In this document: piece after piece, positions 1 to 64,000 of the stretch
How positions within the stretch are numbered: the stretch's first letter is position 1
Layout of the letters: the number at the start of each line of letters is the position of its first letter
From: Clostridia bacterium
GTDB lineage: Bacteria; Bacillota; Clostridia; Oscillospirales; CAG-272
DNA length: 64,000 bases
NCBI GenBank assembly: GCA_017631855.1
Contig: JAGBSP010000033.1
Coordinates: forward strand, 13,461 to 77,460
Direction: 5' to 3'
Notes under the pieces: generated by a model
Told to the model about the DNA's origin: nothing
Seen by the model: the letters and a program-made list of their open reading frames with translations, nothing else
The model's database searches: none
Position numbers and translations under genes: made by a program

Positions 1-330
1 CACTTCTTTGATATCAGACACATACTCTTTCTTTCCGTTTTTGATATTTTCCAAAGTATCTTTAATTTTTGTTGGTACATTTTGAACTGTACTAACTTGC
101 ACAAAGATTTGCTTATCTCTAGATAAAAGATCTACATACGGGTAATTGGGTATTTTTGTATTTAAATTTTGAAAAGACTGTCCAAACCAGAGTGCACAGA
201 CTTCTATAGCAAAAAGTTCAAACAGCTTTGCAGAATCAAATAAGCCATTTTTATTACATAATTTAATTTTTGATTCATAAGCAGCAATATATTCTGTTAT
301 GTATGAAACTCTTTCTGCCGATTCCATCAT
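1..330 (-). CDS. hypothetical protein, N-terminal fragment (gene runs off the left edge); SMEK-like conflict-system N-domain suspected
   Basis: Open on the minus strand from ATG 328-330 to position 1, with GGAGG at 339-343 and an 8-nt spacer. I hand-translated 110 codons: MMESAERVSYITEYIAAYESKIKLCNKNGLFDSAKLFELFAIEVCALWFGQSFQNLNTKIPNYPYVDLLSRDKQIFVQVSTVQNVPTKIKDTLENIKNGKKEYVSDIKEV. It is absent from the ORF track because the stop lies outside the window. The N-x-P-x-VDL ... VQVST ... K-I pattern resembles SMEK-domain N-termini (from memory, unverified). Confidence 0.55.
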   Translation of the reverse strand, partial: MMESAERVSYITEYIAAYESKIKLCNKNGLFDSAKLFELFAIEVCALWFGQSFQNLNTKIPNYPYVDLLSRDKQIFVQVSTVQNVPTKIKDTLENIKNGKKEYVSDIKEV

Positions 331-368
331 AATACTGTCCTCCTTTTTACTTTGCTTTAGACCTGATT

Positions 369-794
369 TTAGATTAATATACCATTACAATGATCCACCT
401 CATGCTGAATGATCTGTGCCGTCCAGCCGGTGAAGTTTTTCGTGCGCGTTTGCATTTCCAAGGTCTGATATTGTACCTTGATGGTCTTATAGCGTTTGCA
501 CTTACGGGGGCCGCCGAGAAGCGACAAACAGCCTTCCTCGGTGTCGTATGCGCCGTCCTTCTTGATGATCTCGGGATTGAGCATCACCGTGTACGTAGGT
601 GCTCGTCCACTCTCATCGAAAAAGGCGATGATGCGCTTGCGCTCTCCAATCATATTTGCCGCCATGCCGACACAGCTTTCTCTGTGCGCCATCAACGTAT
701 CCAGCAAATCCTGTGCGACCTGCAAATCTTCTTTCGCTGCGACCTCCGACTTCCCTGCAAGGAAAATGGGATCATGCATTAACTCTTTAACCAT
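369..794 (-). CDS. def: peptide deformylase, short form (141 aa)
   Basis: All three PDF motifs are present: GMAANMIG, EGCLS and HEVDHCNG (HExxH). The protein ends 6 residues after HEVDH, so it has no C-terminal extension. Confidence 0.93.
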   Translation of the reverse strand: MVKELMHDPIFLAGKSEVAAKEDLQVAQDLLDTLMAHRESCVGMAANMIGERKRIIAFFDESGRAPTYTVMLNPEIIKKDGAYDTEEGCLSLLGGPRKCKRYKTIKVQYQTLEMQTRTKNFTGWTAQIIQHEVDHCNGILI

Positions 795-797
795 CTA

Positions 798-1625
798 TTA
801 TTCCTTCCATTTCAACATTTGTGCGAAATACAAAAACGTTGACACTAAACCCAACGCCAACAGACCTATAGAACAAAACGCTACAATCAAGCACCATGTA
901 TCCGAAAGTGGAATCATACTAAACACTAACGGCAAAATGATATTAACTATTGAGAAAAGAACAAAAATCGCCAATCCTAATTTCATTCCCTTAGGTTTCT
1001 TAAGGCTCTTCAAATCCATTTCATAACGTTGTTCTTCTATATCCAACATTAGAGCCTGTGTATTTGCATTCAAGCTTTCTTGCTTAGCATTTTCATACCA
1101 TTCTCCACGAATTGTATATTCTGATTCTTCAAAGTATTCAGAAAATCCCCAGCGAGCATACATTGCATAGAAATGGAACGCAAATGAATCCTCTCCAGTC
1201 TCTTCGAGCAAATCAACAGGAATCATTTGATCATTGAAATCACATTTACCTTTACGAAGTCGATCATCAAATTTTGCTTTGTAAAGTTTAGCTTTGTTCC
1301 AATAAGGTAATAGTGTTTCGTATTCTATGTAATGTGGTTCATTTTCATCATATATGTTTTCCAATTCACATCCGGATACAAAAGCATCTGAATTTTCTTG
1401 GATATAGCAAAGCGCATCTGCCTCATCCATAGCAGTCTTATACATATTGCGCTGCTCCATAAACATAAGGTTCTTGAAATGTATTTCGGACAGCTTGTTT
1501 TTGCAAGATTCACGTTCTTGGTTAATAGATATTAACTTGGTAGCAATACATCCACCTAAAATAGCCACAAAGCTTGCTGATACACCCGCGATTGCAAATA
1601 ATAACGAAGAAATTTCGTTTGTCAT
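798..1625 (-). CDS. membrane protein of unknown function (1 N-terminal + 2 C-terminal predicted TM helices)
   Basis: 275-aa ORF. Hydrophobic stretches are SSLLFAIAGVSASFVAILGGCIA at the N-terminus and LGLAIFVLFSIVNIILPLVFSMI plus WCLIVAFCSIGLLALGLVSTFLYF at the C-terminus. They flank a ~180-aa acidic soluble region. The gene is AT-rich and lies 3 nt upstream of def. Confidence 0.7.
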   Translation of the reverse strand: MTNEISSLLFAIAGVSASFVAILGGCIATKLISINQERESCKNKLSEIHFKNLMFMEQRNMYKTAMDEADALCYIQENSDAFVSGCELENIYDENEPHYIEYETLLPYWNKAKLYKAKFDDRLRKGKCDFNDQMIPVDLLEETGEDSFAFHFYAMYARWGFSEYFEESEYTIRGEWYENAKQESLNANTQALMLDIEEQRYEMDLKSLKKPKGMKLGLAIFVLFSIVNIILPLVFSMIPLSDTWCLIVAFCSIGLLALGLVSTFLYFAQMLKWKE

Positions 1626-1638
1626 CTGTTACACTTCC

Positions 1639-2523
1639 TTAAAGATCTTCTTTATAAAATATAAATCCCTTATGAGAATTCTTCTCGATTTCTCTATTAA
1701 TAAACTGCACCTCCTCTAAAAGTAACCGCTTTGTAACGATCGTACAATTACCATCTTCACTGATTTCAGGGAAATCAAACACCCCTGGCCTTAATGTAAG
1801 CACATCTCTAGGGGTATGATCAACTCCTCTGCTAGCAATAATTATAGCTCGATTAGGCGAAATTGGGCAAACATCATAAAGCGGTAAGCGAAGGTGATCA
1901 CCGATAAATACGAGCGGATAGCAATCACCAAGTATAAAATCACCTTCTTTAGGTTCTACAACAATAATATACTTACCTAACAATGAGTTGGTGTCACGTA
2001 GCATAAACCATTTAATAGGCGGATCAATCTCTGTATGATTTGCCACATCCTGAATTGACCGGCATTTCACCAAATACCCCAAATTGCGTTTCCAAAAATC
2101 CTCAAGATCTTCATTTCTTTGAAAGTACTTGTAAAAACCTTTGAATTCTTTTGATGCTTTATCGCTAAATTGCTCTTTTGCATTTATATTCCTAAAAGAC
2201 ATAATAGCAAAAAACAATTTAATAGCGCTATCTTCTTCCTCTGTAAGCTCAATTTTGCGCTTATCAAGAAACTTTACTTTGATTAATTCAGCAACTTCCC
2301 TCTCATATACGGATAAATCATATTCTATTTGAACGGGCACATCCGCGTAATTTATTTCATCACGATAAAGATTTCGCTCCATGAACACTTCGCGTATTTC
2401 ACATTTTGAAATAGCTTGGGATTCCTTATCGTAATAACAAGCTACCTTTCTATCACTGTCGCAGGCAAAATTACGCAAAATAAACTGCGGTATGTAATGA
2501 TGCCGTATAGGTTCTTTTCGCAT
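1639..2523 (-). CDS. DUF4238 family protein
   Basis: The N-terminus, HHYIPQFILRNFA, matches the H-Y-(I/V)-P-Q-F-Y-L-R-x-F signature I associate with DUF4238. 294 aa, AT-rich. Confidence 0.82.
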   Translation of the reverse strand: MRKEPIRHHYIPQFILRNFACDSDRKVACYYDKESQAISKCEIREVFMERNLYRDEINYADVPVQIEYDLSVYEREVAELIKVKFLDKRKIELTEEEDSAIKLFFAIMSFRNINAKEQFSDKASKEFKGFYKYFQRNEDLEDFWKRNLGYLVKCRSIQDVANHTEIDPPIKWFMLRDTNSLLGKYIIVVEPKEGDFILGDCYPLVFIGDHLRLPLYDVCPISPNRAIIIASRGVDHTPRDVLTLRPGVFDFPEISEDGNCTIVTKRLLLEEVQFINREIEKNSHKGFIFYKEDL

Positions 2524-2549
2524 AATTCTCCCTCCTTAATGATTTTAAG

Positions 2550-3053
2550 TTATCTTCCGTACTTTTCAAATATTTTATCAGCTCGATCTCTCGTGAAAAG
2601 CCACTCTTCCGGGATTTTATCCGTCGTTCCATATGCCTGCGCGGTTGGACCCCACGTATGCTCCATATGCAAAACAGTATCACCGCAACCACCTCTTGCC
2701 TTTCGCAAGACTTCAGCTATTTCACTTGGAGTAGCCAAATACATCTTCGGCAGTTGCAAATCATTCACATTTTCAAACTGCACAAGACAAAATATGGTCT
2801 TTTTGTGGTGCTTGTTCAGCCATTCGTCAATCGCCTCGTGATAAGTACGTCCCTTCTTAAAGCTTTGGGTTAATCCCCAACCACCGTCTTTGCTACCTTT
2901 AACTGATATTTTGAGCATCTCATCCCCACGGCTTGCTATCAAATCATACTCGGGTTGATCTGCGCCATACTGCACAGAAACATCATATCCATATCGTGCA
3001 AATTGAGCTGCCGCCATTCCTTCGGCTGCAACACCTACATGCCAAGAATTCAT
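2550..3053 (-). CDS. hypothetical protein with PD-(D/E)xK nuclease-like core
   Basis: 167 aa. GVAAEGMAAAQFARYGYDVS ... EYDLIASRGDEMLKISVKGS fits the G-x-x-A-E ... D-(L/I)-I ... (K/Q)-(I/V)-x-V-K layout of small restriction-endonuclease-fold proteins. Confidence 0.6.
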   Translation of the reverse strand: MNSWHVGVAAEGMAAAQFARYGYDVSVQYGADQPEYDLIASRGDEMLKISVKGSKDGGWGLTQSFKKGRTYHEAIDEWLNKHHKKTIFCLVQFENVNDLQLPKMYLATPSEIAEVLRKARGGCGDTVLHMEHTWGPTAQAYGTTDKIPEEWLFTRDRADKIFEKYGR

Positions 3054-3066
3054 TATCGCACCTTCC

Positions 3067-3465
3067 TTATTTCACAATCTCATATTCCCAATCGATGATA
3101 CCGCCGAACTCCTTGACGTTGGTATATCCGAGCTTGACAAGCTCCTCGGCTGCAATTTTGCTTCTTCTACCGCTACGGCAATAAACAAGTATTAACTGAT
3201 TTTTGTCTGGGAGCTCCTTCTCGGCGCGTTCGGCAATTTCATATTCGGGGATCAGTATTGCGCTGGGGATATGCCCCTCATCGTATTCGGACTGCGTTCT
3301 CGCATCAATGATGATATATCCGCTCTCGCTATCCATCAACGCCTTCGCTTCCGCACCGCTGAACTGATCATAGGATGCAGAACCTCCATCCGAGCATCCA
3401 ACGCATCCCAACGGCAACGCGAGGGTGAGAAGCATGAGCAAAAATCGTTTATTTCTTTTCAACAT
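3067..3465 (-). CDS. rhodanese-like domain lipoprotein
   Basis: Lipobox signal LALPLGCVGC. Rhodanese signatures IIIDARTQSEYDEGHIPSAILIP and active-site loop VYCRSGRRS. Confidence 0.88.
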   Translation of the reverse strand: MLKRNKRFLLMLLTLALPLGCVGCSDGGSASYDQFSGAEAKALMDSESGYIIIDARTQSEYDEGHIPSAILIPEYEIAERAEKELPDKNQLILVYCRSGRRSKIAAEELVKLGYTNVKEFGGIIDWEYEIVK

Positions 3466-3826
3466 ATATCCTTATACCCTCCGAAGCAAACTCCGCAGTT
3501 CCTTCACCGTACTTGTCGATGTTCTTCTTGAATCGCTCATCGACAACGTACATCTTGCCAAGCCCTGCAAGGATCTCATCAGTACAGGTGTAGTAGTTGG
3601 CGGTGATATGTGCCTGAAGCTCGGCTACAAGTGCCTGTGCTTCGGTAGAATCGGCACTCGCACCGCTCGCCTTGCACGCGGCAAACTCAGCAAAGATCGC
3701 CATCAAGCCGTCATTTGCCTCTGCCCACTTCTCTTTTGTATAGTTATTTGTCTTCTGCTCGTGTTCGCGATAAGCATCGGTGTTGCCCCAACGAGAGCGA
3801 GCTTCTGTTTTATAATCGTTATTCAT
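3449..3826 (-). CDS. TipAS antibiotic-recognition domain protein (stand-alone, no MerR HTH)
   Basis: 125 aa. RWGNTDAYREHEQKTNNYTKEKWAE ... ELQAHITANYYTCTDEILAGLGKMYVVDERFKKNID is typical of TipAS/Mta C-terminal domains. Overlaps the rhodanese ORF by 17 nt. Confidence 0.8.
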   Translation of the reverse strand: MNNDYKTEARSRWGNTDAYREHEQKTNNYTKEKWAEANDGLMAIFAEFAACKASGASADSTEAQALVAELQAHITANYYTCTDEILAGLGKMYVVDERFKKNIDKYGEGTAEFASEGIRIYVEKK

Positions 3827-3854
3827 TCTTTACCTTCTCAAAAAGCATTTTATT

Positions 3855-5384
3855 TTAGATATTGTTCTGTTCTCCCATAAACTTAATTGACATTAATTTC
3901 TCGTACAATTCTGGATTGTTTATGACAATAATTTTCAGCTCATTAACAGCTCTAGTAAGTATTTGATATAGCATTCCTTTTAGACTGTAATAATTCTTTC
4001 TTGCTACCAATCTATTATTGTCTGCATATCTAAAATTAGAGTCCATTGCAAAAACAACCCTATCAAATTCTTGGCCTATTACACCATGTGCTTTTTGTTC
4101 ACAAAGACATGATAGTGAGTCAACCGGTTCCGAAGAATACTGCGATGGTGTAAATGTTATAGCCTTCCACTCACCTGAACAATCCAGATAGTTCAGATAA
4201 TCTTGAGCATCGCTAACATTACTAAAATACTCTATCGTTATACCTTCATAATCCATATTATCTTTACTACTGCCAAATTCCATCATATTGTGAATAAAAG
4301 AAGCCAACTTTTTATTGGTTCTAATCTTAGTAGTTAATTTGCGTATTTTTGATGTGTTTTGAGGATAAAGTGCCATTAAGTACTCATGGATATCTTTTTT
4401 CTCATTATCCTTAAAATATTGTTTAGTATCATATGAAAATATTGTGGCAATTTTTTGATCGTACATATATTGAACAAAAGAATCCAGCTGATGCTTTCGA
4501 ATGCGATGAGCTTCATCCACCACAATCAAATCAGGTTTTTTTATTACAGGATTAAGGTCTTTGGCCTCGAGCACACTTACACATTTAATCTTCCACCTAT
4601 AATTCTTGTTTAACTCCCATTGTCCTTCATTTAATGTAGCGCAATGCAACACCAACACGGATTTTTTGCACTCTTGATACGTTTTCGCAATGTCATATGT
4701 AAGCAATGTCTTGCCGGTACCTGCATCGGCAGATATACAAAAAAACAAATACTCACCGTTATCTATCGAGGTCAATATCTCCTTCTTTTTCTTTGCTTGA
4801 TCTGGCGTTAGGAAATACTCACCGGACATAAAACGGTCCACCTTGTTAAAAGGAGAAACGAGATAGTTTGAAGGTTTGAAAAGCTTGTCTGGATCTAACT
4901 CAAAATCCACATTTTGATTAGCTAGCGCATCAACTAAATGTTGAGGTTCAACATTCTCAACACAATTATTTTCAGCATCATAACAATAAAACCCATCGTC
5001 CTCAATATACGTATATATTTTTAAAGGCTTTTCCAGAAATTTTAGATAATAATGCTGTTTATGCATTTGAGTAATGATGGTTTCAATTTTGCTTTCTTCA
5101 GGCAGCTTGCCTTTTAGCTCAATATTCACAATATAGTCTGTTCCGAATCGAAGCAAATCAAACTCGTTGGCTATTTGAGGTATTGAAAATCCGACATAGT
5201 ATCCATCAAGAATTCGAAATGGAGCCGGCATATCCGCAGACAACAACTCGCACAGTTTCCTCAAAGACACAACTTCATTCTTTTTCAAAAGCAACTTTGA
5301 TTTGTCTATCTTTATTTTCCCTTCATAATGCGCTGCATGAGTTTGACAAACAGAAGGTAAATACTGCGGTTTCATATGCCTCAC
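3855..5384 (-). CDS. NERD/PD-(D/E)xK-like N-domain fused to SF1 (DUF2075/UvrD-C-like) P-loop helicase-like ATPase
   Basis: N-terminal FDLLRFGTDYIVNIELKG gives a D...E-x-K core. Walker A is CISADAGTGKTLL and Walker B is LIVVDEAHRI. The SF1 C-terminal signatures are HGVIGQEFDRVVF and LYQILTRAVNEL. The track start at 5384 is GTG. ATG at 5375 behind GGGGTGAGG is an alternative start. Confidence 0.85.
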   Translation of the reverse strand: MRHMKPQYLPSVCQTHAAHYEGKIKIDKSKLLLKKNEVVSLRKLCELLSADMPAPFRILDGYYVGFSIPQIANEFDLLRFGTDYIVNIELKGKLPEESKIETIITQMHKQHYYLKFLEKPLKIYTYIEDDGFYCYDAENNCVENVEPQHLVDALANQNVDFELDPDKLFKPSNYLVSPFNKVDRFMSGEYFLTPDQAKKKKEILTSIDNGEYLFFCISADAGTGKTLLTYDIAKTYQECKKSVLVLHCATLNEGQWELNKNYRWKIKCVSVLEAKDLNPVIKKPDLIVVDEAHRIRKHQLDSFVQYMYDQKIATIFSYDTKQYFKDNEKKDIHEYLMALYPQNTSKIRKLTTKIRTNKKLASFIHNMMEFGSSKDNMDYEGITIEYFSNVSDAQDYLNYLDCSGEWKAITFTPSQYSSEPVDSLSCLCEQKAHGVIGQEFDRVVFAMDSNFRYADNNRLVARKNYYSLKGMLYQILTRAVNELKIIVINNPELYEKLMSIKFMGEQNNI

Positions 5385-5401
5385 CCCATTTCATGATAAT
5401 T

Positions 5402-7207
5402 TTATTTCACCGCCTTGATATATTCCCTTAAATACTTGTATGGGAATGGGATAACCGTTAGTTGCCCATTCTTAACAAACGAAACGCTCATAAGTGGTAA
5501 CAATTGTTCAAAGAAGTCGGGAGCATCCTTATATTTGACAATTCGTCGAATATTGGTTGAATGACTAATGCTATTACGCATTCCCTCTCCTATCTCACCT
5601 ACAAAGTAGTATGTATCTCCCCCTTGTTCAAAACACTTGATGTCCAAACACGAAGTCAAGAGTTCATCTCGTTTGCTTCTACCACGTAGTTTATTGTTTC
5701 CTTCCAAAAGTTCTGCATCTATTGCAAAGAGTTCCGGTAGCGTTATCCAATCAGTTCCCTTTATAATATTGATTTTACCGTCGGAATTTTTCAAAATACC
5801 TTGAACATCTTCAGATTTTGCCTTAGCATTCTCAAAAATCTCCACACACTCATGGTACTGATCCATATTGAAAAAGTCCAACTTGGATTCTGTAAAAGTA
5901 AAGCTACCATCGGACTTGATATTCATAAAGAAATACCTATTTACGCCATTATCGCACTTTGTGCATCCAAAGCAAAAATCCTCTTGATAGCCAAGTGCAT
6001 TCCAATCGAACAATGTTATTTGACCACTTAAAATATCTTTTTTGATAAGTAGTTCATGAACGATTGTAGAGATTGCAAACTCGCACTTTCCGGAAAAATC
6101 TTCAAATGTTATATGCTGAACAGCCGCATCTTCATGCTTCTCTTTATAGGGATCTTCTATATCCTCATAGTATGCTGCATTGTGAATAACACATATATTC
6201 AAAGATCCTTTGGAAACGCGCTTTCCAACTGTGGCTTTTACGCCATATTTTTCAAGAAGCTTTTCTGCTACATCACGACAAAATCTATCCGAATATTCGT
6301 CACCTATCTGATCAACTATTTTAATATTTTGTGCCGAAAGCATCTCTTGGATTGCTTTCAAATTTTCTTTTTGAGCTCTCCTCGAATAATCAAGTGCGGT
6401 ATATTCTTTAATTGTGTCAAATTCAATTGATGCAAGTCCTGCGAATTCCATATTAAAGTTTGACACAACGGATGCAAGCATACCTACTTTGCTTTTACGA
6501 TATTTTCTTATGTCCTGAAGATCAACAAACGGAATATCTGTTTTCTTACCATCAAGCTGACGCATGATAAAGGCAGGCTCATCATCTTCTTTCAGCTTTC
6601 TTCTTAGTGTACTCTTTCGAGAAAATACATACTTGGGATACTCCTCGAATTTTCTGGCACCAAACGTTATTTTCTTTCTGAGCAGCTCAGATGTGAAGGT
6701 ATGCATAGACATACAAAGCTTCATGTCTTGAGTAATACGCAACTCTAAACACGGAACTTGCCAAATGATATTTTTCTCCGATTTTTTATCATGTCGCAAC
6801 CATTCGTTATGGAAACAATAAAAGTGTCCGGTAAGATTGTTGCATTTCAAAAACTCGGATTTTGGGCTGCTCATGCTATTCAACAAAAGCTGAAGGACTT
6901 CACTTTCTTTGAGCAACGATGCGTCCTCTTTTGAGAACGTAATTTTTTCTCCTTCCTCGTGTGAATCAAAGGTTCGCTTCAATGCATCAAAATTACCATC
7001 ATTACGATTCATTAAAACAAGAAAAGTTCTTCCTCTTTCAAACAGAACTGCGCGAACTGAATCGTTCAAGAATGGTGCATCAATTATATATGCTCCATTT
7101 TTGAAATATTTATCGTCAGTTTTTACACGAAATACATCATACTTTTCGTTGAAAGCCGATATGTCTACCTTAAAAATAACTTGATTCGTTCTAATCGGCG
7201 AATTCAT
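5402..7207 (-). CDS. hypothetical protein (601 aa), no recognisable domain
   Basis: Long AT-rich ORF with ATG at 7205-7207 behind AGAGGTG. It overlaps the upstream helicase gene by 17 nt and sits 17 nt before the downstream ATPase gene. The only notable motif is a CFGCTKC cysteine cluster. Confidence 0.8.
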   Translation of the reverse strand: MNSPIRTNQVIFKVDISAFNEKYDVFRVKTDDKYFKNGAYIIDAPFLNDSVRAVLFERGRTFLVLMNRNDGNFDALKRTFDSHEEGEKITFSKEDASLLKESEVLQLLLNSMSSPKSEFLKCNNLTGHFYCFHNEWLRHDKKSEKNIIWQVPCLELRITQDMKLCMSMHTFTSELLRKKITFGARKFEEYPKYVFSRKSTLRRKLKEDDEPAFIMRQLDGKKTDIPFVDLQDIRKYRKSKVGMLASVVSNFNMEFAGLASIEFDTIKEYTALDYSRRAQKENLKAIQEMLSAQNIKIVDQIGDEYSDRFCRDVAEKLLEKYGVKATVGKRVSKGSLNICVIHNAAYYEDIEDPYKEKHEDAAVQHITFEDFSGKCEFAISTIVHELLIKKDILSGQITLFDWNALGYQEDFCFGCTKCDNGVNRYFFMNIKSDGSFTFTESKLDFFNMDQYHECVEIFENAKAKSEDVQGILKNSDGKINIIKGTDWITLPELFAIDAELLEGNNKLRGRSKRDELLTSCLDIKCFEQGGDTYYFVGEIGEGMRNSISHSTNIRRIVKYKDAPDFFEQLLPLMSVSFVKNGQLTVIPFPYKYLREYIKAVK

Positions 7208-10200
7208 TTATACACCTCTTTATCATATCAAATGCTTTATGGATGGGTTGGTTAGGATTGTTCGAATCGATCAACGAAGGAATTTGCACAACGGTTATAT
7301 CTCCATAACTCGTCCTAATCGGCTCGGCAAATTGCTCAGACACTACGTTAATTACGATGATACATTTTGCATTACAAGTATCTGCTTTCGACTTGATTTT
7401 CTTGAGCATTTCCTCAGTACCAAATCGCGTTCTCTCGTGCCAATTCTTAAAGTCAATGAAAATATCAGTGTTTTCAATCTTATAATCGAACATCTCAAAC
7501 ACTTCGGAATCTTCGATTTCTGTCAATTTCAGTCTTAAATAGCTCCAAAGCAAAAATCTTCCGGCCATCTCTCCCAACGCACCCTTGTAAATGTTGTTAA
7601 ACAGCGGTGGAGAAAGAATAAAATCATTATAATCGAATGTAGTTGCCCATCCCTTACATTCAAAGAAGTTTCGGAGACTTTGATTTTTCATCAAAAGATC
7701 CAGCTTGGCTGTAGACGATGAAACTTCGTACGGGTACTCTTTTGTTTTTCCGAAACTAACAAGAACTTTATTGTAATCCGACTCCTGATTATAATAAATT
7801 GTGTTCATTGGTTTCGGTAATTTTACATACGTATTATGTGCCATAAAGCTACAGCTTTCTTCCAACGATGACAGTGTTGGATGCTGCAACGTGTACTCTC
7901 TAAGCATCTTCCACTGCGCCATACGAGACTCCGTCCAATCTTCTCGCAAAACGTTATTGATCATCTTGTTTACGCGAACAGACAATAACGATGCCTCATC
8001 AGCAAAATCTCCACCAGCATAAGCTTTTCTATGTTTTTCAATATGAGCAAGCAAAGCCCTAAACTCGGGATTCAAAAGTCTGTTTCCGTCATCGATGTCA
8101 AAATCAATGCTTTCGGAAATACGATAGTCCGCAAAAACATAAACTGTTTTTCTCTTTTGATTTGTTCTACAAATACGACCAATTGCCTGAATTATAGTAC
8201 GAGTAGACATTAAAACCACACTTTTAGTATCGTAAACCGATTTTGAGTCATCCCAATAAGGATGTCCCGTCAAAAATGTCTTAAATGCCTTTTTGACATG
8301 TTTTTTTGTTTCTTGTGGTGAAAGTTCAGCCCACTCTTGCAAAAATTCTACATAATAAAGATACTTTACGAAGTCCTCATCTGAAAGATTTTCACTTAAA
8401 TTCACAAAGATATTCGTAGGCTTGTCCAGATAGATCGCGTCAAAATCTTTTTCCCCTCTCGATTCTCGATCATTGCTACTTACCAATTGACCAATTAAAT
8501 TTTGAGGAATGCCATATTGCAAGTTTTGTCCTGCACCTATTGTTTGATATACAGAAATAACAAACAACTTTTCACCATGCTGCAACCTATCAATGATTAG
8601 CTCTTTGTTAATGTCAAATTCTTCGCCATCTAACAAGCAGACAGTATTTTTGTCAAATTTCTGACCTCTTTCTTTATGGATAAACTTGAATATTTCATAT
8701 AGCATATCCATATCAAGATACATATCGCCCGGACGAGGATGTTTGGTTAACACACACAGAAAAGACTGAATGTCGTCATGGCGCACAAATTGCTTATATG
8801 CCATAGCAATTCTAAAATATCTCTCTTTATTGTAATTATTCTTTTCTTGGCTCAGTGCCCTCTCTACTTTATCAAAAATATGTTGTGCAAGCTCAGTGTC
8901 GTTGAAAACGCCTTCCCATATTTTTTCGTGATAGACTTCTCCCAAAAGTTGAACATCAATCTCAACATCCTTATATCCGGAAATCGATCTTTCAAATTCA
9001 GTTCTGAGTCTACTCCTATCGGATTCTCTCACAACATTATATTTTGTCTGCATCTTTGCTCGCAGATACTTATAATCGAAGTTTCCAACAACAGTAGGAA
9101 CAGATGCTGTGGCAGATATTCCTATTACCTTAGCTTTTTCGCAAAATCTCAAAAGGATTTTTTCAGGTGTCACCTGAAAAGAATACATCATGATTTTTGA
9201 TTGCATATCATGCGCGTAATCATCTTCAAATGCATAATAACGGAATCCGTTTTCATAAAATGACAAATCAAAGTCCGCATTCTCTATATCGCCCTTCGGC
9301 TTGTGCGAAGAAATAAGAATTTGTGAAGTTATGTAGTCAATATGCTTGTCACTTAAACGGAATTCAGCCAAAATCGAACGGATTGCTGATTCCAACGAAA
9401 ACTCATCTTCTCCCGGTTTTCTTCGTTCTTCTCTGCACTGCATATAGTTATATGCAAGCATATTTATGCCGCCCGAAAAATATTTTATAAAACCTCTTAG
9501 TTTACCAAGCATCACTTGGATATTCCCATCCTCACTACTCGGCTTCTCGGAAGAAAACTGTATAGCATTTATTCTCTCAGTCGAGTCGCTGACAGTTGTG
9601 ATATAGGACTTATTTCCGTCCAAAATTGCATGGAACTGATGGTCTTGGAACAAAAAATTCCGTGATTCAGCATCTTCGTTGCTTACCGTCTTATGACTGA
9701 ATTGCAACGAATACTGACTATGAATAGCATCAGCCTTTTCTCGTATGTTGTCAACGATAAACTGAAGGTTTGAGTGTTTATAATTGTTTGCAGCCTGACG
9801 CTCTGTCCATTTTTTAGACGGTGCGGTCATTGCTTTCGGAAACTCGATAGTATGCAAGACGGAATAGATATCGTTAAACAGTTCTATATAATCGATTTTT
9901 TCTCTAAGTCCGTTGGAAATAATATTTCTCAGTATAGTTTCCTTGGTGGCATCAAACTCATCAATAAAAATGATCGCATTGTCGATTATTTTTGAGTTAT
10001 AAAACATATACGACGGTTCTACAATTGTAGCATTTCTCGCAAGGAATTTATCCATACTCATAAATATGATTTGCTTATCACTCGTAAATACAGCCGGATA
10101 CAACTCACCCAGCCACTGCCACTTTTCATCTGTCTTTATCGCATAAATTCGGTCTTTTACAGTTTTAAATTCGCGCGCCAAAATCGCCTGCACATATCGC

Positions 10201-10667
10201 CTAAATGCAGGTTCAGATCTTCCCATCAAATTTTCTTTGATGCTCGCAGCATAAGGTCTCAAGCTTTTTCCACCCGCGTTCTTTTGAGATTCTCTTAGGA
10301 AGCGAACATCGTTTCTCATTGCTTTGAATTCATCCGTTTTTCGAATTTCAACGGGAATTCTTTTTTCAAGTTCTTCTGTCAGATATTGAATTACACAATC
10401 GGCGTTTGAATCTATGAAAAGAAACTTTTCCTTAAACTCAGCTAAATGGCCGCCTTCTCTAAAGTGCTTCTCTAAATCTTCTTTAGGAAGATTCTTTTTC
10501 AAGGTGGTTACAAAGAAGAATTTGCGCTCAGCATTGGCTTCTTCCATAGATGCCTCGTATATGTATTTCAATACATTATAGGTTTTGCCAAAACCCGTAG
10601 GCATATCAAGCAACAAAAGCCCATTTTCAATTCCGTTAGAACAATAGTCCTTTATAGCTGTGTACAT
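7191..10667 (-). CDS. SF2 (DEAD/DEAH, type III restriction Res-like) helicase with C-terminal PD-(D/E)xK nuclease-like domain
   Basis: Helicase motifs: I DMPTGFGKTYN, II IFIDEFDATKE, III GISATAS, V-like YQTIGAGQNLQ, VI QAIGRICRTNQ. The C-terminus, GALGEMAG ... FEMFDYKIEN ... IFIDFKNW, looks like a D...D-x-K nuclease core. AGGAG precedes the ATG at 10665-10667. Confidence 0.88.
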   Translation of the reverse strand: MYTAIKDYCSNGIENGLLLLDMPTGFGKTYNVLKYIYEASMEEANAERKFFFVTTLKKNLPKEDLEKHFREGGHLAEFKEKFLFIDSNADCVIQYLTEELEKRIPVEIRKTDEFKAMRNDVRFLRESQKNAGGKSLRPYAASIKENLMGRSEPAFRRYVQAILAREFKTVKDRIYAIKTDEKWQWLGELYPAVFTSDKQIIFMSMDKFLARNATIVEPSYMFYNSKIIDNAIIFIDEFDATKETILRNIISNGLREKIDYIELFNDIYSVLHTIEFPKAMTAPSKKWTERQAANNYKHSNLQFIVDNIREKADAIHSQYSLQFSHKTVSNEDAESRNFLFQDHQFHAILDGNKSYITTVSDSTERINAIQFSSEKPSSEDGNIQVMLGKLRGFIKYFSGGINMLAYNYMQCREERRKPGEDEFSLESAIRSILAEFRLSDKHIDYITSQILISSHKPKGDIENADFDLSFYENGFRYYAFEDDYAHDMQSKIMMYSFQVTPEKILLRFCEKAKVIGISATASVPTVVGNFDYKYLRAKMQTKYNVVRESDRSRLRTEFERSISGYKDVEIDVQLLGEVYHEKIWEGVFNDTELAQHIFDKVERALSQEKNNYNKERYFRIAMAYKQFVRHDDIQSFLCVLTKHPRPGDMYLDMDMLYEIFKFIHKERGQKFDKNTVCLLDGEEFDINKELIIDRLQHGEKLFVISVYQTIGAGQNLQYGIPQNLIGQLVSSNDRESRGEKDFDAIYLDKPTNIFVNLSENLSDEDFVKYLYYVEFLQEWAELSPQETKKHVKKAFKTFLTGHPYWDDSKSVYDTKSVVLMSTRTIIQAIGRICRTNQKRKTVYVFADYRISESIDFDIDDGNRLLNPEFRALLAHIEKHRKAYAGGDFADEASLLSVRVNKMINNVLREDWTESRMAQWKMLREYTLQHPTLSSLEESCSFMAHNTYVKLPKPMNTIYYNQESDYNKVLVSFGKTKEYPYEVSSSTAKLDLLMKNQSLRNFFECKGWATTFDYNDFILSPPLFNNIYKGALGEMAGRFLLWSYLRLKLTEIEDSEVFEMFDYKIENTDIFIDFKNWHERTRFGTEEMLKKIKSKADTCNAKCIIVINVVSEQFAEPIRTSYGDITVVQIPSLIDSNNPNQPIHKAFDMIKRCINEFAD

Positions 10668-10685
10668 AAATTCTCCTTTTTCGTT

Positions 10686-11075
10686 TTAGAATCGTCTTGT
10701 GATTTCCTTTAATATTTCTTCGTCTGCTGGGCAGAACTCGTAGTTCGATATCTCGCTCGGCGTAATCCATTTGATATCGTTATGCTCCAACTTCTGTGGC
10801 TCGCCCTCGGTAATGGTCGCGGTAAAGAGCGTCAGATGCACCATCAAGTCGGGATATTCGTGGATAACATCCATAAACTCATCACCGACAGAAAGAAGAA
10901 CATTTAATTCTTCCTTGCACTCTCTAACGAGCGCCTGCTCTTTCGTCTCTCCCTGCTCAACCTTGCCGCCAACGAATTCCCATAGGAGTCCTCGCGCCTT
11001 GTGCGCCGGGCGCTGGCAGATCATAAATTTATCGCCCTGCCAAACGAGAGCAGCTACTACCTCAGTTATTTTCAT
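10686..11075 (-). CDS. Nudix hydrolase, MutT-like
   Basis: Nudix box GGKVEQGETKEQALVRECKEELNV. 129 aa. The start ATG overlaps the upstream stop (ATGA at 11072-11075). Confidence 0.9.
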   Translation of the reverse strand: MKITEVVAALVWQGDKFMICQRPAHKARGLLWEFVGGKVEQGETKEQALVRECKEELNVLLSVGDEFMDVIHEYPDLMVHLTLFTATITEGEPQKLEHNDIKWITPSEISNYEFCPADEEILKEITRRF

Positions 11076-13201
11076 ATTTCCTCAATCCCCAAACTCTTCA
11101 AGTACTGATATGTACCGTCATAAAATTCGGGCAAGCGGGTGCTATCTTCCCAAAATCCGCTAACTGTTTTATTCGGATTACCTTCAGGCACACAAATCAC
11201 CATTCCAGCTCTTGCGCGAGTAAGTAGAACACGATACGCATTCAGCATATATTTCATAAGCTCTTGTTTGCTTTCGGTGCTCCCTATTTGCTCAATCCAC
11301 TTGGTCTGTCCATTGAAACGATAGAAGCGCCACTTGCCGTCCTCATATCGCATATCGGCATCCCAAAGGAGACACGTATAGTCAAGTTCCAAGCCCTGAA
11401 CCTGAATTTCTGTAGCTGCATCCTCAAGATAATTTGACGATCTTACATCGGCTTTATCGTCAAGGAACCAGTGAACCGCATTTTCATCACCTGCTGGCAA
11501 TATATGTATGGCTAACGGCTTAAACCTCGCAGATTCTTTCGTTACCAAAACTCCGGTACGCTCAGTTCCTCTGACCTTATCGTGTAGCCATTTTCTCGCC
11601 TTTGCCATATCTCGAGTTAAAACAATCGGATACTTATCTTTGATTTCACTATACAGTGTCGATGCATTATCATCAAAAGACAAAAGCGAATGAACAAACG
11701 CCGAAAGTTTCTCTGCTCTGAACGAACGTAATGAAACACCCAAATGCAAGCTTTCAGCATAAGTTACATTGTGGTTATCTTTCAACAACTCATTAACTTT
11801 ACCCTCGGCATACTCTGCATCTGTCAATTTGGGAGAGATGTAAACGTTCCAATGTGGGAACTGTTCGTTTAGCGCCTTGATCCATTCGGATATTCCAGCC
11901 TCACCGGTGTTGATCTCCTGACCGCCGCCAACAAGGCAAACTATCGTTGCCCAGTCCTCGCGCTGATCAAGCGACCAAATCAAAAATGCCGCTTCTGATA
12001 ACGGGAAATTTGGAACTTTCAGTTTGTTACCATACGTTCCGCCTCGTTTCAAGTAATCAGCAAGTCTTTTGTGGGTCCAAGAGCGCTGTGCTTCATCAAA
12101 AATTGCTACGTGCTCAACCTCACCAAATCCGGCTTTTTCTAATTTTACAGCCTTTTCGGGATCGATTTCAAGAACGCCGTTCTCGACAGGGTTCTTTATT
12201 TTTGCCAACATGTTATCGCGATATCGGTGAATCATTTGAATTGACTTCGACACCTCACGACGAGAGTCGGTCATTTTCTTCTTTTCACCATTCGCTCTAC
12301 ACTTGCTGTAATTGTCCTGTGCAAGTGCTTCAGTCAATACCGCAACGAGAGGTCCATTACCCGATAGATAAACAGCACCCTCGTCCTTGACCGGCTCTTT
12401 ATTGCCCTGATATGTTTGCTTAATTGCAACATCAAGACCGACAAGCGTTTTGCCAGCTCCAGGAACACCGGTAACAAAACAAATGCTCTTTTTCTGATTT
12501 TGTTTGCTGTCTTTTATAACGTCTAAAATATAAGCGATGGTTCTATCTGTAGAAACCTTGTCCGCTTCATGTCGGGTAATGTTTTCAACAGAGTGATTTT
12601 CGTATAAGGTTTTAGCTGCCTCAATAATTGTCGGCGTTGGAGCGTATGGACTAATAATCCAGTTGTCATCGACAGGTGTTTCATTCGGAAACTCTTTGAG
12701 CACCTCAGCAATTAAATTCGCAACACCCGATTTTCCCGACATCAGCGGGTTAACCACTCTGTCATCATAAACAGACATTTGGATTTCAGTAGATACGTTA
12801 TGATAATTTGTTGCAATAAGGATCGGTACTATAAGATTATTCTGACTAAACTTATGAAAGTTTTTCAAGTCGAGCGCATAATCAAGTACCTGATCGACAT
12901 CTGCTTCTATTATTCTGGACTCTCCGACCTTAAACTCGAGGCAAAACACGATTCCCTTAAGAAGCAATACAACGTCAATTCGCTTACCAAGACGAGGAAT
13001 ATCGTATTCAAAGATGATTTTGCCGTCCTTGTTTGAAAACTCGGACAAAATCTCTTTCATAATCGAGATTTCCAATTTCCATGCCTCTCTTGTTGTAGTG
13101 AGAGCTTCCCCATGATATCTCTCGCACAAAGCACCAAATATTGAGTTTTCGCTTGTGGTAATAAATTCTGTAAAACTGCTATTATATAAACAACGGCTCA
13201 T
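11072..13201 (-). CDS. DUF2075-type protein: PD-(D/E)xK-like N-domain + SF1/Schlafen-group-3-like P-loop ATPase
   Basis: N-terminal IPRLGKRIDVVLLLKGIVFCLEFKVGE gives D...E-x-K. Walker A is FVTGVPGAGKTLVG and Walker B is VAIFDEAQRSW. The C-terminal LLTRARAGMVI matches the SF1 signature. AGGAG sits 8 nt before the ATG at 13201. Confidence 0.88.
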   Translation of the reverse strand: MSRCLYNSSFTEFITTSENSIFGALCERYHGEALTTTREAWKLEISIMKEILSEFSNKDGKIIFEYDIPRLGKRIDVVLLLKGIVFCLEFKVGESRIIEADVDQVLDYALDLKNFHKFSQNNLIVPILIATNYHNVSTEIQMSVYDDRVVNPLMSGKSGVANLIAEVLKEFPNETPVDDNWIISPYAPTPTIIEAAKTLYENHSVENITRHEADKVSTDRTIAYILDVIKDSKQNQKKSICFVTGVPGAGKTLVGLDVAIKQTYQGNKEPVKDEGAVYLSGNGPLVAVLTEALAQDNYSKCRANGEKKKMTDSRREVSKSIQMIHRYRDNMLAKIKNPVENGVLEIDPEKAVKLEKAGFGEVEHVAIFDEAQRSWTHKRLADYLKRGGTYGNKLKVPNFPLSEAAFLIWSLDQREDWATIVCLVGGGQEINTGEAGISEWIKALNEQFPHWNVYISPKLTDAEYAEGKVNELLKDNHNVTYAESLHLGVSLRSFRAEKLSAFVHSLLSFDDNASTLYSEIKDKYPIVLTRDMAKARKWLHDKVRGTERTGVLVTKESARFKPLAIHILPAGDENAVHWFLDDKADVRSSNYLEDAATEIQVQGLELDYTCLLWDADMRYEDGKWRFYRFNGQTKWIEQIGSTESKQELMKYMLNAYRVLLTRARAGMVICVPEGNPNKTVSGFWEDSTRLPEFYDGTYQYLKSLGIEEI

Positions 13202-13215
13202 AAGAGAAACTCCTA

Positions 13216-13428
13216 TTATTTATTATCAGGAACGATTTCCATGATCTCATCGACCGTACACTCAAGCGCTGTACAGATCTTAACCAACACATCGCTTGAA
13301 ACGGTCGCTCCGTCTTTTTTCATCTTCGCAAGTGTTGTGGGGCTAATCCCTGCCTGCGCAGCAAGGTCCTTACTTTTGATCTCGCGATCGATCATCAATT
13401 TGAATAGTTTCTTATAGCTTGCAGCCAT
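13216..13428 (-). CDS. XRE-family helix-turn-helix transcriptional regulator
   Basis: HTH segment LAAQAGISPTTLAKMKKDG. I take the start as the ATG at 13426-13428 (MAASYKKL) behind GAGGTG. The track start at 13440 lies upstream of that RBS. An extended -10 (TGGTATAAT) lies upstream on the minus strand. Confidence 0.85.
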   Translation of the reverse strand: MAASYKKLFKLMIDREIKSKDLAAQAGISPTTLAKMKKDGATVSSDVLVKICTALECTVDEIMEIVPDNK

Positions 13429-13660
13429 TTTACACCTCAAATAATTAAAGTATTATATATTTAATTATACCACTATTTTCACCACAAATCAACAATATTC
13501 TCAAATATTATTCGCGAAGTTGAAATTTATTTCATGTTTGCCAGCTGGCGTAAACATCGTTATGACCTTTTTTGCATGGTAGAGATCGTTTTACGTCAAT
13601 AATCTTTTCACATGATAAAATTTATTAAGCCTTCGGGCAATAAATTTTAAGGAGAAAAAC

Positions 13661-14836
13661 ATGGCAAACGTTATGCAAAAACCAAACGGAACCTATCTTG
13701 TGCGAATCTCTTGTGGAAGAGATATTATGACAGGTAAGCAAATTCTACGCGGACGCATCTTCAAACCGTCAAACCCCGATTTAAGTCAAGAAAGACTCCA
13801 GAAAGAGCTTAATGAATTTATCGAAGAGTTCACAGACGAACTACAATGCGAACGCAATAGAAAAAAGCCGGAGAACAAAACTGTTTCCGACTTTGCGAAG
13901 GAGTATCTTTCTATTCAAAAAACGTCCCTCTCGCCTGGCTCCTATAACTTTTATCAAAACATCATTGAAAAACATATTCTTCCTATGTTCGGGCGAATGC
14001 GCCTACGTGACATCAAAACCTATCACGTACAGGATTTTATTTTGCGCCTCAATTCTCTTTCCAGGAGCGACGGCAAACCCGGCCATATATCTCCATCTAC
14101 TGTCAAGCGCTATACAAGTGTTCTGCGCTCTATGCTAACAATGGCATATAAGTTATACTATATTGACGATGACATAGGCCTATCACGCCGTTTAACATTT
14201 CCTAAGGAGCGTTATCAAGAGGTTGACGTGTTCACCATAGAAGAAACAAAAGCAATCCTCACTGCCGCTAAAACAGAGCCAATTAATATACGCTTGCTGA
14301 TCGAACTTGCTCTTTTCACCGGCATGCGCCGTGGTGAGATCGTTGGACTTAAATGGTCTGATATCAATTTTGACAAGCAATGTCTGTCCATCAAGAGAAG
14401 CATTTATAAACCCAAAGGCGAGAAATCTATTGAGAAAGAACCGAAATCACATTCGAGCATTCGTACTATCGCTATTCCGAACTGTCTATGTGAAACACTC
14501 GCGGAGTACAAGGTCTGCCAAGAGCGGCATTCCCTGTCACTTGATACTTGGCAAAATCTCGATTACGTATTTACTGACGAGAACGGCAACGTAATGAATC
14601 CACAAACCCCCACAAAGCAATTCTCACATTTTCTTGCAAGACACAATATCCGACATCTGAAATTTCATTGTTTGAGACATACCTCTGCTACTCTTCTACT
14701 TTCCAACGGTTGCGACATCAAAACGGTTTCCGCGCGTCTCGGACATTCAAGCATAGATACTACAAATATCTACGTACACGTGCTTGAGAGTGTTGATAGA
14801 CAAGCTGCCACTACATTTGAAAATCTATGCAATTAA
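13661..14836 (+). CDS. int: tyrosine recombinase / phage-type integrase
   Basis: C-terminal catalytic region GMRRGEIVGLKW ... HCLRHTSATLLLSNGCDIKTVSARLGHSSIDTTNIYVHV supplies the R...H-x-x-R...H...Y residues. AAGGAG precedes the ATG at 13661. Confidence 0.95.
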   Translation: MANVMQKPNGTYLVRISCGRDIMTGKQILRGRIFKPSNPDLSQERLQKELNEFIEEFTDELQCERNRKKPENKTVSDFAKEYLSIQKTSLSPGSYNFYQNIIEKHILPMFGRMRLRDIKTYHVQDFILRLNSLSRSDGKPGHISPSTVKRYTSVLRSMLTMAYKLYYIDDDIGLSRRLTFPKERYQEVDVFTIEETKAILTAAKTEPINIRLLIELALFTGMRRGEIVGLKWSDINFDKQCLSIKRSIYKPKGEKSIEKEPKSHSSIRTIAIPNCLCETLAEYKVCQERHSLSLDTWQNLDYVFTDENGNVMNPQTPTKQFSHFLARHNIRHLKFHCLRHTSATLLLSNGCDIKTVSARLGHSSIDTTNIYVHVLESVDRQAATTFENLCN

Positions 14837-14840
14837 AACC

Positions 14841-14881
14841 GAAAAGCAATTTAACGACTAAAACTCGCTAAATTGCTTTTC
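14841..14881. terminator. bidirectional hairpin between convergent int and hipA-like genes
   Basis: 13-bp perfect stem GAAAAGCAATTTA (14841-14853) / TAAATTGCTTTTC (14869-14881), followed by TTTGTTTC. Confidence 0.7.
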
Positions 14882-14899
14882 TTTGTTTCTGTATGCGCC

Positions 14900-15952
14900 T
14901 TATTTGACTATTTGATTATATCTTCCCATAACCAAATCAATAATAACCTGTGATTTCACTTTCATATTCAGTTTTGCAATCACATCTCGTACCATCTCTT
15001 CGGTAACTTCGGGAATATATGACTTGTAATTCGGATACTCTTCCATAAGCGCATTAAACAATGAAATCAACATATCTTTGGCATCCGGCTTTGATGGATA
15101 TCCACGAGAAATCAATGCCATATTATTGTCAAAATTAGGAGCCAATCCTAATAGTTCACCGGTTTTAACATCACGCAATAATCCAAAATTATTTGTATGT
15201 CTGTCAGGGTTAGCACAGATTGTATCCAAAAAAATCATTCTAACATAATCTGGTATAGCTCGAGGACAAAGATTATTAAGTGCCTTTATTACATCAGAAT
15301 ATTCTTCATTGTCTCCCATAAAAGACGAAGCAGGCTCAAAATTCACAGAAGCTGCATTGGTAAAATCCAATGACATAATAAAATCAAAGCCTTGTTTATA
15401 TATAGCCATGTTAAAACCAAATTTTTTTCCCAATTCATATACAAACAATTCAGAAAACATTTCATCATTTGTTGCTCTTTTGTACATCCACCATTGGCCT
15501 TCTTTGAGTCGCCAACATTTTTCAAAACTTCCCAAATTAGTCAACTCAGGAGTGATAATTTTTTCGGATAAATTACGTTGAGCTGCTTCATTAAAACTGT
15601 TATAGCTTCCTTTTAATGCAAGCCATGAAAAATAGTTCTCATCAAATTTCACATCCGAATATGACAATTGTGATCCAATTGGACGAACCCAATAATTATC
15701 GGTTATTGTGGCTCCATTAACATGAATTACAGTTGAAACATCATCACGTTCTACCAATCGCAATGCTTTTTTTAACAATCTTGAATTAGAACGATGACTA
15801 TCTATAGCACGCGTTTCGAGCCAAAGATCCGCATTCTGAATTTTTTTCAAATACATAGGCAGCAAAGAATCATTAACGACAGTCAGCTTATTATCATTCC
15901 ATATAGCAACAAGCGTATCTCCACTGAATATCTCGTAATTTCTATCAGCCAT
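14900..15952 (-). CDS. hipA: HipA-like serine/threonine kinase toxin (HipA_C-type)
   Basis: C-terminal kinase core ICANPDRHTNNFGLLRD ... LGLAPNFDNNMAL matches D-R-H-x-x-N and the following aP-x-(Y/F)-D of HipA_C. Its start overlaps the XRE stop (TAATG). Confidence 0.8.
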   Translation of the reverse strand: MADRNYEIFSGDTLVAIWNDNKLTVVNDSLLPMYLKKIQNADLWLETRAIDSHRSNSRLLKKALRLVERDDVSTVIHVNGATITDNYWVRPIGSQLSYSDVKFDENYFSWLALKGSYNSFNEAAQRNLSEKIITPELTNLGSFEKCWRLKEGQWWMYKRATNDEMFSELFVYELGKKFGFNMAIYKQGFDFIMSLDFTNAASVNFEPASSFMGDNEEYSDVIKALNNLCPRAIPDYVRMIFLDTICANPDRHTNNFGLLRDVKTGELLGLAPNFDNNMALISRGYPSKPDAKDMLISLFNALMEEYPNYKSYIPEVTEEMVRDVIAKLNMKVKSQVIIDLVMGRYNQIVK

Positions 15953-16179
15953 TATTCGCTCCTCCCCTTCTCATCATCTTCAGGAATAAACTCCATTATA
16001 TCATCTAGTGTACAATTTAGAGCCTTGCAAATCTTGCCAAGCACTTCAACCGTTACGTTGTTACCCGAACTCATCTTGCTGATCGTAAAATTACTGATAC
16101 CGGCAAGTTGCGCGAGCTCCTTCTTTTTCATGTCTCTATCGATTAGTAATTTCCAAAGTTTCTTATAGCTAACAGCCAT
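15952..16179 (-). CDS. XRE-family HTH regulator (HipB-like antitoxin candidate)
   Basis: Paralogue of 13216-13428 (MAVSYKKLWKLLIDRDMKKKELAQLAGISNFTISKM). It has the same GAGGTG-N4-ATG leader and the same extended -10 TGGTATAAT upstream. The ATG at 16177-16179 is preferred over the track start at 16191. Confidence 0.85.
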   Translation of the reverse strand: MAVSYKKLWKLLIDRDMKKKELAQLAGISNFTISKMSSGNNVTVEVLGKICKALNCTLDDIMEFIPEDDEKGRSE

Positions 16180-16307
16180 TTTGCACCTCAAAATAGTATT
16201 ATCATTTTATGAGTCAATTATACCATAAAATTCTGCTGATGTCAACAATTTATTTTAGCGATTGCAAAATTATTTGTCCGTTTAATTCACAAAAATAGAT
16301 ATTTTAC

Positions 16308-16336
16308 TTGACAAATTGCTAAAACAGTGGTATAAT
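16308..16336 (+). promoter_or_regulatory. consensus sigma-70/SigA-type promoter with no downstream ORF
   Basis: TTGACA (16308-16313), a 17-nt spacer, then TATAAT (16331-16336). Confidence 0.6.
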
Positions 16337-16444
16337 ATAATCAGACCAAAGTCCTACAAAAACGTGAAGTACATAGTTTTTTGGTGCATACTTTTAGTGC
16401 ATACCCCTTAAAACTATGAACCAAATGTACATTTTCGAGGCACG

Positions 16445-16525
16445 ACGATATCACTCAAAAAGACCAAAATAACGTAAAATAGCCGACGATAACGTGAAAT
16501 AATCCACGATAATGACTAAAAACCC
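16445..16525 (+). repeat. four tandem degenerate ~20-nt direct repeats (ACGATAAyG..AAA.A..CC)
   Basis: The units are ACGATATCACTCAAAAAGACC, AAAATAACGTAAAATAGCCG, ACGATAACGTGAAATAATCC and ACGATAATGACTAAAAACCC. Units 2/3 and 3/4 each match at 14 of 20 positions by hand alignment. Confidence 0.5.
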
Positions 16526-16630
16526 CGGTTCATAGGGCAGTTGGGGTATTAGAGACCATAAGTTCAAGTTTTGTCACGCGTTGGGGGGAGATCTCGCAAG
16601 TTCAAATCTTGCCATTCTGACTATGCAAGA

Positions 16631-16664
16631 AAGCCTTGAAAGCATAAGTTTTCAAGGCTTTTTT
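16631..16664 (+). terminator. intrinsic terminator
   Basis: Stem AAGCCTTGAAA (16631-16641) / TTTCAAGGCTT (16650-16660) followed by a T-run. Confidence 0.75.
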
Positions 16665-16675
16665 ACGTATCGTTA

Positions 16676-17479
16676 TTATTTTTTCATATCTTTTTTATAC
16701 TGGGACGGGGTTTTACCAAAGTGCTTTTTGAAGCAGTGACAAAAGGTATTCAGTGAATTGTATCCTGCCTCATAGGCAATTTCGGTTAAGGTTTTGTCGC
16801 TGTTTTTTATTCTCGTTGCAACATACTCGCTTCTTACCGCGCCGAGATAAGTTCTGAAAGGTACCTTCAACTTATCACAAAAGAAATGAGCAATATAGGA
16901 CGGATGATAGCCGAATTCCTTTGCCAAATATGAAATGGTAAGGGGTTTCTCGAAATTATCGTGTATGTACGCGATCATTCGAGGTGCAAGATTCAATTCT
17001 TGCACTTCCTTCAACGGTTTTAGTTCAAGCACCGCTTGGATTCCCGCGATTGCAACGTATGCCCATCCGACCGATTCAAACTCGTTTTTGGCATCAACCA
17101 TTCCGCGAAACGCCAGAGCGGCGCTCTCGGGGATTCTCTCGGCCTTGATCAACGGGCATTCGGGCTGCATCGTTATAATTTGCGGCATATATTTTGTAAT
17201 TAAATCGGTGTTGCACATCACCGAAATACATTCAGTTTCCTCGTTCCCAGACGAATCGCCCAAAAGATACTCGTGAATCGTATTTGGAAAAATAACGATC
17301 GTATCTCCTGCCTTTAAGATATAGACCGTTTGATCGACCTTAATCTCTTGTATACCGGAAAAGCAATGTGCAATCTCAAGCTTATTATGAAAATGCGAAT
17401 CAAAGGAATGCGCACTTTTGTGATAATCAAAATAAATTTCCTTTTTACTGTTCTCGTAATATGGGTACATCTTTCTCAC
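16676..17479 (-). CDS. AraC-family transcriptional regulator (cupin N-domain + HTH_AraC)
   Basis: The C-terminal TLTEIAYEAGYNSLNTFCHCFKKHFGKTPSQY is a canonical AraC HTH. The N-terminal region is cupin-like. Divergent from the GH3 gene. Confidence 0.9.
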   Translation of the reverse strand: MRKMYPYYENSKKEIYFDYHKSAHSFDSHFHNKLEIAHCFSGIQEIKVDQTVYILKAGDTIVIFPNTIHEYLLGDSSGNEETECISVMCNTDLITKYMPQIITMQPECPLIKAERIPESAALAFRGMVDAKNEFESVGWAYVAIAGIQAVLELKPLKEVQELNLAPRMIAYIHDNFEKPLTISYLAKEFGYHPSYIAHFFCDKLKVPFRTYLGAVRSEYVATRIKNSDKTLTEIAYEAGYNSLNTFCHCFKKHFGKTPSQYKKDMKK

Positions 17480-17623
17480 CTCTGTCTTATTATCTTATTA
17501 TAACATATTTTTCTCGAAATGTAGCATATTTTCGTGAATATTTTGTGGAAAACTGCTTTTTTCTGTGACAAATAAATGCTATAATGATAATGAATGAATA
17601 TTTTACTACAAGGAGAAAACAAA

Positions 17624-19915
17624 ATGGCAACACTGAAAAAATGGACAAGAATCAACTATACTCCTTGCCTTCCGATTGGCAACAACAATTCAAAAATTAC
17701 GGGCTGCGAAGCACATATTGAGTTATCTCGCACTGCCGCAGGCGAAGGAGCCGTACTCTTGAAAAACAACGGCAATCTTCTTCCTCTGAACGCAGGCGCA
17801 AAGGTTGCGATTTTCGGAAACGCACAAATCGATTACGTGAAGGGCGGCGGCGGAAGCGGCAACGTTTTTTGCGAATACACGAGAAACATTTACGACGGTC
17901 TGAAACAGAAGGTCGGAAAGGTCGAGGTTTTTGACTCTCTTTCGCTCTACTACAAGGACTGCGTTGAAAAATTATATAAAGAGAATGAAAAACCCGGTAT
18001 GCTCCCCGAATCGGAGATCCCTGCCTCCTTACTTGTTGCCGCAAAGGAATTCACCGACACGGCGATCATCACCATCAACCGCTATTCCAGAGAGGAAGAG
18101 GACAGACGAAATGACGGAACCGATACCTATTTCGTTCTGAGTGCACAGGAAAAGAAGATGGTCGATGTCGTTTGCAATAATTTTGAAAAGGTCATCGTCA
18201 TTTTGAATACGGGTGCTATGATTGACACGTCTTGGTTCTCGGACAATGGCAAGATCTCCTCTGCGCTGATGGCATGGCAAGGCGGTATGGAAGGCGGACT
18301 CGCTGTAGCGGATATTCTCGTTGGCGACGTAAATCCGTCGGGCAAGCTGGTTGACACCTGCGTTTCCGGCTTTGAGGATTACCCCTCGTCGGAGGGCTTC
18401 CACGAATCGGAAGACTACGTCAAATATACCGAGGATATTTTCGTAGGCTACCGCTATTTTGAAACCGTACCCGGCAAAAAGTCCTGCGTTACGTATCCTT
18501 TCGGATTCGGTCTTTCTTATACGACCTTTGAGCTTTCCAATATGTCGGCAGTAGCTATTGGCGAAAAGATCATAGTCAGCGCCGACGTTAAAAACACGGG
18601 TAGCCGTGCCGGAAAAGAGGTCGTTCAGGTTTACTGCTCCGCTCCTGTTGGAAAAATAACCAAGCCGGCGATCGAGCTTTGCGCATTTGCCAAGACCAAG
18701 CTTCTCTCCCCCGGAGAAATCGAAACTCTCGTGATGTCGTTTGATATTTCCGATATGGCATCCTACGACGATATCGGCGACGTTCAAAAATCCGCTTATA
18801 TTCTCGAAGCGGGCGAATACAAAATCTTCGTCGGTAATTCGATACGAAACGTAACCGAGCTGGAATACAAGTACGTACTCACCGAGAACGTTATCACTCA
18901 GCAACTCACAGAATACTGCGCGCCCCAAAGTCTTGGAAAGCGCCTTACCGCCAGCGGTGAATATATCAGTGTTCCCGACAAAAAGATTACGCAAAAGAAG
19001 TTTGCTTGTGAATATCAGTGCGAGGAGAAGATTCCCGCCCCCGAGGAGATCAAGCCGCTGATGAGCGTGTATCTCGGCGAGATTTCTCTGGACGATTTTA
19101 TTGCACAGCTGACCGATGAGGAGATGATGAGACTTTTGATTGGAAAGCCGAGCAAGGGTGTTGCGCACACCGACGGTATGGGTGGACTTCCCAAATACGG
19201 CATTCCCGCACCGATGACCACCGACGGTCCTGCCGGTGTCCGTATTCACCGCACGATCGGACTCAAAACCACCGCATTCCCCGTGGCAACGATGCTTGCC
19301 TGTACTTGGAATACCGAGCTGATGGAAGAGATCGGTCACGCGGGCGCGCTTGAAGCAAAAGAAAACAATCTTTCGATCTGGCTGACTCCTGCGCTCAATA
19401 TTCACAGAAGCCCACTTTGCGGAAGAAACTTTGAGTATTTCTCCGAGGATCCGTTTGTTTCGGGTAAAATGGCTGCGGCAAAGGTCAGAGGAATTCAGTC
19501 GGTCGGCATCGCCGCGACCCTCAAGCACTTCGCCTGCAACAACAAGGAAACCAACCGTATGGAGTCGGATTCGATCGTTTCGGAGCGCGCGCTTCGCGAA
19601 ATCTACATCAAGGGCTTTGAAATTGCGGTAAAGGAATCCAAGCCGAAGCTCATTATGACCGCGTATAACGTAATCAACGGTACTCGCGCATCAGAAAATG
19701 CAGAGCTTATCACGGGTATTTTAAGAGGAGAATGGAAGTTCGACGGTCTTGTCACAACCGACTGGAGAAATCATGCTGACGCAGCAACCGAAAAGCTCGC
19801 AGGAAACGATATTCGCATGCCCGCGATGGACGACGGAATTGTTGAGGGTGTTGACAGAAATCAGCTTGCAATTTGCGTGAAACGCTTGCTTGAACTGATT
19901 TTGTGGCTTGAATAA
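17624..19915 (+). CDS. glycoside hydrolase family 3 (beta-glucosidase-like), permuted domain order
   Basis: The GH3 C-domain and Fn3-like signatures come first: LLKNNGNLLPL, GGGGSGNV, PFGFGLSYTTF. The N-domain signatures come last: KHFACNNKETNR, ALREIYIKGFE, GLVTTDW. The start is moved to the ATG at 17624 behind AGGAG; the track start is 17594. Confidence 0.9.
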   Translation: MATLKKWTRINYTPCLPIGNNNSKITGCEAHIELSRTAAGEGAVLLKNNGNLLPLNAGAKVAIFGNAQIDYVKGGGGSGNVFCEYTRNIYDGLKQKVGKVEVFDSLSLYYKDCVEKLYKENEKPGMLPESEIPASLLVAAKEFTDTAIITINRYSREEEDRRNDGTDTYFVLSAQEKKMVDVVCNNFEKVIVILNTGAMIDTSWFSDNGKISSALMAWQGGMEGGLAVADILVGDVNPSGKLVDTCVSGFEDYPSSEGFHESEDYVKYTEDIFVGYRYFETVPGKKSCVTYPFGFGLSYTTFELSNMSAVAIGEKIIVSADVKNTGSRAGKEVVQVYCSAPVGKITKPAIELCAFAKTKLLSPGEIETLVMSFDISDMASYDDIGDVQKSAYILEAGEYKIFVGNSIRNVTELEYKYVLTENVITQQLTEYCAPQSLGKRLTASGEYISVPDKKITQKKFACEYQCEEKIPAPEEIKPLMSVYLGEISLDDFIAQLTDEEMMRLLIGKPSKGVAHTDGMGGLPKYGIPAPMTTDGPAGVRIHRTIGLKTTAFPVATMLACTWNTELMEEIGHAGALEAKENNLSIWLTPALNIHRSPLCGRNFEYFSEDPFVSGKMAAAKVRGIQSVGIAATLKHFACNNKETNRMESDSIVSERALREIYIKGFEIAVKESKPKLIMTAYNVINGTRASENAELITGILRGEWKFDGLVTTDWRNHADAATEKLAGNDIRMPAMDDGIVEGVDRNQLAICVKRLLELILWLE

Positions 19916-20044
19916 TTAAAATTTTGCAGTGAACGCCGACGGCGTGATACAATAGAATTATCAACTCATTAATCTATATTATATCATAAAATCCGCTTTC
20001 TTTCACCTTTCTTCTATAAGCATAGTGCTGCGGGTTCGAATCAA

Positions 20045-20089
20045 AAAACACTGATGAGGGTTTCTCTCGATCCTCATCGGTGTTTTTTT
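20045..20089 (+). terminator. intrinsic terminator after GH3 gene
   Basis: AACACTGATGAGG ... CCTCATCGGTGTT followed by TTTTTTT. Confidence 0.7.
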
Positions 20090-20101
20090 ATCATTTTCAT
20101 C

Positions 20102-20767
20102 CTAATCCTTGAGTAATCGGAAGTAATTTTTTTTAAATTCCAATCGTCCCTCGTCGCGCATTTTGCAAAGCTCGTTTGACATTGCGCTTCGATCAACCGA
20201 CAGAAAATCCGCAAGCTGCTGACGGTTGAACGGAATGGTGAAGCTTGTGCTATTCTGCCGCTTTGCTTCCTCGGAAAGATAGGAGATCAGCTTTTCTCTC
20301 GTCGTGCGCTTGGAAATATGACCGAGCTTCTGCACCAGCGTCCGATTCTTTTCGGAAATCGCAAAAAACAAATTCTGCACCACCATAGAGTGAAATCTAC
20401 ACGCCGAGGAGCAGACGGTGATGATTCTTCGCACGTCAAAAAAAATTACCGCGCTATCCTCGACGGCAATCACGTCGTTGAGAAGCGCTCCGCTTTCGGG
20501 GGCAATATACGCCTCGCCGAACATCTCTCCCACGGCGATGCGGTTGACGATCGAGCGATTGCCCCAATAGTCATCTCTTTGAATATGAAGCTCTCCCGAC
20601 ACGAGTACCGTGATGTGATTCAAATGCTCGCCTTGGCGCAGAACGTATTCACCCTTTTTATATTCGCGAAGCCTTGCATCAAGACAAGAAAGCATCGCGC
20701 CGATTTCCTCATCGGCAACGCCTGCGAAGAGCTTTGTTTTTTTGAGTATGGAAATATATTTTTTCAT
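20102..20767 (-). CDS. Crp/Fnr-family transcriptional regulator
   Basis: cNMP-binding-like N-domain with FGE (MFGEAYI). The C-terminal HTH is REKLISYLSEEAK ... RQQLADFLSVDRSAMSNELCKM. Confidence 0.88.
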   Translation of the reverse strand: MKKYISILKKTKLFAGVADEEIGAMLSCLDARLREYKKGEYVLRQGEHLNHITVLVSGELHIQRDDYWGNRSIVNRIAVGEMFGEAYIAPESGALLNDVIAVEDSAVIFFDVRRIITVCSSACRFHSMVVQNLFFAISEKNRTLVQKLGHISKRTTREKLISYLSEEAKRQNSTSFTIPFNRQQLADFLSVDRSAMSNELCKMRDEGRLEFKKNYFRLLKD

Positions 20768-20864
20768 AAAGATCTCTTTTCTGTTGTAAAAACAACCGAC
20801 TTATTGCTTTTATTATAATATAATATGGGTGTAAAGTCAAGAACAACTGAAAAGGAGATCAATT

Positions 20865-21560
20865 ATGATTCGAAATATTATAAAGATTGATGAGGAAAAA
20901 TGCAATGGATGCGGAGCGTGTGCTGCCGCTTGTCACGAAGGTGCGATCGAGATGGTGAATGGCAAGGCTCGACTGATTCGCGAGGACTATTGCGACGGAC
21001 TTGGCGATTGTCTGCCCTCGTGCCCTACGGGAGCAATTACCTTTGAGGAGCGCGAAGCTCCTGCCTATAACGAGGAGGCCGTTCTTGCGGCAAAGAAAAG
21101 GCAGAGTGCGCCTCTGCCCTGCGGTTGTCCGGGAACAAATTCCAAAGCGATCAAACGCGATGCACAGGTTTGCTCGACCGTCAATACACCTGCGGTAAGC
21201 CAGCTTCAGCAATGGCCCGTTCAGATCAAGCTCGTGCCCGTGAATGCCCCCTATTTTGACGGCGCAAATCTTCTCGTTGCGGCAGATTGCACGGCGTATG
21301 CTTATGGAAATTTCCATAACGAGTTTATTCGCAATAAAATCACCTTGATCGGTTGCCCCAAGCTTGATAGCGTGGACTATACCGATAAACTGACGGCAAT
21401 TATTGCAAATAATAATATCAAGAGCGTGACCGTCGTGCGAATGGAAGTGCCTTGCTGCGGCGGTATTGAATATGCCGTGAAGAATGCTCTTCAGGCAAGT
21501 GGTAAATTTATTCCGTGGAGCGTTGTTACGATTTCTACGGATGGAAGAAGATTGGATTAA
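20865..21560 (+). CDS. 4Fe-4S dicluster domain protein
   Basis: Two ferredoxin-type cysteine motifs, CNGCGACAAAC and CDGLGDCLPSC, plus further Cys pairs (CGC, CC). AAGGAG precedes the ATG. Confidence 0.85.
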   Translation: MIRNIIKIDEEKCNGCGACAAACHEGAIEMVNGKARLIREDYCDGLGDCLPSCPTGAITFEEREAPAYNEEAVLAAKKRQSAPLPCGCPGTNSKAIKRDAQVCSTVNTPAVSQLQQWPVQIKLVPVNAPYFDGANLLVAADCTAYAYGNFHNEFIRNKITLIGCPKLDSVDYTDKLTAIIANNNIKSVTVVRMEVPCCGGIEYAVKNALQASGKFIPWSVVTISTDGRRLD

Positions 21561-21564
21561 CGAA

Positions 21565-21594
21565 GAAAAGCGGCTCACTGTTGAGCCGCTTTTC
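21565..21594. terminator. bidirectional terminator hairpin
   Basis: GAAAAGCGGCTCA (21565-21577) / TGAGCCGCTTTTC (21582-21594), between convergent genes. Confidence 0.75.
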
Positions 21595-21597
21595 GTT

Positions 21598-24156
21598 TTA
21601 TGCTGTTGTTCGGAAGGTATGAATTCCGGGGGCAACCTTACAGGTTTGTCCGTCGGGGAGAATGACGGTGGCGTTGCTGTTGCACGGAACTTCAAACGTA
21701 TAGAGAATTTCGTCGCCTTCGTATTTCCAAGCCGAGGAAATTTCACCCAAGGGAGAGAGATAGCTTCCCTTAGCAAAGCCAAGTCTGCGGTCGGGATAGG
21801 GGCGCAGAGTAATCGTTCCGTCCGCCACGACGATTCCCAGCACTCTGCTCATCATCCACGCGCTGACAGCGCCAAAGGAATAGTGATTATGAGAACCCTC
21901 GGGAATACCGTCCTTATCAATACCAAACCAGCTTTCCCAGATCGTGGTTGCTCCCTGACGCACCTCATAGAGCCACGATGGCTGCTCGGTTTGCAGAAGC
22001 AGATCGTAGGCAACCGACGAATATCCCCAATCGGTCAGGACATTGCACAAATAACACGTGGTCAAAAATCCCGTTCCAATTTTGTTTCCGTTATTGCGAA
22101 TCAACGTCACCAAATCTTCTGCCGCCGTCTTCTTTTCTTCCTCGGTGAGGAGCTCGTGAGCAATCGGACGAACGAAGTGGCATTGCCGCTCCGATTCAAT
22201 TCTGCCGTTCTTGACGTAGAGATAGCGGTAAGCCGCCTTGGTCTTTTCATAGGCATCTCGAAAGAACTCCGCGTCCTCGCAAAGTCCTTGGCGCTCTGCC
22301 ATCTCTTGCATCAGAAGACAGCCTTGTGCCAAGAATGCCGTGGCAATCTCGGCGTGTCCCGTCGCTTTTCCTTCCTCTGCATAATCTACGGGGGCTCTGC
22401 CCGGTTCGCACCATTCGCCCCAGTTGGTCGCAGTATCGAGAATATAGTCGCGAAACTCTTGAGGAATATTTTCGTTTTCGGGGCGCGTCTGCTTTGCTCT
22501 TTCCAGATTATACAGCATCCACCGCTTGATTGCGGGATAAAGCTCCTCGACGAGACGAGGAGAATTCAAGCGCTTCATCATATAGTAAGGCACGAGCTGA
22601 AAAGCATCGCACCAACCTGCCGAGCCATCATTCCCTACCCCGAATTTGCTTGGCTTTGCCTCTTTCCGAGGAACGACCTGAGGAATACAACCGTCTTCGT
22701 ATTGCGCAGACGCCACCTCACGCAGCCAACGCTCGAGGACGGGATACGAATCCATCAAATAGAGTGCCGCCTCGGTAAAGACCTGACAGTCGCCCGTAAA
22801 TCCAAGCTTTTCACGGTGCGGGCAATCGGTGGGAATATCCAGAAAATTGCTCTTCATACTCCAAAGAATATTTTGGAAGAGTCGATTCACTTCTGCGTTT
22901 CCGCAAGTAAAGAACGAGATTTGCTCCATATCGGAATAGACCGCAACGCCCGTAAATTCTTCGCCCGTGATTTCAAGCTCAGTTTCTACCAAAACGTAAC
23001 GGAATCCGTAATAGCACTTAGTCTGATGATAGAGATTTCTGCCCGCTTTACAGGTATATTCGATCCTCTGACGGCAGAGGGGCGAGTCGGGATTTTGGAA
23101 ATTCTCGTTTTGGAAATTGCCGTCCTTGTCCAAGACCTCACCGTGGGTCAGTACGATTTTCTCTCCCCCCTTGGCGACAAGATCAAGCTGCACGTAGCCT
23201 GCAAAGTTCTGTCCGAAATCAAGCAACTTCTGCCCATTCGGCGTGGTCAGAAGCGTTGCGGAAAATTGCTCGTGAGGCGTGATGGGAAGACAGGTACCGA
23301 CGAGCATTCCGTATCCGAAGTCCGCTTGCTTTACGCTATGCCAATCGCTGATTTCCTTTTGAGCATCGTAACGCTCAAGGCGCATCGTATCATTTTCCTG
23401 CAACGGGCCGTTTTGGCTTGCTTGCCACGTATCGTCAGATCGAACCGCAACACGTCCGTCGATCTCCAACTGACACAGAAGTGCGAGATCGGTACCAAAG
23501 CAATAACGGCGCATACTCCAGCCGTGACTTCCACGCCACCATCCTTCACCGATGCTGACAAGGATCTCATTGCGACCCTCGTGAAGCTCGCGAGCAACGT
23601 CGTAAGTCTGCACCTGAATACGGTGATCGTAGTCGCTGGTTCCGGGTGCCATATAATAACCGTCGATATGCTGACCGTTCACCCACACGTCATACACACC
23701 GTGCGCGGTGATATACAGTCTTGCTTTTTCAAAATTCGCAAGATCGAATTCTTTTCTCAAATAGCTGGCAACGTTGAGCGGAGCGCCGTATCTTGCGCGC
23801 TCACTGTACTCGGGAGAGTTTAGCTCGGGATCGATCCACTGAGCCTCCCAGTCGTTCTCTGCCAAACCGGTTTCAAATTCCATACAGACAGCCTCTCCGA
23901 GAGAGTCTGCTTCGTCCCAAAGCGTCACCGACCAAGTGACCTGCGTTTTCGATGGGATCTCGAGGGGGAGCAAATATCTTGCCTCGGACGACATTACCTT
24001 TCCGCTATCGAATACGGCTTGTCCGTCATACGCCAAAGCAACTTGAAATGCGCTCTGATACATTCCGCCAACGGGAATCCAAGACAAAACCACACGACCG
24101 GGATCAATTCCCATCGAGTGGGAAAGATCATTCGTTTTCAAATTCGAAGCAATCAT
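21598..24156 (-). CDS. alpha-L-rhamnosidase (glycoside hydrolase family 78)
   Basis: 852 aa. The N-terminal LSWIPVGGMYQSAFQVALAYDG ... and the central/C-terminal six-hairpin region (FLDIPTDCPHREKLGFTGD, TIWESW) are typical of GH78. Confidence 0.88.
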   Translation of the reverse strand: MIASNLKTNDLSHSMGIDPGRVVLSWIPVGGMYQSAFQVALAYDGQAVFDSGKVMSSEARYLLPLEIPSKTQVTWSVTLWDEADSLGEAVCMEFETGLAENDWEAQWIDPELNSPEYSERARYGAPLNVASYLRKEFDLANFEKARLYITAHGVYDVWVNGQHIDGYYMAPGTSDYDHRIQVQTYDVARELHEGRNEILVSIGEGWWRGSHGWSMRRYCFGTDLALLCQLEIDGRVAVRSDDTWQASQNGPLQENDTMRLERYDAQKEISDWHSVKQADFGYGMLVGTCLPITPHEQFSATLLTTPNGQKLLDFGQNFAGYVQLDLVAKGGEKIVLTHGEVLDKDGNFQNENFQNPDSPLCRQRIEYTCKAGRNLYHQTKCYYGFRYVLVETELEITGEEFTGVAVYSDMEQISFFTCGNAEVNRLFQNILWSMKSNFLDIPTDCPHREKLGFTGDCQVFTEAALYLMDSYPVLERWLREVASAQYEDGCIPQVVPRKEAKPSKFGVGNDGSAGWCDAFQLVPYYMMKRLNSPRLVEELYPAIKRWMLYNLERAKQTRPENENIPQEFRDYILDTATNWGEWCEPGRAPVDYAEEGKATGHAEIATAFLAQGCLLMQEMAERQGLCEDAEFFRDAYEKTKAAYRYLYVKNGRIESERQCHFVRPIAHELLTEEEKKTAAEDLVTLIRNNGNKIGTGFLTTCYLCNVLTDWGYSSVAYDLLLQTEQPSWLYEVRQGATTIWESWFGIDKDGIPEGSHNHYSFGAVSAWMMSRVLGIVVADGTITLRPYPDRRLGFAKGSYLSPLGEISSAWKYEGDEILYTFEVPCNSNATVILPDGQTCKVAPGIHTFRTTA

Positions 24157-24194
24157 TTGTGCACCTCCAAAATGCCTGTTTTCTACTATTTAAA

Positions 24195-24223
24195 AGTATA
24201 CCATAGCAGAGATTGTATGTCAA
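24195..24223 (-). promoter_or_regulatory. SigA-type promoter for the rhamnosidase gene
   Basis: On the minus strand: TTGACA (24218-24223), a 17-nt spacer, then TATACT (24195-24200) with an upstream TG. Confidence 0.55.
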
Positions 24224-24464
24224 GATTTCTCGTCCTTTTAAACCACCTTGCACAAAAGAACAAGGCAACTCTCTTTTGTGGTCACCTTTTATGCCGCAAC
24301 AAATCCAAATTGCATCTATAACTATTCGAATCATCTGTTGTACACCATGCAACTTTGTTGAACAAATAGGTTTTCACTTTGTATATTCCTTCTATTCAAA
24401 AGCATTATCCAAACGCCGAAATATTGTATTCTTTCTTGGCTATCCTTTTCCTTACAATCACTTT

Positions 24465-25256
24465 TTACGGCGCATAATCCTTTATAATTTCCATAATATC
24501 GTTCCTATACACATTTCCGCCGAGAACGTCGCCGTTAGGCTCGAACGACACGCAACGCACGTCGCACGGATCCTCCACGTACGGATTTTCAGGAAGTTTG
24601 TCCGCAAAATACTCAGCGAGGTATTTTAGTGCATTGCCTTCGGGAAAAATGATATTTCCCTCTCCCTCGGGAATCTCCATATCCCCAAAACTATCAAGAA
24701 TTTTTCTTGTTTTTTGGTTGTACGGATTGTCGTCTGTCGCGCTCGTAAGCCACGCAGGTTGAAGGCGTATCGGTATGCCGCACTTCTTTGCTTCTGCGGC
24801 AAACTGCTTCACTACGTCAAGCGGTATCGTTTCCTGATGAAACGCATCCACCGACAAAAGCAGATCATTCACGCCGCACTCGGCAAGTTGCTCCGCGACC
24901 TCGCTAAGTCTATCGGCATTCTTTGAAAAATAGCCGTTGGTGATCACCTGCCGTTTGGGAATATTCAGTTCCTTTGCGGCAGTCATAATCCCATAAACCG
25001 CATCGGCATACAAAAGCGGTTCGCCGCCAAAGGTCATCACAGTTTTGATGTTATACTCCGCCGCGATTTTCCTCACCGCATCTGCGGCAATTTGCGGATC
25101 AATTCGCTCACCATAAGCAGCGTGATCGCCCTCGGAACAGTGCTTGCACCGACCCGTACAGGCGTAGGTCACGACAAATTCGATTTTGTTTAGTTTTTTC
25201 AGATATTGGTTCAATTCGCGCCACCCGCTGATTTTTCGATCCAACTCTTGGACCAC
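24465..25256 (-). CDS. radical SAM protein
   Basis: CTGRCKHCS (CxxxCxxC) near the N-terminus. The track start is GTG at 25256, which overlaps the upstream gene by 46 nt. TTG at 25212-25214, overlapping the upstream TGA, is an alternative start. Confidence 0.85.
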   Translation of the reverse strand: MVQELDRKISGWRELNQYLKKLNKIEFVVTYACTGRCKHCSEGDHAAYGERIDPQIAADAVRKIAAEYNIKTVMTFGGEPLLYADAVYGIMTAAKELNIPKRQVITNGYFSKNADRLSEVAEQLAECGVNDLLLSVDAFHQETIPLDVVKQFAAEAKKCGIPIRLQPAWLTSATDDNPYNQKTRKILDSFGDMEIPEGEGNIIFPEGNALKYLAEYFADKLPENPYVEDPCDVRCVSFEPNGDVLGGNVYRNDIMEIIKDYAP

Positions 25257-25882
25257 AAAAACAATACCTCTGACATTTCATTGAATTCGATCTTTCCACC
25301 GTTTTTAAGACGCAGAAATCCTTCCATAATCACTCGATCGTCCGAAGAAAGAATTTCGAGCAGATCCTTTTGACGGCTGATATATCTTCCCGTCTGCCGG
25401 AAAGCGATCGCCTGCACAACAAAGGACGCGGATTTATATAATCCTCTGACGATATCATCACTTTTTTCGTGGAGCATATTATGCACACAGCCGTGAAAGA
25501 TATTGCAAGCGCCGATCTTTATTGCTCTTTCAACATCAGCATCATCGATCAGAGACAGCAATTCTTCAAGGCTGCCCTTTATCGGATGCGTATCATAATA
25601 AAACTGAAAAAGATCGGAAGGCTCCCAATGAAGAAGCTCACTTTTCCCCGAAAGAAAACCGCAAATCAGTTCTCTGTGCGGCAAGGTATCGAGCATCATA
25701 TCATAGGCTTCGATATCAATTGCGGACAGCTCATCAAGTATTACCACGACATCAATATCGCTTGAATCAGTTGCTTCACCTCGCCCATAACTTCCCTGCA
25801 AGCCGACAAACCATACACGATTTCCAAATTTTTCGCTTAAAGCCTTCAAAAATCGATCCATCCAACCGGTAATTTCTATCAT
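25211..25882 (-). CDS. nucleotidyltransferase-domain protein (ANT/KNT-like)
   Basis: GSYGRGEATDSSDIDVVVIL is the G-S-x(n)-D-x-D polymerase-beta-fold NTase motif. The track start at 25891 is GTG. I prefer the ATG at 25880-25882 behind GAGGTGA. Confidence 0.82.
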   Translation of the reverse strand: MIEITGWMDRFLKALSEKFGNRVWFVGLQGSYGRGEATDSSDIDVVVILDELSAIDIEAYDMMLDTLPHRELICGFLSGKSELLHWEPSDLFQFYYDTHPIKGSLEELLSLIDDADVERAIKIGACNIFHGCVHNMLHEKSDDIVRGLYKSASFVVQAIAFRQTGRYISRQKDLLEILSSDDRVIMEGFLRLKNGGKIEFNEMSEVLFLWSKSWIEKSAGGAN

Positions 25883-25887
25883 TTCAG

Positions 25888-26046
25888 TCACCTCGTAAAA
25901 TTACAGTATATGTCTATCGCCAGTAAGCCCTCGGTTGCTTCAGTCCACTTCTCTTTTGTATCATTCTTCGTTTTCTTCTCGTACTCACGATAAGCGTCAG
26001 TGTTTCTCCAATCCTCGCAAGCTTCGGATTCGTAAGACTTGTTCAT
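25888..26046 (-). pseudogene. 5' remnant of a TipAS-domain gene (52 codons)
   Basis: The hand translation MNKSYESEACEDWRNTDAYREYEKKTKNDTKEKWTEATEGLLAI-DIYCNFTR* aligns with the first ~44 residues of the intact TipAS protein at 3449-3826. It then diverges and stops at the start of the NTase gene. Confidence 0.6.
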
Positions 26047-26592
26047 TTACTTCACCATACCGTACCCACCGGCGTATTTACTAACCTCGTCTACAACAAC
26101 AAAAACGTTGTTTTGGCAAATTTTCCGTATTTGTTTCAAAACTGGAAGTGCATCACGCCTCGGAAGTACGATCATTATCATATTCATCTTATCCGTAGAT
26201 CCATAGCCGTCAAAAACAGTATATCCACGAGAATTTTCCTGAAGATATTGGATAATCTTCGCCGTATTTTCCTCGTTTGCAATCAGCTGAAGGCTTGATG
26301 TTCCAAGTGCGATTTTGCTTTCAAGTGTTGAACCAAGAAAGAGTCCTGTTGCATATCCAACGCAATAAAACGCAAGAAGGAATAAATTGTCTCCAAGCGT
26401 TCCTATGATCGTTGAAATTACAAGACCCCATATAGCGCATTCAAGGAAGCCAAGTCCCGCCGCTTTCAACCGCTGTCCCTTGACCATCATACAGGTTTTC
26501 AACGACTGAATTGTAATTTCAATGATCTTTGCAGCGCATACAATAAAGCATACTACCACGGGGGGAATGGACGATAAAAATTCTGACATCAT
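26047..26592 (-). CDS. UPF0316 (DUF5698/DUF2179, YebE-like) membrane protein
   Basis: TM-rich N-half and a C-terminal GYTVFDGYGSTDKMNMIMIVLPRRD ... VFVVVDEVSKYAGGYG, typical of the family. The start is moved to the ATG at 26590-26592 behind AGGAG; the track start is 26697. Confidence 0.82.
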   Translation of the reverse strand: MMSEFLSSIPPVVVCFIVCAAKIIEITIQSLKTCMMVKGQRLKAAGLGFLECAIWGLVISTIIGTLGDNLFLLAFYCVGYATGLFLGSTLESKIALGTSSLQLIANEENTAKIIQYLQENSRGYTVFDGYGSTDKMNMIMIVLPRRDALPVLKQIRKICQNNVFVVVDEVSKYAGGYGMVK

Positions 26593-26734
26593 TTTATTCT
26601 CCTTAAATATCTTTTTTTCATTATACCACTTTTTTCGTTCGCAATCAAGTGAAAAAAGCACAAAAACAGTTCTTATAAAACATAATTGAAAATCCATCGG
26701 AATATACTATCTAAAAAAGTTTGTAGGTGGATTT

Positions 26735-27259
26735 ATGAAACGATCAATAGGACTTTGGAATCTGATCGGCTTTGCTGTGACATCGCTATCGGGTACTCTG
26801 TTGCACTTTTTATATGAATGGACGGGGAAAGCGGTTTTTGTCGCGCCCTTTTCGGGAGTGAACGAATCGACTTGGGAGCATATGAAGCTCCTGTTCTTTC
26901 CTATGTTCATCTTTGCTATCATTCAGAGCTTTTTCTTCAAGGACAGAGAAGAATTTTGGTGTGTAAAACTGAAAGGCACGTTGCTCGGACTAGTGCTGAT
27001 TCCCGTGCTTTTTTACACCTACAACGGTGTCATTGGAAGCTCGCCTGACTGGATCAACATTGCGATTTTCTTCATCTCGGCGGCGATTGCGTATATTTAC
27101 GAAACGAGGCAATTTAACAATAAAACGACTTTTTGCAAGAAACCTACGCTTGCTATTACCGTACTTTGCGTGATTGCCGTTCTGTTCGTAATATTTACGT
27201 TTGCCACACCTGAGATTGGAATTTTTAAAGATCCCATGACGGGGACTTACGGAATATAA
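26735..27259 (+). CDS. multi-pass membrane protein (DUF6512-like)
   Basis: 174 aa with ~5 hydrophobic helices. The N-terminus is LWNLIGFAVTSLSGTLLHFLYEW. Confidence 0.7.
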   Translation: MKRSIGLWNLIGFAVTSLSGTLLHFLYEWTGKAVFVAPFSGVNESTWEHMKLLFFPMFIFAIIQSFFFKDREEFWCVKLKGTLLGLVLIPVLFYTYNGVIGSSPDWINIAIFFISAAIAYIYETRQFNNKTTFCKKPTLAITVLCVIAVLFVIFTFATPEIGIFKDPMTGTYGI

Positions 27260-27372
27260 CCAATAAAAGAAGCTTCGAAAACTTTCTACGGAGCTTCTTT
27301 TCATCTTGAACTATTTACAATTTTGTGGTATAATATTCTCACATCACAGATTGAATTTTTCGAGGTGTTACT

Positions 27373-28026
27373 ATGGAAAATATAACAATTCGTTTGGAAA
27401 CAGAAAAGGACTACCGAGCGGTTGAAGAGCTGACGCGCGAGGCGTTTTGGAACGTCTACGTGCCGGGAGCTTCCGAGCATTATTACGTTCACATGATGCG
27501 AAATCATCCCGACTTCATCCCAGAGCTTGCGTTCGTGCTTGAAAAGAACGGCGAGATTATCGGCAACATCATGTACACGAAAGCGTGGCTTGAGGACGAG
27601 CACGGCGAGAGGAAGGAAATTCTTTCCTTCGGGCCGCTTTGCGTTGCGCCCGAATACCAAAGGCAGAAGCTCGGCAAAATGCTGATAGAGCATTCCTTTG
27701 ATGTGGCACGAAAGATGGGATACGACGTGAACATCAACTTCGGCAATCCTGCAAACTACGTTGGACGCGGATTTGTGAGCTGCAAAAAGAAGAATGTCAG
27801 CTTTGTCGTGGACGGAAATTTCCCGACAGCACTTCTCGTATGCGAGCTTGTGCCGGGCGCTCTTGACGGCAGAAAGTGGATGTATATCGCTTCAACCGCC
27901 GCTGATTGCTGCGATGACACCGCCGCCGTCGAATCCTTCGATGCTACCTTCCCACCAAAAGAAAAGGCGTGGAGACCGAGCCAAGAGGAATTCTATATCT
28001 ATAGGCATTCTTCGGTAGTAAGATAA
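27373..28026 (+). CDS. GNAT-family N-acetyltransferase
   Basis: Acetyl-CoA-binding segment CVAPEYQRQKLGKMLIEHS (Q/R-x-x-G-x-G/A-like). Confidence 0.85.
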   Translation: MENITIRLETEKDYRAVEELTREAFWNVYVPGASEHYYVHMMRNHPDFIPELAFVLEKNGEIIGNIMYTKAWLEDEHGERKEILSFGPLCVAPEYQRQKLGKMLIEHSFDVARKMGYDVNINFGNPANYVGRGFVSCKKKNVSFVVDGNFPTALLVCELVPGALDGRKWMYIASTAADCCDDTAAVESFDATFPPKEKAWRPSQEEFYIYRHSSVVR

Positions 28027-28035
28027 TCGTAACTC

Positions 28036-28073
28036 GCCGATGAGGAATCTCACGAAACCTCATCGGCTTTTTC
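28036..28073 (+). terminator. intrinsic terminator
   Basis: GCCGATGAGG (28036-28045) / CCTCATCGGC (28058-28067) followed by TTTTT. Confidence 0.75.
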
Positions 28074-28175
28074 TGATGATTTTTGACAAAATGTTGCAAT
28101 ACAGCCATAACCAGTAGCCGTGCTGGTGGTTATAGCTCAACTATTAAAAAATTGATCTTTTCTTTTTTATTTTTA

Positions 28176-28204
28176 TTGACTTTTTTTCAAATATTTGCTA
28201 TAAT
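28176..28204 (+). promoter_or_regulatory. SigA-type promoter of the marR-ABC operon
   Basis: TTGACT (28176-28181), a 17-nt spacer, then TATAAT (28199-28204). Confidence 0.6.
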
Positions 28205-28255
28205 AGTTGCATACGAAACTGTTGCAGCCGCAACGATATGACAAGAGGTGCGAAT

Positions 28256-28696
28256 ATGTCAAAATTTATGAAGATGCTGAATAATATCAGCCGTTCGCAA
28301 GCCATTTATCGGCACTCAAAGATCTCCGCAAAGGATCTGCCGTCGGGACACTATGCCTTTGCCTTGGCGATCTGCCGTGAGCCGGGACGTTCTCAGGAGG
28401 AACTTGCGCGCGAGCTTTGTATCAACAAAAGCACTGTGGCAAGGCATCTGACCTGTCTTGAGGAAAAAGGGTATATTTCGAGAGTTCCCTTACCGAATGA
28501 TAAGCGACAGTTTTCGGTCTATCCGACTGAAAAAATGCTCTCTGTTCTTCCCGAGATCAAACAGGCGTCACTTGAGTGGATGACTCTTCTCTCCGAAGGA
28601 ATCCCCCAGGATGAGCTTGCCGTTTTCGATTCGGTACTTGAACGTATGCAGACCCGTGCTAGAGAGATCATTGAGAAGCAAGAGGAAACAAAATGA
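28256..28696 (+). CDS. MarR-family transcriptional regulator
   Basis: Winged-HTH segment SQEELARELCINKSTVARHLTCLEEKGYISR. The start is taken at the ATG at 28256 behind AGAGGTG; the track start is 28238. Confidence 0.88.
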   Translation: MSKFMKMLNNISRSQAIYRHSKISAKDLPSGHYAFALAICREPGRSQEELARELCINKSTVARHLTCLEEKGYISRVPLPNDKRQFSVYPTEKMLSVLPEIKQASLEWMTLLSEGIPQDELAVFDSVLERMQTRAREIIEKQEETK

Positions 28697-30411
28697 AGTG
28701 GGTATTAATGTATTTAAAGCCGTTGCGCGCAAGGATCACGCTGGGAACCGTGATCAAAATCATCGGCACTCTGGCGGAGCTGATGATTCCCTTTTTACTC
28801 AGCTATATTCTTGAGCACGTCATACATACCAACGACGTAAAAAAAATTCTGTTTTATGGCGCTCTGATGGCAGCTTGCGCTCTGATTGCCTGTCTTGGCA
28901 ACATTATCGCGAACAGAATGGCGGCAAAAACAACGATGATCTTCTCGACGCAAATGAGAAAGGATCTCTTTGCCAACACGCTTCATCTGTCGGCAAGAAG
29001 CACCGACCATTTTACCATCCCTTCTCTCGAATCAAGAATCACGTCCGATACCTATAACGTGCAAAATTTTATCGGAATGATGCAGAGAATGGGAATTCGA
29101 GCGCCGATCCTTCTGCTCGGCGGAACTCTCATTACGATGCTGATGGACCAAAAGCTGGCGCTCGTGATGTTAGCTACGCTTCCGCTGATCTTTATTGTCG
29201 TATACAGCATTTCGCGGATGGGCGTACCGCTATACTCCAAGGTTCAGCAATCGGTGGACGGAATGGTGCGAGTTGTTCGTGAGGATGCGCAAGGAATTCG
29301 CGTAATCAAGGCACTCTCGAAAGTCGATTATGAAAATTCGCGTTATGACAAGGCAAATATGACGCTCCGTCGCAACGAAACCAAAGCGGGAATCATTATG
29401 GGCGTAGTCAATCCCATTATGACGCTCCTAATGAATATGGGCATCGTTGCCGTCATTGCGGTCAGTGCGTATTTCGTGTCAAACAAAACATCCTCTGCGA
29501 CTACCGTCATTGCCTTTATGCAATATTTCACGCTGATCTCGATGGCGATGATGTCGCTTTCCCGAATGTTCGTTATGTACACGAAGTGCGCCGCCTCTGC
29601 CAAGCGAATTTCGCTGGTGATGGAGTGTGAAAGTGAGCTTACGCTGTGTCCTGACAACGGAAAGGGCGATTCCTCTCTTCACATTTGCTTTGAGAAAGTT
29701 AGCTTTTCCTATCTTGGCAAAAAGAACAACCTCAAGGATATTTCTTTTTCCTTGAAAAAAGGACAAAGTCTCGGTATTATCGGAGCTACAGGTAGCGGTA
29801 AATCCACACTTTTGCGCCTTTTGATGCGTTTCTACGACGCAAATTCGGGAACGGTGCGCATTCACGGAAAAGACGTTCGATCCTATTCTCCCGAAGAGTT
29901 AACCGCGATGTTTGGTGTCGTATTCCAAAACGACTTTCTGTATGCCGATTCGATTGAGGAAAACATCCGCTTCGGGCGTGATCTCTCCAAGGACGAGATC
30001 GTTGCGGCGGCAAAAATTGCTCAAGCACACGACTTTATCTCTTCCTTTTCCGACGGCTACGATCACGCGGTATCGGCGGGCGGAACCAATCTGTCGGGCG
30101 GTCAGCGTCAGCGCGTACTGATTTCCCGTGCCATTGCGGGCAAACCCGACATTTTGATTCTTGACGACTCATCCTCGGCGCTGGACTACAAAACCGACGC
30201 AAATCTGCGTCGTGCGCTTTCCGAGGCGCTTCCCGAATCGACGATCATCACGGTGGCACAAAGAGTCAGCTCGGTGAAAAACTGCAATCTCATTCTCGTC
30301 ATCGAAGACGGCGTAATCATCGGCTACGGCAAGCACGAGGAGCTGCTTGAGCGCTGCTTGGAATACAAAGAAATCAGCGATTCTCAGATGGGAGGTGCTT
30401 TCCTTGACTGA
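28693..30411 (+). CDS. ABC transporter, fused permease/ATP-binding protein (exporter type)
   Basis: N-terminal 6-TM domain. Walker A is GATGSGKST, the signature is LSGGQRQR and Walker B is ILILDDSSSALD. The start overlaps the marR stop (ATGA). Confidence 0.9.
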   Translation: MKWVLMYLKPLRARITLGTVIKIIGTLAELMIPFLLSYILEHVIHTNDVKKILFYGALMAACALIACLGNIIANRMAAKTTMIFSTQMRKDLFANTLHLSARSTDHFTIPSLESRITSDTYNVQNFIGMMQRMGIRAPILLLGGTLITMLMDQKLALVMLATLPLIFIVVYSISRMGVPLYSKVQQSVDGMVRVVREDAQGIRVIKALSKVDYENSRYDKANMTLRRNETKAGIIMGVVNPIMTLLMNMGIVAVIAVSAYFVSNKTSSATTVIAFMQYFTLISMAMMSLSRMFVMYTKCAASAKRISLVMECESELTLCPDNGKGDSSLHICFEKVSFSYLGKKNNLKDISFSLKKGQSLGIIGATGSGKSTLLRLLMRFYDANSGTVRIHGKDVRSYSPEELTAMFGVVFQNDFLYADSIEENIRFGRDLSKDEIVAAAKIAQAHDFISSFSDGYDHAVSAGGTNLSGGQRQRVLISRAIAGKPDILILDDSSSALDYKTDANLRRALSEALPESTIITVAQRVSSVKNCNLILVIEDGVIIGYGKHEELLERCLEYKEISDSQMGGAFLD

Positions 30412-30415
30412 TCAA

Positions 30416-32203
30416 ATGATAAAACCCGAAAAAAAGAAGTCAAAAAAAGGCATCTTCATTCGCCTGAGCAAATACGTTTTGCGTCAATGGCCCTTGTTTA
30501 TTTTCGCTTTACTTTTGACTCTCGGAGCAAATCAGCTCTCTTTGATGGGACCGAGATACTCAGGTGCGGCAATCGACGCGATCGAGTTTGCAGGCGGTGT
30601 AGACTTCCCTACCGTTTGGAAAAATGTGCTCTTTATGCTGGGCTGTTACGTCATTTCGGCTCTGCTTTCTTATGCGCTTTCGGTGGTGATGATCCACCTG
30701 AGTCAGCGAATCATCTACAAAATGCGAAAGCAGGTCTTTGAGAAACTGACCACCCTTCCCGTAAATTATTTCGATACGCACGCAACGGGAGATATCATCA
30801 GCCATCTGTCCTACGATATCGATACCATCAATGCCACCCTCTCTCACGATCTCATTCAGGTGATGACAAGTATTTATACCGTAGTCGGCTCGCTCATCTT
30901 TATGTGGCAGATATCAAAGCCTATGATTCTGATCTTTGTCCTGACTGTTCCAATCTCGATTCTCTTTACACGCTACCGCTCCAAGACCGTCCGTCCGCTT
31001 TTCCGCAAGCGAGCAAAAAAATACGGTGAGCTGAACGGATTTGCGGAAGAAATGCTGACCGGCTCTCGTACGATCTCAGCGTATGGACGGCAAGACGTCA
31101 TATCCTCTCGCTTCAATAAAATCAACGATGAGGCGATGGATTCCTTCTACAAGGCGGAATATCAAGGTGCTCTGCTCTTCCCAACCATCAATTTCATCAA
31201 CAATATCTCGCTTACACTTGTAGCAATGATGGGTGGAGTTCTCTATATGTACTCGCAAAACGGTACCTTCCTTGCTACTTCCATCTTTTTTATCACGTTG
31301 GGCGGTGTGGCGCAGTTTGTGCAGTATTCCAGAAAATTTGCAGGGCCGATCAACGAGTTTTCCAATATTCTTCACGAGTTTCAATCCGCCTTTTCTGCGG
31401 CAGAGCGTGTCTTTGCCATTCTTGACGAGCAACCCGAAAAGGTCGACGCTCCCGATGCCAAGGCTCTCTGCGACGTGAAGGGCGACGTTTCGTTACAAAA
31501 CGTAACCTTTGGCTACACCGAGGACAGAACCATCCTAAAAAACGTTTCTGTCCACGCAAAGAAGGGGCAGACGGTCGCAATCGTCGGACCTACGGGTGCG
31601 GGAAAAACCACCATTATCAATCTCCTGATGCGCTTCTACGATCAGCAAAGCGGTGAGATCCGTATTGACGGAATGGAATCGGTCGATCTCAAGCGCACCG
31701 ATCTGCGCCTTGCCTTCACGATGGTGCTTCAGGACACATGGCTTTTCTACGGTACGATCTACGACAATATCGTATACGGAAGAGAGGATGCCACCCCCGA
31801 AGAGGTCTATGCAGCGGCAAGATCCGCAAAGATCGCCTCGTATATCGAAAGTCTTCCCGACGGATATGACACAATGCTCTCAGACGACGGAGTAAATATC
31901 TCCAAGGGACAAAAACAGTTGATTACCATTGCACGCGCTTTTCTCTCCAAAGCTCCGATCCTCATTCTCGACGAGGCGACCTCGAACGTAGACTCTAGTA
32001 CCGAGATGCAGATCCAGACCGCGATGACCGAGCTGATGAAAAATAAAACCTGCTTTATCATTGCGCACCGACTTTCCACAATTCAGAATGCGGATACCAT
32101 TCTCGTTGTTAAGGATGGCGCAATCATCGAGCAAGGAAATCACGATCAGCTTCTGGGGCTTGGCGGATTCTACTCTTCTCTATATCATTCACAGTTCCAT
32201 TAA
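30416..32203 (+). CDS. ABC transporter, fused permease/ATP-binding protein (heterodimer partner)
   Basis: Walker A is GPTGAGKTT, the signature is ISKGQKQL and Walker B is ILILDEATSNVD. The track start at 30347 lies inside the upstream gene. Realistic starts are the ATG at 30416 or the TTG at 30404, 8 nt after GGAGG. Confidence 0.88.
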   Translation: MIKPEKKKSKKGIFIRLSKYVLRQWPLFIFALLLTLGANQLSLMGPRYSGAAIDAIEFAGGVDFPTVWKNVLFMLGCYVISALLSYALSVVMIHLSQRIIYKMRKQVFEKLTTLPVNYFDTHATGDIISHLSYDIDTINATLSHDLIQVMTSIYTVVGSLIFMWQISKPMILIFVLTVPISILFTRYRSKTVRPLFRKRAKKYGELNGFAEEMLTGSRTISAYGRQDVISSRFNKINDEAMDSFYKAEYQGALLFPTINFINNISLTLVAMMGGVLYMYSQNGTFLATSIFFITLGGVAQFVQYSRKFAGPINEFSNILHEFQSAFSAAERVFAILDEQPEKVDAPDAKALCDVKGDVSLQNVTFGYTEDRTILKNVSVHAKKGQTVAIVGPTGAGKTTIINLLMRFYDQQSGEIRIDGMESVDLKRTDLRLAFTMVLQDTWLFYGTIYDNIVYGREDATPEEVYAAARSAKIASYIESLPDGYDTMLSDDGVNISKGQKQLITIARAFLSKAPILILDEATSNVDSSTEMQIQTAMTELMKNKTCFIIAHRLSTIQNADTILVVKDGAIIEQGNHDQLLGLGGFYSSLYHSQFH

Positions 32204-32230
32204 AACCTTTTGATTACTTCTTACAAAAAC

Positions 32231-32270
32231 AAAAACCGCCGATGAGGGTTCATCCTCATCGGCGGTTTTT
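32231..32270. terminator. bidirectional terminator between ABC operon and ilvE
   Basis: AAAAACCGCCGATGAGG / CCTCATCGGCGGTTTTT, flanked by A/T runs. Confidence 0.8.
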
Positions 32271-32290
32271 AGCATATATACTAAGATATA

Positions 32291-33322
32291 TTATTTTACC
32301 TTGATCTCACGGATCCATCCTTCGGGCGCTTCAATTCTACCCATCTGGATACCGGTTAAAGTGTCGTACAGCTTCTTGGTAACGGGACCCATTTCGGTCA
32401 TTCCGCTCGGGAAGCAGATCTCCGTGCCGTGGTCAACCACTTTTCCTACGGGAGAAATAACTGCCGCGGTACCGCAAAGGCCGCATTCTGCGAAATCCTT
32501 GATCTCTTCGAGAAGCACTTCTCTCTCTTCCACTTCCATACCGAGATATTCCTTTGCTACGTAGCAGAGCGAACGTCTGGTGATCGAGGGGAGAATGGTT
32601 TCGGACTTCGGCGTTACGAGCTTTCCGTCCTTAGTGACAAAGAGGAAGTTTGCGCCACCGGTCTCTTCTACCTTGGTTCTGGTTGCGGAATCAAGATACA
32701 TATTTTCATCGTATCCCTGATGGTGCGCATCTACGATTGCGTGCAAGCTCATTGCATAGTTAAGTCCTGCCTTGATATGACCCGTTCCGCGGGGAGCGGC
32801 ACGGTCAAAATCACAAACGCGAAGCGTCAGAGGCTTTGCACCGCCCTTGAAGTAAGGACCTACAGGCGTAGCAAAAATACGGAACTGATATTCGGTTGCG
32901 GGCTTTACACCGATGACGGGGTTGCTTCCGAACATATAAGGACGGAGGTACATCGTAGCACCCGAGCCGTAGGGGGGAACGAAATCTGCGTTTGCCGCAA
33001 CAACTGCCTCAACTGCTTCGATAAACTTATCTTCGGGGTAGGCGGGCATTTCAAGTCTTCTTGCGCTATCAGCCAAACGCTGTGCGTTGAGGTCGGGACG
33101 GAAGGTAACGATGCGTCCGTCTTCCGTGCGGTATGCCTTCAGACCCTCAAAAACGGTCTGCGCATACTGAAATACGCCTGCGCACTCATTCAAGGTAACG
33201 TTGGCATCCTCAGTCAGAAATCCCTCTTCCCAAGCGCCATCCTTAAAGTTTGCAACGTATCTCTTATCGGTCTGAATATAGCCAAAGCCCAAATTCGACC
33301 AATCCAACTGCTTGTTACTCAT
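32291..33322 (-). CDS. ilvE: branched-chain amino acid aminotransferase
   Basis: Class IV aminotransferase of the long BCAT type: VFEGLKAY, YLRPYMFG, GHIKAGLNYA, EETGGANFLFV. The start is moved to the ATG at 33320-33322 behind AGGAG. Confidence 0.9.
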   Translation of the reverse strand: MSNKQLDWSNLGFGYIQTDKRYVANFKDGAWEEGFLTEDANVTLNECAGVFQYAQTVFEGLKAYRTEDGRIVTFRPDLNAQRLADSARRLEMPAYPEDKFIEAVEAVVAANADFVPPYGSGATMYLRPYMFGSNPVIGVKPATEYQFRIFATPVGPYFKGGAKPLTLRVCDFDRAAPRGTGHIKAGLNYAMSLHAIVDAHHQGYDENMYLDSATRTKVEETGGANFLFVTKDGKLVTPKSETILPSITRRSLCYVAKEYLGMEVEEREVLLEEIKDFAECGLCGTAAVISPVGKVVDHGTEICFPSGMTEMGPVTKKLYDTLTGIQMGRIEAPEGWIREIKVK

Positions 33323-33343
33323 TGTATATTCTCCTTGCAAAAA

Positions 33344-33883
33344 TTATTTCTTATAATTTTTTCCGAGGCTGAGTGCCTTCATATTCAAATCCTTGAGCGC
33401 CGCCTTCTTGGGGGGGACAAGCTTGTCTACCACCGTTTCAGCACCGTCAAAGGAAAGCTCGGGATGATTTTCGAGGAGATGTCCTACGATAATCATATTT
33501 GCAAGCGTTGCAATACCCTCTTCCTTTGCAATCTGCGTTGCGGGAATGTAAAATACCTCTACGTCGTCTCTCTCGACCTTCAGATCGATCAGAGAAGAAT
33601 CTACGTAGATCTGTCCGCCTGCAACAACCGAGTCAACGTACTTCTCAAGCGAAGGAAGGTTCATTGCGATCAGTACGTTCGGAGCCGTGATAATCGGCGA
33701 GCCAACGGGCGTGTCGGAGAGAATTACGTTACAGTTTGCGGTACCTCCGCGCATTTCGGGGCCGTAAGAAGGAAGCCAGGAAACCTGAAGCTCTTCCAAA
33801 AGTCCCTTATAAGCCAAGAACTTTCCCGAGAAAAGAATGCCCTGACCGCCAAAGCCTGCAATCAAAATTTCTGTGGTTTTCAT
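33344..33883 (-). CDS. 2-oxoacid:ferredoxin oxidoreductase, gamma subunit
   Basis: [21 protein letters not shown] ... [13 protein letters not shown] is typical of the gamma subunit. Its ATG overlaps the beta-subunit stop (ATGA at 33880-33883). Confidence 0.9.
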
Positions 33884-34638
33884 TCTGCTGCGTCCTCCTT
33901 CGCGGATCTGTCCTTGTATACGCCGATGGGATAGTAAGGAAGCATATCGCTCTCGATCCACTCCAGCGCCTGCTTAGGCGTCATACCCCAGTTGGTCGGG
34001 CAAGCCGAAACAACCTCAACCAGCGAGAAGCCCTTGCCCTCGATCTGATTTTGGAACGCCTTCTTAATTGCCTTCTTTGCGTTTCTTACGTTCTTTACGT
34101 TATTGACGGCAACACGCGTGATGTACTCAGGTCCCTCAAGGGTTGCAAGCATCTCGCTGACACGGATCGGCCAACCGCAGTGGTTGACGTCACGTCCGTA
34201 GGGAGAGGTCTGCGTTACCTGACCGGGAAGGCTCGTAGGAGCCATCTGTCCGCCCGTCATACCGTAAATCGCGTTATTGACGAAAATGACGGTAATATTC
34301 TCGTTTCTTGCAGCAGCATGAACCGTTTCTGCCATACCGATCGACGCAAGGTCTCCATCACCCTGATAGGTGAAAACGATATTGTCGGGACGGCAACGCT
34401 TGATACCCGTTGCAACAGCGGGAGCTCTTCCGTGTGCCGCTTCAATCATATCGCAAGCGAAATAATCATATGCCATAACTGCGCATCCAACAGGAGCTAC
34501 GCCGATGGCCTTTCCTTCGATGCCAAGCTCATCCATCGTCTCGGCAACCAAACGGTGAATAATACCGTGAGGGCATCCGGGACAGTAATGAAAGGGTGCA
34601 TCGGTCAATGCTTTCGGTTTTTCAAATACGATCGCCAT
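33880..34638 (-). CDS. 2-oxoacid:ferredoxin oxidoreductase, beta (TPP-binding) subunit
   Basis: [21 protein letters not shown] (TPP G-D-G motif) and [11 protein letters not shown]. Confidence 0.9.
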
Positions 34639-34640
34639 AA

Positions 34641-35702
34641 TTAGAACTCTCCTTTCTCTGCCTTCTGAATTGCAGAAAGTACCTCATCAGGGGTAGGAAT
34701 CATACCGCCTGCACGATTACACAGCGTCACAGGCTTTTTGCTTTCGGTTGCAAGCTTTACGTCCTCGATCATCTGACCCATGCTAAGCTCAACAGAGATA
34801 AATGCTTTTACCTTATCTGCAGCAGCTCTGAGTACCTCGGTCGGGAACGGCCACAGGGTGATCGGACGAATCAAACCAACCTTAATGCCTGCTTTTCTTG
34901 CTTCCGCAACTGCGTTTTTCGCAATTCTCGAGGTAATACCGAAGGCAACGACGCAGATCTCTGCATCCTCCATCATGTATTCCTCCCACATTGCTTCGTT
35001 CTTCTCGATTTCAGCATACTTTTCGAAACGCTCGAAATTCTTCTTTTCAAGCTCATCGGGCTTGAGGTAGAGCGAGTTAACAACGTTGTGCTTTCTCTTG
35101 CACTCGGTACCGGTCAGCGCCCAAGGCTTTTCATATACAGTAGGTTCAGCGTCCTCAAAGGTAATCGGCTCCATCATCTGACCGATGGTTCCGTCCGCCA
35201 GAATCATCGTGGTCATCGAATACTTGTCTGCAAGATCAAAGCCCTTGATCGTAAGGCTTGCCATCTCCTGCACCGAAGCGGGAGCAAGAACGATCATACG
35301 ATAGTCACCGTGACCGCCGCCCTTGGTTGCCTGGAAGTAATCCGACTGCGAGGGCTGAATACCGCCAAGTCCGGGTCCGCCGCGCTGTACGTTAACAACG
35401 AGTGCGGGAATATCCGATCCTGCGATGTAGCTAAGACCCTCTGCCTTCAGCGAAATTCCGGGGCTCGAAGAGGACGTCATAACGCGAAGTCCTGCTGCCG
35501 ATGCGCCGTATACCATATTAATCGAAGCGATCTCACTCTCTGCCTGAAGAAATACGCCGCCGATTTTCGGCATTTTCTTTGCCATATATGCGGCAATTTC
35601 CGTTTGAGGCGTGATGGGATATCCAAAATAGTGACGGCAGCCTGCTCTGATCGCAGCCTCCGCAATCGCCTCGTTACCCTTCATTAAAATTCTTTCTGCC
35701 AT
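34641..35702 (-). CDS. 2-oxoacid:ferredoxin oxidoreductase, alpha subunit
   Basis: [30 protein letters not shown] ... [19 protein letters not shown]. The start is moved to the ATG at 35700-35702 behind GGAG. Confidence 0.9.
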
Positions 35703-35743
35703 TATTTTCTCCATTCCGTTACCGTTTGGTAACTGCAAAAATC

Positions 35744-35950
35744 TTACTTTTCAACCGTGATAATGCAATCGGGACACATTGTTGCGCAGAAGGCACAACC
35801 GATACATTTTTCCTGATCCTTCATATATGCGGGAGAATATCCCTTCGGATTCAGCTTGTCCTGTGCGATTGCCAGACACTGCTTGGGGCACGCGTCAACA
35901 CACAAGCCGCATCCCTTACACATATCCGTGTTAAACGTTACTTTTGCCAT
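35744..35950 (-). CDS. 2-oxoacid:ferredoxin oxidoreductase, delta subunit (2x[4Fe-4S] ferredoxin)
   Basis: CKGCGLCVDAC and CIGCAFCATMC. The start is taken at the ATG at 35948-35950 behind GGAGGA. Confidence 0.85.
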   Translation of the reverse strand: MAKVTFNTDMCKGCGLCVDACPKQCLAIAQDKLNPKGYSPAYMKDQEKCIGCAFCATMCPDCIITVEK

Positions 35951-35992
35951 TTTTGTTCCTCCTATTTCCATGACTTTCCTTTGACGTTTCTG

Positions 35993-36685
35993 TCATTGGG
36001 GTAAATCAAAGTATTTCTTTTGAAGCGTCAAGGGTAAGATCGGAAGCTCCGAAAGTTCCCCTGATATGCTTTGTTCGACGGTATGAAGCCAGATCGGAAG
36101 TCCCGTTGCAAGGCTGACTGCCTCGGCATACGCAACCGAATCAAGCACGGTCTCGCGCGTTGTTTCAAAACCGATATTCGAATTGTTCACGATACACGTA
36201 AACTGAATTCCGCACGCCGTCTCGATTTCCTTCATAATTTCCAGCGTATCCTCTACGGTAGAGGTCAGCGGTCTGTGCCGATTGATGACGAACGCCATAC
36301 GGTAATCGCCCTCTGCCTTGATCGCATCCGCAAAACGACCAAGCGCATACGCGCCTCTGTCGTCTCCGCCAATATCGACTACGCCGAAGATCGAACGATC
36401 CTGAACGAGTCGGTAGCTCTCAGCGGGAATGGCGGGAAGATCGACGTTCGTATTTGCATAACGCGAAGAGATCAAATCGATTCCGTGCGCGGAAAGCTCT
36501 TTTTCGCTATCCTTGGTTCTGAAATACGGATTGACGATATCCAGATCGGCAATACAGACCTTCTTACCTTCCTCTGCAAGACGAACTGCGTAGTTCACGG
36601 CAATGTTGGTTTTGCCGCTACCGTAATGTCCTGCAAAGAGTGTTAATCTTTTATGTTCCATAGCGATTGTTTCAGCTTTTTTCAT
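35993..36685 (-). CDS. MinD/ParA-class (SIMIBI) P-loop NTPase of unknown role
   Basis: N-terminal Walker A is GHYGSGKTN and the switch-like segment is VVDIGGDDRG. The ATG at 36683-36685 overlaps the upstream TGA (TGATG). The ATG at 36661 (MEHKRL) is an alternative start. Confidence 0.8.
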   Translation of the reverse strand: MKKAETIAMEHKRLTLFAGHYGSGKTNIAVNYAVRLAEEGKKVCIADLDIVNPYFRTKDSEKELSAHGIDLISSRYANTNVDLPAIPAESYRLVQDRSIFGVVDIGGDDRGAYALGRFADAIKAEGDYRMAFVINRHRPLTSTVEDTLEIMKEIETACGIQFTCIVNNSNIGFETTRETVLDSVAYAEAVSLATGLPIWLHTVEQSISGELSELPILPLTLQKKYFDLPQ

Positions 36686-38958
36686 CAAAGCTTCTTTCTG
36701 ATGATCTTTCCACTCGTCGTCTTAGGCAGACTCTCGTGGAATTCTACGATTCTCGGGTACTTATAGGGTGCCGTACGAGACTTGACGTAGTTCTGAATTT
36801 CCTTCTTCAACTCGTCCGTACCCTCGGTACCCTGAACAAGCACGATGCTTGCCTTAACCACCTGGCCGCGAATCTCATCGGGTGCTGCGGAAACGCCGCA
36901 CTCGAGAACGTAAGGAAGCTCCATAATAACGTTTTCGATCTCAAACGGACCGATTCTGTAGCCCGACGACTTAATGACGTCGTCCGCACGTCCTACGTAC
37001 CAGAGGAAGCCGTCCTCATCGCACCAAGCAAGGTCGCCCGTGTGATAATAACCGTCGCGCCAAGTTTCTGCCGTGACCTCGGGATTACCCTCATACGCAT
37101 ACGCAAGACCGCAAGGAAGTCCCTTCGAGATATCGATACAGATCTCACCGCTCTCACCTGCCTCAACCTTTTCGCCCTCGGGGCTCAGCAAGCAGACCTT
37201 ATACAGCGGTACAGGCTTACCCATCGAACCGATCTTGTGGCTTCCGCCTGCAAGGTTACCGATGATCAGCGTACTCTCGGACTGACCGAAGCCTTCCATA
37301 ATCTGAAGTCCCGTATGCTTTTCAAACTGACGGAATACCTCGGGATTGAGTGCCTCGCCTGCCGTCGATGCGTGCTCGATGCTGGAAAGATCGAAGCGAG
37401 AAAGATCCTGCTTAATGAGCATTCTGTACATCGTAGGCGGTGCGCAGAAGGTAGTGATATTGTACTTTTTAAAGAGCGGAAGAATCTGCTCTGCGTCAAA
37501 GCGATCGAAGTCGTAAACAAAGGTTGCCGCCTCACACAGCCACTGACCGTAGAGCTTACCCCACATTGCCTTTGCCCAACCCGTGTCGGAGATGGTCAGA
37601 TGCAATCCGTCGGGGTTGACCTGATGCCAATACTTCGCGGTAATAAAGTGCCCGAGCGGATACTTGTGATTATGCGCCGCAATCTTCGGATAACCCGAGG
37701 TACCCGAGGTGAAGAACATCAGCATGGGATCATTGCCGCAAGGAGCATCCTCGGTGCGCTCGTAGTGACTGCTGTAGAGGCTGTATTCCTCATCAAAGTT
37801 ACGCCAACCGTCGCGATTTCCGCCAACGAGAATCTTGTGCGTAAGATTCGGGGATTTTTCTGCCGCCGCGTCGACCGCATTTGCCACGTCACCGTCTGCG
37901 GTACAAACGATCGCCTTAATGCCGCCTGCGTTGAATCTGTATTCAAAATCCTTTTCAAGCAACTGATTCGGTGCGGGAATTGCCACGGCACCGAGTTTAT
38001 TCAAAGCTAACATCGAGAACCAGAACTGATAGTGGCGCTTCAGTACCAGCATCACGCGGTCGCCTCTTTGAATACCGATCGATTTAAAGTAGTTAGCAAC
38101 TCTTGCGGATTCCTTTTTCATATCCTGGAAAGTAAATTTCCGTTCTGTTCCGTCACCGCTAATATGAAGCATCGCCAGCTTATTCGGCTTACGTCTGCCG
38201 AGCTCGTCCACTACGTCAAACGCAAAGTTGAAACGATCCTCGTTTTGGAACGCAATTTCCGTCAGAATACCGTCTTTTTCAGTAGGAAGAATAAAGTCCT
38301 GATAAATTCTCTGCTGATTGTCCTCGTCGCGACGCTTGGTGACCGTCGAGGAAGCAGCTACCTGCTCACCCTCTCTTGCCGCCTGGTTGCGAAGCACGAT
38401 CGCATAGAAGGAGCAATCCGCTCCTCCCACGGCGATCATTCCGTGAGGCATACCCGAATCGTAGTAGATACAATCTCCGGGATTGAGGGTTTCGGTATGA
38501 TCACCGATCTGAATTTTCATCTGACCGCTGATAACGATATCACATTCCTGACCCTCGTGCGTAACCATCTCGATCTTCTCGTTTTCCGCTCCATTGTGGT
38601 ACTTCATCTCCATATAAAGCGGAAGTGCGATACGGTTGCGGAATCCGGAAGCGAGGTTATATCCCACCATATGATGGGCTTCCTCAATTCTCTGTCCTTC
38701 CCCTCTTCTGGTCAGGGCGTACGAGCGAAGCTTCGGGCTTTTACCCTCAAGAATATCGCTCATATCCACGCCGAAGTTAAGCGCACAGTGATATAAGAAC
38801 GCAATACTAAGATTTTTGGTACCGTTCTCACACGCTTCGTACTCGCTCTCGTCCATTCCCGTCCGTTCCGCCATTTCGGCAATCGACAGGCCCGTAATCA
38901 GACGCAACTCGCGAACACGGTCGGCGATTTGTTTTAATTTATGCTCCATAATGTCCAT
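36685..38958 (-). CDS. HTH_XRE + cupin N-terminal module fused to AMP-forming (ACSM/Macs-like) acyl-CoA synthetase
   Basis: HTH is GLSIAEMAERTGMDESEYEACENG and the cupin is HEGQECDIVISGQMKIQIGD ... GMPHGM. The adenylate-forming core has FFTSGTSGYPK, GYYHTGDLA, GRADDVIKSSGYRIGPFEIE and the terminal PKTTSGKIIR. Confidence 0.9.
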   Translation of the reverse strand: MDIMEHKLKQIADRVRELRLITGLSIAEMAERTGMDESEYEACENGTKNLSIAFLYHCALNFGVDMSDILEGKSPKLRSYALTRRGEGQRIEEAHHMVGYNLASGFRNRIALPLYMEMKYHNGAENEKIEMVTHEGQECDIVISGQMKIQIGDHTETLNPGDCIYYDSGMPHGMIAVGGADCSFYAIVLRNQAAREGEQVAASSTVTKRRDEDNQQRIYQDFILPTEKDGILTEIAFQNEDRFNFAFDVVDELGRRKPNKLAMLHISGDGTERKFTFQDMKKESARVANYFKSIGIQRGDRVMLVLKRHYQFWFSMLALNKLGAVAIPAPNQLLEKDFEYRFNAGGIKAIVCTADGDVANAVDAAAEKSPNLTHKILVGGNRDGWRNFDEEYSLYSSHYERTEDAPCGNDPMLMFFTSGTSGYPKIAAHNHKYPLGHFITAKYWHQVNPDGLHLTISDTGWAKAMWGKLYGQWLCEAATFVYDFDRFDAEQILPLFKKYNITTFCAPPTMYRMLIKQDLSRFDLSSIEHASTAGEALNPEVFRQFEKHTGLQIMEGFGQSESTLIIGNLAGGSHKIGSMGKPVPLYKVCLLSPEGEKVEAGESGEICIDISKGLPCGLAYAYEGNPEVTAETWRDGYYHTGDLAWCDEDGFLWYVGRADDVIKSSGYRIGPFEIENVIMELPYVLECGVSAAPDEIRGQVVKASIVLVQGTEGTDELKKEIQNYVKSRTAPYKYPRIVEFHESLPKTTSGKIIRKKL

Positions 38959-38988
38959 AGGTTGTTTATACTACCTCTCTTTTACGAA

Positions 38989-41256
38989 TTAAAGCTTATT
39001 ACGAATAATCTTACCGCTGATCGTCTTGGGCAATTCCTTACGGAATTCGACAATTCTCGGGTATTTGTAAGGAGCCGTGTGAAGCTTGACGTAATTCTGA
39101 ATATCCTTTTTGAGCTCATCCGTAGCCTCAGTACCGGGGACAAGAACGATACAAGCCTTAACGACCTGACCTCTGACCTCGTCGGGGGCTGCACATACTC
39201 CGCACTCAAGAACGTACGGAAGTTCCATAATCGTAGATTCGATCTCAAACGGACCGATACGGTAGCCCGAGGACTTGATGACGTCATCCGCACGTCCGAC
39301 GTACCAATAATATCCGTCCTCATCGCGCCACGCAAGGTCGCCCGTGTGATACAAGCCATCGTGCCAAACGCTTGCCGTTGCCTCCTCGTTCAGATAGTAT
39401 CCAAGGAAGAGTCCGCAGCTTGCTTTCGGCTCGGTGTGGATCACGATCTCTCCGTTCACACCGTCCGGCACGGGATTACCGTCGGGATCCGCAAGGTCGA
39501 TACCGTATCCGGGAATGGGCTTACCCATCGCACCGGGCTTGAGCTGAGTTCCGCGAAGATTGCCGATACCAAGCGTCATCTCGGTCTGACCGAAGCCCTC
39601 TGCGATACGAAGTCCGGTGGATTTTTCAAACTGGTAGAATACCTCGGGGTTGAGTGCCTCGCCCGCGGTCGTTGCGTGTCGAATCGAGGAAAGGTCAAAG
39701 CGACTGATATCCTGCTTGATGAGCATTCTGTACATCGTAGGCGGTGCACAGAATGTAGTAATGTTATATTGCTTAAAGAGCGGAAGAATCTTCTCCGCAT
39801 CGAAACGATCGAAATCGTATACGAATACCGCGCACTCACACAGCCACTGTCCGTAGAGCTTGCCCCACAGAGCCTTACCCCAACCGGTTTCCGAGATGGT
39901 AAAATGGAGTCCGTCCTTCTCACACAGATGCCAATATTTTGCCGTAACGAAATGTCCAAGCGCATATTTATACGAATGCATTGCCATCTTCGGATAACCC
40001 GTCGTTCCAGAAGTAAAGAGCATCAGCATCGGATCGTTGCCGCAAGGAGCATCCTCCGTACGGAGATAACGGCGGCTGAAGAGCGAATATTCCGCATCAA
40101 AATTGCGCCATCCGTCTCTCGATCCTCCCACAAGAACCTTCGTCAGTGAGAGATCAGATGCCTTCTCTGCCAACTCGATCTGATGCGCGGTATCTCCATC
40201 CGCAGTACATACGACCGCGCTAACGCCTGCCGCTTTAAAACGATAAGTAAAGTCGTGCTCGAGAAGCTGATTGGTTGCAGGAATCGCGATAGCACCGATC
40301 TTATGCAGACCGAGAATTGCGAACCAGAACTGATAATGACGCTTAAGTACCAAAAGGACTCGGTCGCCTCTCTGAATACCGAGCGACTTGAAGTAGTTTG
40401 CGCTCTGCGAGGAAGCATCCTTGATATCCTTAAAGGTAAATTTGCGTGCGGTCATATCGTTTGATACGTGAACCATTGCAATTTTGTTCGGCTCTTTGCG
40501 CGCGATCTCGTCTACCGTATCAAACGCAAAGTTGTATTGATCTTCGTTGGTGTAACCGACGTCGAGGAGAACTCCGTTTTCATCCTCCTTCGTCTGGATA
40601 AATTTCTCACACAGAAGCGGCGCGTTCTCTGCCGTCTGCAGACCCGAACCAATGTACATCGGCTGGTCGGTAGCATCACTCGCCATAACAACAGAGAGGA
40701 AGACGCAATCCTGATTGTCGATTGCGATCATTCCGTGAGGTGTCGAAGACTTGAAGAAAATGCTATCCCCCTCGTGCAAAATCTCCTCATGCTCTCCGAT
40801 GCGGAAGCGCAACGATCCCTTGATTACCATATCAAATTCCTGACCTGAGTGCGTTACCGTACTGATGGGCATCTTTTGGAGCTCGTCCGAATACTGATAG
40901 GTAACCCAATAGGGTGTCGCAAGCTTTTTACGGAACTGCGATGCAATTGCCTGAATCGTGATACCGTCCTCTGCCGCAGTAGTGAGACCCTCACCCTTTC
41001 GCGTCACGGTATATCCCGAGAGCTTTGCGCTATGCCCCTCAAGAAGATCGGTAATCTCAATTCCATATGCCTTAGCACACTTATGTATAAAGGTAAAGGG
41101 CAGATCAATGCTACCAGTTTCATACGAGCAATAAAGCTCTTCGGAAACCTCAGTCAACTCTGCCATCTGCGCAGATGTATAGCCCATAATCTGACGCATC
41201 TCGCGTATACGCAACGCGACCTTTTCAAGTTGATTGACATCTGATTGATTTGTCAT
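38989..41256 (-). CDS. HTH_XRE + cupin + AMP-forming acyl-CoA synthetase (tandem paralogue)
   Basis: Same architecture and motifs: LFTSGTTGYPK, GLYHTGDLA, GRADDVIKSSGYRIGPFEIE, PKTISGKIIR. The track start at 41292 is TTG inside the T-box terminator. The ATG at 41254-41256 (MTNQSD) behind AGGAG is preferred. Confidence 0.9.
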   Translation of the reverse strand: MTNQSDVNQLEKVALRIREMRQIMGYTSAQMAELTEVSEELYCSYETGSIDLPFTFIHKCAKAYGIEITDLLEGHSAKLSGYTVTRKGEGLTTAAEDGITIQAIASQFRKKLATPYWVTYQYSDELQKMPISTVTHSGQEFDMVIKGSLRFRIGEHEEILHEGDSIFFKSSTPHGMIAIDNQDCVFLSVVMASDATDQPMYIGSGLQTAENAPLLCEKFIQTKEDENGVLLDVGYTNEDQYNFAFDTVDEIARKEPNKIAMVHVSNDMTARKFTFKDIKDASSQSANYFKSLGIQRGDRVLLVLKRHYQFWFAILGLHKIGAIAIPATNQLLEHDFTYRFKAAGVSAVVCTADGDTAHQIELAEKASDLSLTKVLVGGSRDGWRNFDAEYSLFSRRYLRTEDAPCGNDPMLMLFTSGTTGYPKMAMHSYKYALGHFVTAKYWHLCEKDGLHFTISETGWGKALWGKLYGQWLCECAVFVYDFDRFDAEKILPLFKQYNITTFCAPPTMYRMLIKQDISRFDLSSIRHATTAGEALNPEVFYQFEKSTGLRIAEGFGQTEMTLGIGNLRGTQLKPGAMGKPIPGYGIDLADPDGNPVPDGVNGEIVIHTEPKASCGLFLGYYLNEEATASVWHDGLYHTGDLAWRDEDGYYWYVGRADDVIKSSGYRIGPFEIESTIMELPYVLECGVCAAPDEVRGQVVKACIVLVPGTEATDELKKDIQNYVKLHTAPYKYPRIVEFRKELPKTISGKIIRNKL

Positions 41257-41292
41257 AATTACTAAAACTCCTTTCAGGAAATCATAAAACAA

Positions 41293-41548
41293 AAAAACGT
41301 CTCAAGAAGAAAATCTTGAGACGAGCATAAACTACTCGCGGTACCACTCAAATTACGGAAAACCGCCACTTAGAACCCTTATAAGTTCTTACCCTTAACG
41401 CGGGAAACGTGAAACCCTAACCATTGCTCGGATTCCCGACTCGGAAGTGATGGGTAGCTCGACTTTTTGCAATCGGCTCGCACCAAACGCCGACTCTCTG
41501 AATGCTCATTATGCCCTACCGTCTTCGTCACAGTTTTTTCTTTATATC
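41293..41548 (-). promoter_or_regulatory. T-box riboswitch leader (inferred specifier AUC, Ile)
   Basis: Minus-strand elements: AGAGAG (41494-41499), GGTGCGAG, the conserved T-box TGAGTGGTACCGCGAG (core 41337-41350), and terminator CGTCTCAAGA/TCTTGAGACG (41298-41323) plus T7. The specifier AUC-A at 41449-41451 is inferred from alignment with the sister leader. Confidence 0.85.
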
Positions 41549-41555
41549 ATACTAT

Positions 41556-41584
41556 ATTTTATCATTTCTTCGCAAAAAAGTCAA
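41556..41584 (-). promoter_or_regulatory. SigA-type promoter of the minus-strand T-box operon
   Basis: On the minus strand: TTGACT (41579-41584), a 17-nt spacer, then TAAAAT (41556-41561). Confidence 0.55.
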
Positions 41585-41678
41585 ACATTTTCTTTCACAA
41601 AAATGCACAAACTTTCAAAATTATTAAATTGTTTTTTGTATATTATCATCAAATATCACATTTTTTTGTATTTTGCAC

Positions 41679-41707
41679 TTGACAAAACGAAAATTTAATG
41701 GTTAAAT
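41679..41707 (+). promoter_or_regulatory. SigA-type promoter of the plus-strand T-box operon
   Basis: TTGACA (41679-41684), a 17-nt spacer, then TTAAAT (41702-41707). Confidence 0.5.
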
Positions 41708-41714
41708 ATATATA

Positions 41715-41990
41715 AAAATAAGAAAGACACTGACGTAAATTTTACCCCGTATTCGAATGCAACACAGAGGCGGCGTTTGGTGCGAGCCGATGCAAACGTT
41801 TTGGGTGTACTCATTCCCGAGTCGGTCTTGTCAACGCGAAAGCAAGTAATGAGACACGGTAGCCCCCGTTACAGGGCAAGGCCTTTCTTTGGGCTTTTGA
41901 GTGATTTCCCTTCTTGGGGGGTAATCAGGGTGGTACCACGAATATGATTCGTCCCTGAAGCCGTACGAGCGGCTCGGGGATTTTTTTATT
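41715..41990 (+). promoter_or_regulatory. T-box riboswitch leader (inferred specifier CUC, Leu)
   Basis: CAGAGG ... TTTGGTGCGAGCC in Stem I, a T-box core GGGTGGTACCACG (41928-41940), and a terminator at 41952-41980 plus T7 (41981-41987). The CUC-A at 41810-41812 aligns with the AUC-A of the divergent leader. AAAGGAG and the ATG at 42010 follow. Confidence 0.85.
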
Positions 41991-42009
41991 TGAAAGGAGT
42001 TATCTACAA

Positions 42010-43419
42010 ATGATGAGACAAATTGTAATCAGCGACGCAACGATGAAACAGACCTCTGAAGATCTGCGCCTTACGTTTAAGGAAAAAATTGAGCTTTGCA
42101 AGCTTTTGGACAAAATCGGTGTCGATTTGATCGAGCTTGACGGGATCAAATCGCCTCGAATTGATTCGCTTTTAATCAAATCAATCGTAGCCGCTGTTCA
42201 TCACAGCCGCGTCGCCGTTCCCGTAGAGCTCTTGAATGACGAAAATATCGAACGAACCTGGGCAGCTCTGAAAAACGCAAAAAAACCTCGTCTTCAGGTT
42301 TGTGCTCCCACAAGCGCCGTGTAAATAGAATATCTGTTCCACCAAAAGCCGGAGGCAATGATCGAATCGATCCGTCAAACAGTCGCGGCCTGCCGTGAGC
42401 TGTGCGATGACGTAGAGTTCGTTGCGGGCGACGCCACACGTAGCGAGAGCGACTTTCTCGGAAAGGCTGTAGAGGCTGCCGTTTCCGCAGGCGCAACCAC
42501 CGTAACGCTTTGCGATACGGCAGGAACGATGCTCCCCTCCGAGTTTGCTGAATTTATCCGCCGTCAGTATAGCGCGATCCCCTGTCTTTCCGAGGTCACT
42601 CTCGGTGTCTGCTGCGCCAACACCATCGCAATGGCGGACGCTTGCGCTATGATGGCAATTGCGGAGGGTGCAGGACAAATTCGTGCGGCAGCTTACACAA
42701 TCTCTGAGGCATCTCTTTCCACCGTTACTCGAATTCTTACGGCAAAGGCAGACTCGCTGAATGCGTGCATTGGCGTGAAAGCAACGCAGCTGAGCAGAAT
42801 CATCTCGCAAATCGACTGGCTCTGCCACACCGGAAAGAGTCAACCCGCTACCACCGAATCCGAGCAAGACGATGACGTGTTCCTCACGGCACACGACACG
42901 GAGGAAGCGGTTTCAGCAGCCACGGTAAGACTCGGATACGATCTCTCCGACGAGGATGCACAGAAGGTATATGCGGCATTCCGTCAGATCGCAGACAAGA
43001 AAGAAAAGGTCACCTTCAAGGAGCTTGATGCCATCGTGGCATCCTCTGCGATGCAGGTACCCTCTACTTACAAGCTCGATACCTACGTGATCACCTCCGG
43101 AAACACGATCTCGGCTACCGCTCATATTAAACTCGTCAAAAACGGAACTCCCGTGGAGGGTGTTTACATTGGTGACGGCTCAATCGACGCGGCTTTCCAG
43201 GCGATCGAGAAAATCACCGGTTGTCACTACGAGCTCGACGACTTCCAGCTTCAGGCAGTCACCGAGGGACGTGAGGCAATGGGACAAACCGTCGTCAAGC
43301 TTCGCGCGGGCAACAAGGTTTATTCGGGCAGAGGTATCTCTACCGACATCGTTGGCGCAGGAATTCAAGCCTATCTGAGCGCCTTAAATAAAATTGTTTA
43401 CGAGGAGGAAATCGAATGA
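42010..43419 (+). pseudogene. LeuA/HMGL-like protein with degenerate catalytic motifs, interrupted by one in-frame TAA (42322-42324)
   Basis: ORFs 42010-42324 and 42358-43419 are in the same frame. Homology continues across the stop: ...CAPTSAV*IEYLFHQKPEAM, compare LeuA ...TSPIHxEYKL. DTTLRDGEQ is replaced by SDATMKQTSE and H-x-H by CCANT. The C-terminal LeuA-dimer/regulatory domain looks intact (GSIDAAFQAIEKI ... TDIVGAGIQAYLSALNKI). Confidence 0.7.
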
Positions 43420-45926
43420 AACTTTCCTTTTCCACAAGAGGATGGCCAAATCTTTCTTTTGAGGAAATGCTTGAGGTCGCCCTGGATATGGGATTTTCTG
43501 GCGTTGAGGTATACAATCTCGCAAAATTTGATCCGTTGATGGAAAAAGGCGGTCCCTTCCATAAGTACAACACCGCCGCCACAGTTCGTCAGCTCAGAGA
43601 GAGAGGACTCTCGATTCCTTGCTTTGACACCTCTCTTGATATCTCGTGCGATAACACCGCGATATCGACGATAAAAAATCTGCTTGAGATCGCGCACAAT
43701 GCAAGAGTTCCCTACGTCGTGGTATGCGCATTACGCGACGACGAGGAGGCGGTATATTCCGCACTCACCGAGCTTTTGCCAATTGCCGCCGAGAAAAAAG
43801 TAAGTATCCTGATCAAAACCAGCGGAATTTACGCAGACACCCTCCGCCTTCGCGCGATGCTCGACAGCTTTGCCAGCGACCATCTCGCAGCACTGTGGGA
43901 TGTTCATCATCCGTATAGAGATCACGGAGAATCTGGAGATCAAACCATCAAAAATCTCGGTGCTTACGTTGCGCACGTCCATATGCGCGACTCGGATGAT
44001 GACGGCGCATATCAGCTGATCGGTGAAGGAACGATGCCCATCGAAGACGTAATGCGCGCACTTTCTTCGGTCAACTACGACGCGTTTATCTCCCTCGAAT
44101 GGAAGCCAGAATGGCTCGATGATCTTCAAGATCCCGAAATTATTTTCCCCCATTTTGTCAACTATATGTCGCATTTTCATTCCACGAGGGATATGAAAAA
44201 GAGTCTTTACTTCAACCACGACGGCACGGGACAGTACGTTTGGAAAAAGGACGAGCTCATCGACCTGACCTTCTCCGAGGTACTCGACAGAGTAGCAGAC
44301 GAGTTTCCCGATCAGTACTGTTTCAAGTACACGACGCTCGATTATACCCGCACCTACTCGCAGTTCCGCGAGGACGTAGACCGTTTTGCCAGAGCGCTTG
44401 TTTCTCTCGGTGTCAAGGCGGGCTCTAAGGTTGCTGTCTGGGCAACCAATCTTCCCGCGTGGTATATCACCTTCTGGGCAACCACCAAGATCGGTGCCGT
44501 TCTCGTTACCGTCAACACGGCATATAAGATCCACGAGGCGGAATATCTGCTCCGTCAATCCGACACGCATACGCTCGTGATGATCGAGAGCTGTCTTGAC
44601 TCGAATTACAAGGAAATCATCAACACCCTTTGCCCCGAACTGAAGAACACCGTCCCCGGAGAGCCTCTCCACGCAAAAAAGCTTCCCTTCCTTCGCAACG
44701 TCATCACCGTTGGATTTAAACAGGAAGGATCGCTCACCTTCGAGGAAGCAATGACACGTTATAAACTCGTCAGCCGCGAGCAGGTTGCCAGAATGGCGGC
44801 AGCCGTCAAGCCGAGCGACGTTTGCAATATGCAGTACACCTCGGGTACGACAGGCTTTCCAAAGGGCGTAATGCTCACGCACTACAACGTTGTCAACAAC
44901 GGAAAATGTATTGGTGACCGTATGGGACTTTCCACAGCGGACCGAATGATGATCCATGTTCCAATGTTCCACTGCTTCGGTATGACACTCTCGATGACCT
45001 CGTCGATGACGCACGGTGCTACAATGTGTCCAATGCCCTATTTCTCCGCAAAATCCTCTCTGGCGTGTATCAATCAAGAGAAGATTACCTGCTTTAACGG
45101 CGTACCGACGATGTTTATCGCAATGTTCAATCACCCGAACTACCGCAATACTGACTTCTCGCATATGAGAACGGGAATTATGGCAGGATCAGGCTGTCCC
45201 CCCGAATTGATGAAGCGCGCCGCACGTCCCGACGAGATGAATATGACGGGAATCGTCAGCGTTTACGGACAAACCGAATGCGCGCCCGGTAATACGATGA
45301 GCTCGTGGACCGATCCGCTGGACGTCCGAACCGAAACGGTAGGATCCGCATTCCCACACGTCATGTGTAAAATTATTGATCCTGAAACAGGAACCGAAGT
45401 TGGTCCCGGTGTCAACGGCGAATTCTGTGCCAAGGGATATAACACAATGAAGGGCTACTATAAAATGCCAGATGCCACCAAGGAAACGATTGATGAGGAC
45501 GGATGGCTCCACTCGGGCGACCTCGCTTGCCGTGATGAGAACGGAAATTATAAAATTACCGGACGTCTTAAGGATATGATCATCCGCGGCGGTGAAAATA
45601 TTTACCCCAAGGAAATCGAGGAATTTATTTATACCCACCCGATGACAAAAGACGTTCAGGTCATCGGCGTTCCCGATAAAAAATACGGCGAGGAGATTAT
45701 GGCTTGCATTATCCTCAAGGAACCGGGAAGCGTCACGGTGGAGGAGATGAGTGCCTATATTAAATCCAGCATGGCGCGCCATAAAGTTCCGAAGTATATC
45801 GAATTTGTGGACAGCTTCCCGATGAACGCGGCAGGCAAAGTGCTCAAATATAAGATGCGACAGGACGCCGCAGAGCGCCTCGGACTTGTTGGCGACGGTG
45901 CCGATACAGCAGGTCCCCAAAAATAA
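43416..45926 (+). CDS. xylose-isomerase-like TIM-barrel domain fused to AMP-forming acyl-CoA ligase (FadD-like)
   Basis: The N-terminal ~260 aa resemble sugar-phosphate isomerase/epimerase (AP_endonuc_2-like): LSFSTRGWP ... GFSGVEVY ... HVHMRD ... ISLEW. The C-terminal ligase has MQYTSGTTGFPKGV, GWLHSGDLA, GRLKDMIIRGGENIYPKEIE and NAAGKVLK. Its start overlaps the upstream stop (ATGA). Confidence 0.88.
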   Translation: MKLSFSTRGWPNLSFEEMLEVALDMGFSGVEVYNLAKFDPLMEKGGPFHKYNTAATVRQLRERGLSIPCFDTSLDISCDNTAISTIKNLLEIAHNARVPYVVVCALRDDEEAVYSALTELLPIAAEKKVSILIKTSGIYADTLRLRAMLDSFASDHLAALWDVHHPYRDHGESGDQTIKNLGAYVAHVHMRDSDDDGAYQLIGEGTMPIEDVMRALSSVNYDAFISLEWKPEWLDDLQDPEIIFPHFVNYMSHFHSTRDMKKSLYFNHDGTGQYVWKKDELIDLTFSEVLDRVADEFPDQYCFKYTTLDYTRTYSQFREDVDRFARALVSLGVKAGSKVAVWATNLPAWYITFWATTKIGAVLVTVNTAYKIHEAEYLLRQSDTHTLVMIESCLDSNYKEIINTLCPELKNTVPGEPLHAKKLPFLRNVITVGFKQEGSLTFEEAMTRYKLVSREQVARMAAAVKPSDVCNMQYTSGTTGFPKGVMLTHYNVVNNGKCIGDRMGLSTADRMMIHVPMFHCFGMTLSMTSSMTHGATMCPMPYFSAKSSLACINQEKITCFNGVPTMFIAMFNHPNYRNTDFSHMRTGIMAGSGCPPELMKRAARPDEMNMTGIVSVYGQTECAPGNTMSSWTDPLDVRTETVGSAFPHVMCKIIDPETGTEVGPGVNGEFCAKGYNTMKGYYKMPDATKETIDEDGWLHSGDLACRDENGNYKITGRLKDMIIRGGENIYPKEIEEFIYTHPMTKDVQVIGVPDKKYGEEIMACIILKEPGSVTVEEMSAYIKSSMARHKVPKYIEFVDSFPMNAAGKVLKYKMRQDAAERLGLVGDGADTAGPQK

Positions 45927-45928
45927 CA

Positions 45929-45970
45929 AAAAAACCGCTTGCTCTCCACGGAGTAAGCGGTTTTCTTTTT
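45929..45970. terminator. bidirectional terminator
   Basis: AAAACCGCTTGCTC / GAGTAAGCGGTTTT, between convergent genes. Confidence 0.7.
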
Positions 45971-45972
45971 GG

Positions 45973-46200
45973 TTATTTCAATTTTTTCATTTCCAGATAC
46001 CGACAAACGTCACCGACCGTAACAAACTTCACAGGCTCTGTAAAACGGAAGCCAAACGCCGCCTCGATCTCCATCGCAAACAGCATAATCGAAAGCGAAT
46101 CCAAGGCGAGGTCCTCGATCAGTCGAGTATCCTCGTTCACCTCGTCCATTTTAATATTCTGATTAACCTTCGCCAAAATTTCCTTTAATTGATCCAACAT
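45973..46200 (-). CDS. acyl carrier protein-like (phosphopantetheine-binding)
   Basis: 75 aa with LALDSLSIMLFAMEIE, which contains the D-S-L attachment motif. Confidence 0.8.
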   Translation of the reverse strand: MLDQLKEILAKVNQNIKMDEVNEDTRLIEDLALDSLSIMLFAMEIEAAFGFRFTEPVKFVTVGDVCRYLEMKKLK

Positions 46201-46203
46201 TGT

Positions 46204-47358
46204 TCAGTCCTCCGTTTTGATGTTTTTAAGGGTTTTGAGATAGGAACGACGCTTCTTGTGTTGCTCCGCGTCAAAATATTTCCACTGTGCCATCACCTGC
46301 GTATTGGTTTCGAGATTGAGATTAGTTTCAAAGTGCTCAATCTCTCCGCTTTCTAAATACTCGGTCATTTTTTGCAGCATCACTGCGTTGATGCCTGCCG
46401 ACTGATATTCAGGGAGGATCGCCACCAGCGCAAGATCCACAACCTTTGGCTTTCTGACCAGACGCAAAAGTCTGCAAAGCGTTGCGGGAGTAAGGCGTCC
46501 GCCGCTCTTTCTAAGTGCTTCGCCAAAGGACGGAATGCACAGAGCAAAAGAAACGACTCTGTCGGTTTCGTCACAGATCACGATCAGATATTTTTTGTTG
46601 ATCACCAGCATAAACTGATCAATCAGCTGCTGTTTCATACTCTCGGTAAAGGGGACCGTGCCGTAAAGATGGCAATAGCAGAGGTCAATACACTCAAAGA
46701 CGCCGTCCTTGTAGCGATCGATATATTCCCTTTTGCTCATCTTGTCCGAATCGACCACGTGAAGCCGGCTGAGCTCCAGCGCGCGCTCTGCGACTCTTGC
46801 GAGCATTTCGTTTTTGACCTTCGGTGCTTTGAGTGCAAACTCCAGCCAATCGATCTCTTTCGCGTAGCCACAAGCCTCAATCAGCCTCGGATAGTACTCG
46901 TAATTATACTGCTCCTCAAAGGTTGAAAGATGCTCAAATCCCTCGATCAGAAGACCTTCTCGCTCAAGGTCGCTGTAGCCGAGGGGGCCGCAAACGGTAT
47001 CCATCCCCTGCTTTTCCGCCCAATTCTCCAGCGCCCCAAAGAGCGCTTTTGCCACTTCGACGTCATCCACAGCGTCAAATCGGGTAAAGCGAACTCGTTT
47101 TTCGGCGTGAAGCTCGTTGAACTGCTTTTGTAAAATTCCTTGAATTCTTCCCACCGTTTTTCTATCTTGTACCGCAAGAAAAAAGACACTTTCGCAGGTA
47201 TCTGCATAGGCGTTTTTTGTGGTGAAAATTTTCATTTCATCACCGTAAAGCGGTGGAACAAACTGGGAACATCCTTTGTAAAGTCTGATGGAAAATCGAA
47301 CGAACTCTCTCTGCTCCGCTTTTGTCTTTACTTCGACAATTTTAACATTTTTCATCAC
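46204..47358 (-). CDS. GNAT-like acyltransferase, function unknown
   Basis: 384 aa. The C-terminal LALVAILPEYQSAGINAVML resembles the GNAT acyl-CoA-binding beta4-alpha3 segment. It is immediately followed by the ACP gene. Confidence 0.65.
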   Translation of the reverse strand: MMKNVKIVEVKTKAEQREFVRFSIRLYKGCSQFVPPLYGDEMKIFTTKNAYADTCESVFFLAVQDRKTVGRIQGILQKQFNELHAEKRVRFTRFDAVDDVEVAKALFGALENWAEKQGMDTVCGPLGYSDLEREGLLIEGFEHLSTFEEQYNYEYYPRLIEACGYAKEIDWLEFALKAPKVKNEMLARVAERALELSRLHVVDSDKMSKREYIDRYKDGVFECIDLCYCHLYGTVPFTESMKQQLIDQFMLVINKKYLIVICDETDRVVSFALCIPSFGEALRKSGGRLTPATLCRLLRLVRKPKVVDLALVAILPEYQSAGINAVMLQKMTEYLESGEIEHFETNLNLETNTQVMAQWKYFDAEQHKKRRSYLKTLKNIKTED

Positions 47359-48264
47359 TCAGTCCTCAAGGGCTTCATCCTCTCGGCGAAGGAAAGCAAG
47401 TCCGTATCCGGCAAGCCAAGGTCCGCAGTGACAACCGCTGACGGGAGACACGATCATCGGCTCATGGTTAGGTTCAATTCCGTATTGCTTTTCGATCTCC
47501 ATCTGCTGCTCGACGAGCGACGTACCCGTGTACATACGCCAGAGCACGTAGTCCTCGGGAGAACGGTCTCCGATCATTTCCTTCACGATCATGCATTCCT
47601 GATGCAATGCCTTTTTGAGGGTTCTGACGCTCTGCAAGGAACAGATTTCCCCCTCGTGCGTAAAATGAAGTACGGGGCAAACGCTGAGCATTTTGCCCAT
47701 CAACGCCTTTCCTCCCTTGAGTCTTCCGTTGTAAATAAGATAATCCAATTTTCCCACAACGCCGATAAATTCCTGACGCTTCATCATCCAGGCAATCTCC
47801 TTAAGAATGGTTTCGGTAGGAATATCCTTCTGCACCATTTCCGCCGCCTTGATGGCAAGAAGTCCCTCGCCAAAGCAAGCGATTTTGGAGTCAACGACCG
47901 TAATTTTAATACGGTCGGAGAATTCCTCGGCGATCAAACGAATGAGATTGTAGGTTCCGCCAAGGTACGAGCTCAGAGCAATCACGATGACCTCGTCGTA
48001 TCCGTCGGCACACGCCTTTTCGAACTGGGACATAATCTCTTCTCTCGTTGGCATCGAGGTGTAGGGCAAATGATTCTGAGGATCTTCGAGAACCTCCAGC
48101 TGACGGTAAAATTCTACGGGATCAAGGTCCAATCCCTCGCGATATTCCTTTCCCTGAAAATGAACGTGAACGCGGATAAAGTCAATATCGTATGTTCTGT
48201 AACGTTCGGGAGCATACTCAATGCAACCCGTGGAGGTACATATAATTTTTCTCTTGTTTGCCAT
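47359..48264 (-). CDS. DegV-family fatty-acid-binding protein (FakB-like)
   Basis: KIICTSTGCIEY ..., SSYLGGTYN, and the C-terminal VSPVSGCHCGPW, typical of DegV. Confidence 0.88.
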   Translation of the reverse strand: MANKRKIICTSTGCIEYAPERYRTYDIDFIRVHVHFQGKEYREGLDLDPVEFYRQLEVLEDPQNHLPYTSMPTREEIMSQFEKACADGYDEVIVIALSSYLGGTYNLIRLIAEEFSDRIKITVVDSKIACFGEGLLAIKAAEMVQKDIPTETILKEIAWMMKRQEFIGVVGKLDYLIYNGRLKGGKALMGKMLSVCPVLHFTHEGEICSLQSVRTLKKALHQECMIVKEMIGDRSPEDYVLWRMYTGTSLVEQQMEIEKQYGIEPNHEPMIVSPVSGCHCGPWLAGYGLAFLRREDEALED

Positions 48265-48289
48265 TGTCTTTCTCCTTTATTCTCTTCGT

Positions 48290-49273
48290 TTATCTATGAT
48301 CTCTGCCTTCAAACAGAGTTTGATTTTTTGCCATATTCAAAAGCATCGACGAGGTGTTTTTGATCGAGTCTGCGTTTGCCGTTCCTCTTGCTTTGAGGAT
48401 CGGCTTTCCAACGCCAAGAATGATTGCGCCACCCAGCGCGCTGAAGTCATACAGCCCCATCAGATACGCCACCAGCTTCATCATCTCGGGATTGCCCGTT
48501 TTCTTTGCGTATTTGACGATGTCGGTAATGATGCGGCGGGCAATTCCCTCCGAGTTCTTAAAGACCTGATTTCCCGCAAAGCCGTCGCAAACGAGGACGT
48601 CGCAATCGCCTGAAAGTGCGCGATTTCCCTCGATATTTCCGATAAAATTGAGCTCCGTCTCCAGCTTCAAGCGCGCGTGCGTTTCCTTGACGAGCTTATT
48701 TCCCTTCGTTGCCTCGGCGCCATTGGAAAGCAGACCGATGCGGGGAGATTCGATGCCGTAAAATTCCTTCATAAATTCCGATCCCATATGCGCGAAGGCA
48801 ACCAGCTGATCGGCAGTACAGTCAATATTTGCGCCCGTGTCGCAAAGACAGGTAAATCCGCCCTGCTCTGCAGGAAGAATTGCCGCAAGCGCGGGACGCT
48901 TGAGCTCCTTTGCCGGAACGTAGCGAAGCGATCCTGCCAAAAGCGCCCCCGTACTACCCGCATTAATCAAACCGACGAGATCCTCTTGCTCTCCCAGTGC
49001 GACGAGTGCCTTGACGAGCGAAGAATCGTTTTTACGGAAGATCGCCTCCATCGGATTGTCGTAATTGGTGATCACCTCCGATGCGTGAACGATTTCAATG
49101 CGTGCACGGTCACAATCGATTTCACTTAGCTTTTTTTCAAGGATTCCGGCGTCACCGAACAGCACCACCGAAAGATCCTCGTGCTCACGGAGCGCCTGTA
49201 CCGCTCCCTCCACCAACAGCTCGGGGCCGTGGTCGCTTCCCATGACATCAATGGCAATTTTATAGGTTTTCAT
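48290..49273 (-). CDS. plsX: phosphate acyltransferase PlsX
   Basis: IAIDVMGSDHGP, NAGSTGALLA and GNIEGNR motifs. Confidence 0.92.
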   Translation of the reverse strand: MKTYKIAIDVMGSDHGPELLVEGAVQALREHEDLSVVLFGDAGILEKKLSEIDCDRARIEIVHASEVITNYDNPMEAIFRKNDSSLVKALVALGEQEDLVGLINAGSTGALLAGSLRYVPAKELKRPALAAILPAEQGGFTCLCDTGANIDCTADQLVAFAHMGSEFMKEFYGIESPRIGLLSNGAEATKGNKLVKETHARLKLETELNFIGNIEGNRALSGDCDVLVCDGFAGNQVFKNSEGIARRIITDIVKYAKKTGNPEMMKLVAYLMGLYDFSALGGAIILGVGKPILKARGTANADSIKNTSSMLLNMAKNQTLFEGRDHR

Positions 49274-49284
49274 CTCAATTCTCC

Positions 49285-50946
49285 TTATTCTACGGCAATC
49301 AGATAATCGTATATTTTTTGTCCACCGAGATAGACCTCGACAACGTGGTCTTCAAAACGCTCCTCAAGCGCCTCACTCATTGCCACGCGATCCTCCTCGG
49401 ACACGGATTCTCCGACAAAAAGGGTAATCAGCTCACGGTCGGAAAGATCCTCAATGCGCTCGATCATATCTCCGAGTGCCGTGATGGGATCGACGTTCGA
49501 CGTAAGCAATTCTCCGTCCAAAATACCGATATATTCTCCCTCTCTGACCGATACGCCGCCAATGACCGTATCACGCACAGCAACCGTCAATTCTCCCGAC
49601 ACCACGGCATCCTTTGCCGCGATAAGATCGTCAACCTGATCGTCGGGGTCGGTCACGGACGGATTGAATACCGACAGTGCCGCATATCCCTGGGGTAGGG
49701 TTTTGGTGGGAATAACCCGTACGGGGGCACCTCCCCAAAGCTCCGCCGCCTGCTGTGCCGTCAGGAGGATATTTCCGTTATTGGGGAACACAAAAATGTA
49801 ATCTACGTTCAATGCTTCAAACGCCGAAAGAAACTGCTCGGCAGAAGGATTGCCCGTTTGTCCACCGTCGATGATAACGTCCGCACCGAGCGAAGTGAAG
49901 AGCGCCTTCATTCCCGCCCCCGTAGCCACCGTGACAACGCCGTAACGCTTGTGCGGCGTTTTCTTTTTTTGTGGCTCGGCGAGCTTTTTTTCGGAATGCT
50001 GAAGGGACATATTTTCGATCTTCACACTCAGAAATTCACCGTAGATCTGACAAAGTGTCAGGACGTCTGAGGGTGTGAGCGTATGCGCGTGCACCTTGAG
50101 AAGATCCCCCTCACGGATCGCCACAATCGAGTCGCATCCAAGGTTTTCCAAACGGTCGCTGAACACCTTGACGTCAAGAGCTTCTCTCTCAAGCTTTGCT
50201 CTCTGCAAACGCACCATACACTCGGTACAGTAACCGTAAGTCAATGTACTGTCTGTGGTAAAAAGATCGTAATTGATCTCGGCACTTGCCGTTTCCTCTC
50301 TCTTCGGCAAGAGACTCTTTTCTTCTTCGCAAAGCGCGGCATACATTCCTTTTGCGATATACAGATATCCCGCGCCACCACTGTCGACCACGTCAGCTTC
50401 GCTCAATACGGGAAGGATATCCTTGGTCCGCGCAAGTGAGCGCTCAGCCTCCTCGATATTCAGCTTTAAAAACTCCTCCAGCGTGCTATCCTCCGCCAAA
50501 TGAGATTTCGCATACTCGGCGCTTTCGCGCACGACAGTCAAAATTGTTCCCTCCACGGGCGTTACCACAGCAGAATACGAGCGTTTCACGCCATGCAGAT
50601 ACGCCGCGGAAAGCTCCGCAATGCTTGCACTTTCCTGCTGTTTCTTGGAAAGCTCCTCGCAGATTCCCGCAAAGAACTGCGACAAAATGACGCCTGAATT
50701 TCCTCTTGCGCCAAAGAGCGAACCCTTGGCAAAATTGCTTGCCGCCGCAGAAAGTGTCGCGGCATCGTTTTCCATCATTTTGAACACGCCGCTTTCGATC
50801 GTTTTGGTCATATTGGTTCCCGTATCTCCGTCAGGAACGGGAAATACATTTAGATCGTTGATCTCTTCCATATGTAAGCGAATTCCGTTGGCTCCGCCGC
50901 AGAGAATCCGCTGAAAGGTTTTTCCGTCAAGTCTTGTAATTTCCAT
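49285..50946 (-). CDS. fakA: DAK2-domain fatty acid kinase subunit (FakA / YloV-like)
   Basis: LNVFPVPDGDTGTNM and GARGNSGVILSQ (DAK2 domain), plus a C-terminal DegV-like/EDD-fold region. The start is moved to the ATG at 50944-50946 behind GGAGAG. Confidence 0.88.
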   Translation of the reverse strand: MEITRLDGKTFQRILCGGANGIRLHMEEINDLNVFPVPDGDTGTNMTKTIESGVFKMMENDAATLSAAASNFAKGSLFGARGNSGVILSQFFAGICEELSKKQQESASIAELSAAYLHGVKRSYSAVVTPVEGTILTVVRESAEYAKSHLAEDSTLEEFLKLNIEEAERSLARTKDILPVLSEADVVDSGGAGYLYIAKGMYAALCEEEKSLLPKREETASAEINYDLFTTDSTLTYGYCTECMVRLQRAKLEREALDVKVFSDRLENLGCDSIVAIREGDLLKVHAHTLTPSDVLTLCQIYGEFLSVKIENMSLQHSEKKLAEPQKKKTPHKRYGVVTVATGAGMKALFTSLGADVIIDGGQTGNPSAEQFLSAFEALNVDYIFVFPNNGNILLTAQQAAELWGGAPVRVIPTKTLPQGYAALSVFNPSVTDPDDQVDDLIAAKDAVVSGELTVAVRDTVIGGVSVREGEYIGILDGELLTSNVDPITALGDMIERIEDLSDRELITLFVGESVSEEDRVAMSEALEERFEDHVVEVYLGGQKIYDYLIAVE

Positions 50947-50976
50947 AATCTCTCCGTCATTCAAGATCAATATATT

Positions 50977-51513
50977 TTAGTTCGTCGGTGCTACCGATAC
51001 TGCCTCGAGAAGCCGCACGGTGGAATGGATTACCTGATCAATATCGTACTTTTTATTTAAAAACAGAAAATCTCTTACAACCCGTACAAATCCACCGATC
51101 GCAAAAGAAATTTTGATGTGATCTTCTACGGGCTTTACGGTAGGATTGTATAGTGCGTGAAGTCGCTCCTCGAGCCTTGCGCACAGGATCTCCTGTTTAC
51201 CGCGGAAAATGATCCGAAGATCCTCGGACTGCTTTTCCAGCGAACAAAGAAGTCCCACAATATATGCCCTTGGGTTATCAAACATCTGATCGCATTCCAC
51301 GAAATCCATCATCACCAAATCAATCGCGGAATCCTCGATCTCCCTGGAAAGCTCGTTTGAGTCAGTATAATGGTGATAAAAGGTTGTCTTATTGATCTGC
51401 GCCATTTCACAGATATCCTTGACCTTGATTTTTTCGGGCATCAAGCGCTCTCTAAGTGACAAAAAAGCGGTTTTGATCTGCCCTCGCGTTTTGACCATTC
51501 GTAAATCCATCAA
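50977..51513 (-). CDS. TetR-family transcriptional regulator
   Basis: N-terminal HTH KVKDICEMAQINKTTFYHHY. Confidence 0.85.
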   Translation of the reverse strand: MMDLRMVKTRGQIKTAFLSLRERLMPEKIKVKDICEMAQINKTTFYHHYTDSNELSREIEDSAIDLVMMDFVECDQMFDNPRAYIVGLLCSLEKQSEDLRIIFRGKQEILCARLEERLHALYNPTVKPVEDHIKISFAIGGFVRVVRDFLFLNKKYDIDQVIHSTVRLLEAVSVAPTN

Positions 51514-51658
51514 ATCTCCCCCTGCTGTTACTATATTCCGATCGTTCCAAAATAATCAACTTTAGTTGCATAATCATATTATAGTCGTTTTTTGTCGAAA
51601 AGTCAATAGCTTTCAAAGAAAAATGCTTGGCAAGAAAATTCTTCTTCCCAAGCATTGT

Positions 51659-52876
51659 TTAATCATCTTCACGATACGGCTCTCCGTACTTCGCCTCATA
51701 CGCCTCGTTTTCTCGGATCATCCACAAAGGAAGGTCGGACGGCGTTGGCTCACGCGCTATACACGCAAAGAAATCGTCCAGATATTGCGTTGGATGCAGT
51801 GAAAAATTCAACACCGAAGCAACACGCATCAAACGTCCCTTTTCATCCAAAAGTTCAAGATTTTCATCCTGAACCCGTATGCTTTTTCCGCACTCGATCG
51901 GATATTGCGCCGTCGGATCCATTGGATCGGAGGCGTGCGAAAGAATGCGCTGAAGCTGTCGATATATACGATAATCGCGTTCTGAAGTAATATGAAAGAG
52001 CTCGTAGGTCTTCTGAGCATTCATCAGCAAAAACATATTCGTATATTTGGGAGCAAATACGCCCTCGTCCTGAATTTCAATAGGCGAAGAAAGCCGTTTC
52101 CATTCCTTGACCCGAAAAAGATAATAGTCCTCTTCCCCGTTCTGTCTTCGAACTCCAAAGCGGATCTTCTTTCTCTTCACGCGCCGAATTGCCGTCACTG
52201 CGCCGTAATAACAGATCCCCGATTCCGAAAAACGCGCCGACTGATACAGCGCCACATAACGGATGGGAAAACAAGTCGGATCAAAGTGCCGTTCGGGAGC
52301 GTAATAATACTTCTTTGCCAGATTGTGTCGGAATTGCTCCTCCGAGCCAAACGAGCCAACCAAAACGTCGCGCTCCAACCAATTCACCTCTGAAAGACGG
52401 ATCTCGATCTCGGCTTCCATCTCGGCCAGTGCGTCTTTCAAAATCACGTACGAATTGTACAGCGCCCGATCATAGACGGAACTCTGGACAATCTCCTTGA
52501 TTTTCATTGCGTTTTCAAACACTCTCTGCCAATGCGGATGCGTGCTTAGCGTCGCAAGCTTTGAGAAGAGGTGCCCCCAAAGCTCTTCTGCGCTTTCGTC
52601 GATCGAATAGTGCGATTTGAGGTCGTCAAAGTGCTTCAAGATCGACCGAATCAAATAGCAAATCCATCGATTTTCCTTGGTATCGTATAGCAAAGAAAAA
52701 GAAACATTTTCGGGAGACAAAGAAATCGATTGTTTTCCTTTGAGCACGCGGAGTGTTCGATCAGCTCGGCAAGTTTTTCGCGCGGGATTTTTCATAAGAC
52801 GCTCTGCTTCTGCAACAAAGTCCTCCCATGGTTTCTGAAGCCGCTGAAGTTCTTCCAAATGGATCGTGTTCGGCAA
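51659..52876 (-). CDS. hypothetical protein (405 aa)
   Basis: Long ORF with backbone-like composition. I could not recognise any motif. Confidence 0.65.
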   Translation of the reverse strand: MPNTIHLEELQRLQKPWEDFVAEAERLMKNPARKTCRADRTLRVLKGKQSISLSPENVSFSLLYDTKENRWICYLIRSILKHFDDLKSHYSIDESAEELWGHLFSKLATLSTHPHWQRVFENAMKIKEIVQSSVYDRALYNSYVILKDALAEMEAEIEIRLSEVNWLERDVLVGSFGSEEQFRHNLAKKYYYAPERHFDPTCFPIRYVALYQSARFSESGICYYGAVTAIRRVKRKKIRFGVRRQNGEEDYYLFRVKEWKRLSSPIEIQDEGVFAPKYTNMFLLMNAQKTYELFHITSERDYRIYRQLQRILSHASDPMDPTAQYPIECGKSIRVQDENLELLDEKGRLMRVASVLNFSLHPTQYLDDFFACIAREPTPSDLPLWMIRENEAYEAKYGEPYREDD

Positions 52877-52998
52877 TCCTATCCGCCCCCTTTCCTCATT
52901 TTTTTATCCTTTACCGTCATTCTATCATATTCTCTTCGATTTTTCAAGAAAAAAAGCAAAAAAACAAGTTTTTTGGCAAGAGAAATTTCAAATATGAA

Positions 52999-53027
52999 TT
53001 GACAAAAAAAGGTTTTCGTGCTACAAT
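52999..53027 (+). promoter_or_regulatory. SigA-type promoter of the paaK-iorAB operon
   Basis: TTGACA (52999-53004), a 17-nt spacer, then TACAAT (53022-53027). Confidence 0.6.
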
Positions 53028-53068
53028 GAAATATATTATTTTTTATATAAAAAAGGTAAAGAGATAAA

Positions 53069-54367
53069 ATGATTTGGTCAAAAGAAGAAACATTACCCAG
53101 AGAAGAACTTGAAAAATTACAGTTGGAGCGCTTGCAGGAAACCGTCCACCGCGTTTACGCCAAGGTTGCTCCCTACCGCGCAAAAATGGATGCGGCAGGT
53201 GTCAAGCCTGAGGATATTCAATCTCTTGCGGATCTGAAAAAGCTTCCCTTCGTTACGAAGCAGGATATGCGTGATACTTATCCCTTTGGTCTGTTTGCCG
53301 TCGATCGCGACGAGCTCGTAAGAATTCACGCCTCGAGCGGAACGACGGGCAAGCCGACCGTTGTCGGTTATACGAAAAAGGATCTGGAAATCTGGACCGA
53401 ATGCGTTTCGCGTATCGCTTGTATGGGCGGCGCGTCCTCGCACGACGTAGCACAGATCTGCTTCGGTTACGGAATGTTTACGGGTGCGCTCGGTCTGCAC
53501 TACGGCTTGGAAAATATCGGAGCCGTCATCGTGCCCTCTTCGACAGGAAATTCCGAAAAGCAAATTATGTACATGCAGGATTTTGAAACCTCGCTGCTCG
53601 TTGCCACCCCCTCGTACGCACTGCGTCTTGCCGAGGTTGCAAGAGAGATGGGCGTGGATCCCATCAAGGATCTGAAGGTCAAGATCGCCCTCGTCGGAAG
53701 CGAAATGCTCACCGACGCGATGCGTGAGGAAATGCATAAATATTGGGGCAAGGATCTGCTCATCACCTCGAACTACGGTATGAGTGAGCTGATGGGTCCC
53801 GGCGTTTCGGGTGAATGTACCGAGCTTTGCGGTATGCACATCAACGAGGACTACTTCCTCCCCGAAATCATCGATCCCGCCACGGGAGAGGTTCTTCCCG
53901 CAGGAGAAAAGGGCGAACTCGTCATCACCTGCATCAAAAAGGAAGGAATTCCGCTCATCCGTTACCGCACCAAGGATATTACCAGACTCTTCTACGAGCC
54001 CTGTAAGTGCGGAAGAACCTTCTGCCGTATGGAAAATCTTTCGGGCAGAAGCGACGACATGCTCAAGATCCGCGGTGTCAACGTCTTCCCGAGTCAGATC
54101 GAAGAGGTCATTCTCGGTGTTGAAGAACTCGGACCTCACTACGAGATCATTCTTGAGCGCGACGGCTACCTCGACAAGATGACCATCAAGGTCGAGCTTG
54201 CGCAAAGCACCGACTCTTTCTCGGTATTGGAGCGAATTTCCACTACCGTAAGGAATAAATTAAGGGTGATTCTGGGACTTGATGCTAAGGTTCTTCTGGT
54301 ATCGCCCAACACCCTTCAGCGCTTTGAGGGCAAAGCAAAACGAGTAAAGGATTTAAGAAACAAATAA
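53069..54367 (+). CDS. paaK: phenylacetate-CoA ligase family (PaaK-like) adenylate-forming enzyme
   Basis: [22 protein letters not shown], and RYRTKDIT ... CKCGRTFCRM ... [20 protein letters not shown]. Confidence 0.9.
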   Translation: MIWSKEETLPREELEKLQLERLQETVHRVYAKVAPYRAKMDAAGVKPEDIQSLADLKKLPFVTKQDMRDTYPFGLFAVDRDELVRIHASSGTTGKPTVVGYTKKDLEIWTECVSRIACMGGASSHDVAQICFGYGMFTGALGLHYGLENIGAVIVPSSTGNSEKQIMYMQDFETSLLVATPSYALRLAEVAREMGVDPIKDLKVKIALVGSEMLTDAMREEMHKYWGKDLLITSNYGMSELMGPGVSGECTELCGMHINEDYFLPEIIDPATGEVLPAGEKGELVITCIKKEGIPLIRYRTKDITRLFYEPCKCGRTFCRMENLSGRSDDMLKIRGVNVFPSQIEEVILGVEELGPHYEIILERDGYLDKMTIKVELAQSTDSFSVLERISTTVRNKLRVILGLDAKVLLVSPNTLQRFEGKAKRVKDLRNK

Positions 54368-54379
54368 GGAGTAAATACC

Positions 54380-56119
54380 ATGGCAAAGAAAACCATTATG
54401 CTTGGAAATGAAGCCATCGCAAGAGGCGCATTTGAAGCAGGCGTCAAGGTTTCGAGCGCGTACCCCGGTACCCCCTCGACCGAGATCAGCGAATATCTTG
54501 CAAAATACGAAGAAGTTTATACCGAATGGGCACCCAACGAAAAGGTTGCCGCTGAGGTTGCCATCGGCGCGTCGATCGCAGGCGTAAGAAGTATGGCTTG
54601 TATGAAGCACGTCGGACTGAACGTTGCGGCAGACCCTCTCTACACCTTTGCTTATACGGGTGTTGGCGGCGGCTCGGTCATCGTCGTTGCAGACGATCCC
54701 GGTCTTGCCAGCTCGCAGAACGAGCAGGATACGAGAATGATCGCCCGTGCGGCACACGTTCCCGTACTCGAGCCCTCGGATTCTCAGGAAGCCAAGGACT
54801 TTATGAAGTATGCTTACGAGCTGAGTGAAGCATACGATACCCCCGTCATTCTTCGCACCACCACCAAGCTTGCACACTCTCAGAGCACCGTGGAGCTTTG
54901 TGATCGCGTAGAGGTTGAAACCAAAAAATACGAGCGTAGCGTTCCGAAGTTCGTTATGATGCCCGCCTCTGCAATTGGACGTCACCTCGTTGTCGAGGAT
55001 CGCGAAAACCGTATGGCAAAGGATGCCGCTTCCTTCCCCATCAACCGTATGGAAATGGGAGACACCGAGATCGGCTTTATTACCTGCGGTATTGCATATC
55101 AGTACGTCAAGGAGGTCTGCCCGAACGCAAGCGTGCTCAAGCTTGGTCTGGTCAATCCGATCTCCCGTGAGCTCGTTGAGGAATTTTGCGGCAAGGTAAA
55201 GACGGTTTACGTCTTTGAGGAGCTTGAGCCCGTCATCGAGGAGCAGGTCCGCGCTTGGGGCTTCTCTGTCAAGGGCAAGGAGTGCTTCACCCGTCAGGGC
55301 GAATACAGCGCAAATCTTCTCAAAAAGGTACTCTACGGAGCTGACGACGCGGTATTTGCCAAGGCAGATACGCCCAACCGTCCTCCGATTCTCTGCCCCG
55401 GTTGTCCCCACAGAAGCGTATTCTCGGTACTGAACAAGCTGAAGATCCACGCTGCTGGCGACATCGGCTGCTACACGCTCGGAGCGGTCGCTCCCCTGAG
55501 CGTCATTGATACGACGATCTGTATGGGCGCAAGTATTTCCACCCTGCACGGTATGGAAAAGGCATGCGGCGAGGGATACGTAAAGAACTGGGTTGCCGTC
55601 ATCGGTGACTCGACCTTCTTACATACGGGTATCAATTCTCTGATCAATATGGTCTACAACAAGGCGACCGGCACCGTAATGATTCTCGACAACCGCACGA
55701 CGGGTATGACGGGACATCAGGAGCACGCCGCAACGGGTAAGACGCTCAAGGGCGAAGACACGAATGCCGTGGATCTCGCTGAGCTTTGTCACGCCGTCGG
55801 CGTCAAGAACGTCATTGAGGTCAATGCCTTTGACGTTGTCGAGCTTGAGCGCATCGTCAAGGAAAGCGTCGCAAGCGATACGCTGACCGTCATTATCACG
55901 AAATCGCCCTGCGTGCTTCTCAAGGGACAGAAGTTCCCGAACCGCTGTGCCGTCAATCCCGACGCTTGCCGCAAGTGCGGTGCTTGTATGAAGATCGGAT
56001 GCCCCGCAATGACGCGTGGCGAGGACGGAAAGGTCCGCATTGACGAAACGATGTGTAACGGCTGCGGACTCTGCAAAAACTATTGTAAATTCAACGCAAT
56101 CGAAACGGTGGTGAGATAA
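54380..56119 (+). CDS. iorA: indolepyruvate:ferredoxin oxidoreductase, alpha subunit
   Basis: MLGNEAIARGAFEAGV ... YPGTPSTEI, CPGCPHRS, the TPP motif GDSTFLHTG, and C-terminal 2x[4Fe-4S] CRKCGACMKIGC / CNGCGLCKNYC. Confidence 0.9.
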   Translation: MAKKTIMLGNEAIARGAFEAGVKVSSAYPGTPSTEISEYLAKYEEVYTEWAPNEKVAAEVAIGASIAGVRSMACMKHVGLNVAADPLYTFAYTGVGGGSVIVVADDPGLASSQNEQDTRMIARAAHVPVLEPSDSQEAKDFMKYAYELSEAYDTPVILRTTTKLAHSQSTVELCDRVEVETKKYERSVPKFVMMPASAIGRHLVVEDRENRMAKDAASFPINRMEMGDTEIGFITCGIAYQYVKEVCPNASVLKLGLVNPISRELVEEFCGKVKTVYVFEELEPVIEEQVRAWGFSVKGKECFTRQGEYSANLLKKVLYGADDAVFAKADTPNRPPILCPGCPHRSVFSVLNKLKIHAAGDIGCYTLGAVAPLSVIDTTICMGASISTLHGMEKACGEGYVKNWVAVIGDSTFLHTGINSLINMVYNKATGTVMILDNRTTGMTGHQEHAATGKTLKGEDTNAVDLAELCHAVGVKNVIEVNAFDVVELERIVKESVASDTLTVIITKSPCVLLKGQKFPNRCAVNPDACRKCGACMKIGCPAMTRGEDGKVRIDETMCNGCGLCKNYCKFNAIETVVR

Positions 56120-56120
56120 A

Positions 56121-56696
56121 ATGACGAAAAATATTATGATTGTCGGTGTTGGCGGACAAGGTACGCTTCTCACCAGCAGAATTATCGGAAAGACCGCAAT
56201 GGAGATGGGACTTGACGTCAAGATCTCCGAGGTGCACGGAATGGCACAGCGCGGCGGAAGCGTCGTTACCTTCGTTCGCTTTGGCGAGAAGGTATACGAA
56301 CCTGTCGTTGAAGAAGGTCAGGCAGACGTCATCATCGCATTTGAGCGTTTGGAGGCACTCCGCTATGCTCATTTCCTCAAGAAGGACGGCGTTCTCGTCG
56401 TCAACGATTGCCGCATTGATCCGATGACCGTCGTCATCGGCGCAAAGCAGTATCCCGCCGAGATCCTTGAAGGATTGAAGCAAGAGCACGAGCTCTACGC
56501 GATTGACGGTCAGTCGATTGCCAAGGAGCTTGGAAACGCCAAGGTGCTCAACTCGGTGGTTCTCGGCTATGCCGCAAAATTCATCGGCTTTGAAAAGGAT
56601 ACGTGGCTTGACGTTATCGCGTCTACCGTTCCTCAAAAGACCATTGAAATCAACCAAAATGCATTTTTAAAGGGTTACGACTCCCATCAGGCATAA
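56121..56696 (+). CDS. iorB: indolepyruvate:ferredoxin oxidoreductase, beta subunit
   Basis: MIVGVGGQGTLLTSRIIG ... VHGMAQRGGSV. Confidence 0.9.
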   Translation: MTKNIMIVGVGGQGTLLTSRIIGKTAMEMGLDVKISEVHGMAQRGGSVVTFVRFGEKVYEPVVEEGQADVIIAFERLEALRYAHFLKKDGVLVVNDCRIDPMTVVIGAKQYPAEILEGLKQEHELYAIDGQSIAKELGNAKVLNSVVLGYAAKFIGFEKDTWLDVIASTVPQKTIEINQNAFLKGYDSHQA

Positions 56697-56724
56697 CCCC
56701 GCATCATCCTAAAGGAGAAGAACC

Positions 56725-58023
56725 ATGATTTGGAATGAAACAAAAGAATGTATGAGTCGGGACGAAATGTCCAACCTGCAAAGCGCAAGACTCGTCAAGC
56801 TCGTCGACTACGTATATCACAACGTAGAATTCTATCGCAAAAAAATGCAAGCCGTCGACCTGATGCCCGGGGACATCAAGAGCATCGAGGATCTCTCGAA
56901 GCTTCCCTTCACCACCAAGGACGATCTGCGCGACAACTATCCCTTTGGACTCTTTGCCGTACCCAATTCCGAGATCGTACGTATTCACGCATCGAGCGGA
57001 ACGACGGGCAAGGCAACCGTTGTAGGCTATACCCGCCACGACCTTGAAATTTGGTCGGAATGTGTGGCAAGATGCCTTACGATGGCAAACGTAGGAAAGG
57101 ATGACGTCATTCAGATCGCTTACGGCTACGGACTCTTTACGGGCGGTCTTGGCGCACACAGCGGTGCGGAAAAGATCGGAGCCACCGTCGTTCCGATGAG
57201 CACGGGTAACTCCAAGAAGCTGACGACGATGATGATCGACTTCGGCGCCACCGCGATTGCTTGTACTCCATCGTATCTCTTACATATCTCCGAAGTGCTT
57301 GCCGAGGAAAAGCTCCTTGACAAGATCAAGCTCAAATCCGCAATCTGCGGTGCTGAGCCTTGGACCGAAAAAATGCGTCACGAGATCGAATCCCGTCTGA
57401 ACATCAAGGCGTACGACATTTACGGCTTGAGCGAGGTCATGGGTCCCGGTGTTGCCTGCGACTGTGAATATCACAAGGGTCTGCACGTCTGTGAGGATCA
57501 CTTCTATCCCGAGGTTCTCAACTCCGCAACGCTTACGGCGGTTGCTCCCGGAGAAACGGGTGAGCTTGCCTTCACAACGCTGACCAAGGAAGGAATTCCG
57601 CTGATCCGTTACAGAACCAAGGATCTGACGAGCATCAGCTACGACACCTGCGAATGCGGCAGAACCAGCGCAAGAATTTCGCGCTTCAAGGGACGCGTGG
57701 ACGATATGCTCATCATCCGCGGCGTCAATGTCTTCCCGAGCCAGATCGAGGCGGCGCTCGTTGAGGTAGAGGAGGTTACTCCTCACTATATGATGATCGT
57801 TGACCGTGTCAACAATCTCGATACGCTCGAGGTTCAGGTGGAGCTCGATCCGAAGTATTACACCGACGAGATCCGCACACTTCAGTTGCTCAACAAAAAG
57901 ATCGCGCACGTCATTCAGCAGGCACTCGGCATCAGCGCAAAGGTCAAGATCGTAGAGCCGCAAACCCTCGTTCGCAGCGAAGGAAAAGCAGTTCACGTCA
58001 TCGATAACCGCAAATTATATTGA
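56725..58023 (+). CDS. paaK: phenylacetate-CoA ligase family enzyme (second paralogue)
   Basis: [22 protein letters not shown], and RYRTKDLT ... [10 protein letters not shown] ... [20 protein letters not shown]. Confidence 0.9.
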
Positions 58024-58041
58024 TTTTCAGGAGGAATTATC

Positions 58042-58473
58042 ATGCTTGCAAAACAGTTAACGGTATTTATTGAAAACAGAACCGGTCGTCTTTGTGAGGT
58101 TCTCAACGTATTGAAGCAGAACAAGGTCAATATTCTCTCGCTCAGCCTTGCGGACACCACCGAATACGGCTTGCTCCGTCTGATCGTGGATCAGCCTGCG
58201 CTCGGCAAAGAAAAGCTGACCGAAAACGGTTTTTCTTCCCTGCTCTCCGAGGTTTCGATCATCAAGATTCCGCACAAAGCAGGAAGCTTGCAGGAGCTTC
58301 TCAAGGCGATCGAAGAGGGCGGTGTCAATATCGAATATATGTACGGTCTTTCGATTGAGGATGACGAGGCATACGTCGTGCTCAAGGCATCCGATGCGGC
58401 AAAGATCGAAGAAATCTTCGCGGATTACGAAATCACGACCGTCTCTAGCGAACATCTGCATGGCTTGAACTAA
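58042..58473 (+). CDS. tandem ACT-domain (amino-acid-binding) protein
   Basis: 143 aa. QLTVFIENRTGRLCEVLNVLKQNKVNILSLS and IIKIPHKAGSLQELLKAIEEGGVNIEYMY are two ACT-like beta-alpha-beta units. Confidence 0.82.
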   Translation: MLAKQLTVFIENRTGRLCEVLNVLKQNKVNILSLSLADTTEYGLLRLIVDQPALGKEKLTENGFSSLLSEVSIIKIPHKAGSLQELLKAIEEGGVNIEYMYGLSIEDDEAYVVLKASDAAKIEEIFADYEITTVSSEHLHGLN

Positions 58474-58492
58474 AACAAGACAACGATAAAAA

Positions 58493-59305
58493 ATGATGAT
58501 TGATTTTCATACACACGTTTTTCCCGATAAAATTGCGGAACGAACGGTAGCACTTCTTGCGAAGCAAGGTGGTTTTCCTACGTTTTCCAACGGCTTTGTT
58601 TCGGGACTTCTTGAAAAAATGGAGGAAGCCGACGTTGATCTCTCGGTCAACCTTCCCGTCATGACAAGCCCCTCGCAGTTTGACAGCCTCAACCGCTTTG
58701 CTGCCGAGCTCAACCAAACCTTTGCAGACAAGGAACGCCGCATCATTTCCTTTGCCGGAATTCATCCGATGTGCGAAGACCTTGAGGCAAAGATGAAGTG
58801 GATCAAGGAGCAAGGATTTCTCGGCGTTAAGATCCATCCCGATTATCAGGACACCTATATCAACGCCGAGCCCTATGTGAGAATTCTCCGCGCGGCAAAG
58901 GAAGAGGATCTGATCGTCGTAACCCACGCAGGTGTCGACGACGGCTATCCGCACTCCCCCGTACACTGCACCCCCGAACGAACGATGGATCTGATCCGCA
59001 AGGTACGGCACTCCAAGTTTGTTCTGGCGCATTACGGCGGAAACCGTATGCCCGAGGACGTATTTGATATTCTTGCGGGAGAGGACGTTTATTTCGATAC
59101 GGCGTACCTTCTCCGCTTCCTTAAAAAAGAAGATTTTCTCCGCATTCTGGAAAAGCACGGCGACGATCGCATTCTGTTTGCCAGCGACTCTCCGTGGAGC
59201 GATATTCGCGGGGATATTGAAATTATTCGCTCTTATGCGTTACCGACAAGCACCGAGCAAAAGATTCTTTCTGAGAATGCAAAAAAATTGCTTGGGCTAA
59301 ATTAA
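58493..59305 (+). CDS. amidohydrolase-family (TIM-barrel metal-dependent hydrolase) protein
   Basis: N-terminal IDFHTHVFP (H-x-H metal motif), then later HAG.. and FASDSPW. Confidence 0.8.
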   Translation: MMIDFHTHVFPDKIAERTVALLAKQGGFPTFSNGFVSGLLEKMEEADVDLSVNLPVMTSPSQFDSLNRFAAELNQTFADKERRIISFAGIHPMCEDLEAKMKWIKEQGFLGVKIHPDYQDTYINAEPYVRILRAAKEEDLIVVTHAGVDDGYPHSPVHCTPERTMDLIRKVRHSKFVLAHYGGNRMPEDVFDILAGEDVYFDTAYLLRFLKKEDFLRILEKHGDDRILFASDSPWSDIRGDIEIIRSYALPTSTEQKILSENAKKLLGLN

Positions 59306-59316
59306 GGGGATCTATT

Positions 59317-60513
59317 ATGGCTTATAATCAAAAAATGTTTGCGCTTGGCTCCAAGCGATCGATCATTCGTGAAATTTTCGAATACAGCAAGACACGTGCC
59401 GCCGAAATCGGTGCGGAAAACGTCTATGATTTCAGCTTGGGTAACCCAAGCGTTCCCGCCCCTCGCGAGGTGGGCGAAACGATCCGCGAGCTGCTTGATA
59501 CCGAAAGCTCGGTGCTTCTGCACGGCTACACCTCGGCACAGGGAGATCTCGGCGTTCGTACGAAAATTGCGGACTCCATCAAAGCTCGTTTTGGCATCCA
59601 GACGATAACTCCCAATCATATCTATATGACTTGTGGTGCCGCCGCTTCGCTTTCGATCTGTCTGAAGGCGGTCATCGAGGAAGGTGCCGACGACGAGTGC
59701 ATCGTCTTTGCTCCCTTCTTTACCGAATACCGAGTATTCATTGAGAATGCAGGCGGTAAAATCGTGGTCAGCCAGCCGATGGAAAAGACCTTTGCTGTGG
59801 ATATTTCCGACTTTGAGGCAAAGATCAACGAGCACACGAAGGCGGTCATCGTCAACTCGCCCAACAACCCAAGCGGCGTGGTCTATACCGAGGAAACCAT
59901 CAAGGCTCTCTGCGAGGTGCTTCGCAGAAAATCGGCAGAATACGGACACGTGATCTATCTGATCGCCGACGAGCCCTACCGTGAGCTCGTATATTCCGAC
60001 GTTAGCGTTCCTTATTTGATGAACTACTACGAGAACACGCTGGTTTGCTACTCCTACTCGAAATCACTGTCGCTCCCCGGTGAGCGAATCGGCTATATTG
60101 CCGTTTCCCCCGAGATGCAGGACGGCACAAACATCTACCTTGCCGTCTGCGGTGCAGGTCGCTCGCTCGGCTACGTTTGCGCACCGAGTATGTTCCAGCA
60201 GGTCATCGCGCGTTGCATTGACGCGAAGGTCGATATTGAGATCTACCGCGAAAACCGCGATCTGCTCTACAACAATCTGACCTCCTACGGTTATGAATGC
60301 GTCAAGCCCGACGGAGCCTTCTATCTCTTTGTCAAGGCGCTTGAGGATGACGCGACGGCGTTCTACGAAAGAGCCAAGGCACACGAGCTTCTCGTGGTTC
60401 CCTGCGACGATTTCGGTGTCAAGGGCTACGTCAGAATTGCATACTGCGTAGACAAGCAAAGAGTTCTCAATGCACTTCCCGCATTCGAAGCACTTGCAAA
60501 AGAATACAAATAA
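59317..60513 (+). CDS. pyridoxal-phosphate-dependent aminotransferase, class I/II
   Basis: NFSLGNPSVP, VNSPNNPSG, and YSYSKSLSLPGERIGY, where S-K is the PLP lysine. Confidence 0.9.
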   Translation: MAYNQKMFALGSKRSIIREIFEYSKTRAAEIGAENVYDFSLGNPSVPAPREVGETIRELLDTESSVLLHGYTSAQGDLGVRTKIADSIKARFGIQTITPNHIYMTCGAAASLSICLKAVIEEGADDECIVFAPFFTEYRVFIENAGGKIVVSQPMEKTFAVDISDFEAKINEHTKAVIVNSPNNPSGVVYTEETIKALCEVLRRKSAEYGHVIYLIADEPYRELVYSDVSVPYLMNYYENTLVCYSYSKSLSLPGERIGYIAVSPEMQDGTNIYLAVCGAGRSLGYVCAPSMFQQVIARCIDAKVDIEIYRENRDLLYNNLTSYGYECVKPDGAFYLFVKALEDDATAFYERAKAHELLVVPCDDFGVKGYVRIAYCVDKQRVLNALPAFEALAKEYK

Positions 60514-60555
60514 AAAAAGAAATCCATCGGCGATGCCGATGGATTTCTTTTTTTA
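60513..60555. terminator. bidirectional terminator
   Basis: AGAAATCCATCGGC / GCCGATGGATTTCT, flanked by A7 and T7. Confidence 0.8.
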
Positions 60556-60559
60556 TGAT

Positions 60560-62041
60560 TTACTGAAGATCGTCTTTGTTCTTTCCAAACTTCGTCAGAG
60601 TTACAACCATACCGCCGAGCGCGAAGAGCGCAATTGCGTTGGGCAGAACCATCAGATAGTTTGCAAGGTCGGTCAGCTCCCAAACGAGGTCGTTCTGGAA
60701 TGCCGAGCCAAGGAATACGAATACGATCGCGATGATCGAGTAGATGGTAACCGACTTCTTACCGAAGAGGTTCATAAAGTTCACCTTACCGAAGTAGTTC
60801 CAGCTCAGGATCGTCGAGAATGCGAAGAAGAGCAGACATACGGCAACGAAAATATTACCGATCATCGTACCTGCGCTCTCACCAAAGAGCTTTGCAAAGG
60901 TCATACCGAATGCGCTCTGCGCCATGGTTGCGTTAGAAATACCTGCGTTACCAAGCGCGTAGGTATCGGGAGTGATCGTACCGTTGCAGTAAAGCGTCGA
61001 GATAACGACGAGAGCCGTCATGGTCAGAACGACGAAGGTGTCGATGAACACACCGATCATTGCGGTGGTACCCTGGTCGTGAGGCTTCTTTACGTTTGCA
61101 AGAGCATGTGCGTGAGGCGTCGAACCCATACCTGCTTCGTTGGAGAACAGACCTCTCTTTGCACCCTGCGTGATCGCCTTAGCGATTGCCGCACCGAATG
61201 CACCGCCGATCAGTGCCTGAGGCTGGAATGCATACTTGAAGATCATACCGAATGCAGCGGGAACGTCCGTGATGTTGATTGCGAGAACGAACAGACCGCC
61301 AACGATGTAGAGAAGAGCCATGATCGGAACGAGCTTCTCGGTAACAGACGCAAGACGCTGTACACCGCCAAGAAGAACGAAGCCTGCAACTGCGGCAACG
61401 ATTGCACCAACGAGCAGCATAATCCAGTTGAGCTCCAGACCTGCAAAGGTGAAGGAAGCGTCAACGCCTGCCGTGCTGAATACGTTTGCAAAGTTCGAAG
61501 CAATCGAGTTGGACTGAACCATTGCACCGACAAAGCCGAGTGCGATCACGGTTGCGATCGAGAAGAATACGGCAAGGAACTTACCGAATTTGCCCTTGAA
61601 TGCTGCCTTGATATAGTTTACAGGACCGCCTTCGATCGAGCCGTCTGCATTGACGACACGCGTCTTCTGAGCGAGAACTGCCTCCGCGTAAATCGTTGCC
61701 ATGCCGAGGAATGCGATGATCCACATCCAGAAGATCGCACCGGGACCGCCAACGAGGATTGCGCCGCAGGCACCGACGATGTTACCCGTACCGACCTGAG
61801 CCGCAATTGCGGTAGCAAGCGCCTGGAACGAAGACATACCGCTTTCATTCTTAGCGCCCTTGAACTTGATGTTACCAAAAACGTTCTTCATTCCTTCGCC
61901 AAAGCAGCGAACCTGTACAAATTTCGTACGAATGGTGAAGAACAGACCTACGCCGACCAAAAGAATGATCAGAACGTAGTTGGATAAGTAAGTGTTGATT
62001 GTCACTACGACATTGTAGAGAGCATCCATAAACTTGTCCAT
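60560..62041 (-). CDS. sodium:alanine/glycine symporter (AGCS family)
   Basis: Multi-TM protein with GTGNIVG and FSNEAGMGSTPHAHA signatures. The start is moved to the ATG at 62039-62041 (MDKFMDALYN). The upstream 106 codons of the track ORF cover the riboswitch. Confidence 0.9.
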   Translation of the reverse strand: MDKFMDALYNVVVTINTYLSNYVLIILLVGVGLFFTIRTKFVQVRCFGEGMKNVFGNIKFKGAKNESGMSSFQALATAIAAQVGTGNIVGACGAILVGGPGAIFWMWIIAFLGMATIYAEAVLAQKTRVVNADGSIEGGPVNYIKAAFKGKFGKFLAVFFSIATVIALGFVGAMVQSNSIASNFANVFSTAGVDASFTFAGLELNWIMLLVGAIVAAVAGFVLLGGVQRLASVTEKLVPIMALLYIVGGLFVLAINITDVPAAFGMIFKYAFQPQALIGGAFGAAIAKAITQGAKRGLFSNEAGMGSTPHAHALANVKKPHDQGTTAMIGVFIDTFVVLTMTALVVISTLYCNGTITPDTYALGNAGISNATMAQSAFGMTFAKLFGESAGTMIGNIFVAVCLLFFAFSTILSWNYFGKVNFMNLFGKKSVTIYSIIAIVFVFLGSAFQNDLVWELTDLANYLMVLPNAIALFALGGMVVTLTKFGKNKDDLQ

Positions 62042-62074
62042 AGTTTTCTTTCCTTTCTTTGATAAAAAATAAAA

Positions 62075-62255
62075 TTGTAAATAAAATGAAAAAGTCACCG
62101 ACAAAATCGGTGGCTCTGAAAATAAGAAATTGGCAGTCATACGCAAAATAGCGTCGTTTCCGCCTCTGTCCTCTTGCCTGAGAGATTCGGTCAGCTTACG
62201 CCGGCCTTGCACCTTCGGCACCCACTTAAGGGATTCTCCAGAGCTCCTCGGTAAA
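62075..62255 (-). promoter_or_regulatory. glycine riboswitch (single aptamer) with terminator
   Basis: The minus strand reads CTCTGGAGAATCCC ... GGGTGCCGAAGGTGCAAG ... ATCTCTCAGGCAAGAGGACAGAGG, matching the GGAGA / ACCGAAGGxGCAA / CUCAGGCAAxAGGAC consensus. Hairpin CACCGA/TCGGTG (62096-62112) is followed by a T-rich tract. Confidence 0.8.
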
Positions 62256-62317
62256 CGGTTTTGGTGGATGTGATCCAATTCCGCATACGTCATGGGAAAA
62301 TATTCAATAACAGAGTT

Positions 62318-62346
62318 ATTATAACACATAAAAAACCAAAAAGCAA
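62318..62346 (-). promoter_or_regulatory. SigA-type promoter of the riboswitch-symporter unit
   Basis: On the minus strand: TTGCTT (62341-62346), a 17-nt spacer, then TATAAT (62318-62323). Confidence 0.55.
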
Positions 62347-62361
62347 TACCTTTTTGCATAT

Positions 62362-62399
62362 TTTTTCAAAAAAAATTGCCGTTTTTTGCGGCAATTTTT
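62362..62399 (-). terminator. intrinsic terminator after the nitroreductase gene
   Basis: AAAAATTGCCG / CGGCAATTTTT, followed by a T-run on the minus strand. Confidence 0.75.
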
Positions 62400-62405
62400 G
62401 TTTTT

Positions 62406-62942
62406 TTATTCTTCTCCGACAAATTTGATCAGTTCGGAACACTCTTTTCTCTTTTTGGGACGCAAGCGATCTCCCTCTTTGGCATAGCCAAGGGTAATCA
62501 CAAGACGCACTTTTTGCTCAAGGCCGCAGATCTCACGGATTTTTTCGTCGTCGAGCCATCCGAGGATACACGTACCGAGCCCCTGCGCGGTTGCCTCTGC
62601 CGTCAGATACGCCGCCACGATACCGATATCGATGGAACGGTAGTCGTTCTTCTTCACCTTTGCACCGAGTGCCGCCGTCGGAACGTACGCCTCCTCGGAA
62701 ATGACGATCATCACGGGCGCGTCGGCGGCAAATTTATTCATTCCCATTCCCATCACCGCGGATGCCACTTCCCTTGCCTTTTCGCCATAGCAAACCGTCA
62801 GAGCATACGGCTGACCGTTGCACGCCGACGGCGCGATGCGCGCCGAGGCAAGAATGGCGTCGATTTTCTCCTTTTCGACCTTCTTTGTCGCGTCATAGCT
62901 TCGGCAGGACTGCCGATGTTCTGCAATTTCTGTAAAATTCAT
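62406..62942 (-). CDS. nitroreductase-family protein
   Basis: RQSCRSYD, APSACNGQP and GLGTCILGW. The start is moved to the ATG at 62940-62942 behind GAGGAA. Confidence 0.88.
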   Translation of the reverse strand: MNFTEIAEHRQSCRSYDATKKVEKEKIDAILASARIAPSACNGQPYALTVCYGEKAREVASAVMGMGMNKFAADAPVMIVISEEAYVPTAALGAKVKKNDYRSIDIGIVAAYLTAEATAQGLGTCILGWLDDEKIREICGLEQKVRLVITLGYAKEGDRLRPKKRKECSELIKFVGEE

Positions 62943-62958
62943 TCGTTTTTCCTCATTT

Positions 62959-63837
62959 CTATCGTAATTTCTGATATATATTCTCTGCGATGTGTGCAAT
63001 CCTTGCCCGTTCCTCTGGACTTGCCGTCCTGAGTTTTTTCTTTTTGGGAAGCCCCCACACGTCAAAAAGTCTGGGTCCGATCCATTCATCGGACGAGCAC
63101 TTCTCATACACGCCCAAAAGGATCGAAAGGCAGGCGTGCTTCGGCTTCATAAAGATCACCTTCATCGGATGCTTGATGAGAGCGAAAATCAGTTTTGGAT
63201 AATGCGCGGTAATGTTGGTGAAGCTAATGCCCGGATGCGCAACACAAACATCCACTCCCTCCTCTTGTTCGGCAAGCGACAAAAGACTGTAGGTCAGATA
63301 GCGTTTGGCATTTCCGTATACCTTCGAGGCTTTGGTTCGGGTAGAAAAATCAACGTCATCGGGATCGATTTTTGAATAATTATGCGCAATGCTTCCCACG
63401 GCGACAGCTCTTCCGCCGCGAGCACGAAGATTTGGCAAAAGCTCTCGGATCATATAATAGGGCGACACGAAATTGATCTGAAACACGTTATCATATCCCG
63501 TATCACAAATTTTTCTCGGAATACTGTACGCCCCCGCGTTATGAAGAAAACAGTCAATCTCTCTTTGCTTCAATTCTTCAGTGGCTCGCCTTACCGAAGA
63601 AAAGTCAGAAAGATCCACCGAAATACATTCGATCGATCGTCCATCAAACTCCCCCAAAAGCTCCTCTCGAAAGGCATTTGATCGCTCCGCGTTGCGATCC
63701 AGCAGGATCAGATCTGCACCAAGCAAGGCAAGATCGCGGCACAGCTCGCGCCCAAGACCGCCCGTGCTCCCCGTGATGGCAATACGTTTCCCATGCAAGG
63801 GTTTTGTGTTACGCCGAAGCCATGTTTTTGTTGTCAC
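62959..63837 (-). CDS. short-chain dehydrogenase/reductase (SDR)
   Basis: Rossmann motif ITGSTGGLGRE, NNAG-like HNAGAY, and catalytic Y-x-x-x-K (YGNAKRY). The GTG start overlaps the upstream stop (GTGA). Confidence 0.88.
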   Translation of the reverse strand: MTTKTWLRRNTKPLHGKRIAITGSTGGLGRELCRDLALLGADLILLDRNAERSNAFREELLGEFDGRSIECISVDLSDFSSVRRATEELKQREIDCFLHNAGAYSIPRKICDTGYDNVFQINFVSPYYMIRELLPNLRARGGRAVAVGSIAHNYSKIDPDDVDFSTRTKASKVYGNAKRYLTYSLLSLAEQEEGVDVCVAHPGISFTNITAHYPKLIFALIKHPMKVIFMKPKHACLSILLGVYEKCSSDEWIGPRLFDVWGLPKKKKLRTASPEERARIAHIAENIYQKLR

Positions 63838-64000
63838 TCTTCCCTCTCCCCCTTGTGTGGCAAGACCAGCACACCTTCCTTTTTCTTTTGCGCCCGATAT
63901 TCGCTGGGCGTCATTCCCATTTGCTTCAAAAATGCACGATTAAAGGTACGAAGCGTATTAAAACCGACCGATTCGCTGATCTGCGTCACGCTAAGGTCAC
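63834..64000 (-). CDS. AraC-family regulator, C-terminal fragment (gene runs off the right edge)
   Basis: The hand translation of the minus strand gives VTLSVTQISESVGFNTLRTFNRAFLKQMGMTPSEYRAQKKK..., a canonical second AraC HTH. The stop TGA is at 63834-63836. Confidence 0.75.
   Translation of the reverse strand, partial: DLSVTQISESVGFNTLRTFNRAFLKQMGMTPSEYRAQKKKEGVLVLPHKGEREE

Follow-up and report, generated by a model that had tools for sequence, protein, structure and literature searches.

[quoted passage not shown] Five nuclease residues of VcDdmD (E1059, E1082, D1085, D1100 and K1102) have been validated by mutation, and deletion of the INS domain from DdmE abolishes activity (Loeff et al., bioRxiv 10.1101/2024.05.10.593530). 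In the second solved system, from L. casei, the INS domain binds to both HD2 of DdmD and the DNA duplex, and the recruitment of a helicase-nuclease by a guide-bearing sensor has been likened to Cascade-Cas3 of type I CRISPR (Huang et al., bioRxiv 10.1101/2024.10.09.617351). Each of the two solved complexes has INS in contact with DdmD, for which it provides much of the binding surface. INS has been described as conserved in long-C pAgos, as contacting DdmD HD2 and as required in V. cholerae. The conservation claim derives from orthologues whose identity to VcDdmE is 60% or more, and the INS folds of LcDdmE and VcDdmE are not alike. The published distribution of DdmDE comprises Vibrionaceae and Lactobacillaceae. 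A different type of defence is represented by Nhi of S. epidermidis (SERP2475; Bari et al., bioRxiv 10.1101/776245) and lactococcal AbiO, in which an N-terminal PD-(D/E)xK nuclease is joined to a DUF2075 SF1B helicase.

Here we analysed a window of 64,000 nucleotides, i.e., the whole stretch of DNA under study, around three closely spaced minus-strand genes (Table 1). A first-pass annotation had read them as a candidate for an unclassified three-component defence system. Its coordinates for the three ORFs were exact on re-checking, as were the 17-nt overlap between genes 1 and 2 and the 17-nt gap between genes 2 and 3. All three Shine-Dalgarno sites were found (aaggag-N5-ATG at 10667, agaggtg-N5-ATG at 7207 and ggggtgagg-N3-ATG at 5375), and all quoted motifs were located in the genes to which they had been ascribed. 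Since position 2 of the PADLOC Nhi profile aligns to residue 5 of gene 3, the ATG at 5375 is a likelier start of gene 3 than the GTG at 5384; counted from this ATG, the gap to gene 2 is 26 nt. Each of the three proteins has hundreds to thousands of full-length homologues, and the ORFs are therefore not chance.

Table 1 Features of the gene array and its surroundings in the window
Feature	Position	Strand	Details
Gene 3, nhi/abiO-type	3855..5384	-	509 aa from GTG 5384; 506 aa from ATG 5375
Gene 2, ddmE-like	5402..7207	-	601 aa, ATG start
Gene 1, ddmD-like	7191..10667	-	1158 aa, ATG start
MutT-like Nudix hydrolase gene	10686..11075	-	129 aa; Pfam NUDIX_4 1e-22; PADLOC PDC-S07 2.4e-45
DUF2075/Schlafen-group-3 helicase gene	11072..13201	-	709 aa, PD-(D/E)xK-like N-terminus; Pfam SLFN-g3_helicase 2.2e-65; PADLOC candidate PDC-S41 2.4e-246
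Putative sigma-70-like promoter match	13464..13492	-	TTGATT-17-TATAAT with TG; consensus scan
Tyrosine integrase gene	13661..14836	+	Pfam Phage_integrase 1.8e-33 and SAM-like N-terminal domain
HipA-like gene	14900-15952		

Sequence comparison identifies gene 1 as a full-length DdmD homologue. It matched the DdmD model of PADLOC-DB 2.0.0 (2.5e-37), and among PDB sequences it aligned collinearly over residues 5-1135 with LcDdmD (9ix4_A, E=3.4e-67) and over residues 288-1139 only with VcDdmD (E=3e-38). The earlier reading as an SF2 helicase fused to a PD-(D/E)xK nuclease is borne out by PTGFGKT (23-29), DEFD (236-239), SAT (518-520), QAIGRICR (827-834), FEMFD (1057-1061) and IDFKNW (1071-1076). 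The helicase is of the DinG/XPD SF2 type, with Walker A K28, motif II D236/E237 and R831 in QAIGR; the latter aligns to QALGR of LcDdmD, in which R853 contacts ADP. An insert of ~280 aa between motifs II and III is the counterpart of the Arch domain (Lc 280-503). In the C-terminal nuclease, E1033, E1058, D1061, D1072 and K1074 align, in this order, to the five validated catalytic residues of VcDdmD. Together with K28, D236/E237 and R831, these residues were invariant across 27 DdmD homologues (9/9). The INS-contacting residues D584/R585 of LcDdmD align to G576/E577, after which gene 1 carries a 12-aa deletion.

For the 601-aa product of gene 2, the first-pass annotation had found nothing to place except a CFGCTKC cluster. 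The cluster is present (412-418); the protein is no orphan, and profile comparison and an AF2 model identify it as a DdmE-type, catalytically inactive long-C pAgo. As a single sequence it matched LcDdmE (E=3.5e-20) and VcDdmE (E=5e-4) in PDB; as a profile it matched LcDdmE in three collinear stretches (E=1.9e-32) and VcDdmE (4e-10). When the proposed structural check was run with the AF2 model (pLDDT 87, pTM 0.83), the six best Foldseek matches were all known DdmE chains (E 8e-35 to 4e-20, TM 0.61-0.75), with LcDdmE at E=8e-35 and TM 0.75 and VcDdmE at TM 0.72-0.73, followed by MpAgo, hAgo2 and TtAgo. The modelled fold has the long-C Argonaute order of N, L1, short PAZ analogue, L2, MID and PIWI. 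Residues Y354, Q364, E385, K389, K591 and E595 form the guide 5'-phosphate/Mg pocket and align to VcDdmE Y363, Q376, E401, K405, K674 and E678; all except Y354 were invariant among 36 homologues. The same homologues revealed no invariant D, E or H at gene 2 residues 400-590, i.e., the DEDX tetrad is absent. We also considered CFGCTKC as a metal site and ruled this out, because the cysteines are not conserved among homologues.

Gene 2 lacks the INS domain of PIWI, of which ~17 residues are left (496-512): in the profile alignment, its residues 460-530 (70 aa) lie opposite Lc 474-634 (160 aa). This compact form is not confined to the window. At profile positions 485-530, gene 2 and 97 of the 125 near-full-length cluster representatives have an insertion of under 20 residues, and 26 have one of 53-83. 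INS-less DdmE thus forms a large clade of ~600-aa relatives in gut and rumen anaerobes. Considering that the Lc and Vc INS folds differ and that the published claim of conservation rests on close VcDdmE orthologues, we treat INS as a lineage-specific elaboration and not as a family-defining feature of DdmE. Because gene 2 lacks INS, we file the pair as a variant of DdmDE and not as a typical member. Consistent with this divergence, the PADLOC DdmE model PDLC04131 (PADLOC-DB 2.0.0) did not match gene 2 even at E<=10, while it did match the INS-containing relatives P0219 (2e-7) and P0259 (9e-9).

The loss of INS bears directly on the recruitment of DdmD. Since the V. cholerae system loses its activity when INS is deleted, the solved complexes cannot serve as a template for the recruitment step. 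A large natural clade that lacks this essential part of the V. cholerae protein and is still strictly paired with DdmD implies that the recruitment interface is different or simpler. We lean towards the view that this clade recruits DdmD through an interface unlike those of both solved complexes; the recruitment surface is probably on the C-APAZ/L1 side. DdmE homologues with known function share ~15-20% identity with gene 2, and what the gene 1/2 clade does, which target class it acts on (plasmid or phage) and what type of guide it loads are predicted from these distant homologues.

Gene 3 is assigned by full-length profile matches to AbiO/Nhi, an already known single-protein defence. In PADLOC, its residues 9-500 matched profile positions 9-466 of 468 of AbiO (2.4e-145), and residues 5-500 matched positions 2-468 of 470 of Nhi (1.3e-144); the first-pass annotation had excluded Nhi. 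The Pfam matches were SLFN-g3_helicase (formerly DUF2075; 3.6e-10) and AAA_30. NERD (PF08378) was not among the Pfam matches at E<=0.01, so the "NERD-like" label has no backing in Pfam. The underlying combination of a PD-(D/E)xK nuclease and an SF1 helicase was correct: FDLLRF (75-80), NIELKG (87-92), ADAGTGKT (219-226), VVDEAHR (288-294) and LYQILTRAVNEL (472-483) provide the nuclease residues D76, E89 and K91 and the SF1B helicase residues K225, DE 290-291 and R478 (GTG numbering). Among 30 homologues, D73, E86 and K88 (ATG numbering) were invariant and the Walker A G-T-G-K-T, D287/E288 and R475 were conserved. The AF2 model (pLDDT 88.8) found its best Foldseek matches in RecD, SLFN11/14, Dna2, RecD2, Upf1 and Dda, i.e., SF1B helicase neighbours.

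Taken together, the PADLOC check of the three proteins returned DdmD and AbiO/Nhi and left the DdmE model silent on gene 2. A PADLOC call of DdmDE needs both the DdmD and the DdmE HMM, and here the DdmD HMM alone matched. Further PADLOC matches of genes 1-3 were marginal and of the P-loop only (type IV DinG, Cas3c and DpdE; E 1e-3 to 1e-4). Consistent with the first-pass annotation, there were no PADLOC matches of genes 1-3 to Hachiman, Gabija, DISARM, Druantia, Mokosh, Zorya or type I/III R-M. The trio is nevertheless not unclassified, as its proteins match the named systems DdmD, DdmE and Nhi/AbiO.

Folds of the DinG/XPD-like and Dna2/RecD-like types are common to repair enzymes, and the genes could in principle serve housekeeping DNA repair or recombination instead of defence. 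This is exceedingly improbable given their patchy spread across phyla, their direct homology to defence proteins validated by experiment and their location among defence genes in a low-G+C, integrase-linked stretch. The latter description had been given before and stands, with a tyrosine integrase gene, in this context a marker of a mobile element or defence island, and a HipA-like gene nearby. The low G+C content was likewise confirmed (35-37% over 4-10 kb), while the 63% given for the backbone was not (about 50%). The figure of 63% came from a single line (34201-34260) that is atypical of the backbone.

To what extent the three genes travel together was revealed by the synteny check across genomes. 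The library search found 1045 cluster representatives at 50% identity, and loci with full-length ddmE and upstream DNA were counted. In 41/41 such loci ddmD lies directly upstream of ddmE in the same orientation, with an overlap of 10-71 nt (mostly 17). The gene nhi follows ddmE in 11/11 loci at a DdmE identity of >=80.5%, in 0/2 at 75-77% and in 0/28 at <=54%. One of the relatives at 75% (L053) has a hairpin and T-run immediately past the ddmE stop, and other loci carry unrelated defence or other genes 3' of ddmE (PDC-M36A, PDC-M22A, BrxC, HNH, GGDEF, FtsX). Conversely, relatives of nhi with 63-83% identity occur without DdmDE (L042, L045-L050), among them three loci (L047-L049) with the same Nudix-[ ]-Nhi-TipAS-deformylase backbone, from which ddmDE is missing. 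The three genes hence do not travel together in general: only ddmD-ddmE is universally linked, and nhi is linked in one shallow sub-lineage and also stands alone.

Within this sub-lineage, the block of Nudix-3', ddmD, ddmE and nhi is inherited as one piece; its DNA identity to locus L043 is uniform at 74-83%, and the flanks differ. Such a uniformly diverged block in at least two flanking contexts (TipAS/deformylase and CoiA/SbcCD), the occurrence of nhi after ddmE in all sub-lineage loci and a literature that leaves the origin of DdmE guides unsettled are what could be expected if Nhi had been recruited as a partner of INS-less DdmDE, giving a true three-component, Argonaute-centred system. 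We regard this as unlikely, given that INS-less DdmDE occurs without Nhi in 30 loci and that Nhi relatives of 83%, 72%, 69%, 65% and 63% identity occur without DdmDE. The solo Nhi of L042 (83%) is nearer to the Nhi of the window than that of L001 (79%), despite a DdmE identity of 95% for L001, and a break in identity inside nhi points to independent recombination. Furthermore, Nhi alone is sufficient in staphylococci (Bari et al., bioRxiv 10.1101/776245). It is similarly doubtful that Nhi would make short 5'-phosphorylated ssDNA guides or finish DNA nicked or opened by DdmD. The close relatives in varied contexts without ddmDE fit an autonomous Nhi; in the sub-lineage of the window, the gene is always linked to ddmDE. 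In place of the three-component system proposed earlier, homology and analogy identify a DdmDE pair and a probably independent, single-protein anti-phage module, probably co-transcribed with it. With a ddmE-nhi gap of only 17-26 nt, which holds no terminator, functional cooperation is possible.

In the co-directional array, the DUF2075 gene comes first and shares 4 nt with the Nudix gene, which lies 18 nt upstream of ddmD. The best promoter match on the minus strand precedes the DUF2075 gene by 263 nt and possibly drives all five genes. In consensus scans, promoter and terminator counts across the region did not exceed chance, and terminator-like sites were absent from the short intergenic gaps. 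This tight spacing and the recurrence of Nudix next to ddmD (L001, L003, L014, L024, L038-L044) and next to nhi without ddmDE (L045, L047-L049) would fit a single composite system of DUF2075, Nudix, ddmD, ddmE and nhi, with Nudix as shared regulator or nucleotide-pool effector. We consider this very unlikely. Neither Nudix nor DUF2075 is found at most ddmDE loci, McrBC takes the place of DUF2075 in L038-L040, and PDC-S07 and PDC-S41 are separate PADLOC candidates. In L014, DUF2075 is 88% identical and DdmD only 50%, and the two genes therefore have different histories.

The locus is thus very probably a defence-island array of separate named modules, [DUF2075, PDC-S41]-[Nudix, PDC-S07]-[DdmD-DdmE]-[Nhi/AbiO], whose five genes are probably co-transcribed. 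Within it, genes 1 and 2 are classified by their sequences as a compact, divergent DdmDE system. If it works like its V. cholerae and L. casei counterparts, DdmE would load short ssDNA guides, bind complementary DNA of an invading plasmid and then recruit an autoinhibited DdmD dimer to the displaced strand. DdmD, a predicted DinG-like 5'-3' helicase with a PD-(D/E)xK nuclease, would translocate and nick or degrade the DNA, and the plasmid would be lost. Nhi/AbiO, judged from S. epidermidis Nhi, may sense and degrade phage replication intermediates. In one recent sub-lineage, nhi would have been captured downstream of ddmE, sharing the transcript while keeping a separate mechanism.

A seemingly unclassifiable gene set hence resolves into DdmDE and Nhi. 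The new point is the INS-less structural variant of DdmDE, as the systems themselves are already known. Because the PADLOC DdmE model fails on the compact form, DdmDE may be under-counted in gut and rumen Clostridia and Bacteroidia. Such systems probably hinder plasmid transfer in genetically intractable anaerobes, and the INS-less pair offers a smaller Argonaute/helicase-nuclease set for structural work or engineering.

Among known systems with solved structures, the L. casei DdmDE (PDB 9IX4, 9IW3, 9IXM; Huang et al., bioRxiv 10.1101/2024.10.09.617351) is nearest to both proteins. LcDdmD and gene 1 share the domain order of HD1 with insertion and Arch, HD2 and PD-(D/E)xK nuclease; LcDdmE and gene 2 share that of N, L1, short PAZ, L2, MID and PIWI, and neither has the DEDX tetrad. 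Y339 and K395 of the LcDdmE guide 5'-end pocket correspond to Y354 and K389. However, identity between LcDdmE and gene 2 is 19-20%, and LcDdmE has 715 aa with a 107-aa INS (510-616), compared to 601 aa with ~17 residues at this site. The V. cholerae system is more distant. In gene 1, all five VcDdmD nuclease residues are retained, as is the Walker A lysine, and all six 5'-phosphate/Mg pocket residues of VcDdmE have counterparts in gene 2, but VcDdmE possesses the INS that its activity requires and gene 2 does not. The hosts also differ, with Vibrionaceae for the V. cholerae type and anaerobic Clostridia and Bacteroidia for the INS-less type. TtAgo, MpAgo and hAgo2 share the Argonaute fold with gene 2 (Foldseek E 1e-8 to 1e-6, TM only 0.34-0.44). 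[quoted passage not shown] The PADLOC candidates PDC-S41 and PDC-S07, matched by the two genes upstream of ddmD, are neighbours outside the trio. Compared to Nhi SERP2475 (606 aa), gene 3 (506-509 aa) lacks the poorly conserved C-terminal glyoxalase/bleomycin-resistance-like domain, and unlike SERP2475 and AbiO it forms part of an operon-like array, immediately 3' of ddmE. Gene 3 shares with SERP2475 and AbiO the nuclease-helicase architecture and with Nhi the location among defence genes; Dda, Upf1 and Dna2, the homologues reported for Nhi (Bari et al., bioRxiv 10.1101/776245), are among its structural neighbours.

The three minus-strand genes, proposed in the first-pass annotation as one unclassified system, comprise a predicted DdmDE pair (gene 1, ddmD-like; gene 2, ddmE-like) and an Nhi/AbiO gene (gene 3), beside the PADLOC candidates PDC-S41 and PDC-S07. 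Their coordinates, strand and lengths were confirmed, as were the 17-nt overlap between genes 1 and 2, the 17-nt gap between genes 2 and 3, the three Shine-Dalgarno sequences and all motifs quoted for them. The gap widens to 26 nt when gene 3 starts at the ATG at 5375. This start is favoured by the alignment to the PADLOC Nhi profile, which begins there. The low G+C of the region also held (35-37% at 4-10 kb), but the 63% ascribed to the backbone did not, as the rest of the window lies at ~50%; a T-box leader and a glycine riboswitch aptamer were found in this backbone. The integrase-linked context with a DUF4238 gene was likewise borne out, and no tRNA attachment site was found within the 64-kb window. 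PADLOC matched neither the DUF4238 protein nor the 167-aa protein adjoining it.

Five co-directional genes are separated by gaps of at most 26 nt, and a promoter and terminator scan, whose counts were at chance level and are usable only for the lack of terminator-like sites in gaps, found none in the gaps of this array. Co-transcription of the five genes is therefore likely.

Features of the window and of related loci (L numbers) in other genomes and metagenomes
Feature	Sequence	Coordinates	Strand	Remarks
Gene 1 (ddmD-like)	window	7191-10667	minus	1158 aa
Gene 2 (ddmE-like)	window	5402-7207	minus	601 aa
Gene 3 (nhi/abiO-type)	window	3855-5384	minus	509 aa counted from GTG
Helicase/Nudix pair	window	10686-13201	minus
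Five-gene array	window	13201-3855
Best promoter-like site of scan	window	13492-13464
Tyrosine integrase gene	window	13661-14836		near trio
HipA-like gene	window	14900-15952		near trio
DUF4238 protein	window	1639-2523	minus	294 aa; 5.5e-30
DUF4238 gene and 167-aa neighbour	window	1639-3053	minus	neighbour: weak PD-(D/E)xK, PDDEXK_5/YraN-like N-terminus
T-box leader	window	41721-41959	plus	101.9 bits
Glycine riboswitch aptamer	window	62156-62251	minus	57.7 bits
Hairpin CCTCCCC...GGGGAGG + T-run	L053	3087-3130		right after ddmE stop codon
PDC-M36A gene	L009	11787-13268		3' of ddmE
PDC-M22A gene	L010	12315-13343		3' of ddmE
BrxC/DUF6079 gene	L016	12589-16305		3' of ddmE
748-aa protein	L011	2639-4885		directly 3' of ddmE
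752-aa protein	L013	11834-14092		directly 3' of ddmE
Nudix gene directly 5' of Nhi	L045	1986-3782		ddmDE absent
Nudix gene directly 5' of Nhi	L047	6604-8521		ddmDE absent
Nudix gene directly 5' of Nhi	L048	3073-4990		ddmDE absent

On sequence grounds, gene 1 is a DdmD. The PADLOC DdmD model matched it at 2.5e-37, and in a PDB sequence search its residues 5-1135 aligned end to end with residues 10-1158 of Lactobacillus casei DdmD (LcDdmD; E=3.4e-67), with Vibrio cholerae DdmD (VcDdmD) at 3e-38. Pfam and NCBIfam returned nothing for genes 1 and 2 beyond one sub-threshold ResIII P-loop match. The insert that the first-pass annotation placed between motifs II and III of the helicase corresponds to the Arch domain of a DinG/XPD-like enzyme (Lc 280-503). 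Mutation of the VcDdmD nuclease residues E1059, E1082, D1085, D1100 and K1102 abolishes plasmid elimination (Loeff et al., bioRxiv 10.1101/2024.05.10.593530). By alignment these are E1033, E1058, D1061, D1072 and K1074 of gene 1, and together with K28, D236, E237 and R831 they are invariant in 27 homologues from related loci.

Gene 2, previously called an orphan, is DdmE by sequence, profile and structure prediction. The single sequence matched LcDdmE at 3.5e-20 and VcDdmE at 5e-4, and a 12-sequence profile improved these to 1.9e-32 and 4e-10. An AlphaFold2 model from 36 homologues was confident (pLDDT 87, pTM 0.83). When it was compared with the PDB by Foldseek, DdmE chains took the first six places (E 8e-35 to 4e-20, TM 0.61-0.75), ahead of Marinitoga, human and Thermus Argonautes. 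In VcDdmE, Y363, Q376, E401, K405, K674 and E678 bind the guide 5'-phosphate and Mg2+ (Loeff et al., bioRxiv 10.1101/2024.05.10.593530). Their counterparts in gene 2 are Y354, Q364, E385, K389, K591 and E595, all but Y354 invariant across the family. Within PIWI, none of the acidic residues is invariant, so that gene 2, like DdmE, has no DEDX slicer site. The CFGCTKC cluster was considered as a metal site and ruled out, as its cysteines vary among homologues. Gene 2 looked like an orphan because the PADLOC DdmE model, which finds relatives containing the PIWI insertion domain (INS), misses it; PADLOC returned no match for gene 2 even at E<=10. In a plasmid collection, gene 2 matched only two distant megaplasmid proteins, annotated as hypothetical (NZ_CP117770.1, Nostoc; NZ_CP072985.1, Lactobacillus intestinalis; 27-32% identity), and in a phage collection nothing, which gives no evidence that its clade is plasmid- or phage-borne.

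Gene 3 is AbiO/Nhi. The first-pass annotation had ruled out Nhi, yet the PADLOC models for AbiO (2.4e-145) and Nhi (1.3e-144) both match it over its full length. Its "NERD-like" label found no support in Pfam, which reports a DUF2075/Schlafen-group-3 helicase domain. The PD-(D/E)xK triad and SF1 motifs are kept in 30 homologues. A PDB sequence search gave no match at E<=1; the folds nearest to an AlphaFold2 model (pLDDT 88.8) are RecD, SLFN11/14, Dna2, RecD2, Upf1 and Dda. Bari et al. (bioRxiv 10.1101/776245) name Dda, Upf1 and Dna2 as Nhi homologues and report that Nhi alone suffices as a single-enzyme anti-phage defence.

A scan of species-representative genomes with the gene 2 profile yielded 37 loci, with further loci from metagenome look-ups. 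Hosts of the 37 were Clostridia (Lachnospiraceae, Oscillospiraceae, Ruminococcus), Erysipelotrichaceae, a Fibrobacter MAG and Bacteroidia. In all 41 loci with full-length ddmE and upstream DNA, ddmD directly precedes ddmE, in most cases with a 17-nt overlap. The three genes do not travel together in general: nhi directly follows ddmE in 11/11 loci whose DdmE is at least 80.5% identical to that of the window, in 0/2 at 75-77%, and in 0/28 at <=54%, with 1.5 kb or more of DNA available downstream in 22 of these last. This synteny rules out nhi as a conserved third subunit. In L053, whose DdmE is 75% identical, a hairpin and T-run follow ddmE, and the operon apparently stops at two genes. More distant loci carry PDC-M36A (overlapping the ddmE end by 17 nt), PDC-M22A, BrxC, an HNH protein, GGDEF, FtsX or an unknown gene there; the position after ddmE is a variable defence-gene slot. 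The 748- and 752-aa proteins of two Lachnospiraceae MAGs (L011, L013), without Pfam or PADLOC matches, may represent an uncharacterised defence gene.

Nhi relatives without ddmDE are 83%, 72%, 69%, 65% and 63% identical to gene 3. Loci L047-L049 share the window's Nudix-Nhi-TipAS-deformylase backbone with nothing between Nudix and Nhi, and the junction of these two genes is similar to that of Nudix and ddmD in the window. Apparently this backbone either gained ddmDE by insertion or lost it. In L001, DdmE is 95% but Nhi only 79% identical to the window, and the solo Nhi of L042 is closer. No recombination break was found where ddmE meets nhi; the break in identity lies inside nhi, at ~4700. Set against its nearest relatives nhi is a mosaic: DNA identity to L001, L003 and L041 is 86-90% in the first ~600 nt of nhi and 60-81% in the helicase-coding remainder, which suggests recombination within nhi. 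Against L043, the block from the Nudix 3' end through ddmD, ddmE and nhi is uniformly 74-83% identical despite differing flanks (CoiA, SbcCD), so that, judged by DNA identity, it is inherited as a unit within the window lineage. The simplest reading is that ddmDE is a self-contained pair and nhi a pre-existing neighbour or single capture, the transcript now being common.

The upstream pair consists of a 709-aa DUF2075/Schlafen-type nuclease-helicase (PDC-S41, 2.4e-246) and a 129-aa MutT-like Nudix protein (PDC-S07, 2.4e-45), their genes overlapping by 4 nt. The pair recurs 5' of ddmDE in L014, L024, L041 and L001 (there with the helicase gene as two ORFs), and McrBC replaces the helicase in L038-L040. 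The Nudix gene seems to accompany nuclease-helicase defence genes repeatedly.

The comparisons establish the homology; catalytic and guide-binding residues are intact, ddmD and ddmE are strictly paired, and the INS is absent. By analogy with the Vc and Lc systems, DdmE would take up short 5'-phosphorylated ssDNA guides, pair with complementary invader DNA and bring an autoinhibited DdmD dimer onto the displaced strand, where DdmD would move 5'-3', nicking or degrading DNA. Recruitment by the INS-less protein might proceed via its C-APAZ/L1 side, and Nhi would act independently, on phage replication intermediates.

The new element here is a DdmE clade without INS that is broadly spread in anaerobes and escapes a standard annotation model. 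In LcDdmE (715 aa) and VcDdmE (677 aa) the INS is inserted in PIWI; at this position gene 2 has ~17 residues, against 107 in LcDdmE. The INS touches the DdmD HD2 domain, and its deletion abolishes activity of V. cholerae DdmDE. On the basis of orthologues sharing 60% or more identity with VcDdmE, Loeff et al. (bioRxiv 10.1101/2024.05.10.593530) describe it as a conserved feature of long-C pAgos. Among 1.84 billion cluster representatives we found 1045 gene 2 relatives, 405 at E<=1e-30; the best 150 include 125 near-full-length sequences, 97 of them without the insertion and 26 with 53-83 residues at that position. In LcDdmD, D584/R585 bind the INS, whereas gene 1 has G576/E577 (window ~8937-8942) with a 12-aa deletion alongside, changes that may reflect co-variation with INS loss in DdmE.

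Follow-up and report, generated by a model that had tools for sequence, protein, structure and literature searches.

The closest known single-protein nuclease-helicases to the protein described here are Nhi of S. epidermidis (SERP2475; Bari et al., bioRxiv 10.1101/776245) and lactococcal AbiO. A further defence protein, termed ‘Nhi-like’ since it combines an N-terminal nuclease with a PF09848 domain but has no sequence identity to Nhi itself, is active as a stand-alone gene (Millman et al. 2022, bioRxiv 10.1101/2022.05.11.491447) and has been studied further (bioRxiv 10.1101/2025.07.10.664194). With regard to genomic setting, the cDHS1/2 hotspots of P. aeruginosa have conserved flanks surrounding variable defence cargo, with a NUDIX gene in the conserved flank of cDHS2 (PMC10250203), and in the integrative elements of actinomycetes (AICEs) an integrase, an XRE regulator and a NUDIX gene co-occur (PMC11706625). 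We liken the island described below to both by layout, not by homology; it differs from them in that its anchors lie within a single co-oriented, near-gapless train of genes, with several slots and with translational overlaps.

Reading the locus in the direction of its genes, we see that an XRE/Cro-C1-type helix-turn-helix regulator of 70 amino acids (13216–13428; HTH_26 72 bits, HTH_3 33.8 bits), a gene for a 709-amino-acid protein of the PADLOC family PDC-S41 (11072–13201) and a MutT/NudG-like Nudix hydrolase of 129 amino acids (10686–11075) all lie on the (-) strand of the window—the whole 64,000-nucleotide stretch analysed. The XRE reading frame runs from 13428 to 13216 and closes with TAATAA, followed by 14 nt containing TAGGAG before the ATG of the PDC-S41 (hereafter S41) gene at 13201; the stop codon of the latter and the start of Nudix share an ATGA at 11072–11075; and after the Nudix stop at 10686 come 18 nt (10668–10685) containing the ribosome-binding site AAGGAG, then the ATG at 10667 of a 1158-residue DdmD-like protein (7191–10667; PADLOC DdmD 126 bits). 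Behind this, on the same strand, are a DdmE-like gene (5402–7207) and an Nhi/AbiO gene (3855–5384; PADLOC AbiO and Nhi about 480 bits each), which complete a cargo block spanning 3855–10667; a true Nhi/AbiO gene is therefore to be found in the island of the S41 gene itself. Three smaller (-) strand genes lie beyond, encoding a TipAS-domain protein (3449–3826; PF07739 140.7 bits), a rhodanese-like protein of 132 amino acids (3067–3465; PF00581 Rhodanese is the annotation given to its 87–90% identical homologues in two sister loci, L178 and L180) and a peptide deformylase (PDF) of 141 amino acids (369–794). Re-derivation of the reading frames returned the coordinates and junctions of the original prediction, whose tight, operon-like layout (co-oriented genes, short gaps, an ATGA overlap) also stands.

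Divergent from XRE, on the (+) strand, is a tyrosine integrase (13661–14836; Phage_integrase 116 bits), a position kept in all of the XRE-anchored sister islands; the identical XRE protein has entries in 636 collection blocks, with the integrase / XRE-S41 arrangement in every place shown. A search for att sites gave a single repeat, of 16 nt, AT-rich and unconvincing, and the E. coli genome collection contained no match. Immediately 5′ of XRE there is a candidate sigma70 promoter (13464–13492, (-) strand; TTGATT, 17 nt, and an extended -10 of TG-n-TATAAT), which by consensus match alone is the top-scoring site in an 11-kb scan (3000–14000); it would drive XRE and the genes behind it, and the arrangement of -35, extended -10 and GAGGTG ribosome-binding site is kept at other loci carrying this XRE. 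The -10 element and likely transcription start are overlapped by a perfect 9-nt inverted repeat (13441–13468; ATAATTAAA, 10 nt spacer, TTTAATTAT)—a candidate operator for XRE, in an AT-rich region where a chance match is possible. Terminator-like sites were absent from every junction in the 3000–14000 scan, with a total of 8 found against a shuffle expectation of 7.5.

PADLOC catalogues PDC-S41 and PDC-S07 (see below) as separate single-gene candidates, and the 709-residue protein matches the first of these end to end (817.2 bits; residues 1–709 against profile positions 1–653 of 657) as one member of a family of 822 clusters at E<1e-30. Its N-terminal domain (residues 1–180; 12662–13201) contains E65, D76 and an E89-x-K91 motif; E65, E89 and K91 do not vary among 49 diverse relatives, in which D76 is at least 90% conserved. 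As the AF2 model of the full-length protein was poor (pLDDT 49.6, shallow alignment; a search for homologous proteins yielded relatives at 89–96% identity alone, and an alignment no deeper), it was set aside and the model of the N-terminal domain (pLDDT 82.7) searched alone. The best PDB neighbours found by Foldseek are exclusively PD-(D/E)xK nucleases (Cdn1, E=2.9e-4; McrC, Can2, SfsA, Bax1 and Hjc), at TM-scores of just about 0.35. Catalytic residues and predicted fold together support assignment of this domain as a PD-(D/E)xK nuclease, as originally proposed, with catalysis itself a prediction. Residues 238–672 (11186–12490) form a DUF2075/Schlafen group-3 helicase domain (SLFN-g3_helicase, PF09848; 221.7 bits, cut-off 24), with Walker A GVPGAGKT (245–252) and Walker B IFDEAQR (367–373); G245–T252 and D369/E370/Q372/R373 are invariant in the same 49 relatives. 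The XRE, DUF2075 ATPase and Nudix domains named in the original prediction were all recovered by these profile matches.

This is the architecture of Nhi and AbiO: a single protein, found in defence islands, whose N-terminal PD-(D/E)xK nuclease precedes an SF1 helicase that overlaps DUF2075. The nuclease cores of Nhi and S41 align at the same residues in both proteins, 63–93, at an hhalign probability of 16% over 31 columns. S41 nonetheless belongs to a separate sequence family, some 200 amino acids longer than Nhi, with no PADLOC Nhi match at E<=0.01 and a weak one to AbiO (16.4 bits, 7e-4). The earlier likening to Nhi is therefore borne out by domain, residue and fold, and not by sequence homology; similarly, the Bacillus ‘Nhi-like’ protein of Millman et al. 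has the same architecture, a comparison made with its published description and not its sequence. Neighbours of S41 homologues include defence genes (SIR2-pAgo, type I and type IV restriction enzymes, and GajB-like), and S41 is a candidate for a defence role of its own.

The Nudix protein retains the core of the Nudix box (GX5EX7REX2EE, residues 37–56: G37, E43, R51-E52, E55-E56), with asparagine in place of the terminal glycine of GX5EX7REUXEEXGU, and scores 80.3 bits with NUDIX_4 (cut-off 35) and 60.8 with NUDIX (cut-off 21.1). Its closest PDB relatives are MutT (5x1x) and a CTP pyrophosphohydrolase (2rrk). Whilst it has the NUDIX_4 fold family and intact catalytic box in common with MutT/NudG (Orf135), it is accessory and island-borne, and falls below both NCBIfam equivalog cut-offs (81.1 vs 97.9 bits for TIGR00586, MutT; 103.1 vs 156 for PRK10546, NudG). 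The likeliest activity would be nucleotide-pool sanitation, as a (d)NTP pyrophosphohydrolase of the MutT/NudG type. The more specific idea of a modified-cytosine sanitiser tied to C5 methyltransferases or type IV enzymes, taken from four loci (G011, L096, L036 and L052), was rejected: such enzymes lie nearby in 3/24 loci with both S41 and Nudix, 12/73 with S41 only and 5/33 with Nudix only, with no Nudix-specific enrichment.

That the gene is simply a housekeeping MutT, here by chance, we regard as highly improbable. It is found in just 2 of 24 same-genus genomes, sits within a low-GC, integrase-bearing island whose backbone order recurs in many others, and fails to reach the equivalog thresholds of MutT and NudG; this despite being the sole MutT-like match in the source genome (85% complete), having a host-like GC3 (0.57, compared with 0.41 for S41 and 0.33–0.37 for the cargo, a mosaic composition), and possessing close homologues that adjoin core genes elsewhere. 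Neighbours of the close copies include MurG, PBP5, an aldo-keto reductase and SfsA. Some homologues are fused to Fe-ADH, GNAT or PNPOx, and in the class sample only 3 of about 33 close copies adjoin S41.

The Nudix protein also matches PADLOC PDC-S07, at 151 bits, and could on that account be read as an independent single-gene defence stacked beside S41, depleting or sanitising nucleotides that phages need; one integron cassette, the stand-alone NUDIX Brc167, reportedly confers phage resistance (bioRxiv 10.1101/2024.07.02.601719), and the gene is a constant member of a defence-island backbone. The PDC-S07 model, however, gives 143–158 bits for all Nudix copies, including those beside MurG, PBP5, aldo-keto reductase and SfsA, and on these scores is a generic MutT-like model that does not discriminate; since it scores ordinary MutT-like genes equally, the match is not readable as identifying a defence gene. 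Taken with the many homologues in metabolic contexts or fused to metabolic domains, the host-like GC and the loss of the gene in one widespread lineage (see below), we think it quite improbable that Nudix is a defence system in its own right.

We now consider the adjacency that underlies the original prediction, namely that the Nudix enzyme is a partner of the ATPase, acting in nucleotide signalling, in the handling of damaged dNTPs or as an antitoxin-like protection. The arrangement is not peculiar to the source genome, as Nudix lies directly downstream of S41 in 16 out of a set of 80 close homologues drawn from different species. A neighbourhood survey did not, however, reveal a conserved partner: the same adjacency occurs in four of the nine S41-bearing genomes of an unbiased 399-genome sample of the class, in 1/12 distant relatives and in 0/10 relatives on viral contigs, and the position after S41 may instead be occupied by PDF, an LMW phosphatase, Tpt1, GmrSD, a CD-NTase or JetA. 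Mapped onto the S41 tree, presence of Nudix requires at least 15 changes (shuffled mean about 19), whereas on the Nudix tree the S41-linked copies require 10 against 16.2 by chance, and are thus clustered above chance. Co-divergence is only moderate (Mantel r=0.39 in subtype A, where close pairs drive the signal, and r=0.31, p=0.058, over the whole set) and does not point to an ancient, obligate pairing. Moreover, the genes have been lost reciprocally: in the P0217 lineage (an identical S41 protein, listed in 223 blocks) an intact S41 accompanies a Nudix gene that is frameshifted and carries a catalytic E→V change, and in L178 S41 is broken into three fragments beside an intact Nudix.

These data could still accommodate a facultative two-gene variant, in which the role of the pyrophosphatase is to tune the nuclease-helicase or protect it—for example, by clearing the damaged or modified dNTPs that DNA degradation sets free, and thereby preventing mis-marking or nicking of the host chromosome. 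Adjacency is well above random expectation and involves two Nudix lineages whose mutual identity is only about 35%, along with one distant pair (G284; S41 44–51% identical, Nudix 47%); the Nudix box is intact in 15/15 tightly linked copies; and every sister island of the Wadjet or DdmDE type retains both genes. We nevertheless consider it unlikely, given that 75–80% of close S41 homologues and all viral-contig relatives do without Nudix, that S41 and Nudix can be separated by entire operons, that each has a natural knockout beside an intact copy of the other, and that Nudix is just as closely coupled to JetD, a type II restriction enzyme and SfsA in other loci. Nor did MazG turn up as an alternative pyrophosphatase: the surroundings of S41 in five Nudix-less genomes contain neither MazG nor a MazG-like gene, and two small neighbouring ORFs gave no PDB match.

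The sister islands provide what we consider the better explanation. With the identical XRE protein at their head, all five extended Wadjet-type loci have the order XRE-S41-JetABCD-Nudix-TipAS, and DdmDE-type islands the order XRE-S41-Nudix-DdmDE-Nhi-TipAS. In the former, the stop of JetD overlaps the start of Nudix through an ATGA, as does that of S41 here, and Nudix in turn overlaps TipAS directly at the point where DdmDE and Nhi sit in our window. Cargo slots lie between S41 and Nudix, either empty or filled by Wadjet, and between Nudix and TipAS (slot B, here at the 10668–10685 junction), which may be empty or hold DdmDE plus Nhi, an Mrr-like nuclease or a YobI-like ATPase. Alignment of L182 with L183 gives 97.7% identity up to the S41 stop, then 79.5% for Nudix and 83.8% for TipAS; on this comparison there is a recombination breakpoint exactly at the S41 stop. 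TipAS follows Nudix at 69–88% identity in L007, L080, L087 and L178–L183, and PDF is present at 69–91% identity downstream of S41 and/or Nudix in 19 loci. The cargo also varies more widely, with the same XRE and Nudix flanking a C5 methyltransferase and 162-amino-acid pair in a genome of the same genus (G011; the genes in common with our window are limited to these two, with no wider backbone), and enclosing an SauUSI-like enzyme and a CoiA-like nuclease in L096. From gene order and identity, XRE, Nudix, TipAS (GC3 0.53), the rhodanese-like gene (0.55) and PDF (0.62) are a recurring backbone with exchangeable defence cargo between them.

A functional tie of Nudix to the downstream DdmDE pair, in place of S41, would fit two observations: Nudix, an 18-nt gap and DdmD-DdmE recur in L004, where DdmDE is only 50% identical, and the Nudix allele switches together with the right-hand cargo in sister islands. 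The same islands count against it, with those of the Wadjet type retaining Nudix and having no DdmDE; furthermore, DdmD is found in 0/33 Nudix-only loci, and L040 and G231 have DdmD relatives with no adjoining Nudix. The association is not supported, and is the least credible of the readings weighed here.

It is therefore the backbone reading that we favour: Nudix is probably a fixed gene of the island and not a partner of S41, which would be an autonomous Nhi-like effector, the two abutting in this window because the slot between them happens to be empty. XRE, S41 and Nudix would sit nearest the promoter in a long run of co-oriented genes, within a defence island that is associated with an integrase and belongs to a gut/rumen Clostridia genome; this train is most likely repressed and controlled by XRE from its own conserved promoter. 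S41 would act as a stand-alone, single-gene effector, its PD-(D/E)xK nuclease driven by the DUF2075/SF1 ATPase-helicase, and by analogy with Nhi would most likely load onto the DNA of invading phages or plasmids and degrade it. The small genes of host-like GC (Nudix, TipAS, rhodanese-like and PDF) would be the constant element between which defence cargo is swapped, and the ATGA overlap a property of the Nudix cassette, overlapping the stop of whichever gene precedes it. The gene overlapped by the Nudix start is S41 in some islands and JetD or a restriction enzyme in others, and the tight packing is no evidence of a common function. A two-gene or toxin-antitoxin-like system would show consistent co-occurrence and co-inheritance, and the counts, tree scatter, breakpoint and reciprocal pseudogenes reveal neither; with most S41 genes lacking Nudix, most Nudix genes found elsewhere and JetABCD able to intervene, the signalling, dNTP-handling and antitoxin-like roles first proposed for the enzyme find no support. 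Saying this, S41 and Nudix are always both present in the same gene train throughout the XRE-anchored family, and a looser functional link, independent of adjacency, may exist in these islands. One speculative thought, rather unlikely but worth stating, is that the constant small genes serve as a support set for any nucleic-acid-attacking cargo—Nudix, for instance, could clear modified or damaged dNTPs arising from DNA degradation and so spare the host from self-targeting—or as homology anchors and translational docking points for the recombinational exchange of operons.

For compact defence islands, then, close spacing, and even an ATGA overlap, is no guide to common function, and a PADLOC PDC-S07 match should not be taken as a defence gene. 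The XRE-anchored islands, which have near-identical left arms but differ in what they carry on the right (Wadjet, DdmDE plus Nhi, Mrr-like or YobI-like cargo), constitute a natural series in which to study cargo exchange, and are well suited to tests of PDC-S41, an abundant Nhi-like candidate in gut Clostridia.

Reading down the minus strand, the XRE regulator gene (13428–13216; Pfam HTH_26) is followed, after a 14-nt gap containing TAGGAG, by that of S41 (13201–11072), a 709-aa PDC-S41 family protein whose residues 238–672 match SLFN-g3_helicase/DUF2075; an ATGA at 11075–11072 holds both the S41 stop and the first codon of a 129-aa Nudix gene (NUDIX_4), and 18 nt including a ribosome-binding site then separate the Nudix end (10686) from a 1158-aa, DdmD-like gene starting at 10667. 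ORF map and sequence thus bear out the layout given in the original prediction, and Pfam its XRE, DUF2075 ATPase and Nudix domain calls. In a scan of 11 kb, the top sigma70-like site lies immediately 5′ of XRE, its −10 element overlapped by a perfect 9-nt inverted repeat, and no terminator-like site was found at any gene junction; this promoter architecture is kept in other loci carrying the same XRE.

S41 matches the candidate PADLOC model PDC-S41 end to end (817 bits), its family comprising 822 clusters (50% identity level) at E<1e-30. Across 49 members (32–66% identity), no change is seen at E65, E89 or K91, in Walker A (G245–T252) or in Walker B (D369, E370, Q372, R373), and D76 is nearly invariant. 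The full-length AF2 model was poor and the N-terminal domain was modelled separately, giving a confident fold (pLDDT 82.7) whose top PDB neighbours are all PD-(D/E)xK nucleases (Cdn1, McrC, Can2, SfsA, Bax1, Hjc), matched with probability up to 1.0, yet with TM-scores of about 0.35; together with the E65/D76/E89/K91 conservation, these neighbours uphold the proposed PD-(D/E)xK-like N-domain. S41 has the same architecture as Nhi (10.1101/776245) and as the ‘Nhi-like’ protein described by Millman et al., but forms a separate sequence family from Nhi; the PADLOC Nhi model does not match S41, and profile comparison with the island's true Nhi/AbiO gene aligns the nuclease core alone (residues 63–93 in both).

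S41 has been acquired horizontally, given its absence from the 24 same-genus and 16 same-order genomes searched and the presence of copies at 95% identity in unrelated ruminant-gut MAGs. In other genomes most of the genes around it serve defence (SIR2-pAgo, type I and type IV restriction enzymes, a GajB-like helicase, GmrSD, CD-NTase, Wadjet), and from architecture and genomic context we infer its defence role and mechanism. Second in frequency among these neighbours, after Nudix, is a ~753-aa protein matching type IV methyl-directed restriction enzyme models, which directly adjoins S41 at roughly 10 of the 97 loci (seen in L004, L008, L022, L023, L033, L036, L067 and L072).

The Nudix enzyme had been proposed as a functional or antitoxin-like partner of the DUF2075 protein, a proposal disfavoured by the adjacency counts, by interposed JetABCD genes and by reciprocal knockouts. 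Among 80 species with S41 at 80–95% identity, Nudix lies directly 3′ of it in 16, with another 5 carrying it no more than a few kb away; it is adjacent in 4/9 S41-bearing genomes of an unbiased class sample, in 1/12 distant relatives and in none of 10 viral contigs. Mapped on the S41 tree, Nudix presence is scattered and requires 15 or more changes; the two genes co-diverge weakly to moderately, and S41-linked copies cluster in the Nudix tree without being monophyletic. The neighbourhood survey did find adjacency far above chance, involving two Nudix lineages that share about 35% identity, which we retain as evidence that S41 and Nudix may be loosely associated, though in most S41 loci Nudix is not adjacent. 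PDF (peptide deformylase), LMW phosphatase, Tpt1, DUF6998 and JetA dock equally tightly 3′ of S41, whose 3′ end is purine-rich irrespective of the next gene because it encodes a conserved E-E-I C-terminus. Three other pairings were rejected: MazG as S41's alternative partner (not found near S41 in five genomes lacking Nudix), Nudix as an associate of DdmDE (unsupported by locus comparisons) and Nudix tied to cytosine-modification enzymes (no Nudix-specific enrichment).

An XRE protein identical to the window's appears in 636 collection blocks, and sits in the Int↔XRE–S41 core in every locus shown. The window-type island runs XRE–S41–Nudix–DdmD–DdmE–Nhi–TipAS; five Wadjet-type islands, viewed with longer flanks, run XRE–S41–JetA–JetB–JetC–JetD–Nudix, with TipAS next, or an Mrr-like nuclease and TipAS, or a YobI-like ATPase. 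In these islands the stop codon of JetD overlaps the start of Nudix, precisely the arrangement that S41 and Nudix show in the window. Two loci, L182 and L183, share 97.7% identity across the 8.8 kb leading up to the S41 stop, beyond which Nudix is only 79.5% and TipAS 83.8% identical, placing a recombination breakpoint precisely at the S41|Nudix junction. XRE and Nudix flank a SauUSI-like type IV enzyme (PDB match 7clg, identified as SauUSI; PMC7913695) and a CoiA-like nuclease in L096, and, in a same-genus genome (G011) with the same XRE, promoter and Nudix, an M.HaeIII-like C5 methyltransferase and a 162-aa gene. In this methyltransferase gene (L145:6575–7700), codon 21, which should encode a conserved Gly, reads as an in-frame TGA; either the gene is a pseudogene or the assembly is wrong at this point.

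Natural knockouts likewise disfavour an antitoxin-like or obligate role for Nudix. An S41 variant (P0217) identical in protein sequence across 223 collection blocks accompanies a Nudix with a frameshift near codon 72–74 and a catalytic-box Glu replaced by Val; L032 retains only a 29-aa Nudix remnant; and in L178 S41 is broken into three ORFs (290, 316 and 93 aa; 10226–12356) beside an intact Nudix. Split S41 genes occur in some Wadjet-type islands (L168, L175, L178), the downstream Wadjet genes and Nudix being intact. Between a dead Nudix and PDF, L155–L162 (6545–9850) carry a conserved overlapping trio (381, 143 and 578 aa) lacking any Pfam match, possibly an uncharacterised cargo system.

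Positions 1–17,500 are low in GC against 49% for the genome and include a divergent tyrosine integrase; GC3 is 0.51–0.62 (host-like) in small backbone genes versus 0.31–0.41 in cargo. The entire island (contig C37 of window genome G000, about 6000–31000) is a co-oriented train interleaving host-like-GC small genes (XRE, Nudix, TipAS, rhodanese-like, PDF) with low-GC defence cargo, and many gut and rumen Clostridia contigs have the identical backbone order with other cargo. PDF, TipAS and the 132-aa rhodanese-like gene recur in constant order (69–91% identity), Nudix directly adjoining PDF in L096–L098. Beyond the integrase (14900–16191; L178–L183), an XRE2 and HipA-like pair is also conserved (77–78% identity), followed by variable cargo: GmrSD_N with AAA_15/21, an LRR-Roc-COR protein, or AIPR with HEPN. 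A CBASS pair (SAVED and CD-NTase) is inserted between integrase and XRE in L179 and L181. The constant stand-alone TipAS antibiotic-recognition domain (3449–3826) and extra minimal peptide deformylase (369–794) resemble drug-sequestration or target-duplication genes, hinting at small-molecule protection beside phage defence.

Nudix itself has an intact catalytic box and resembles MutT and NudG, scoring under both equivalog cut-offs; among solved structures, MutT and CTP pyrophosphohydrolase come closest. It is accessory here, being carried by only 2/24 same-genus genomes; relatives occur in 109 of 399 class genomes (close ones in about 33). The family is generic: homologues neighbour a type II restriction enzyme, a CoiA-like nuclease, MurG, PBP5, an aldo-keto reductase, SfsA and a rhamnosidase, and some are fused to Fe-ADH, alpha/beta-hydrolase, PAS, PNPOx or GNAT domains. 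PADLOC's PDC-S07 model gives 143–158 bits across all such contexts, so the label is uninformative on defence; it rates MutT-like genes in plainly housekeeping contexts as high as island copies, so defence surveys are likely to overstate PDC-S07 numbers. Rather than as a three-part system, the three genes are best read as a regulator, an autonomous Nhi-like candidate effector and an island backbone gene.

What the first reader, a model, noticed from the sequence alone, without database searches (positions are those of the whole stretch)
16300..16670. Orphan transcription unit: consensus promoter, structured region, four ~20-nt tandem repeats, tRNA-like T-arm and terminator, with no ORF
Seen in the sequence:
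- A perfect TTGACA-17-TATAAT promoter (16308-16336) points into 320 nt that contain no ORF of 60 aa or more.
- A 9-bp hairpin (16372-16380 / 16410-16418) encloses a GTGCATAC direct repeat.
- Four tandem ~20-nt repeats lie at 16445-16525, and adjacent units match at 14 of 20 positions.
- GCAAG-TTCAAAT-CTTGC (16596-16612) is a textbook T-stem/T-loop.
- The predicted 5' end TCAGA can pair with TCTGA at 16616-16620, like an acceptor stem.
- An 11-bp terminator with a T-run ends the unit at 16631-16664.

Inference, two non-exclusive readings:
(a) An island-encoded structured RNA with a tRNA-like module and a repeat array. The array could be a protein sponge, or a TA/defence guide-like or antitoxin-like RNA, given the adjacent HipA-like kinase.
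(b) The attachment site of the integrase. The repeats would be arm-type Int-binding sites at two-helical-turn spacing, and the T-arm would be the leftover 3' end of a tRNA target.
Basis: partly seen in the sequence, partly recalled or inferred. Interest (0 to 1): 0.6.

Follow-up and report, generated by a model that had tools for sequence, protein, structure and literature searches.

The report
Island end in a tRNA-Pro gene
This "orphan RNA gene" is the right-hand attachment end of a mobile defence island inserted in a proline tRNA gene: leftover tRNA pieces, the tRNA's own terminator, probable recombinase-binding repeats and a conserved outward promoter whose role is unknown.

Summary
Nearly all the sequence features exist, but they are not one RNA gene. 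The T-arm (16596-16612), the "acceptor" TCTGA and the terminator (16631-16664) are the decayed 3' half of tRNA-Pro(GGG) plus that tRNA's native terminator. A second, more decayed 3' half lies just upstream (16541-16577).

The intact tRNA-Pro(GGG) is on contig C40 of the same genome, followed by a related integrase. A perfect 49-bp repeat of its 3' half lies 21.5 kb upstream of the finding. A related genome joins the C40 and C37 flanks with only about 4.4 kb between them.

So 16300-16577 is the inner arm (P-arm, attR side) of an island carried by a tRNA-Pro(GGG)-specific tyrosine integrase family. I found 13 homologous arms.
- Four GTRCATA boxes recur in these arms and also in the opposite (P') arms.
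- Four ACGATAA-type boxes about 20.5 bp apart occur only in this arm, a lambda-like layout.
- The promoter is conserved in all 13 arms, so a transcript of about 290-320 nt across the att site is likely.

Evidence for a structured functional RNA is weak: no Rfam, tRNA or tmRNA hit and one wobble-preserving helix. Reading (b) is essentially right. Reading (a) is mostly wrong.

The parts
13661..14836 (+). Tyrosine integrase IntB. It is 58% identical to IntC, which sits next to the intact tRNA-Pro(GGG) on contig C40.
   Evidence: Pfam Phage_integrase and Phage_int_SAM_3. BLASTP against IntC. Homologues of 60-80% identity lie about 270-720 nt downstream of tRNA-Pro(GGG).
14900..16191 (-). Cargo: a HipA-like kinase (14900-15952) and an XRE repressor (15952-16191). 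Their own perfect promoter is at 16245-16217.
   Evidence: Pfam. Promoter scan. This cargo is absent between the integrase and the arm in L087 and L108.
16308..16336 (+). Outward-facing sigma-70 consensus promoter inside the island arm.
   Evidence: 12/12 match. CTTGAC is invariant. The -10 is TATAAT in 10 of 13 arms and a one-off variant in 3 of 13. Spacing is 17 in the five arms counted, despite a divergent spacer.
16369..16432 (.). Four GTRCAT(A) boxes at 16369, 16384, 16397 and 16427. These are candidate arm-type integrase sites. The 9-bp inverted repeat 16372-16380 / 16410-16418 belongs to an inverted copy of the first box.
   Evidence: Positions are conserved in the six arms scanned. The same motif occurs in tandem and inverted in the P' arms of C40 and L008 and of L105/L106. 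Pair counts.
16445..16512 (.). Four ACG(A/T)WA boxes at 16445, 16472, 16486 and 16506, about two helical turns apart. These are candidate sites for an accessory protein (excisionase or DNA-bending type).
   Evidence: Boxes and spacing are conserved in all homologues. They are absent from the P' arms. Lag-20 autocorrelation is 0.54. TRF result.
16522..16547 (+). ACCCC (16522-16526) is complementary to GGGGT (16543-16547) of the anticodon-loop core. This is a possible RNA helix.
   Evidence: 92% of cells pair. Nearly all changes are C-to-T or A-to-G and keep a wobble pair.
16541..16577 (+). Decayed copy of the tRNA-Pro(GGG) 3' half, from the anticodon loop to the T-arm. It is the right-hand repeat of the island (attR core).
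   Evidence: 32/45 match to the tRNA 3' half. It aligns with the perfect repeat at the end of copy 2.
16581..16621 (+). Older chromosomal remnant of a tRNA-Pro 3' half.
   Evidence: 31/45 match. The block from T-arm 1 through remnant 2 is shared with G034, which has a different insert, and with G025.
16631..16664 (+). Native intrinsic terminator of the tRNA-Pro(GGG) gene. It probably also serves the convergent AraC gene at 16676-17479(-).
   Evidence: 17-bp hairpin plus a T-run. It is 79% identical to the sequence after the intact tRNA-Pro in G005 and G037.

Best explanation
Window 16300-16670 is a composite formed by site-specific integration, not a dedicated RNA gene.

Layout, left to right:
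- 16300-16540 is the inner arm (P-arm) of the attachment site of a genomic island. The island is carried by a tyrosine integrase family that targets the tRNA-Pro(GGG) gene.
- 16541-16577 is the island-side copy of the tRNA 3' half, the att repeat, now decayed.
- 16581-16621 is an older chromosomal tRNA-Pro 3' remnant from an earlier integration.
- 16631-16664 is the terminator that originally ended the tRNA gene.

Inferred by analogy with lambda-type attP sites:
- The four GTRCATA boxes, present on both arms of the site, bind the integrase's arm-binding domain.
- The four phased ACGATAA-type boxes, present on this arm only, bind an accessory directionality or bending protein.
- Together they would build the recombination complex.

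The arm also carries a conserved consensus promoter that fires outward across these sites and the core. The transcript should end at the tRNA terminator, giving about 290-320 nt. I take this transcript to be real. It most likely acts in cis on the recombination site, by promoter/arm-site interference or weak read-through toward the integrase after circularisation. I do not think it is a trans-acting tRNA-like RNA.
For: Shown:
- Neither ARAGORN nor Rfam finds an RNA gene here.
- The intact tRNA-Pro(GGG) is at C40:4798-4873.
- Its 3' half recurs perfectly at C37:8530 (45/45 in the scan; 49 bp at 100% by BLAST). It recurs in decayed form at window 16541 and at about 16581.
- G005 and G037 have an intact tRNA-Pro whose 3' end and terminator match 16595-16664.
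- G034 carries the C40 left flank, tRNA-Pro, a 4.4-kb insert and the window's remnants, AraC and GH3 on one contig.
- IntB is 58% identical to IntC, which sits beside the tRNA.
- Homologues of 60-80% identity lie just downstream of tRNA-Pro(GGG) in unrelated contigs.
- There are 13 homologous arms. They end at the tRNA half and have varied cargo upstream.
- GTRCATA boxes occur on both arms. ACGATAA boxes occur on one arm only, with conserved spacing.
- The promoter hexamers are conserved in 13/13 arms while the spacer and leader diverge.

Inferred:
- Protein binding to the boxes.
- The role of the promoter.
Against: - No excisionase gene was identified.
- The N-terminal 70 residues of the integrases match no Pfam arm-binding domain.
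- No conserved left-hand core site is visible next to TTGGGGT, so the exact crossover point is unknown.
- The window's island has its integrase 1.5 kb inside the right end, not next to the tRNA.
- Two inverted repeats keep complementarity across homologues: 91.6% of cells pair, against 34-52% for slid controls. This could mean selection on an RNA fold.
Confidence: 0.8

Rival explanations
1. The island encodes a genuine structured small RNA. It would run from the conserved promoter through the arm and the tRNA-Pro 3' half to the terminator. It would act in trans or as a regulator of recombination, for example through a helix that sequesters the anticodon-loop core sequence.
For: - The promoter is conserved in 13/13 arms.
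- A terminator follows the core in the four arms where the downstream sequence was read (window, copy 2 and L062) and after the tRNA on C40.
- Helix ACCCC/GGGGT pairs in 92% of cells, and almost all changes keep a wobble pair.
- Helix 1 has 4 pairs with changes on both sides.
- The MFE z-score is -2.85 for the full unit.
Against: - The z-score falls to -1.9 (window) and -1.0 (copy 2) without the terminator and tRNA part, and the two predicted folds differ.
- The RNAalifold consensus is weak: -10.7 kcal/mol with a covariation term of -0.6.
- Helix 1 consists of two inverted copies of the GTRCATAG box, which is also found inverted in the untranscribed P' arm. Its covariation can therefore be DNA-level.
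- The central 100 nt show phased boxes and no structure.
- The T-arm decays freely in G025, G036 and L087.
- The leader is not conserved.
Confidence: 0.2
2. The promoter is Pcirc-like. It faces outward when the island is integrated. After excision and circularisation it would sit upstream of the co-oriented integrase gene and raise its expression to favour re-integration, as in ICEclc.
For: - An outward promoter sits at the island end.
- In C40, L105 and L106 the order is tRNA half, P' arm, then integrase on the same strand. A circle would therefore place the promoter upstream of int.
- The ICEclc precedent is described in PMC5812530.
Against: - Two intrinsic terminator-like hairpins lie between the tRNA half and intC. 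One or two lie in the P' arm of L008.
- The integrases have their own conserved extended -10 element (CATGATAMAAT) about 45 nt before the RBS.
- In the window's island, and in L087 and L108, the integrase lies upstream of the promoter, not downstream across the junction.
Confidence: 0.25
3. The phased ACGATAA boxes are iterons of a replication origin for the excised element, activated by transcription from the adjacent promoter.
For: - Direct repeats lie about 20.5 bp apart in an A-rich stretch next to a strong promoter.
- The element that ends at copy 2 carries an AAA_25/RepA-like gene and a relaxase.
Against: - The same arm occurs in islands without any replication gene nearby: the window, L087, L108 and L100.
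- The arm always abuts the att core.
- No Rep gene co-varies with it.
Confidence: 0.05

Closest known systems
Lambda-type attP/attR architecture of tyrosine integrases that target tRNA genes (identity block from the anticodon loop to the tRNA 3' end; from my own knowledge of Williams 2002-type site classes)
   Same: - A tyrosine integrase is present.
- The direct repeat equals the tRNA 3' half, with the intact tRNA at the far end.
- Repeated boxes sit on both arms, and a second box type sits on one arm only.
- Tandem accretion of islands and decayed remnants occurs at the same tRNA.
   Different: - The arm sites and the accessory protein are unverified, and no excisionase was found.
- A conserved consensus promoter lies inside the arm and points at the core.
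- In many members the integrase lies directly upstream of this arm.
Pcirc of ICEclc (PMC5812530)
   Same: A strong outward-facing promoter sits at the end of a tRNA-integrated element. In some members it would face the integrase gene after circularisation.
   Different: Terminators lie between the core and the integrase. The integrase has its own promoter. In the window's island the geometry does not place int downstream of the promoter.
tRNA, tmRNA and tRNA-like RNA genes
   Same: It contains a true T-stem/T-loop and a 3' acceptor strand.
   Different: There is no 5' half, D-arm or anticodon stem. ARAGORN and Rfam are negative. The piece is a decaying fragment of tRNA-Pro(GGG).
ToxI-type repeat-array antitoxin RNAs (type III TA)
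   Same: Short tandem repeats lie downstream of a promoter and next to a toxin-like gene.
   Different: The repeats are short boxes, not processed units. The toxin gene is on the other strand and has its own XRE partner. The neighbouring cargo varies or is absent in homologues.

Membership tests
att site (attR) of a tRNA-integrated genomic island | A tyrosine integrase is encoded in the element. | tested here: met
   Pfam Phage_integrase and SAM_3 at 13661-14836. PDB relatives are tyrosine recombinases.
att site (attR) of a tRNA-integrated genomic island | A direct repeat equal to the tRNA 3' part bounds the element, with an intact tRNA at one end. | tested here: met
   tRNA-Pro(GGG) is at C40:4798-4873. 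A perfect repeat lies at C37:8530 (45/45 in the scan; 49 bp by BLAST). Decayed copies lie at window 16541 and 16581.
att site (attR) of a tRNA-integrated genomic island | The same chromosomal flanks are closer together, or differently occupied, in relatives. | tested here: met
   G034 has the C40 left flank, the tRNA, a 4.4-kb insert and the window's remnants, AraC and GH3. No fully empty site was found.
att site (attR) of a tRNA-integrated genomic island | The integrase family is consistently associated with the same tRNA. | tested here: met
   Homologues of 60-80% identity lie about 270-720 nt downstream of tRNA-Pro(GGG) in L091-L096 and L105, and of a tRNA-Pro 3' half in L106.
att site (attR) of a tRNA-integrated genomic island | Integrase and accessory proteins bind the arm repeats, and the element excises. 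| not testable with these tools
   Only motif distribution is available. EMSA or footprinting and junction PCR are needed.
tRNA / tmRNA gene | A complete cloverleaf (or tmRNA tRNA-like domain plus tag ORF) is detectable. | tested here: not met
   ARAGORN finds nothing in the window or in L008. Only the 3' half is present.
Any Rfam family | A covariance-model hit at or above the gathering score. | tested here: not met
   There is no hit in 16150-16750. The best score is 18.7 bits against a cut-off of 40.
Type III TA antitoxin RNA | A repeat array lies immediately upstream of its toxin gene, on the same strand, and is conserved with it. | tested here: not met
   The HipA-like gene is divergent and paired with XRE. 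Homologous arms follow Phd/ParE, Phd/PIN, NOV_C-like or the integrase itself.
Pcirc-like promoter | An outward promoter at the element end. | tested here: met
Pcirc-like promoter | After circularisation it reads without hindrance into a co-oriented integrase gene. | tested here: inconclusive
   The geometry fits in C40, L105 and L106 only. One or two terminator-like hairpins lie between. It does not fit the window's island.

The most novel reading that the evidence does not exclude
A family of tRNA-Pro(GGG)-specific integrative elements keeps a consensus promoter inside its attP arm. The promoter would make an att-spanning RNA of about 300 nt: arm sequence fused to a tRNA-Pro 3' half. A conserved C-rich tract would pair with the anticodon-loop core sequence. 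This RNA, or the act of transcribing it, would control integration, excision or integrase expression. That would be an RNA or transcription layer on tyrosine-integrase recombination that has not been described for such elements.
Probability: 0.2. Interest if true: 0.55.

Novelty: new member of a known kind. Interest (0 to 1): 0.25.

Why it matters
- It resolves an apparent orphan RNA gene into an ordinary integration scar. This prevents a false "tRNA-like ncRNA" annotation.
- It fixes the right boundary of the island that carries the DdmDE/Nhi, Schlafen-type helicase/Nudix and HipA-like modules.
- It shows that tRNA-Pro(GGG) is an accretion hotspot in this Clostridia lineage. One integrase family there carries very variable cargo: CBASS, Wadjet, GmrSD, Roc-COR and TA pairs.
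- The conserved promoter inside the recombination arm is the only unusual element. It gives a simple, testable question: does transcription across att sites tune island mobility?

Tried and rejected
- Rfam at gathering and permissive thresholds, and ARAGORN, gave nothing.
- A tmRNA-like reading was rejected: there is no conserved tag frame, no 5' acceptor partner and no ARAGORN hit.
- Small-protein coding was rejected because of indels of 1 and 13 nt among homologues.
- Further homologues were searched for widely:
  - 72 genomes of the genus gave only G025 and G036.
  - 400 genomes of the order gave none.
  - Motif scans of genome and metagenome contigs gave mostly chance hits, plus L062 and L074.
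  - Viral contigs, plasmids and phages gave none.
- Nine further arms among 24 loci came from contigs encoding integrase homologues. Seven of these are distinct and complete enough to join the 13-arm alignment.
- No Pfam arm-binding domain matched the integrase N-termini.
- No clear excisionase was found. The only hint is a weak HTH_17 match in L008:900-1412.
- An nhmmer match of the arm to the region upstream of tRNA-Pro in G005 was judged to be A-rich low-complexity sequence plus the tRNA half.
- The exact crossover position could not be fixed.

Full report
**1. What is in the sequence**

The promoter at 16308-16336 is a 12/12 match to TTGACA-17-TATAAT with a TG extension. A second perfect promoter on the other strand (16245-16217) serves the XRE/HipA-like operon. 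No ORF of 60 aa or more lies in the unit.

The 9-bp inverted repeat, the GTGCATAC direct repeat, the T-stem/T-loop and the terminator hairpin are all present.

The "four 20-nt repeats" are only partly real. TRF reports 2.2 copies. Units 1 and 2 share 8 of 20 positions, against 13-14 for the later pairs. The lag-20 periodicity (0.54) does exceed the 99th percentile of shuffles (0.50).

ARAGORN finds no tRNA or tmRNA in the window. Rfam finds nothing in 16150-16750 even at E = 10.

**2. The T-arm, "acceptor" and terminator are tRNA-Pro(GGG) debris**

A search of relatives showed that window 16595-16664 matches the 3' end and terminator of an intact tRNA-Pro(GGG) in G005 and G037. The window's own genome has its intact tRNA-Pro(GGG) on another contig, C40:4798-4873.

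Scanning with the tRNA's 45-nt 3' half gave three further copies:
- A perfect copy at C37:8530, which is 21.5 kb upstream of the finding and outside the window.
- A 32/45 copy at window 16541.
- A 31/45 copy starting near window 16581.

So 16541-16577 and 16581-16621 are two successive decayed 3' halves. Each begins at the anticodon loop (TTGGGG). The terminator is the one that originally ended the tRNA gene.

It has no conserved complement there.

**3. The locus is an island-accretion site**

G034 carries all of the following on one contig:
- the left flank of C40 (ApbE region);
- an intact tRNA-Pro(GGG);
- a 4.4-kb insert with a Phd/ParE pair;
- the same double remnant, AraC and GH3 genes as the window.

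C40 and C37 are therefore the two sides of one chromosomal site. In G000 that site holds at least 35 kb of inserted DNA.

On C40 the tRNA is followed by two terminators, a short arm with tandem AGTACATAG boxes, and integrase IntC. IntB (window 13661-14836) is 58% identical to IntC. It is 35% identical to a third integrase in the upstream mobilisable element.

Earlier notes of this scan place DdmDE, Nhi and an XRE/helicase/Nudix module in the same island. My Pfam run agrees for the helicase, Nudix, XRE and HipA-like genes.

**4. The 240 nt upstream of the tRNA half are a conserved island arm**

A second copy of the whole unit lies at C37:8297-8610. It covers the promoter through to the tRNA half and shares 66% BLAST identity (76% mean column identity in the pairwise alignment). 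It sits directly after a Phd/ParE pair and ends in the perfect 49-bp repeat plus a terminator.

Further copies came from:
- two genomes of the genus (G025, G036);
- two metagenome contigs (L062, L074);
- contigs that encode IntB homologues (L087, L088, L098, L100, L108, L109, L110).

This gave 13 distinct arms. All end at the tRNA half.

What lies upstream of the arm varies:
- XRE/HipA-like, alone or with Roc-COR or GmrSD genes;
- Phd/ParE;
- Phd/PIN;
- a NOV_C-like protein;
- the integrase itself, 40-85 nt away (L087, L108).

This rules out a functional tie to the HipA-like kinase.

IntB-like proteins of 60-80% identity lie about 270-720 nt downstream of tRNA-Pro(GGG), or of its 3' half, in unrelated contigs. 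This fixes the target of the family.

**5. Anatomy of the arm**

*GTRCATA boxes.* Four GTRCAT(A) boxes (window 16369, 16384, 16397, 16427) keep their positions in the six arms scanned. The same motif stands in tandem, and in inverted pairs, in the opposite arm next to the tRNA. Examples are C40, L008 8672-8728 and L105/L106.

*ACGATAA-type boxes.* Four ACG(A/T)WA boxes (16445, 16472, 16486, 16506) keep a spacing of about 41 + 20 bp even in the copy that is 66% identical. They are absent from the opposite arms.

Boxes on both arms, plus a second set on one arm between them and the core, is the layout of lambda-type attP. There, integrase arm sites lie on P and P', and Xis sites lie on P only. 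That comparison rests on my own knowledge. Binding here is inferred, not shown.

Its right arm (16410-16421) is an inverted copy of the first box with its flank, with 11 of 12 positions the same. The compensatory changes seen in L100 can therefore reflect parallel change of two copies of one protein site. They need not reflect RNA pairing.

**6. Is there an RNA?**

*For a transcript.* The -35 (CTTGAC) is invariant. The -10 is TATAAT in 10 of 13 arms and a one-off variant in the other three. Meanwhile the spacer and the first 25 transcribed bases diverge. The promoter is therefore under selection and a transcript is likely. It would end at the tRNA terminator.

*Against a structured RNA.*
- The arm without its tRNA and terminator part folds no better than shuffles. 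The z-scores are -1.9 and -1.0, and the folds differ in the two copies.
- The RNAalifold consensus is weak: -10.7 kcal/mol with a covariation term of -0.6.
- The T-arm decays freely in several arms.

*For a structured RNA.*
- A C-rich tract (16522-16526) stays complementary to the GGGGT of the core.
- Nearly all its changes are C-to-T or A-to-G and keep a wobble pair.
- Overall 91.6% of cells pair, against 34-52% for slid controls.

This is suggestive, not decisive.

**7. What the promoter might do**

The nearest precedent is Pcirc of ICEclc. That is an outward promoter which drives the integrase only after circularisation (PMC5812530). The geometry fits C40 and L105/L106, where the order is tRNA half, P' arm, integrase.

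Three points count against it:
- One or two terminator-like hairpins lie in between.
- The integrases have their own conserved extended -10.
- In the window's island the integrase lies upstream of the promoter.

I therefore rank a cis effect first. This could be interference between transcription and the recombination complex, or low read-through. A trans-acting RNA comes second. An iteron or origin reading comes last.

**8. Verdict**

Reading (a) is not, apart from the likely existence of a transcript. This is a new member of a well-known kind, a tRNA-gene att site. Its one uncommon feature is a conserved promoter inside the arm.

Noticed in passing
G000 contig C40:4750-6321 (L039) and C37:1-30100 (L008 plus window 1-16620): Tandem accretion at tRNA-Pro(GGG). 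The order is: intact tRNA, IntC, a contig break, a mobilisable element (integrase, relaxase, NikA-like, AAA_25, DUF6076, Phd/ParE), a perfect 49-bp repeat, a 21.5-kb defence island with IntB, and two decayed repeats.
   Followed up: partly
L008 8785-8811; window 13570-13578; L105 about 410-440: The P' arm holds a hairpin, CCTCTACC-loop-GGTAGAGG, that mimics the tRNA-Pro anticodon stem. A lone TGGTAGAG box recurs about 90 nt upstream of intB, intC and their homologues. In G000 the 18 kb of defence cargo lies between the complete hairpin and the lone box. This may mark a secondary insertion point or an integrase operator.
   Followed up: partly
L087-L110 (contigs with IntB homologues): Cargo around one integrase family (80-91% identical) is highly variable. 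It includes CBASS (SMODS/SAVED), Wadjet JetABCD, GmrSD, Roc-COR/LRR, SIR2, MspI-type and type I restriction-modification, and Schlafen-type helicases. An XRE gene is almost always divergent from the integrase, and XRE/HipA-like genes often sit next to the arm.
   Followed up: no
window 16217-16245 (-): A second perfect TTGACA-17-TATAAT promoter with a TG extension lies back-to-back with the arm promoter. It drives the XRE/HipA-like operon. The two -35 hexamers are 62 bp apart.
   Followed up: no
L038 (G025 contig) 735-1003 and 11608-11675; L087 7258-7523 and 7777-7844: In these genomes the arm and the double tRNA remnant are separated by 10.6 kb (G025) or about 250 nt (L087). This shows further insertions or deletions at the junction.
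   Followed up: no
L008 6185-7543 and L074 1242-2579: A DUF6076 protein of about 450 aa is conserved just upstream of an interchangeable TA pair (Phd/ParE or Phd/PIN) at the island end. Its function is unknown.
   Followed up: no
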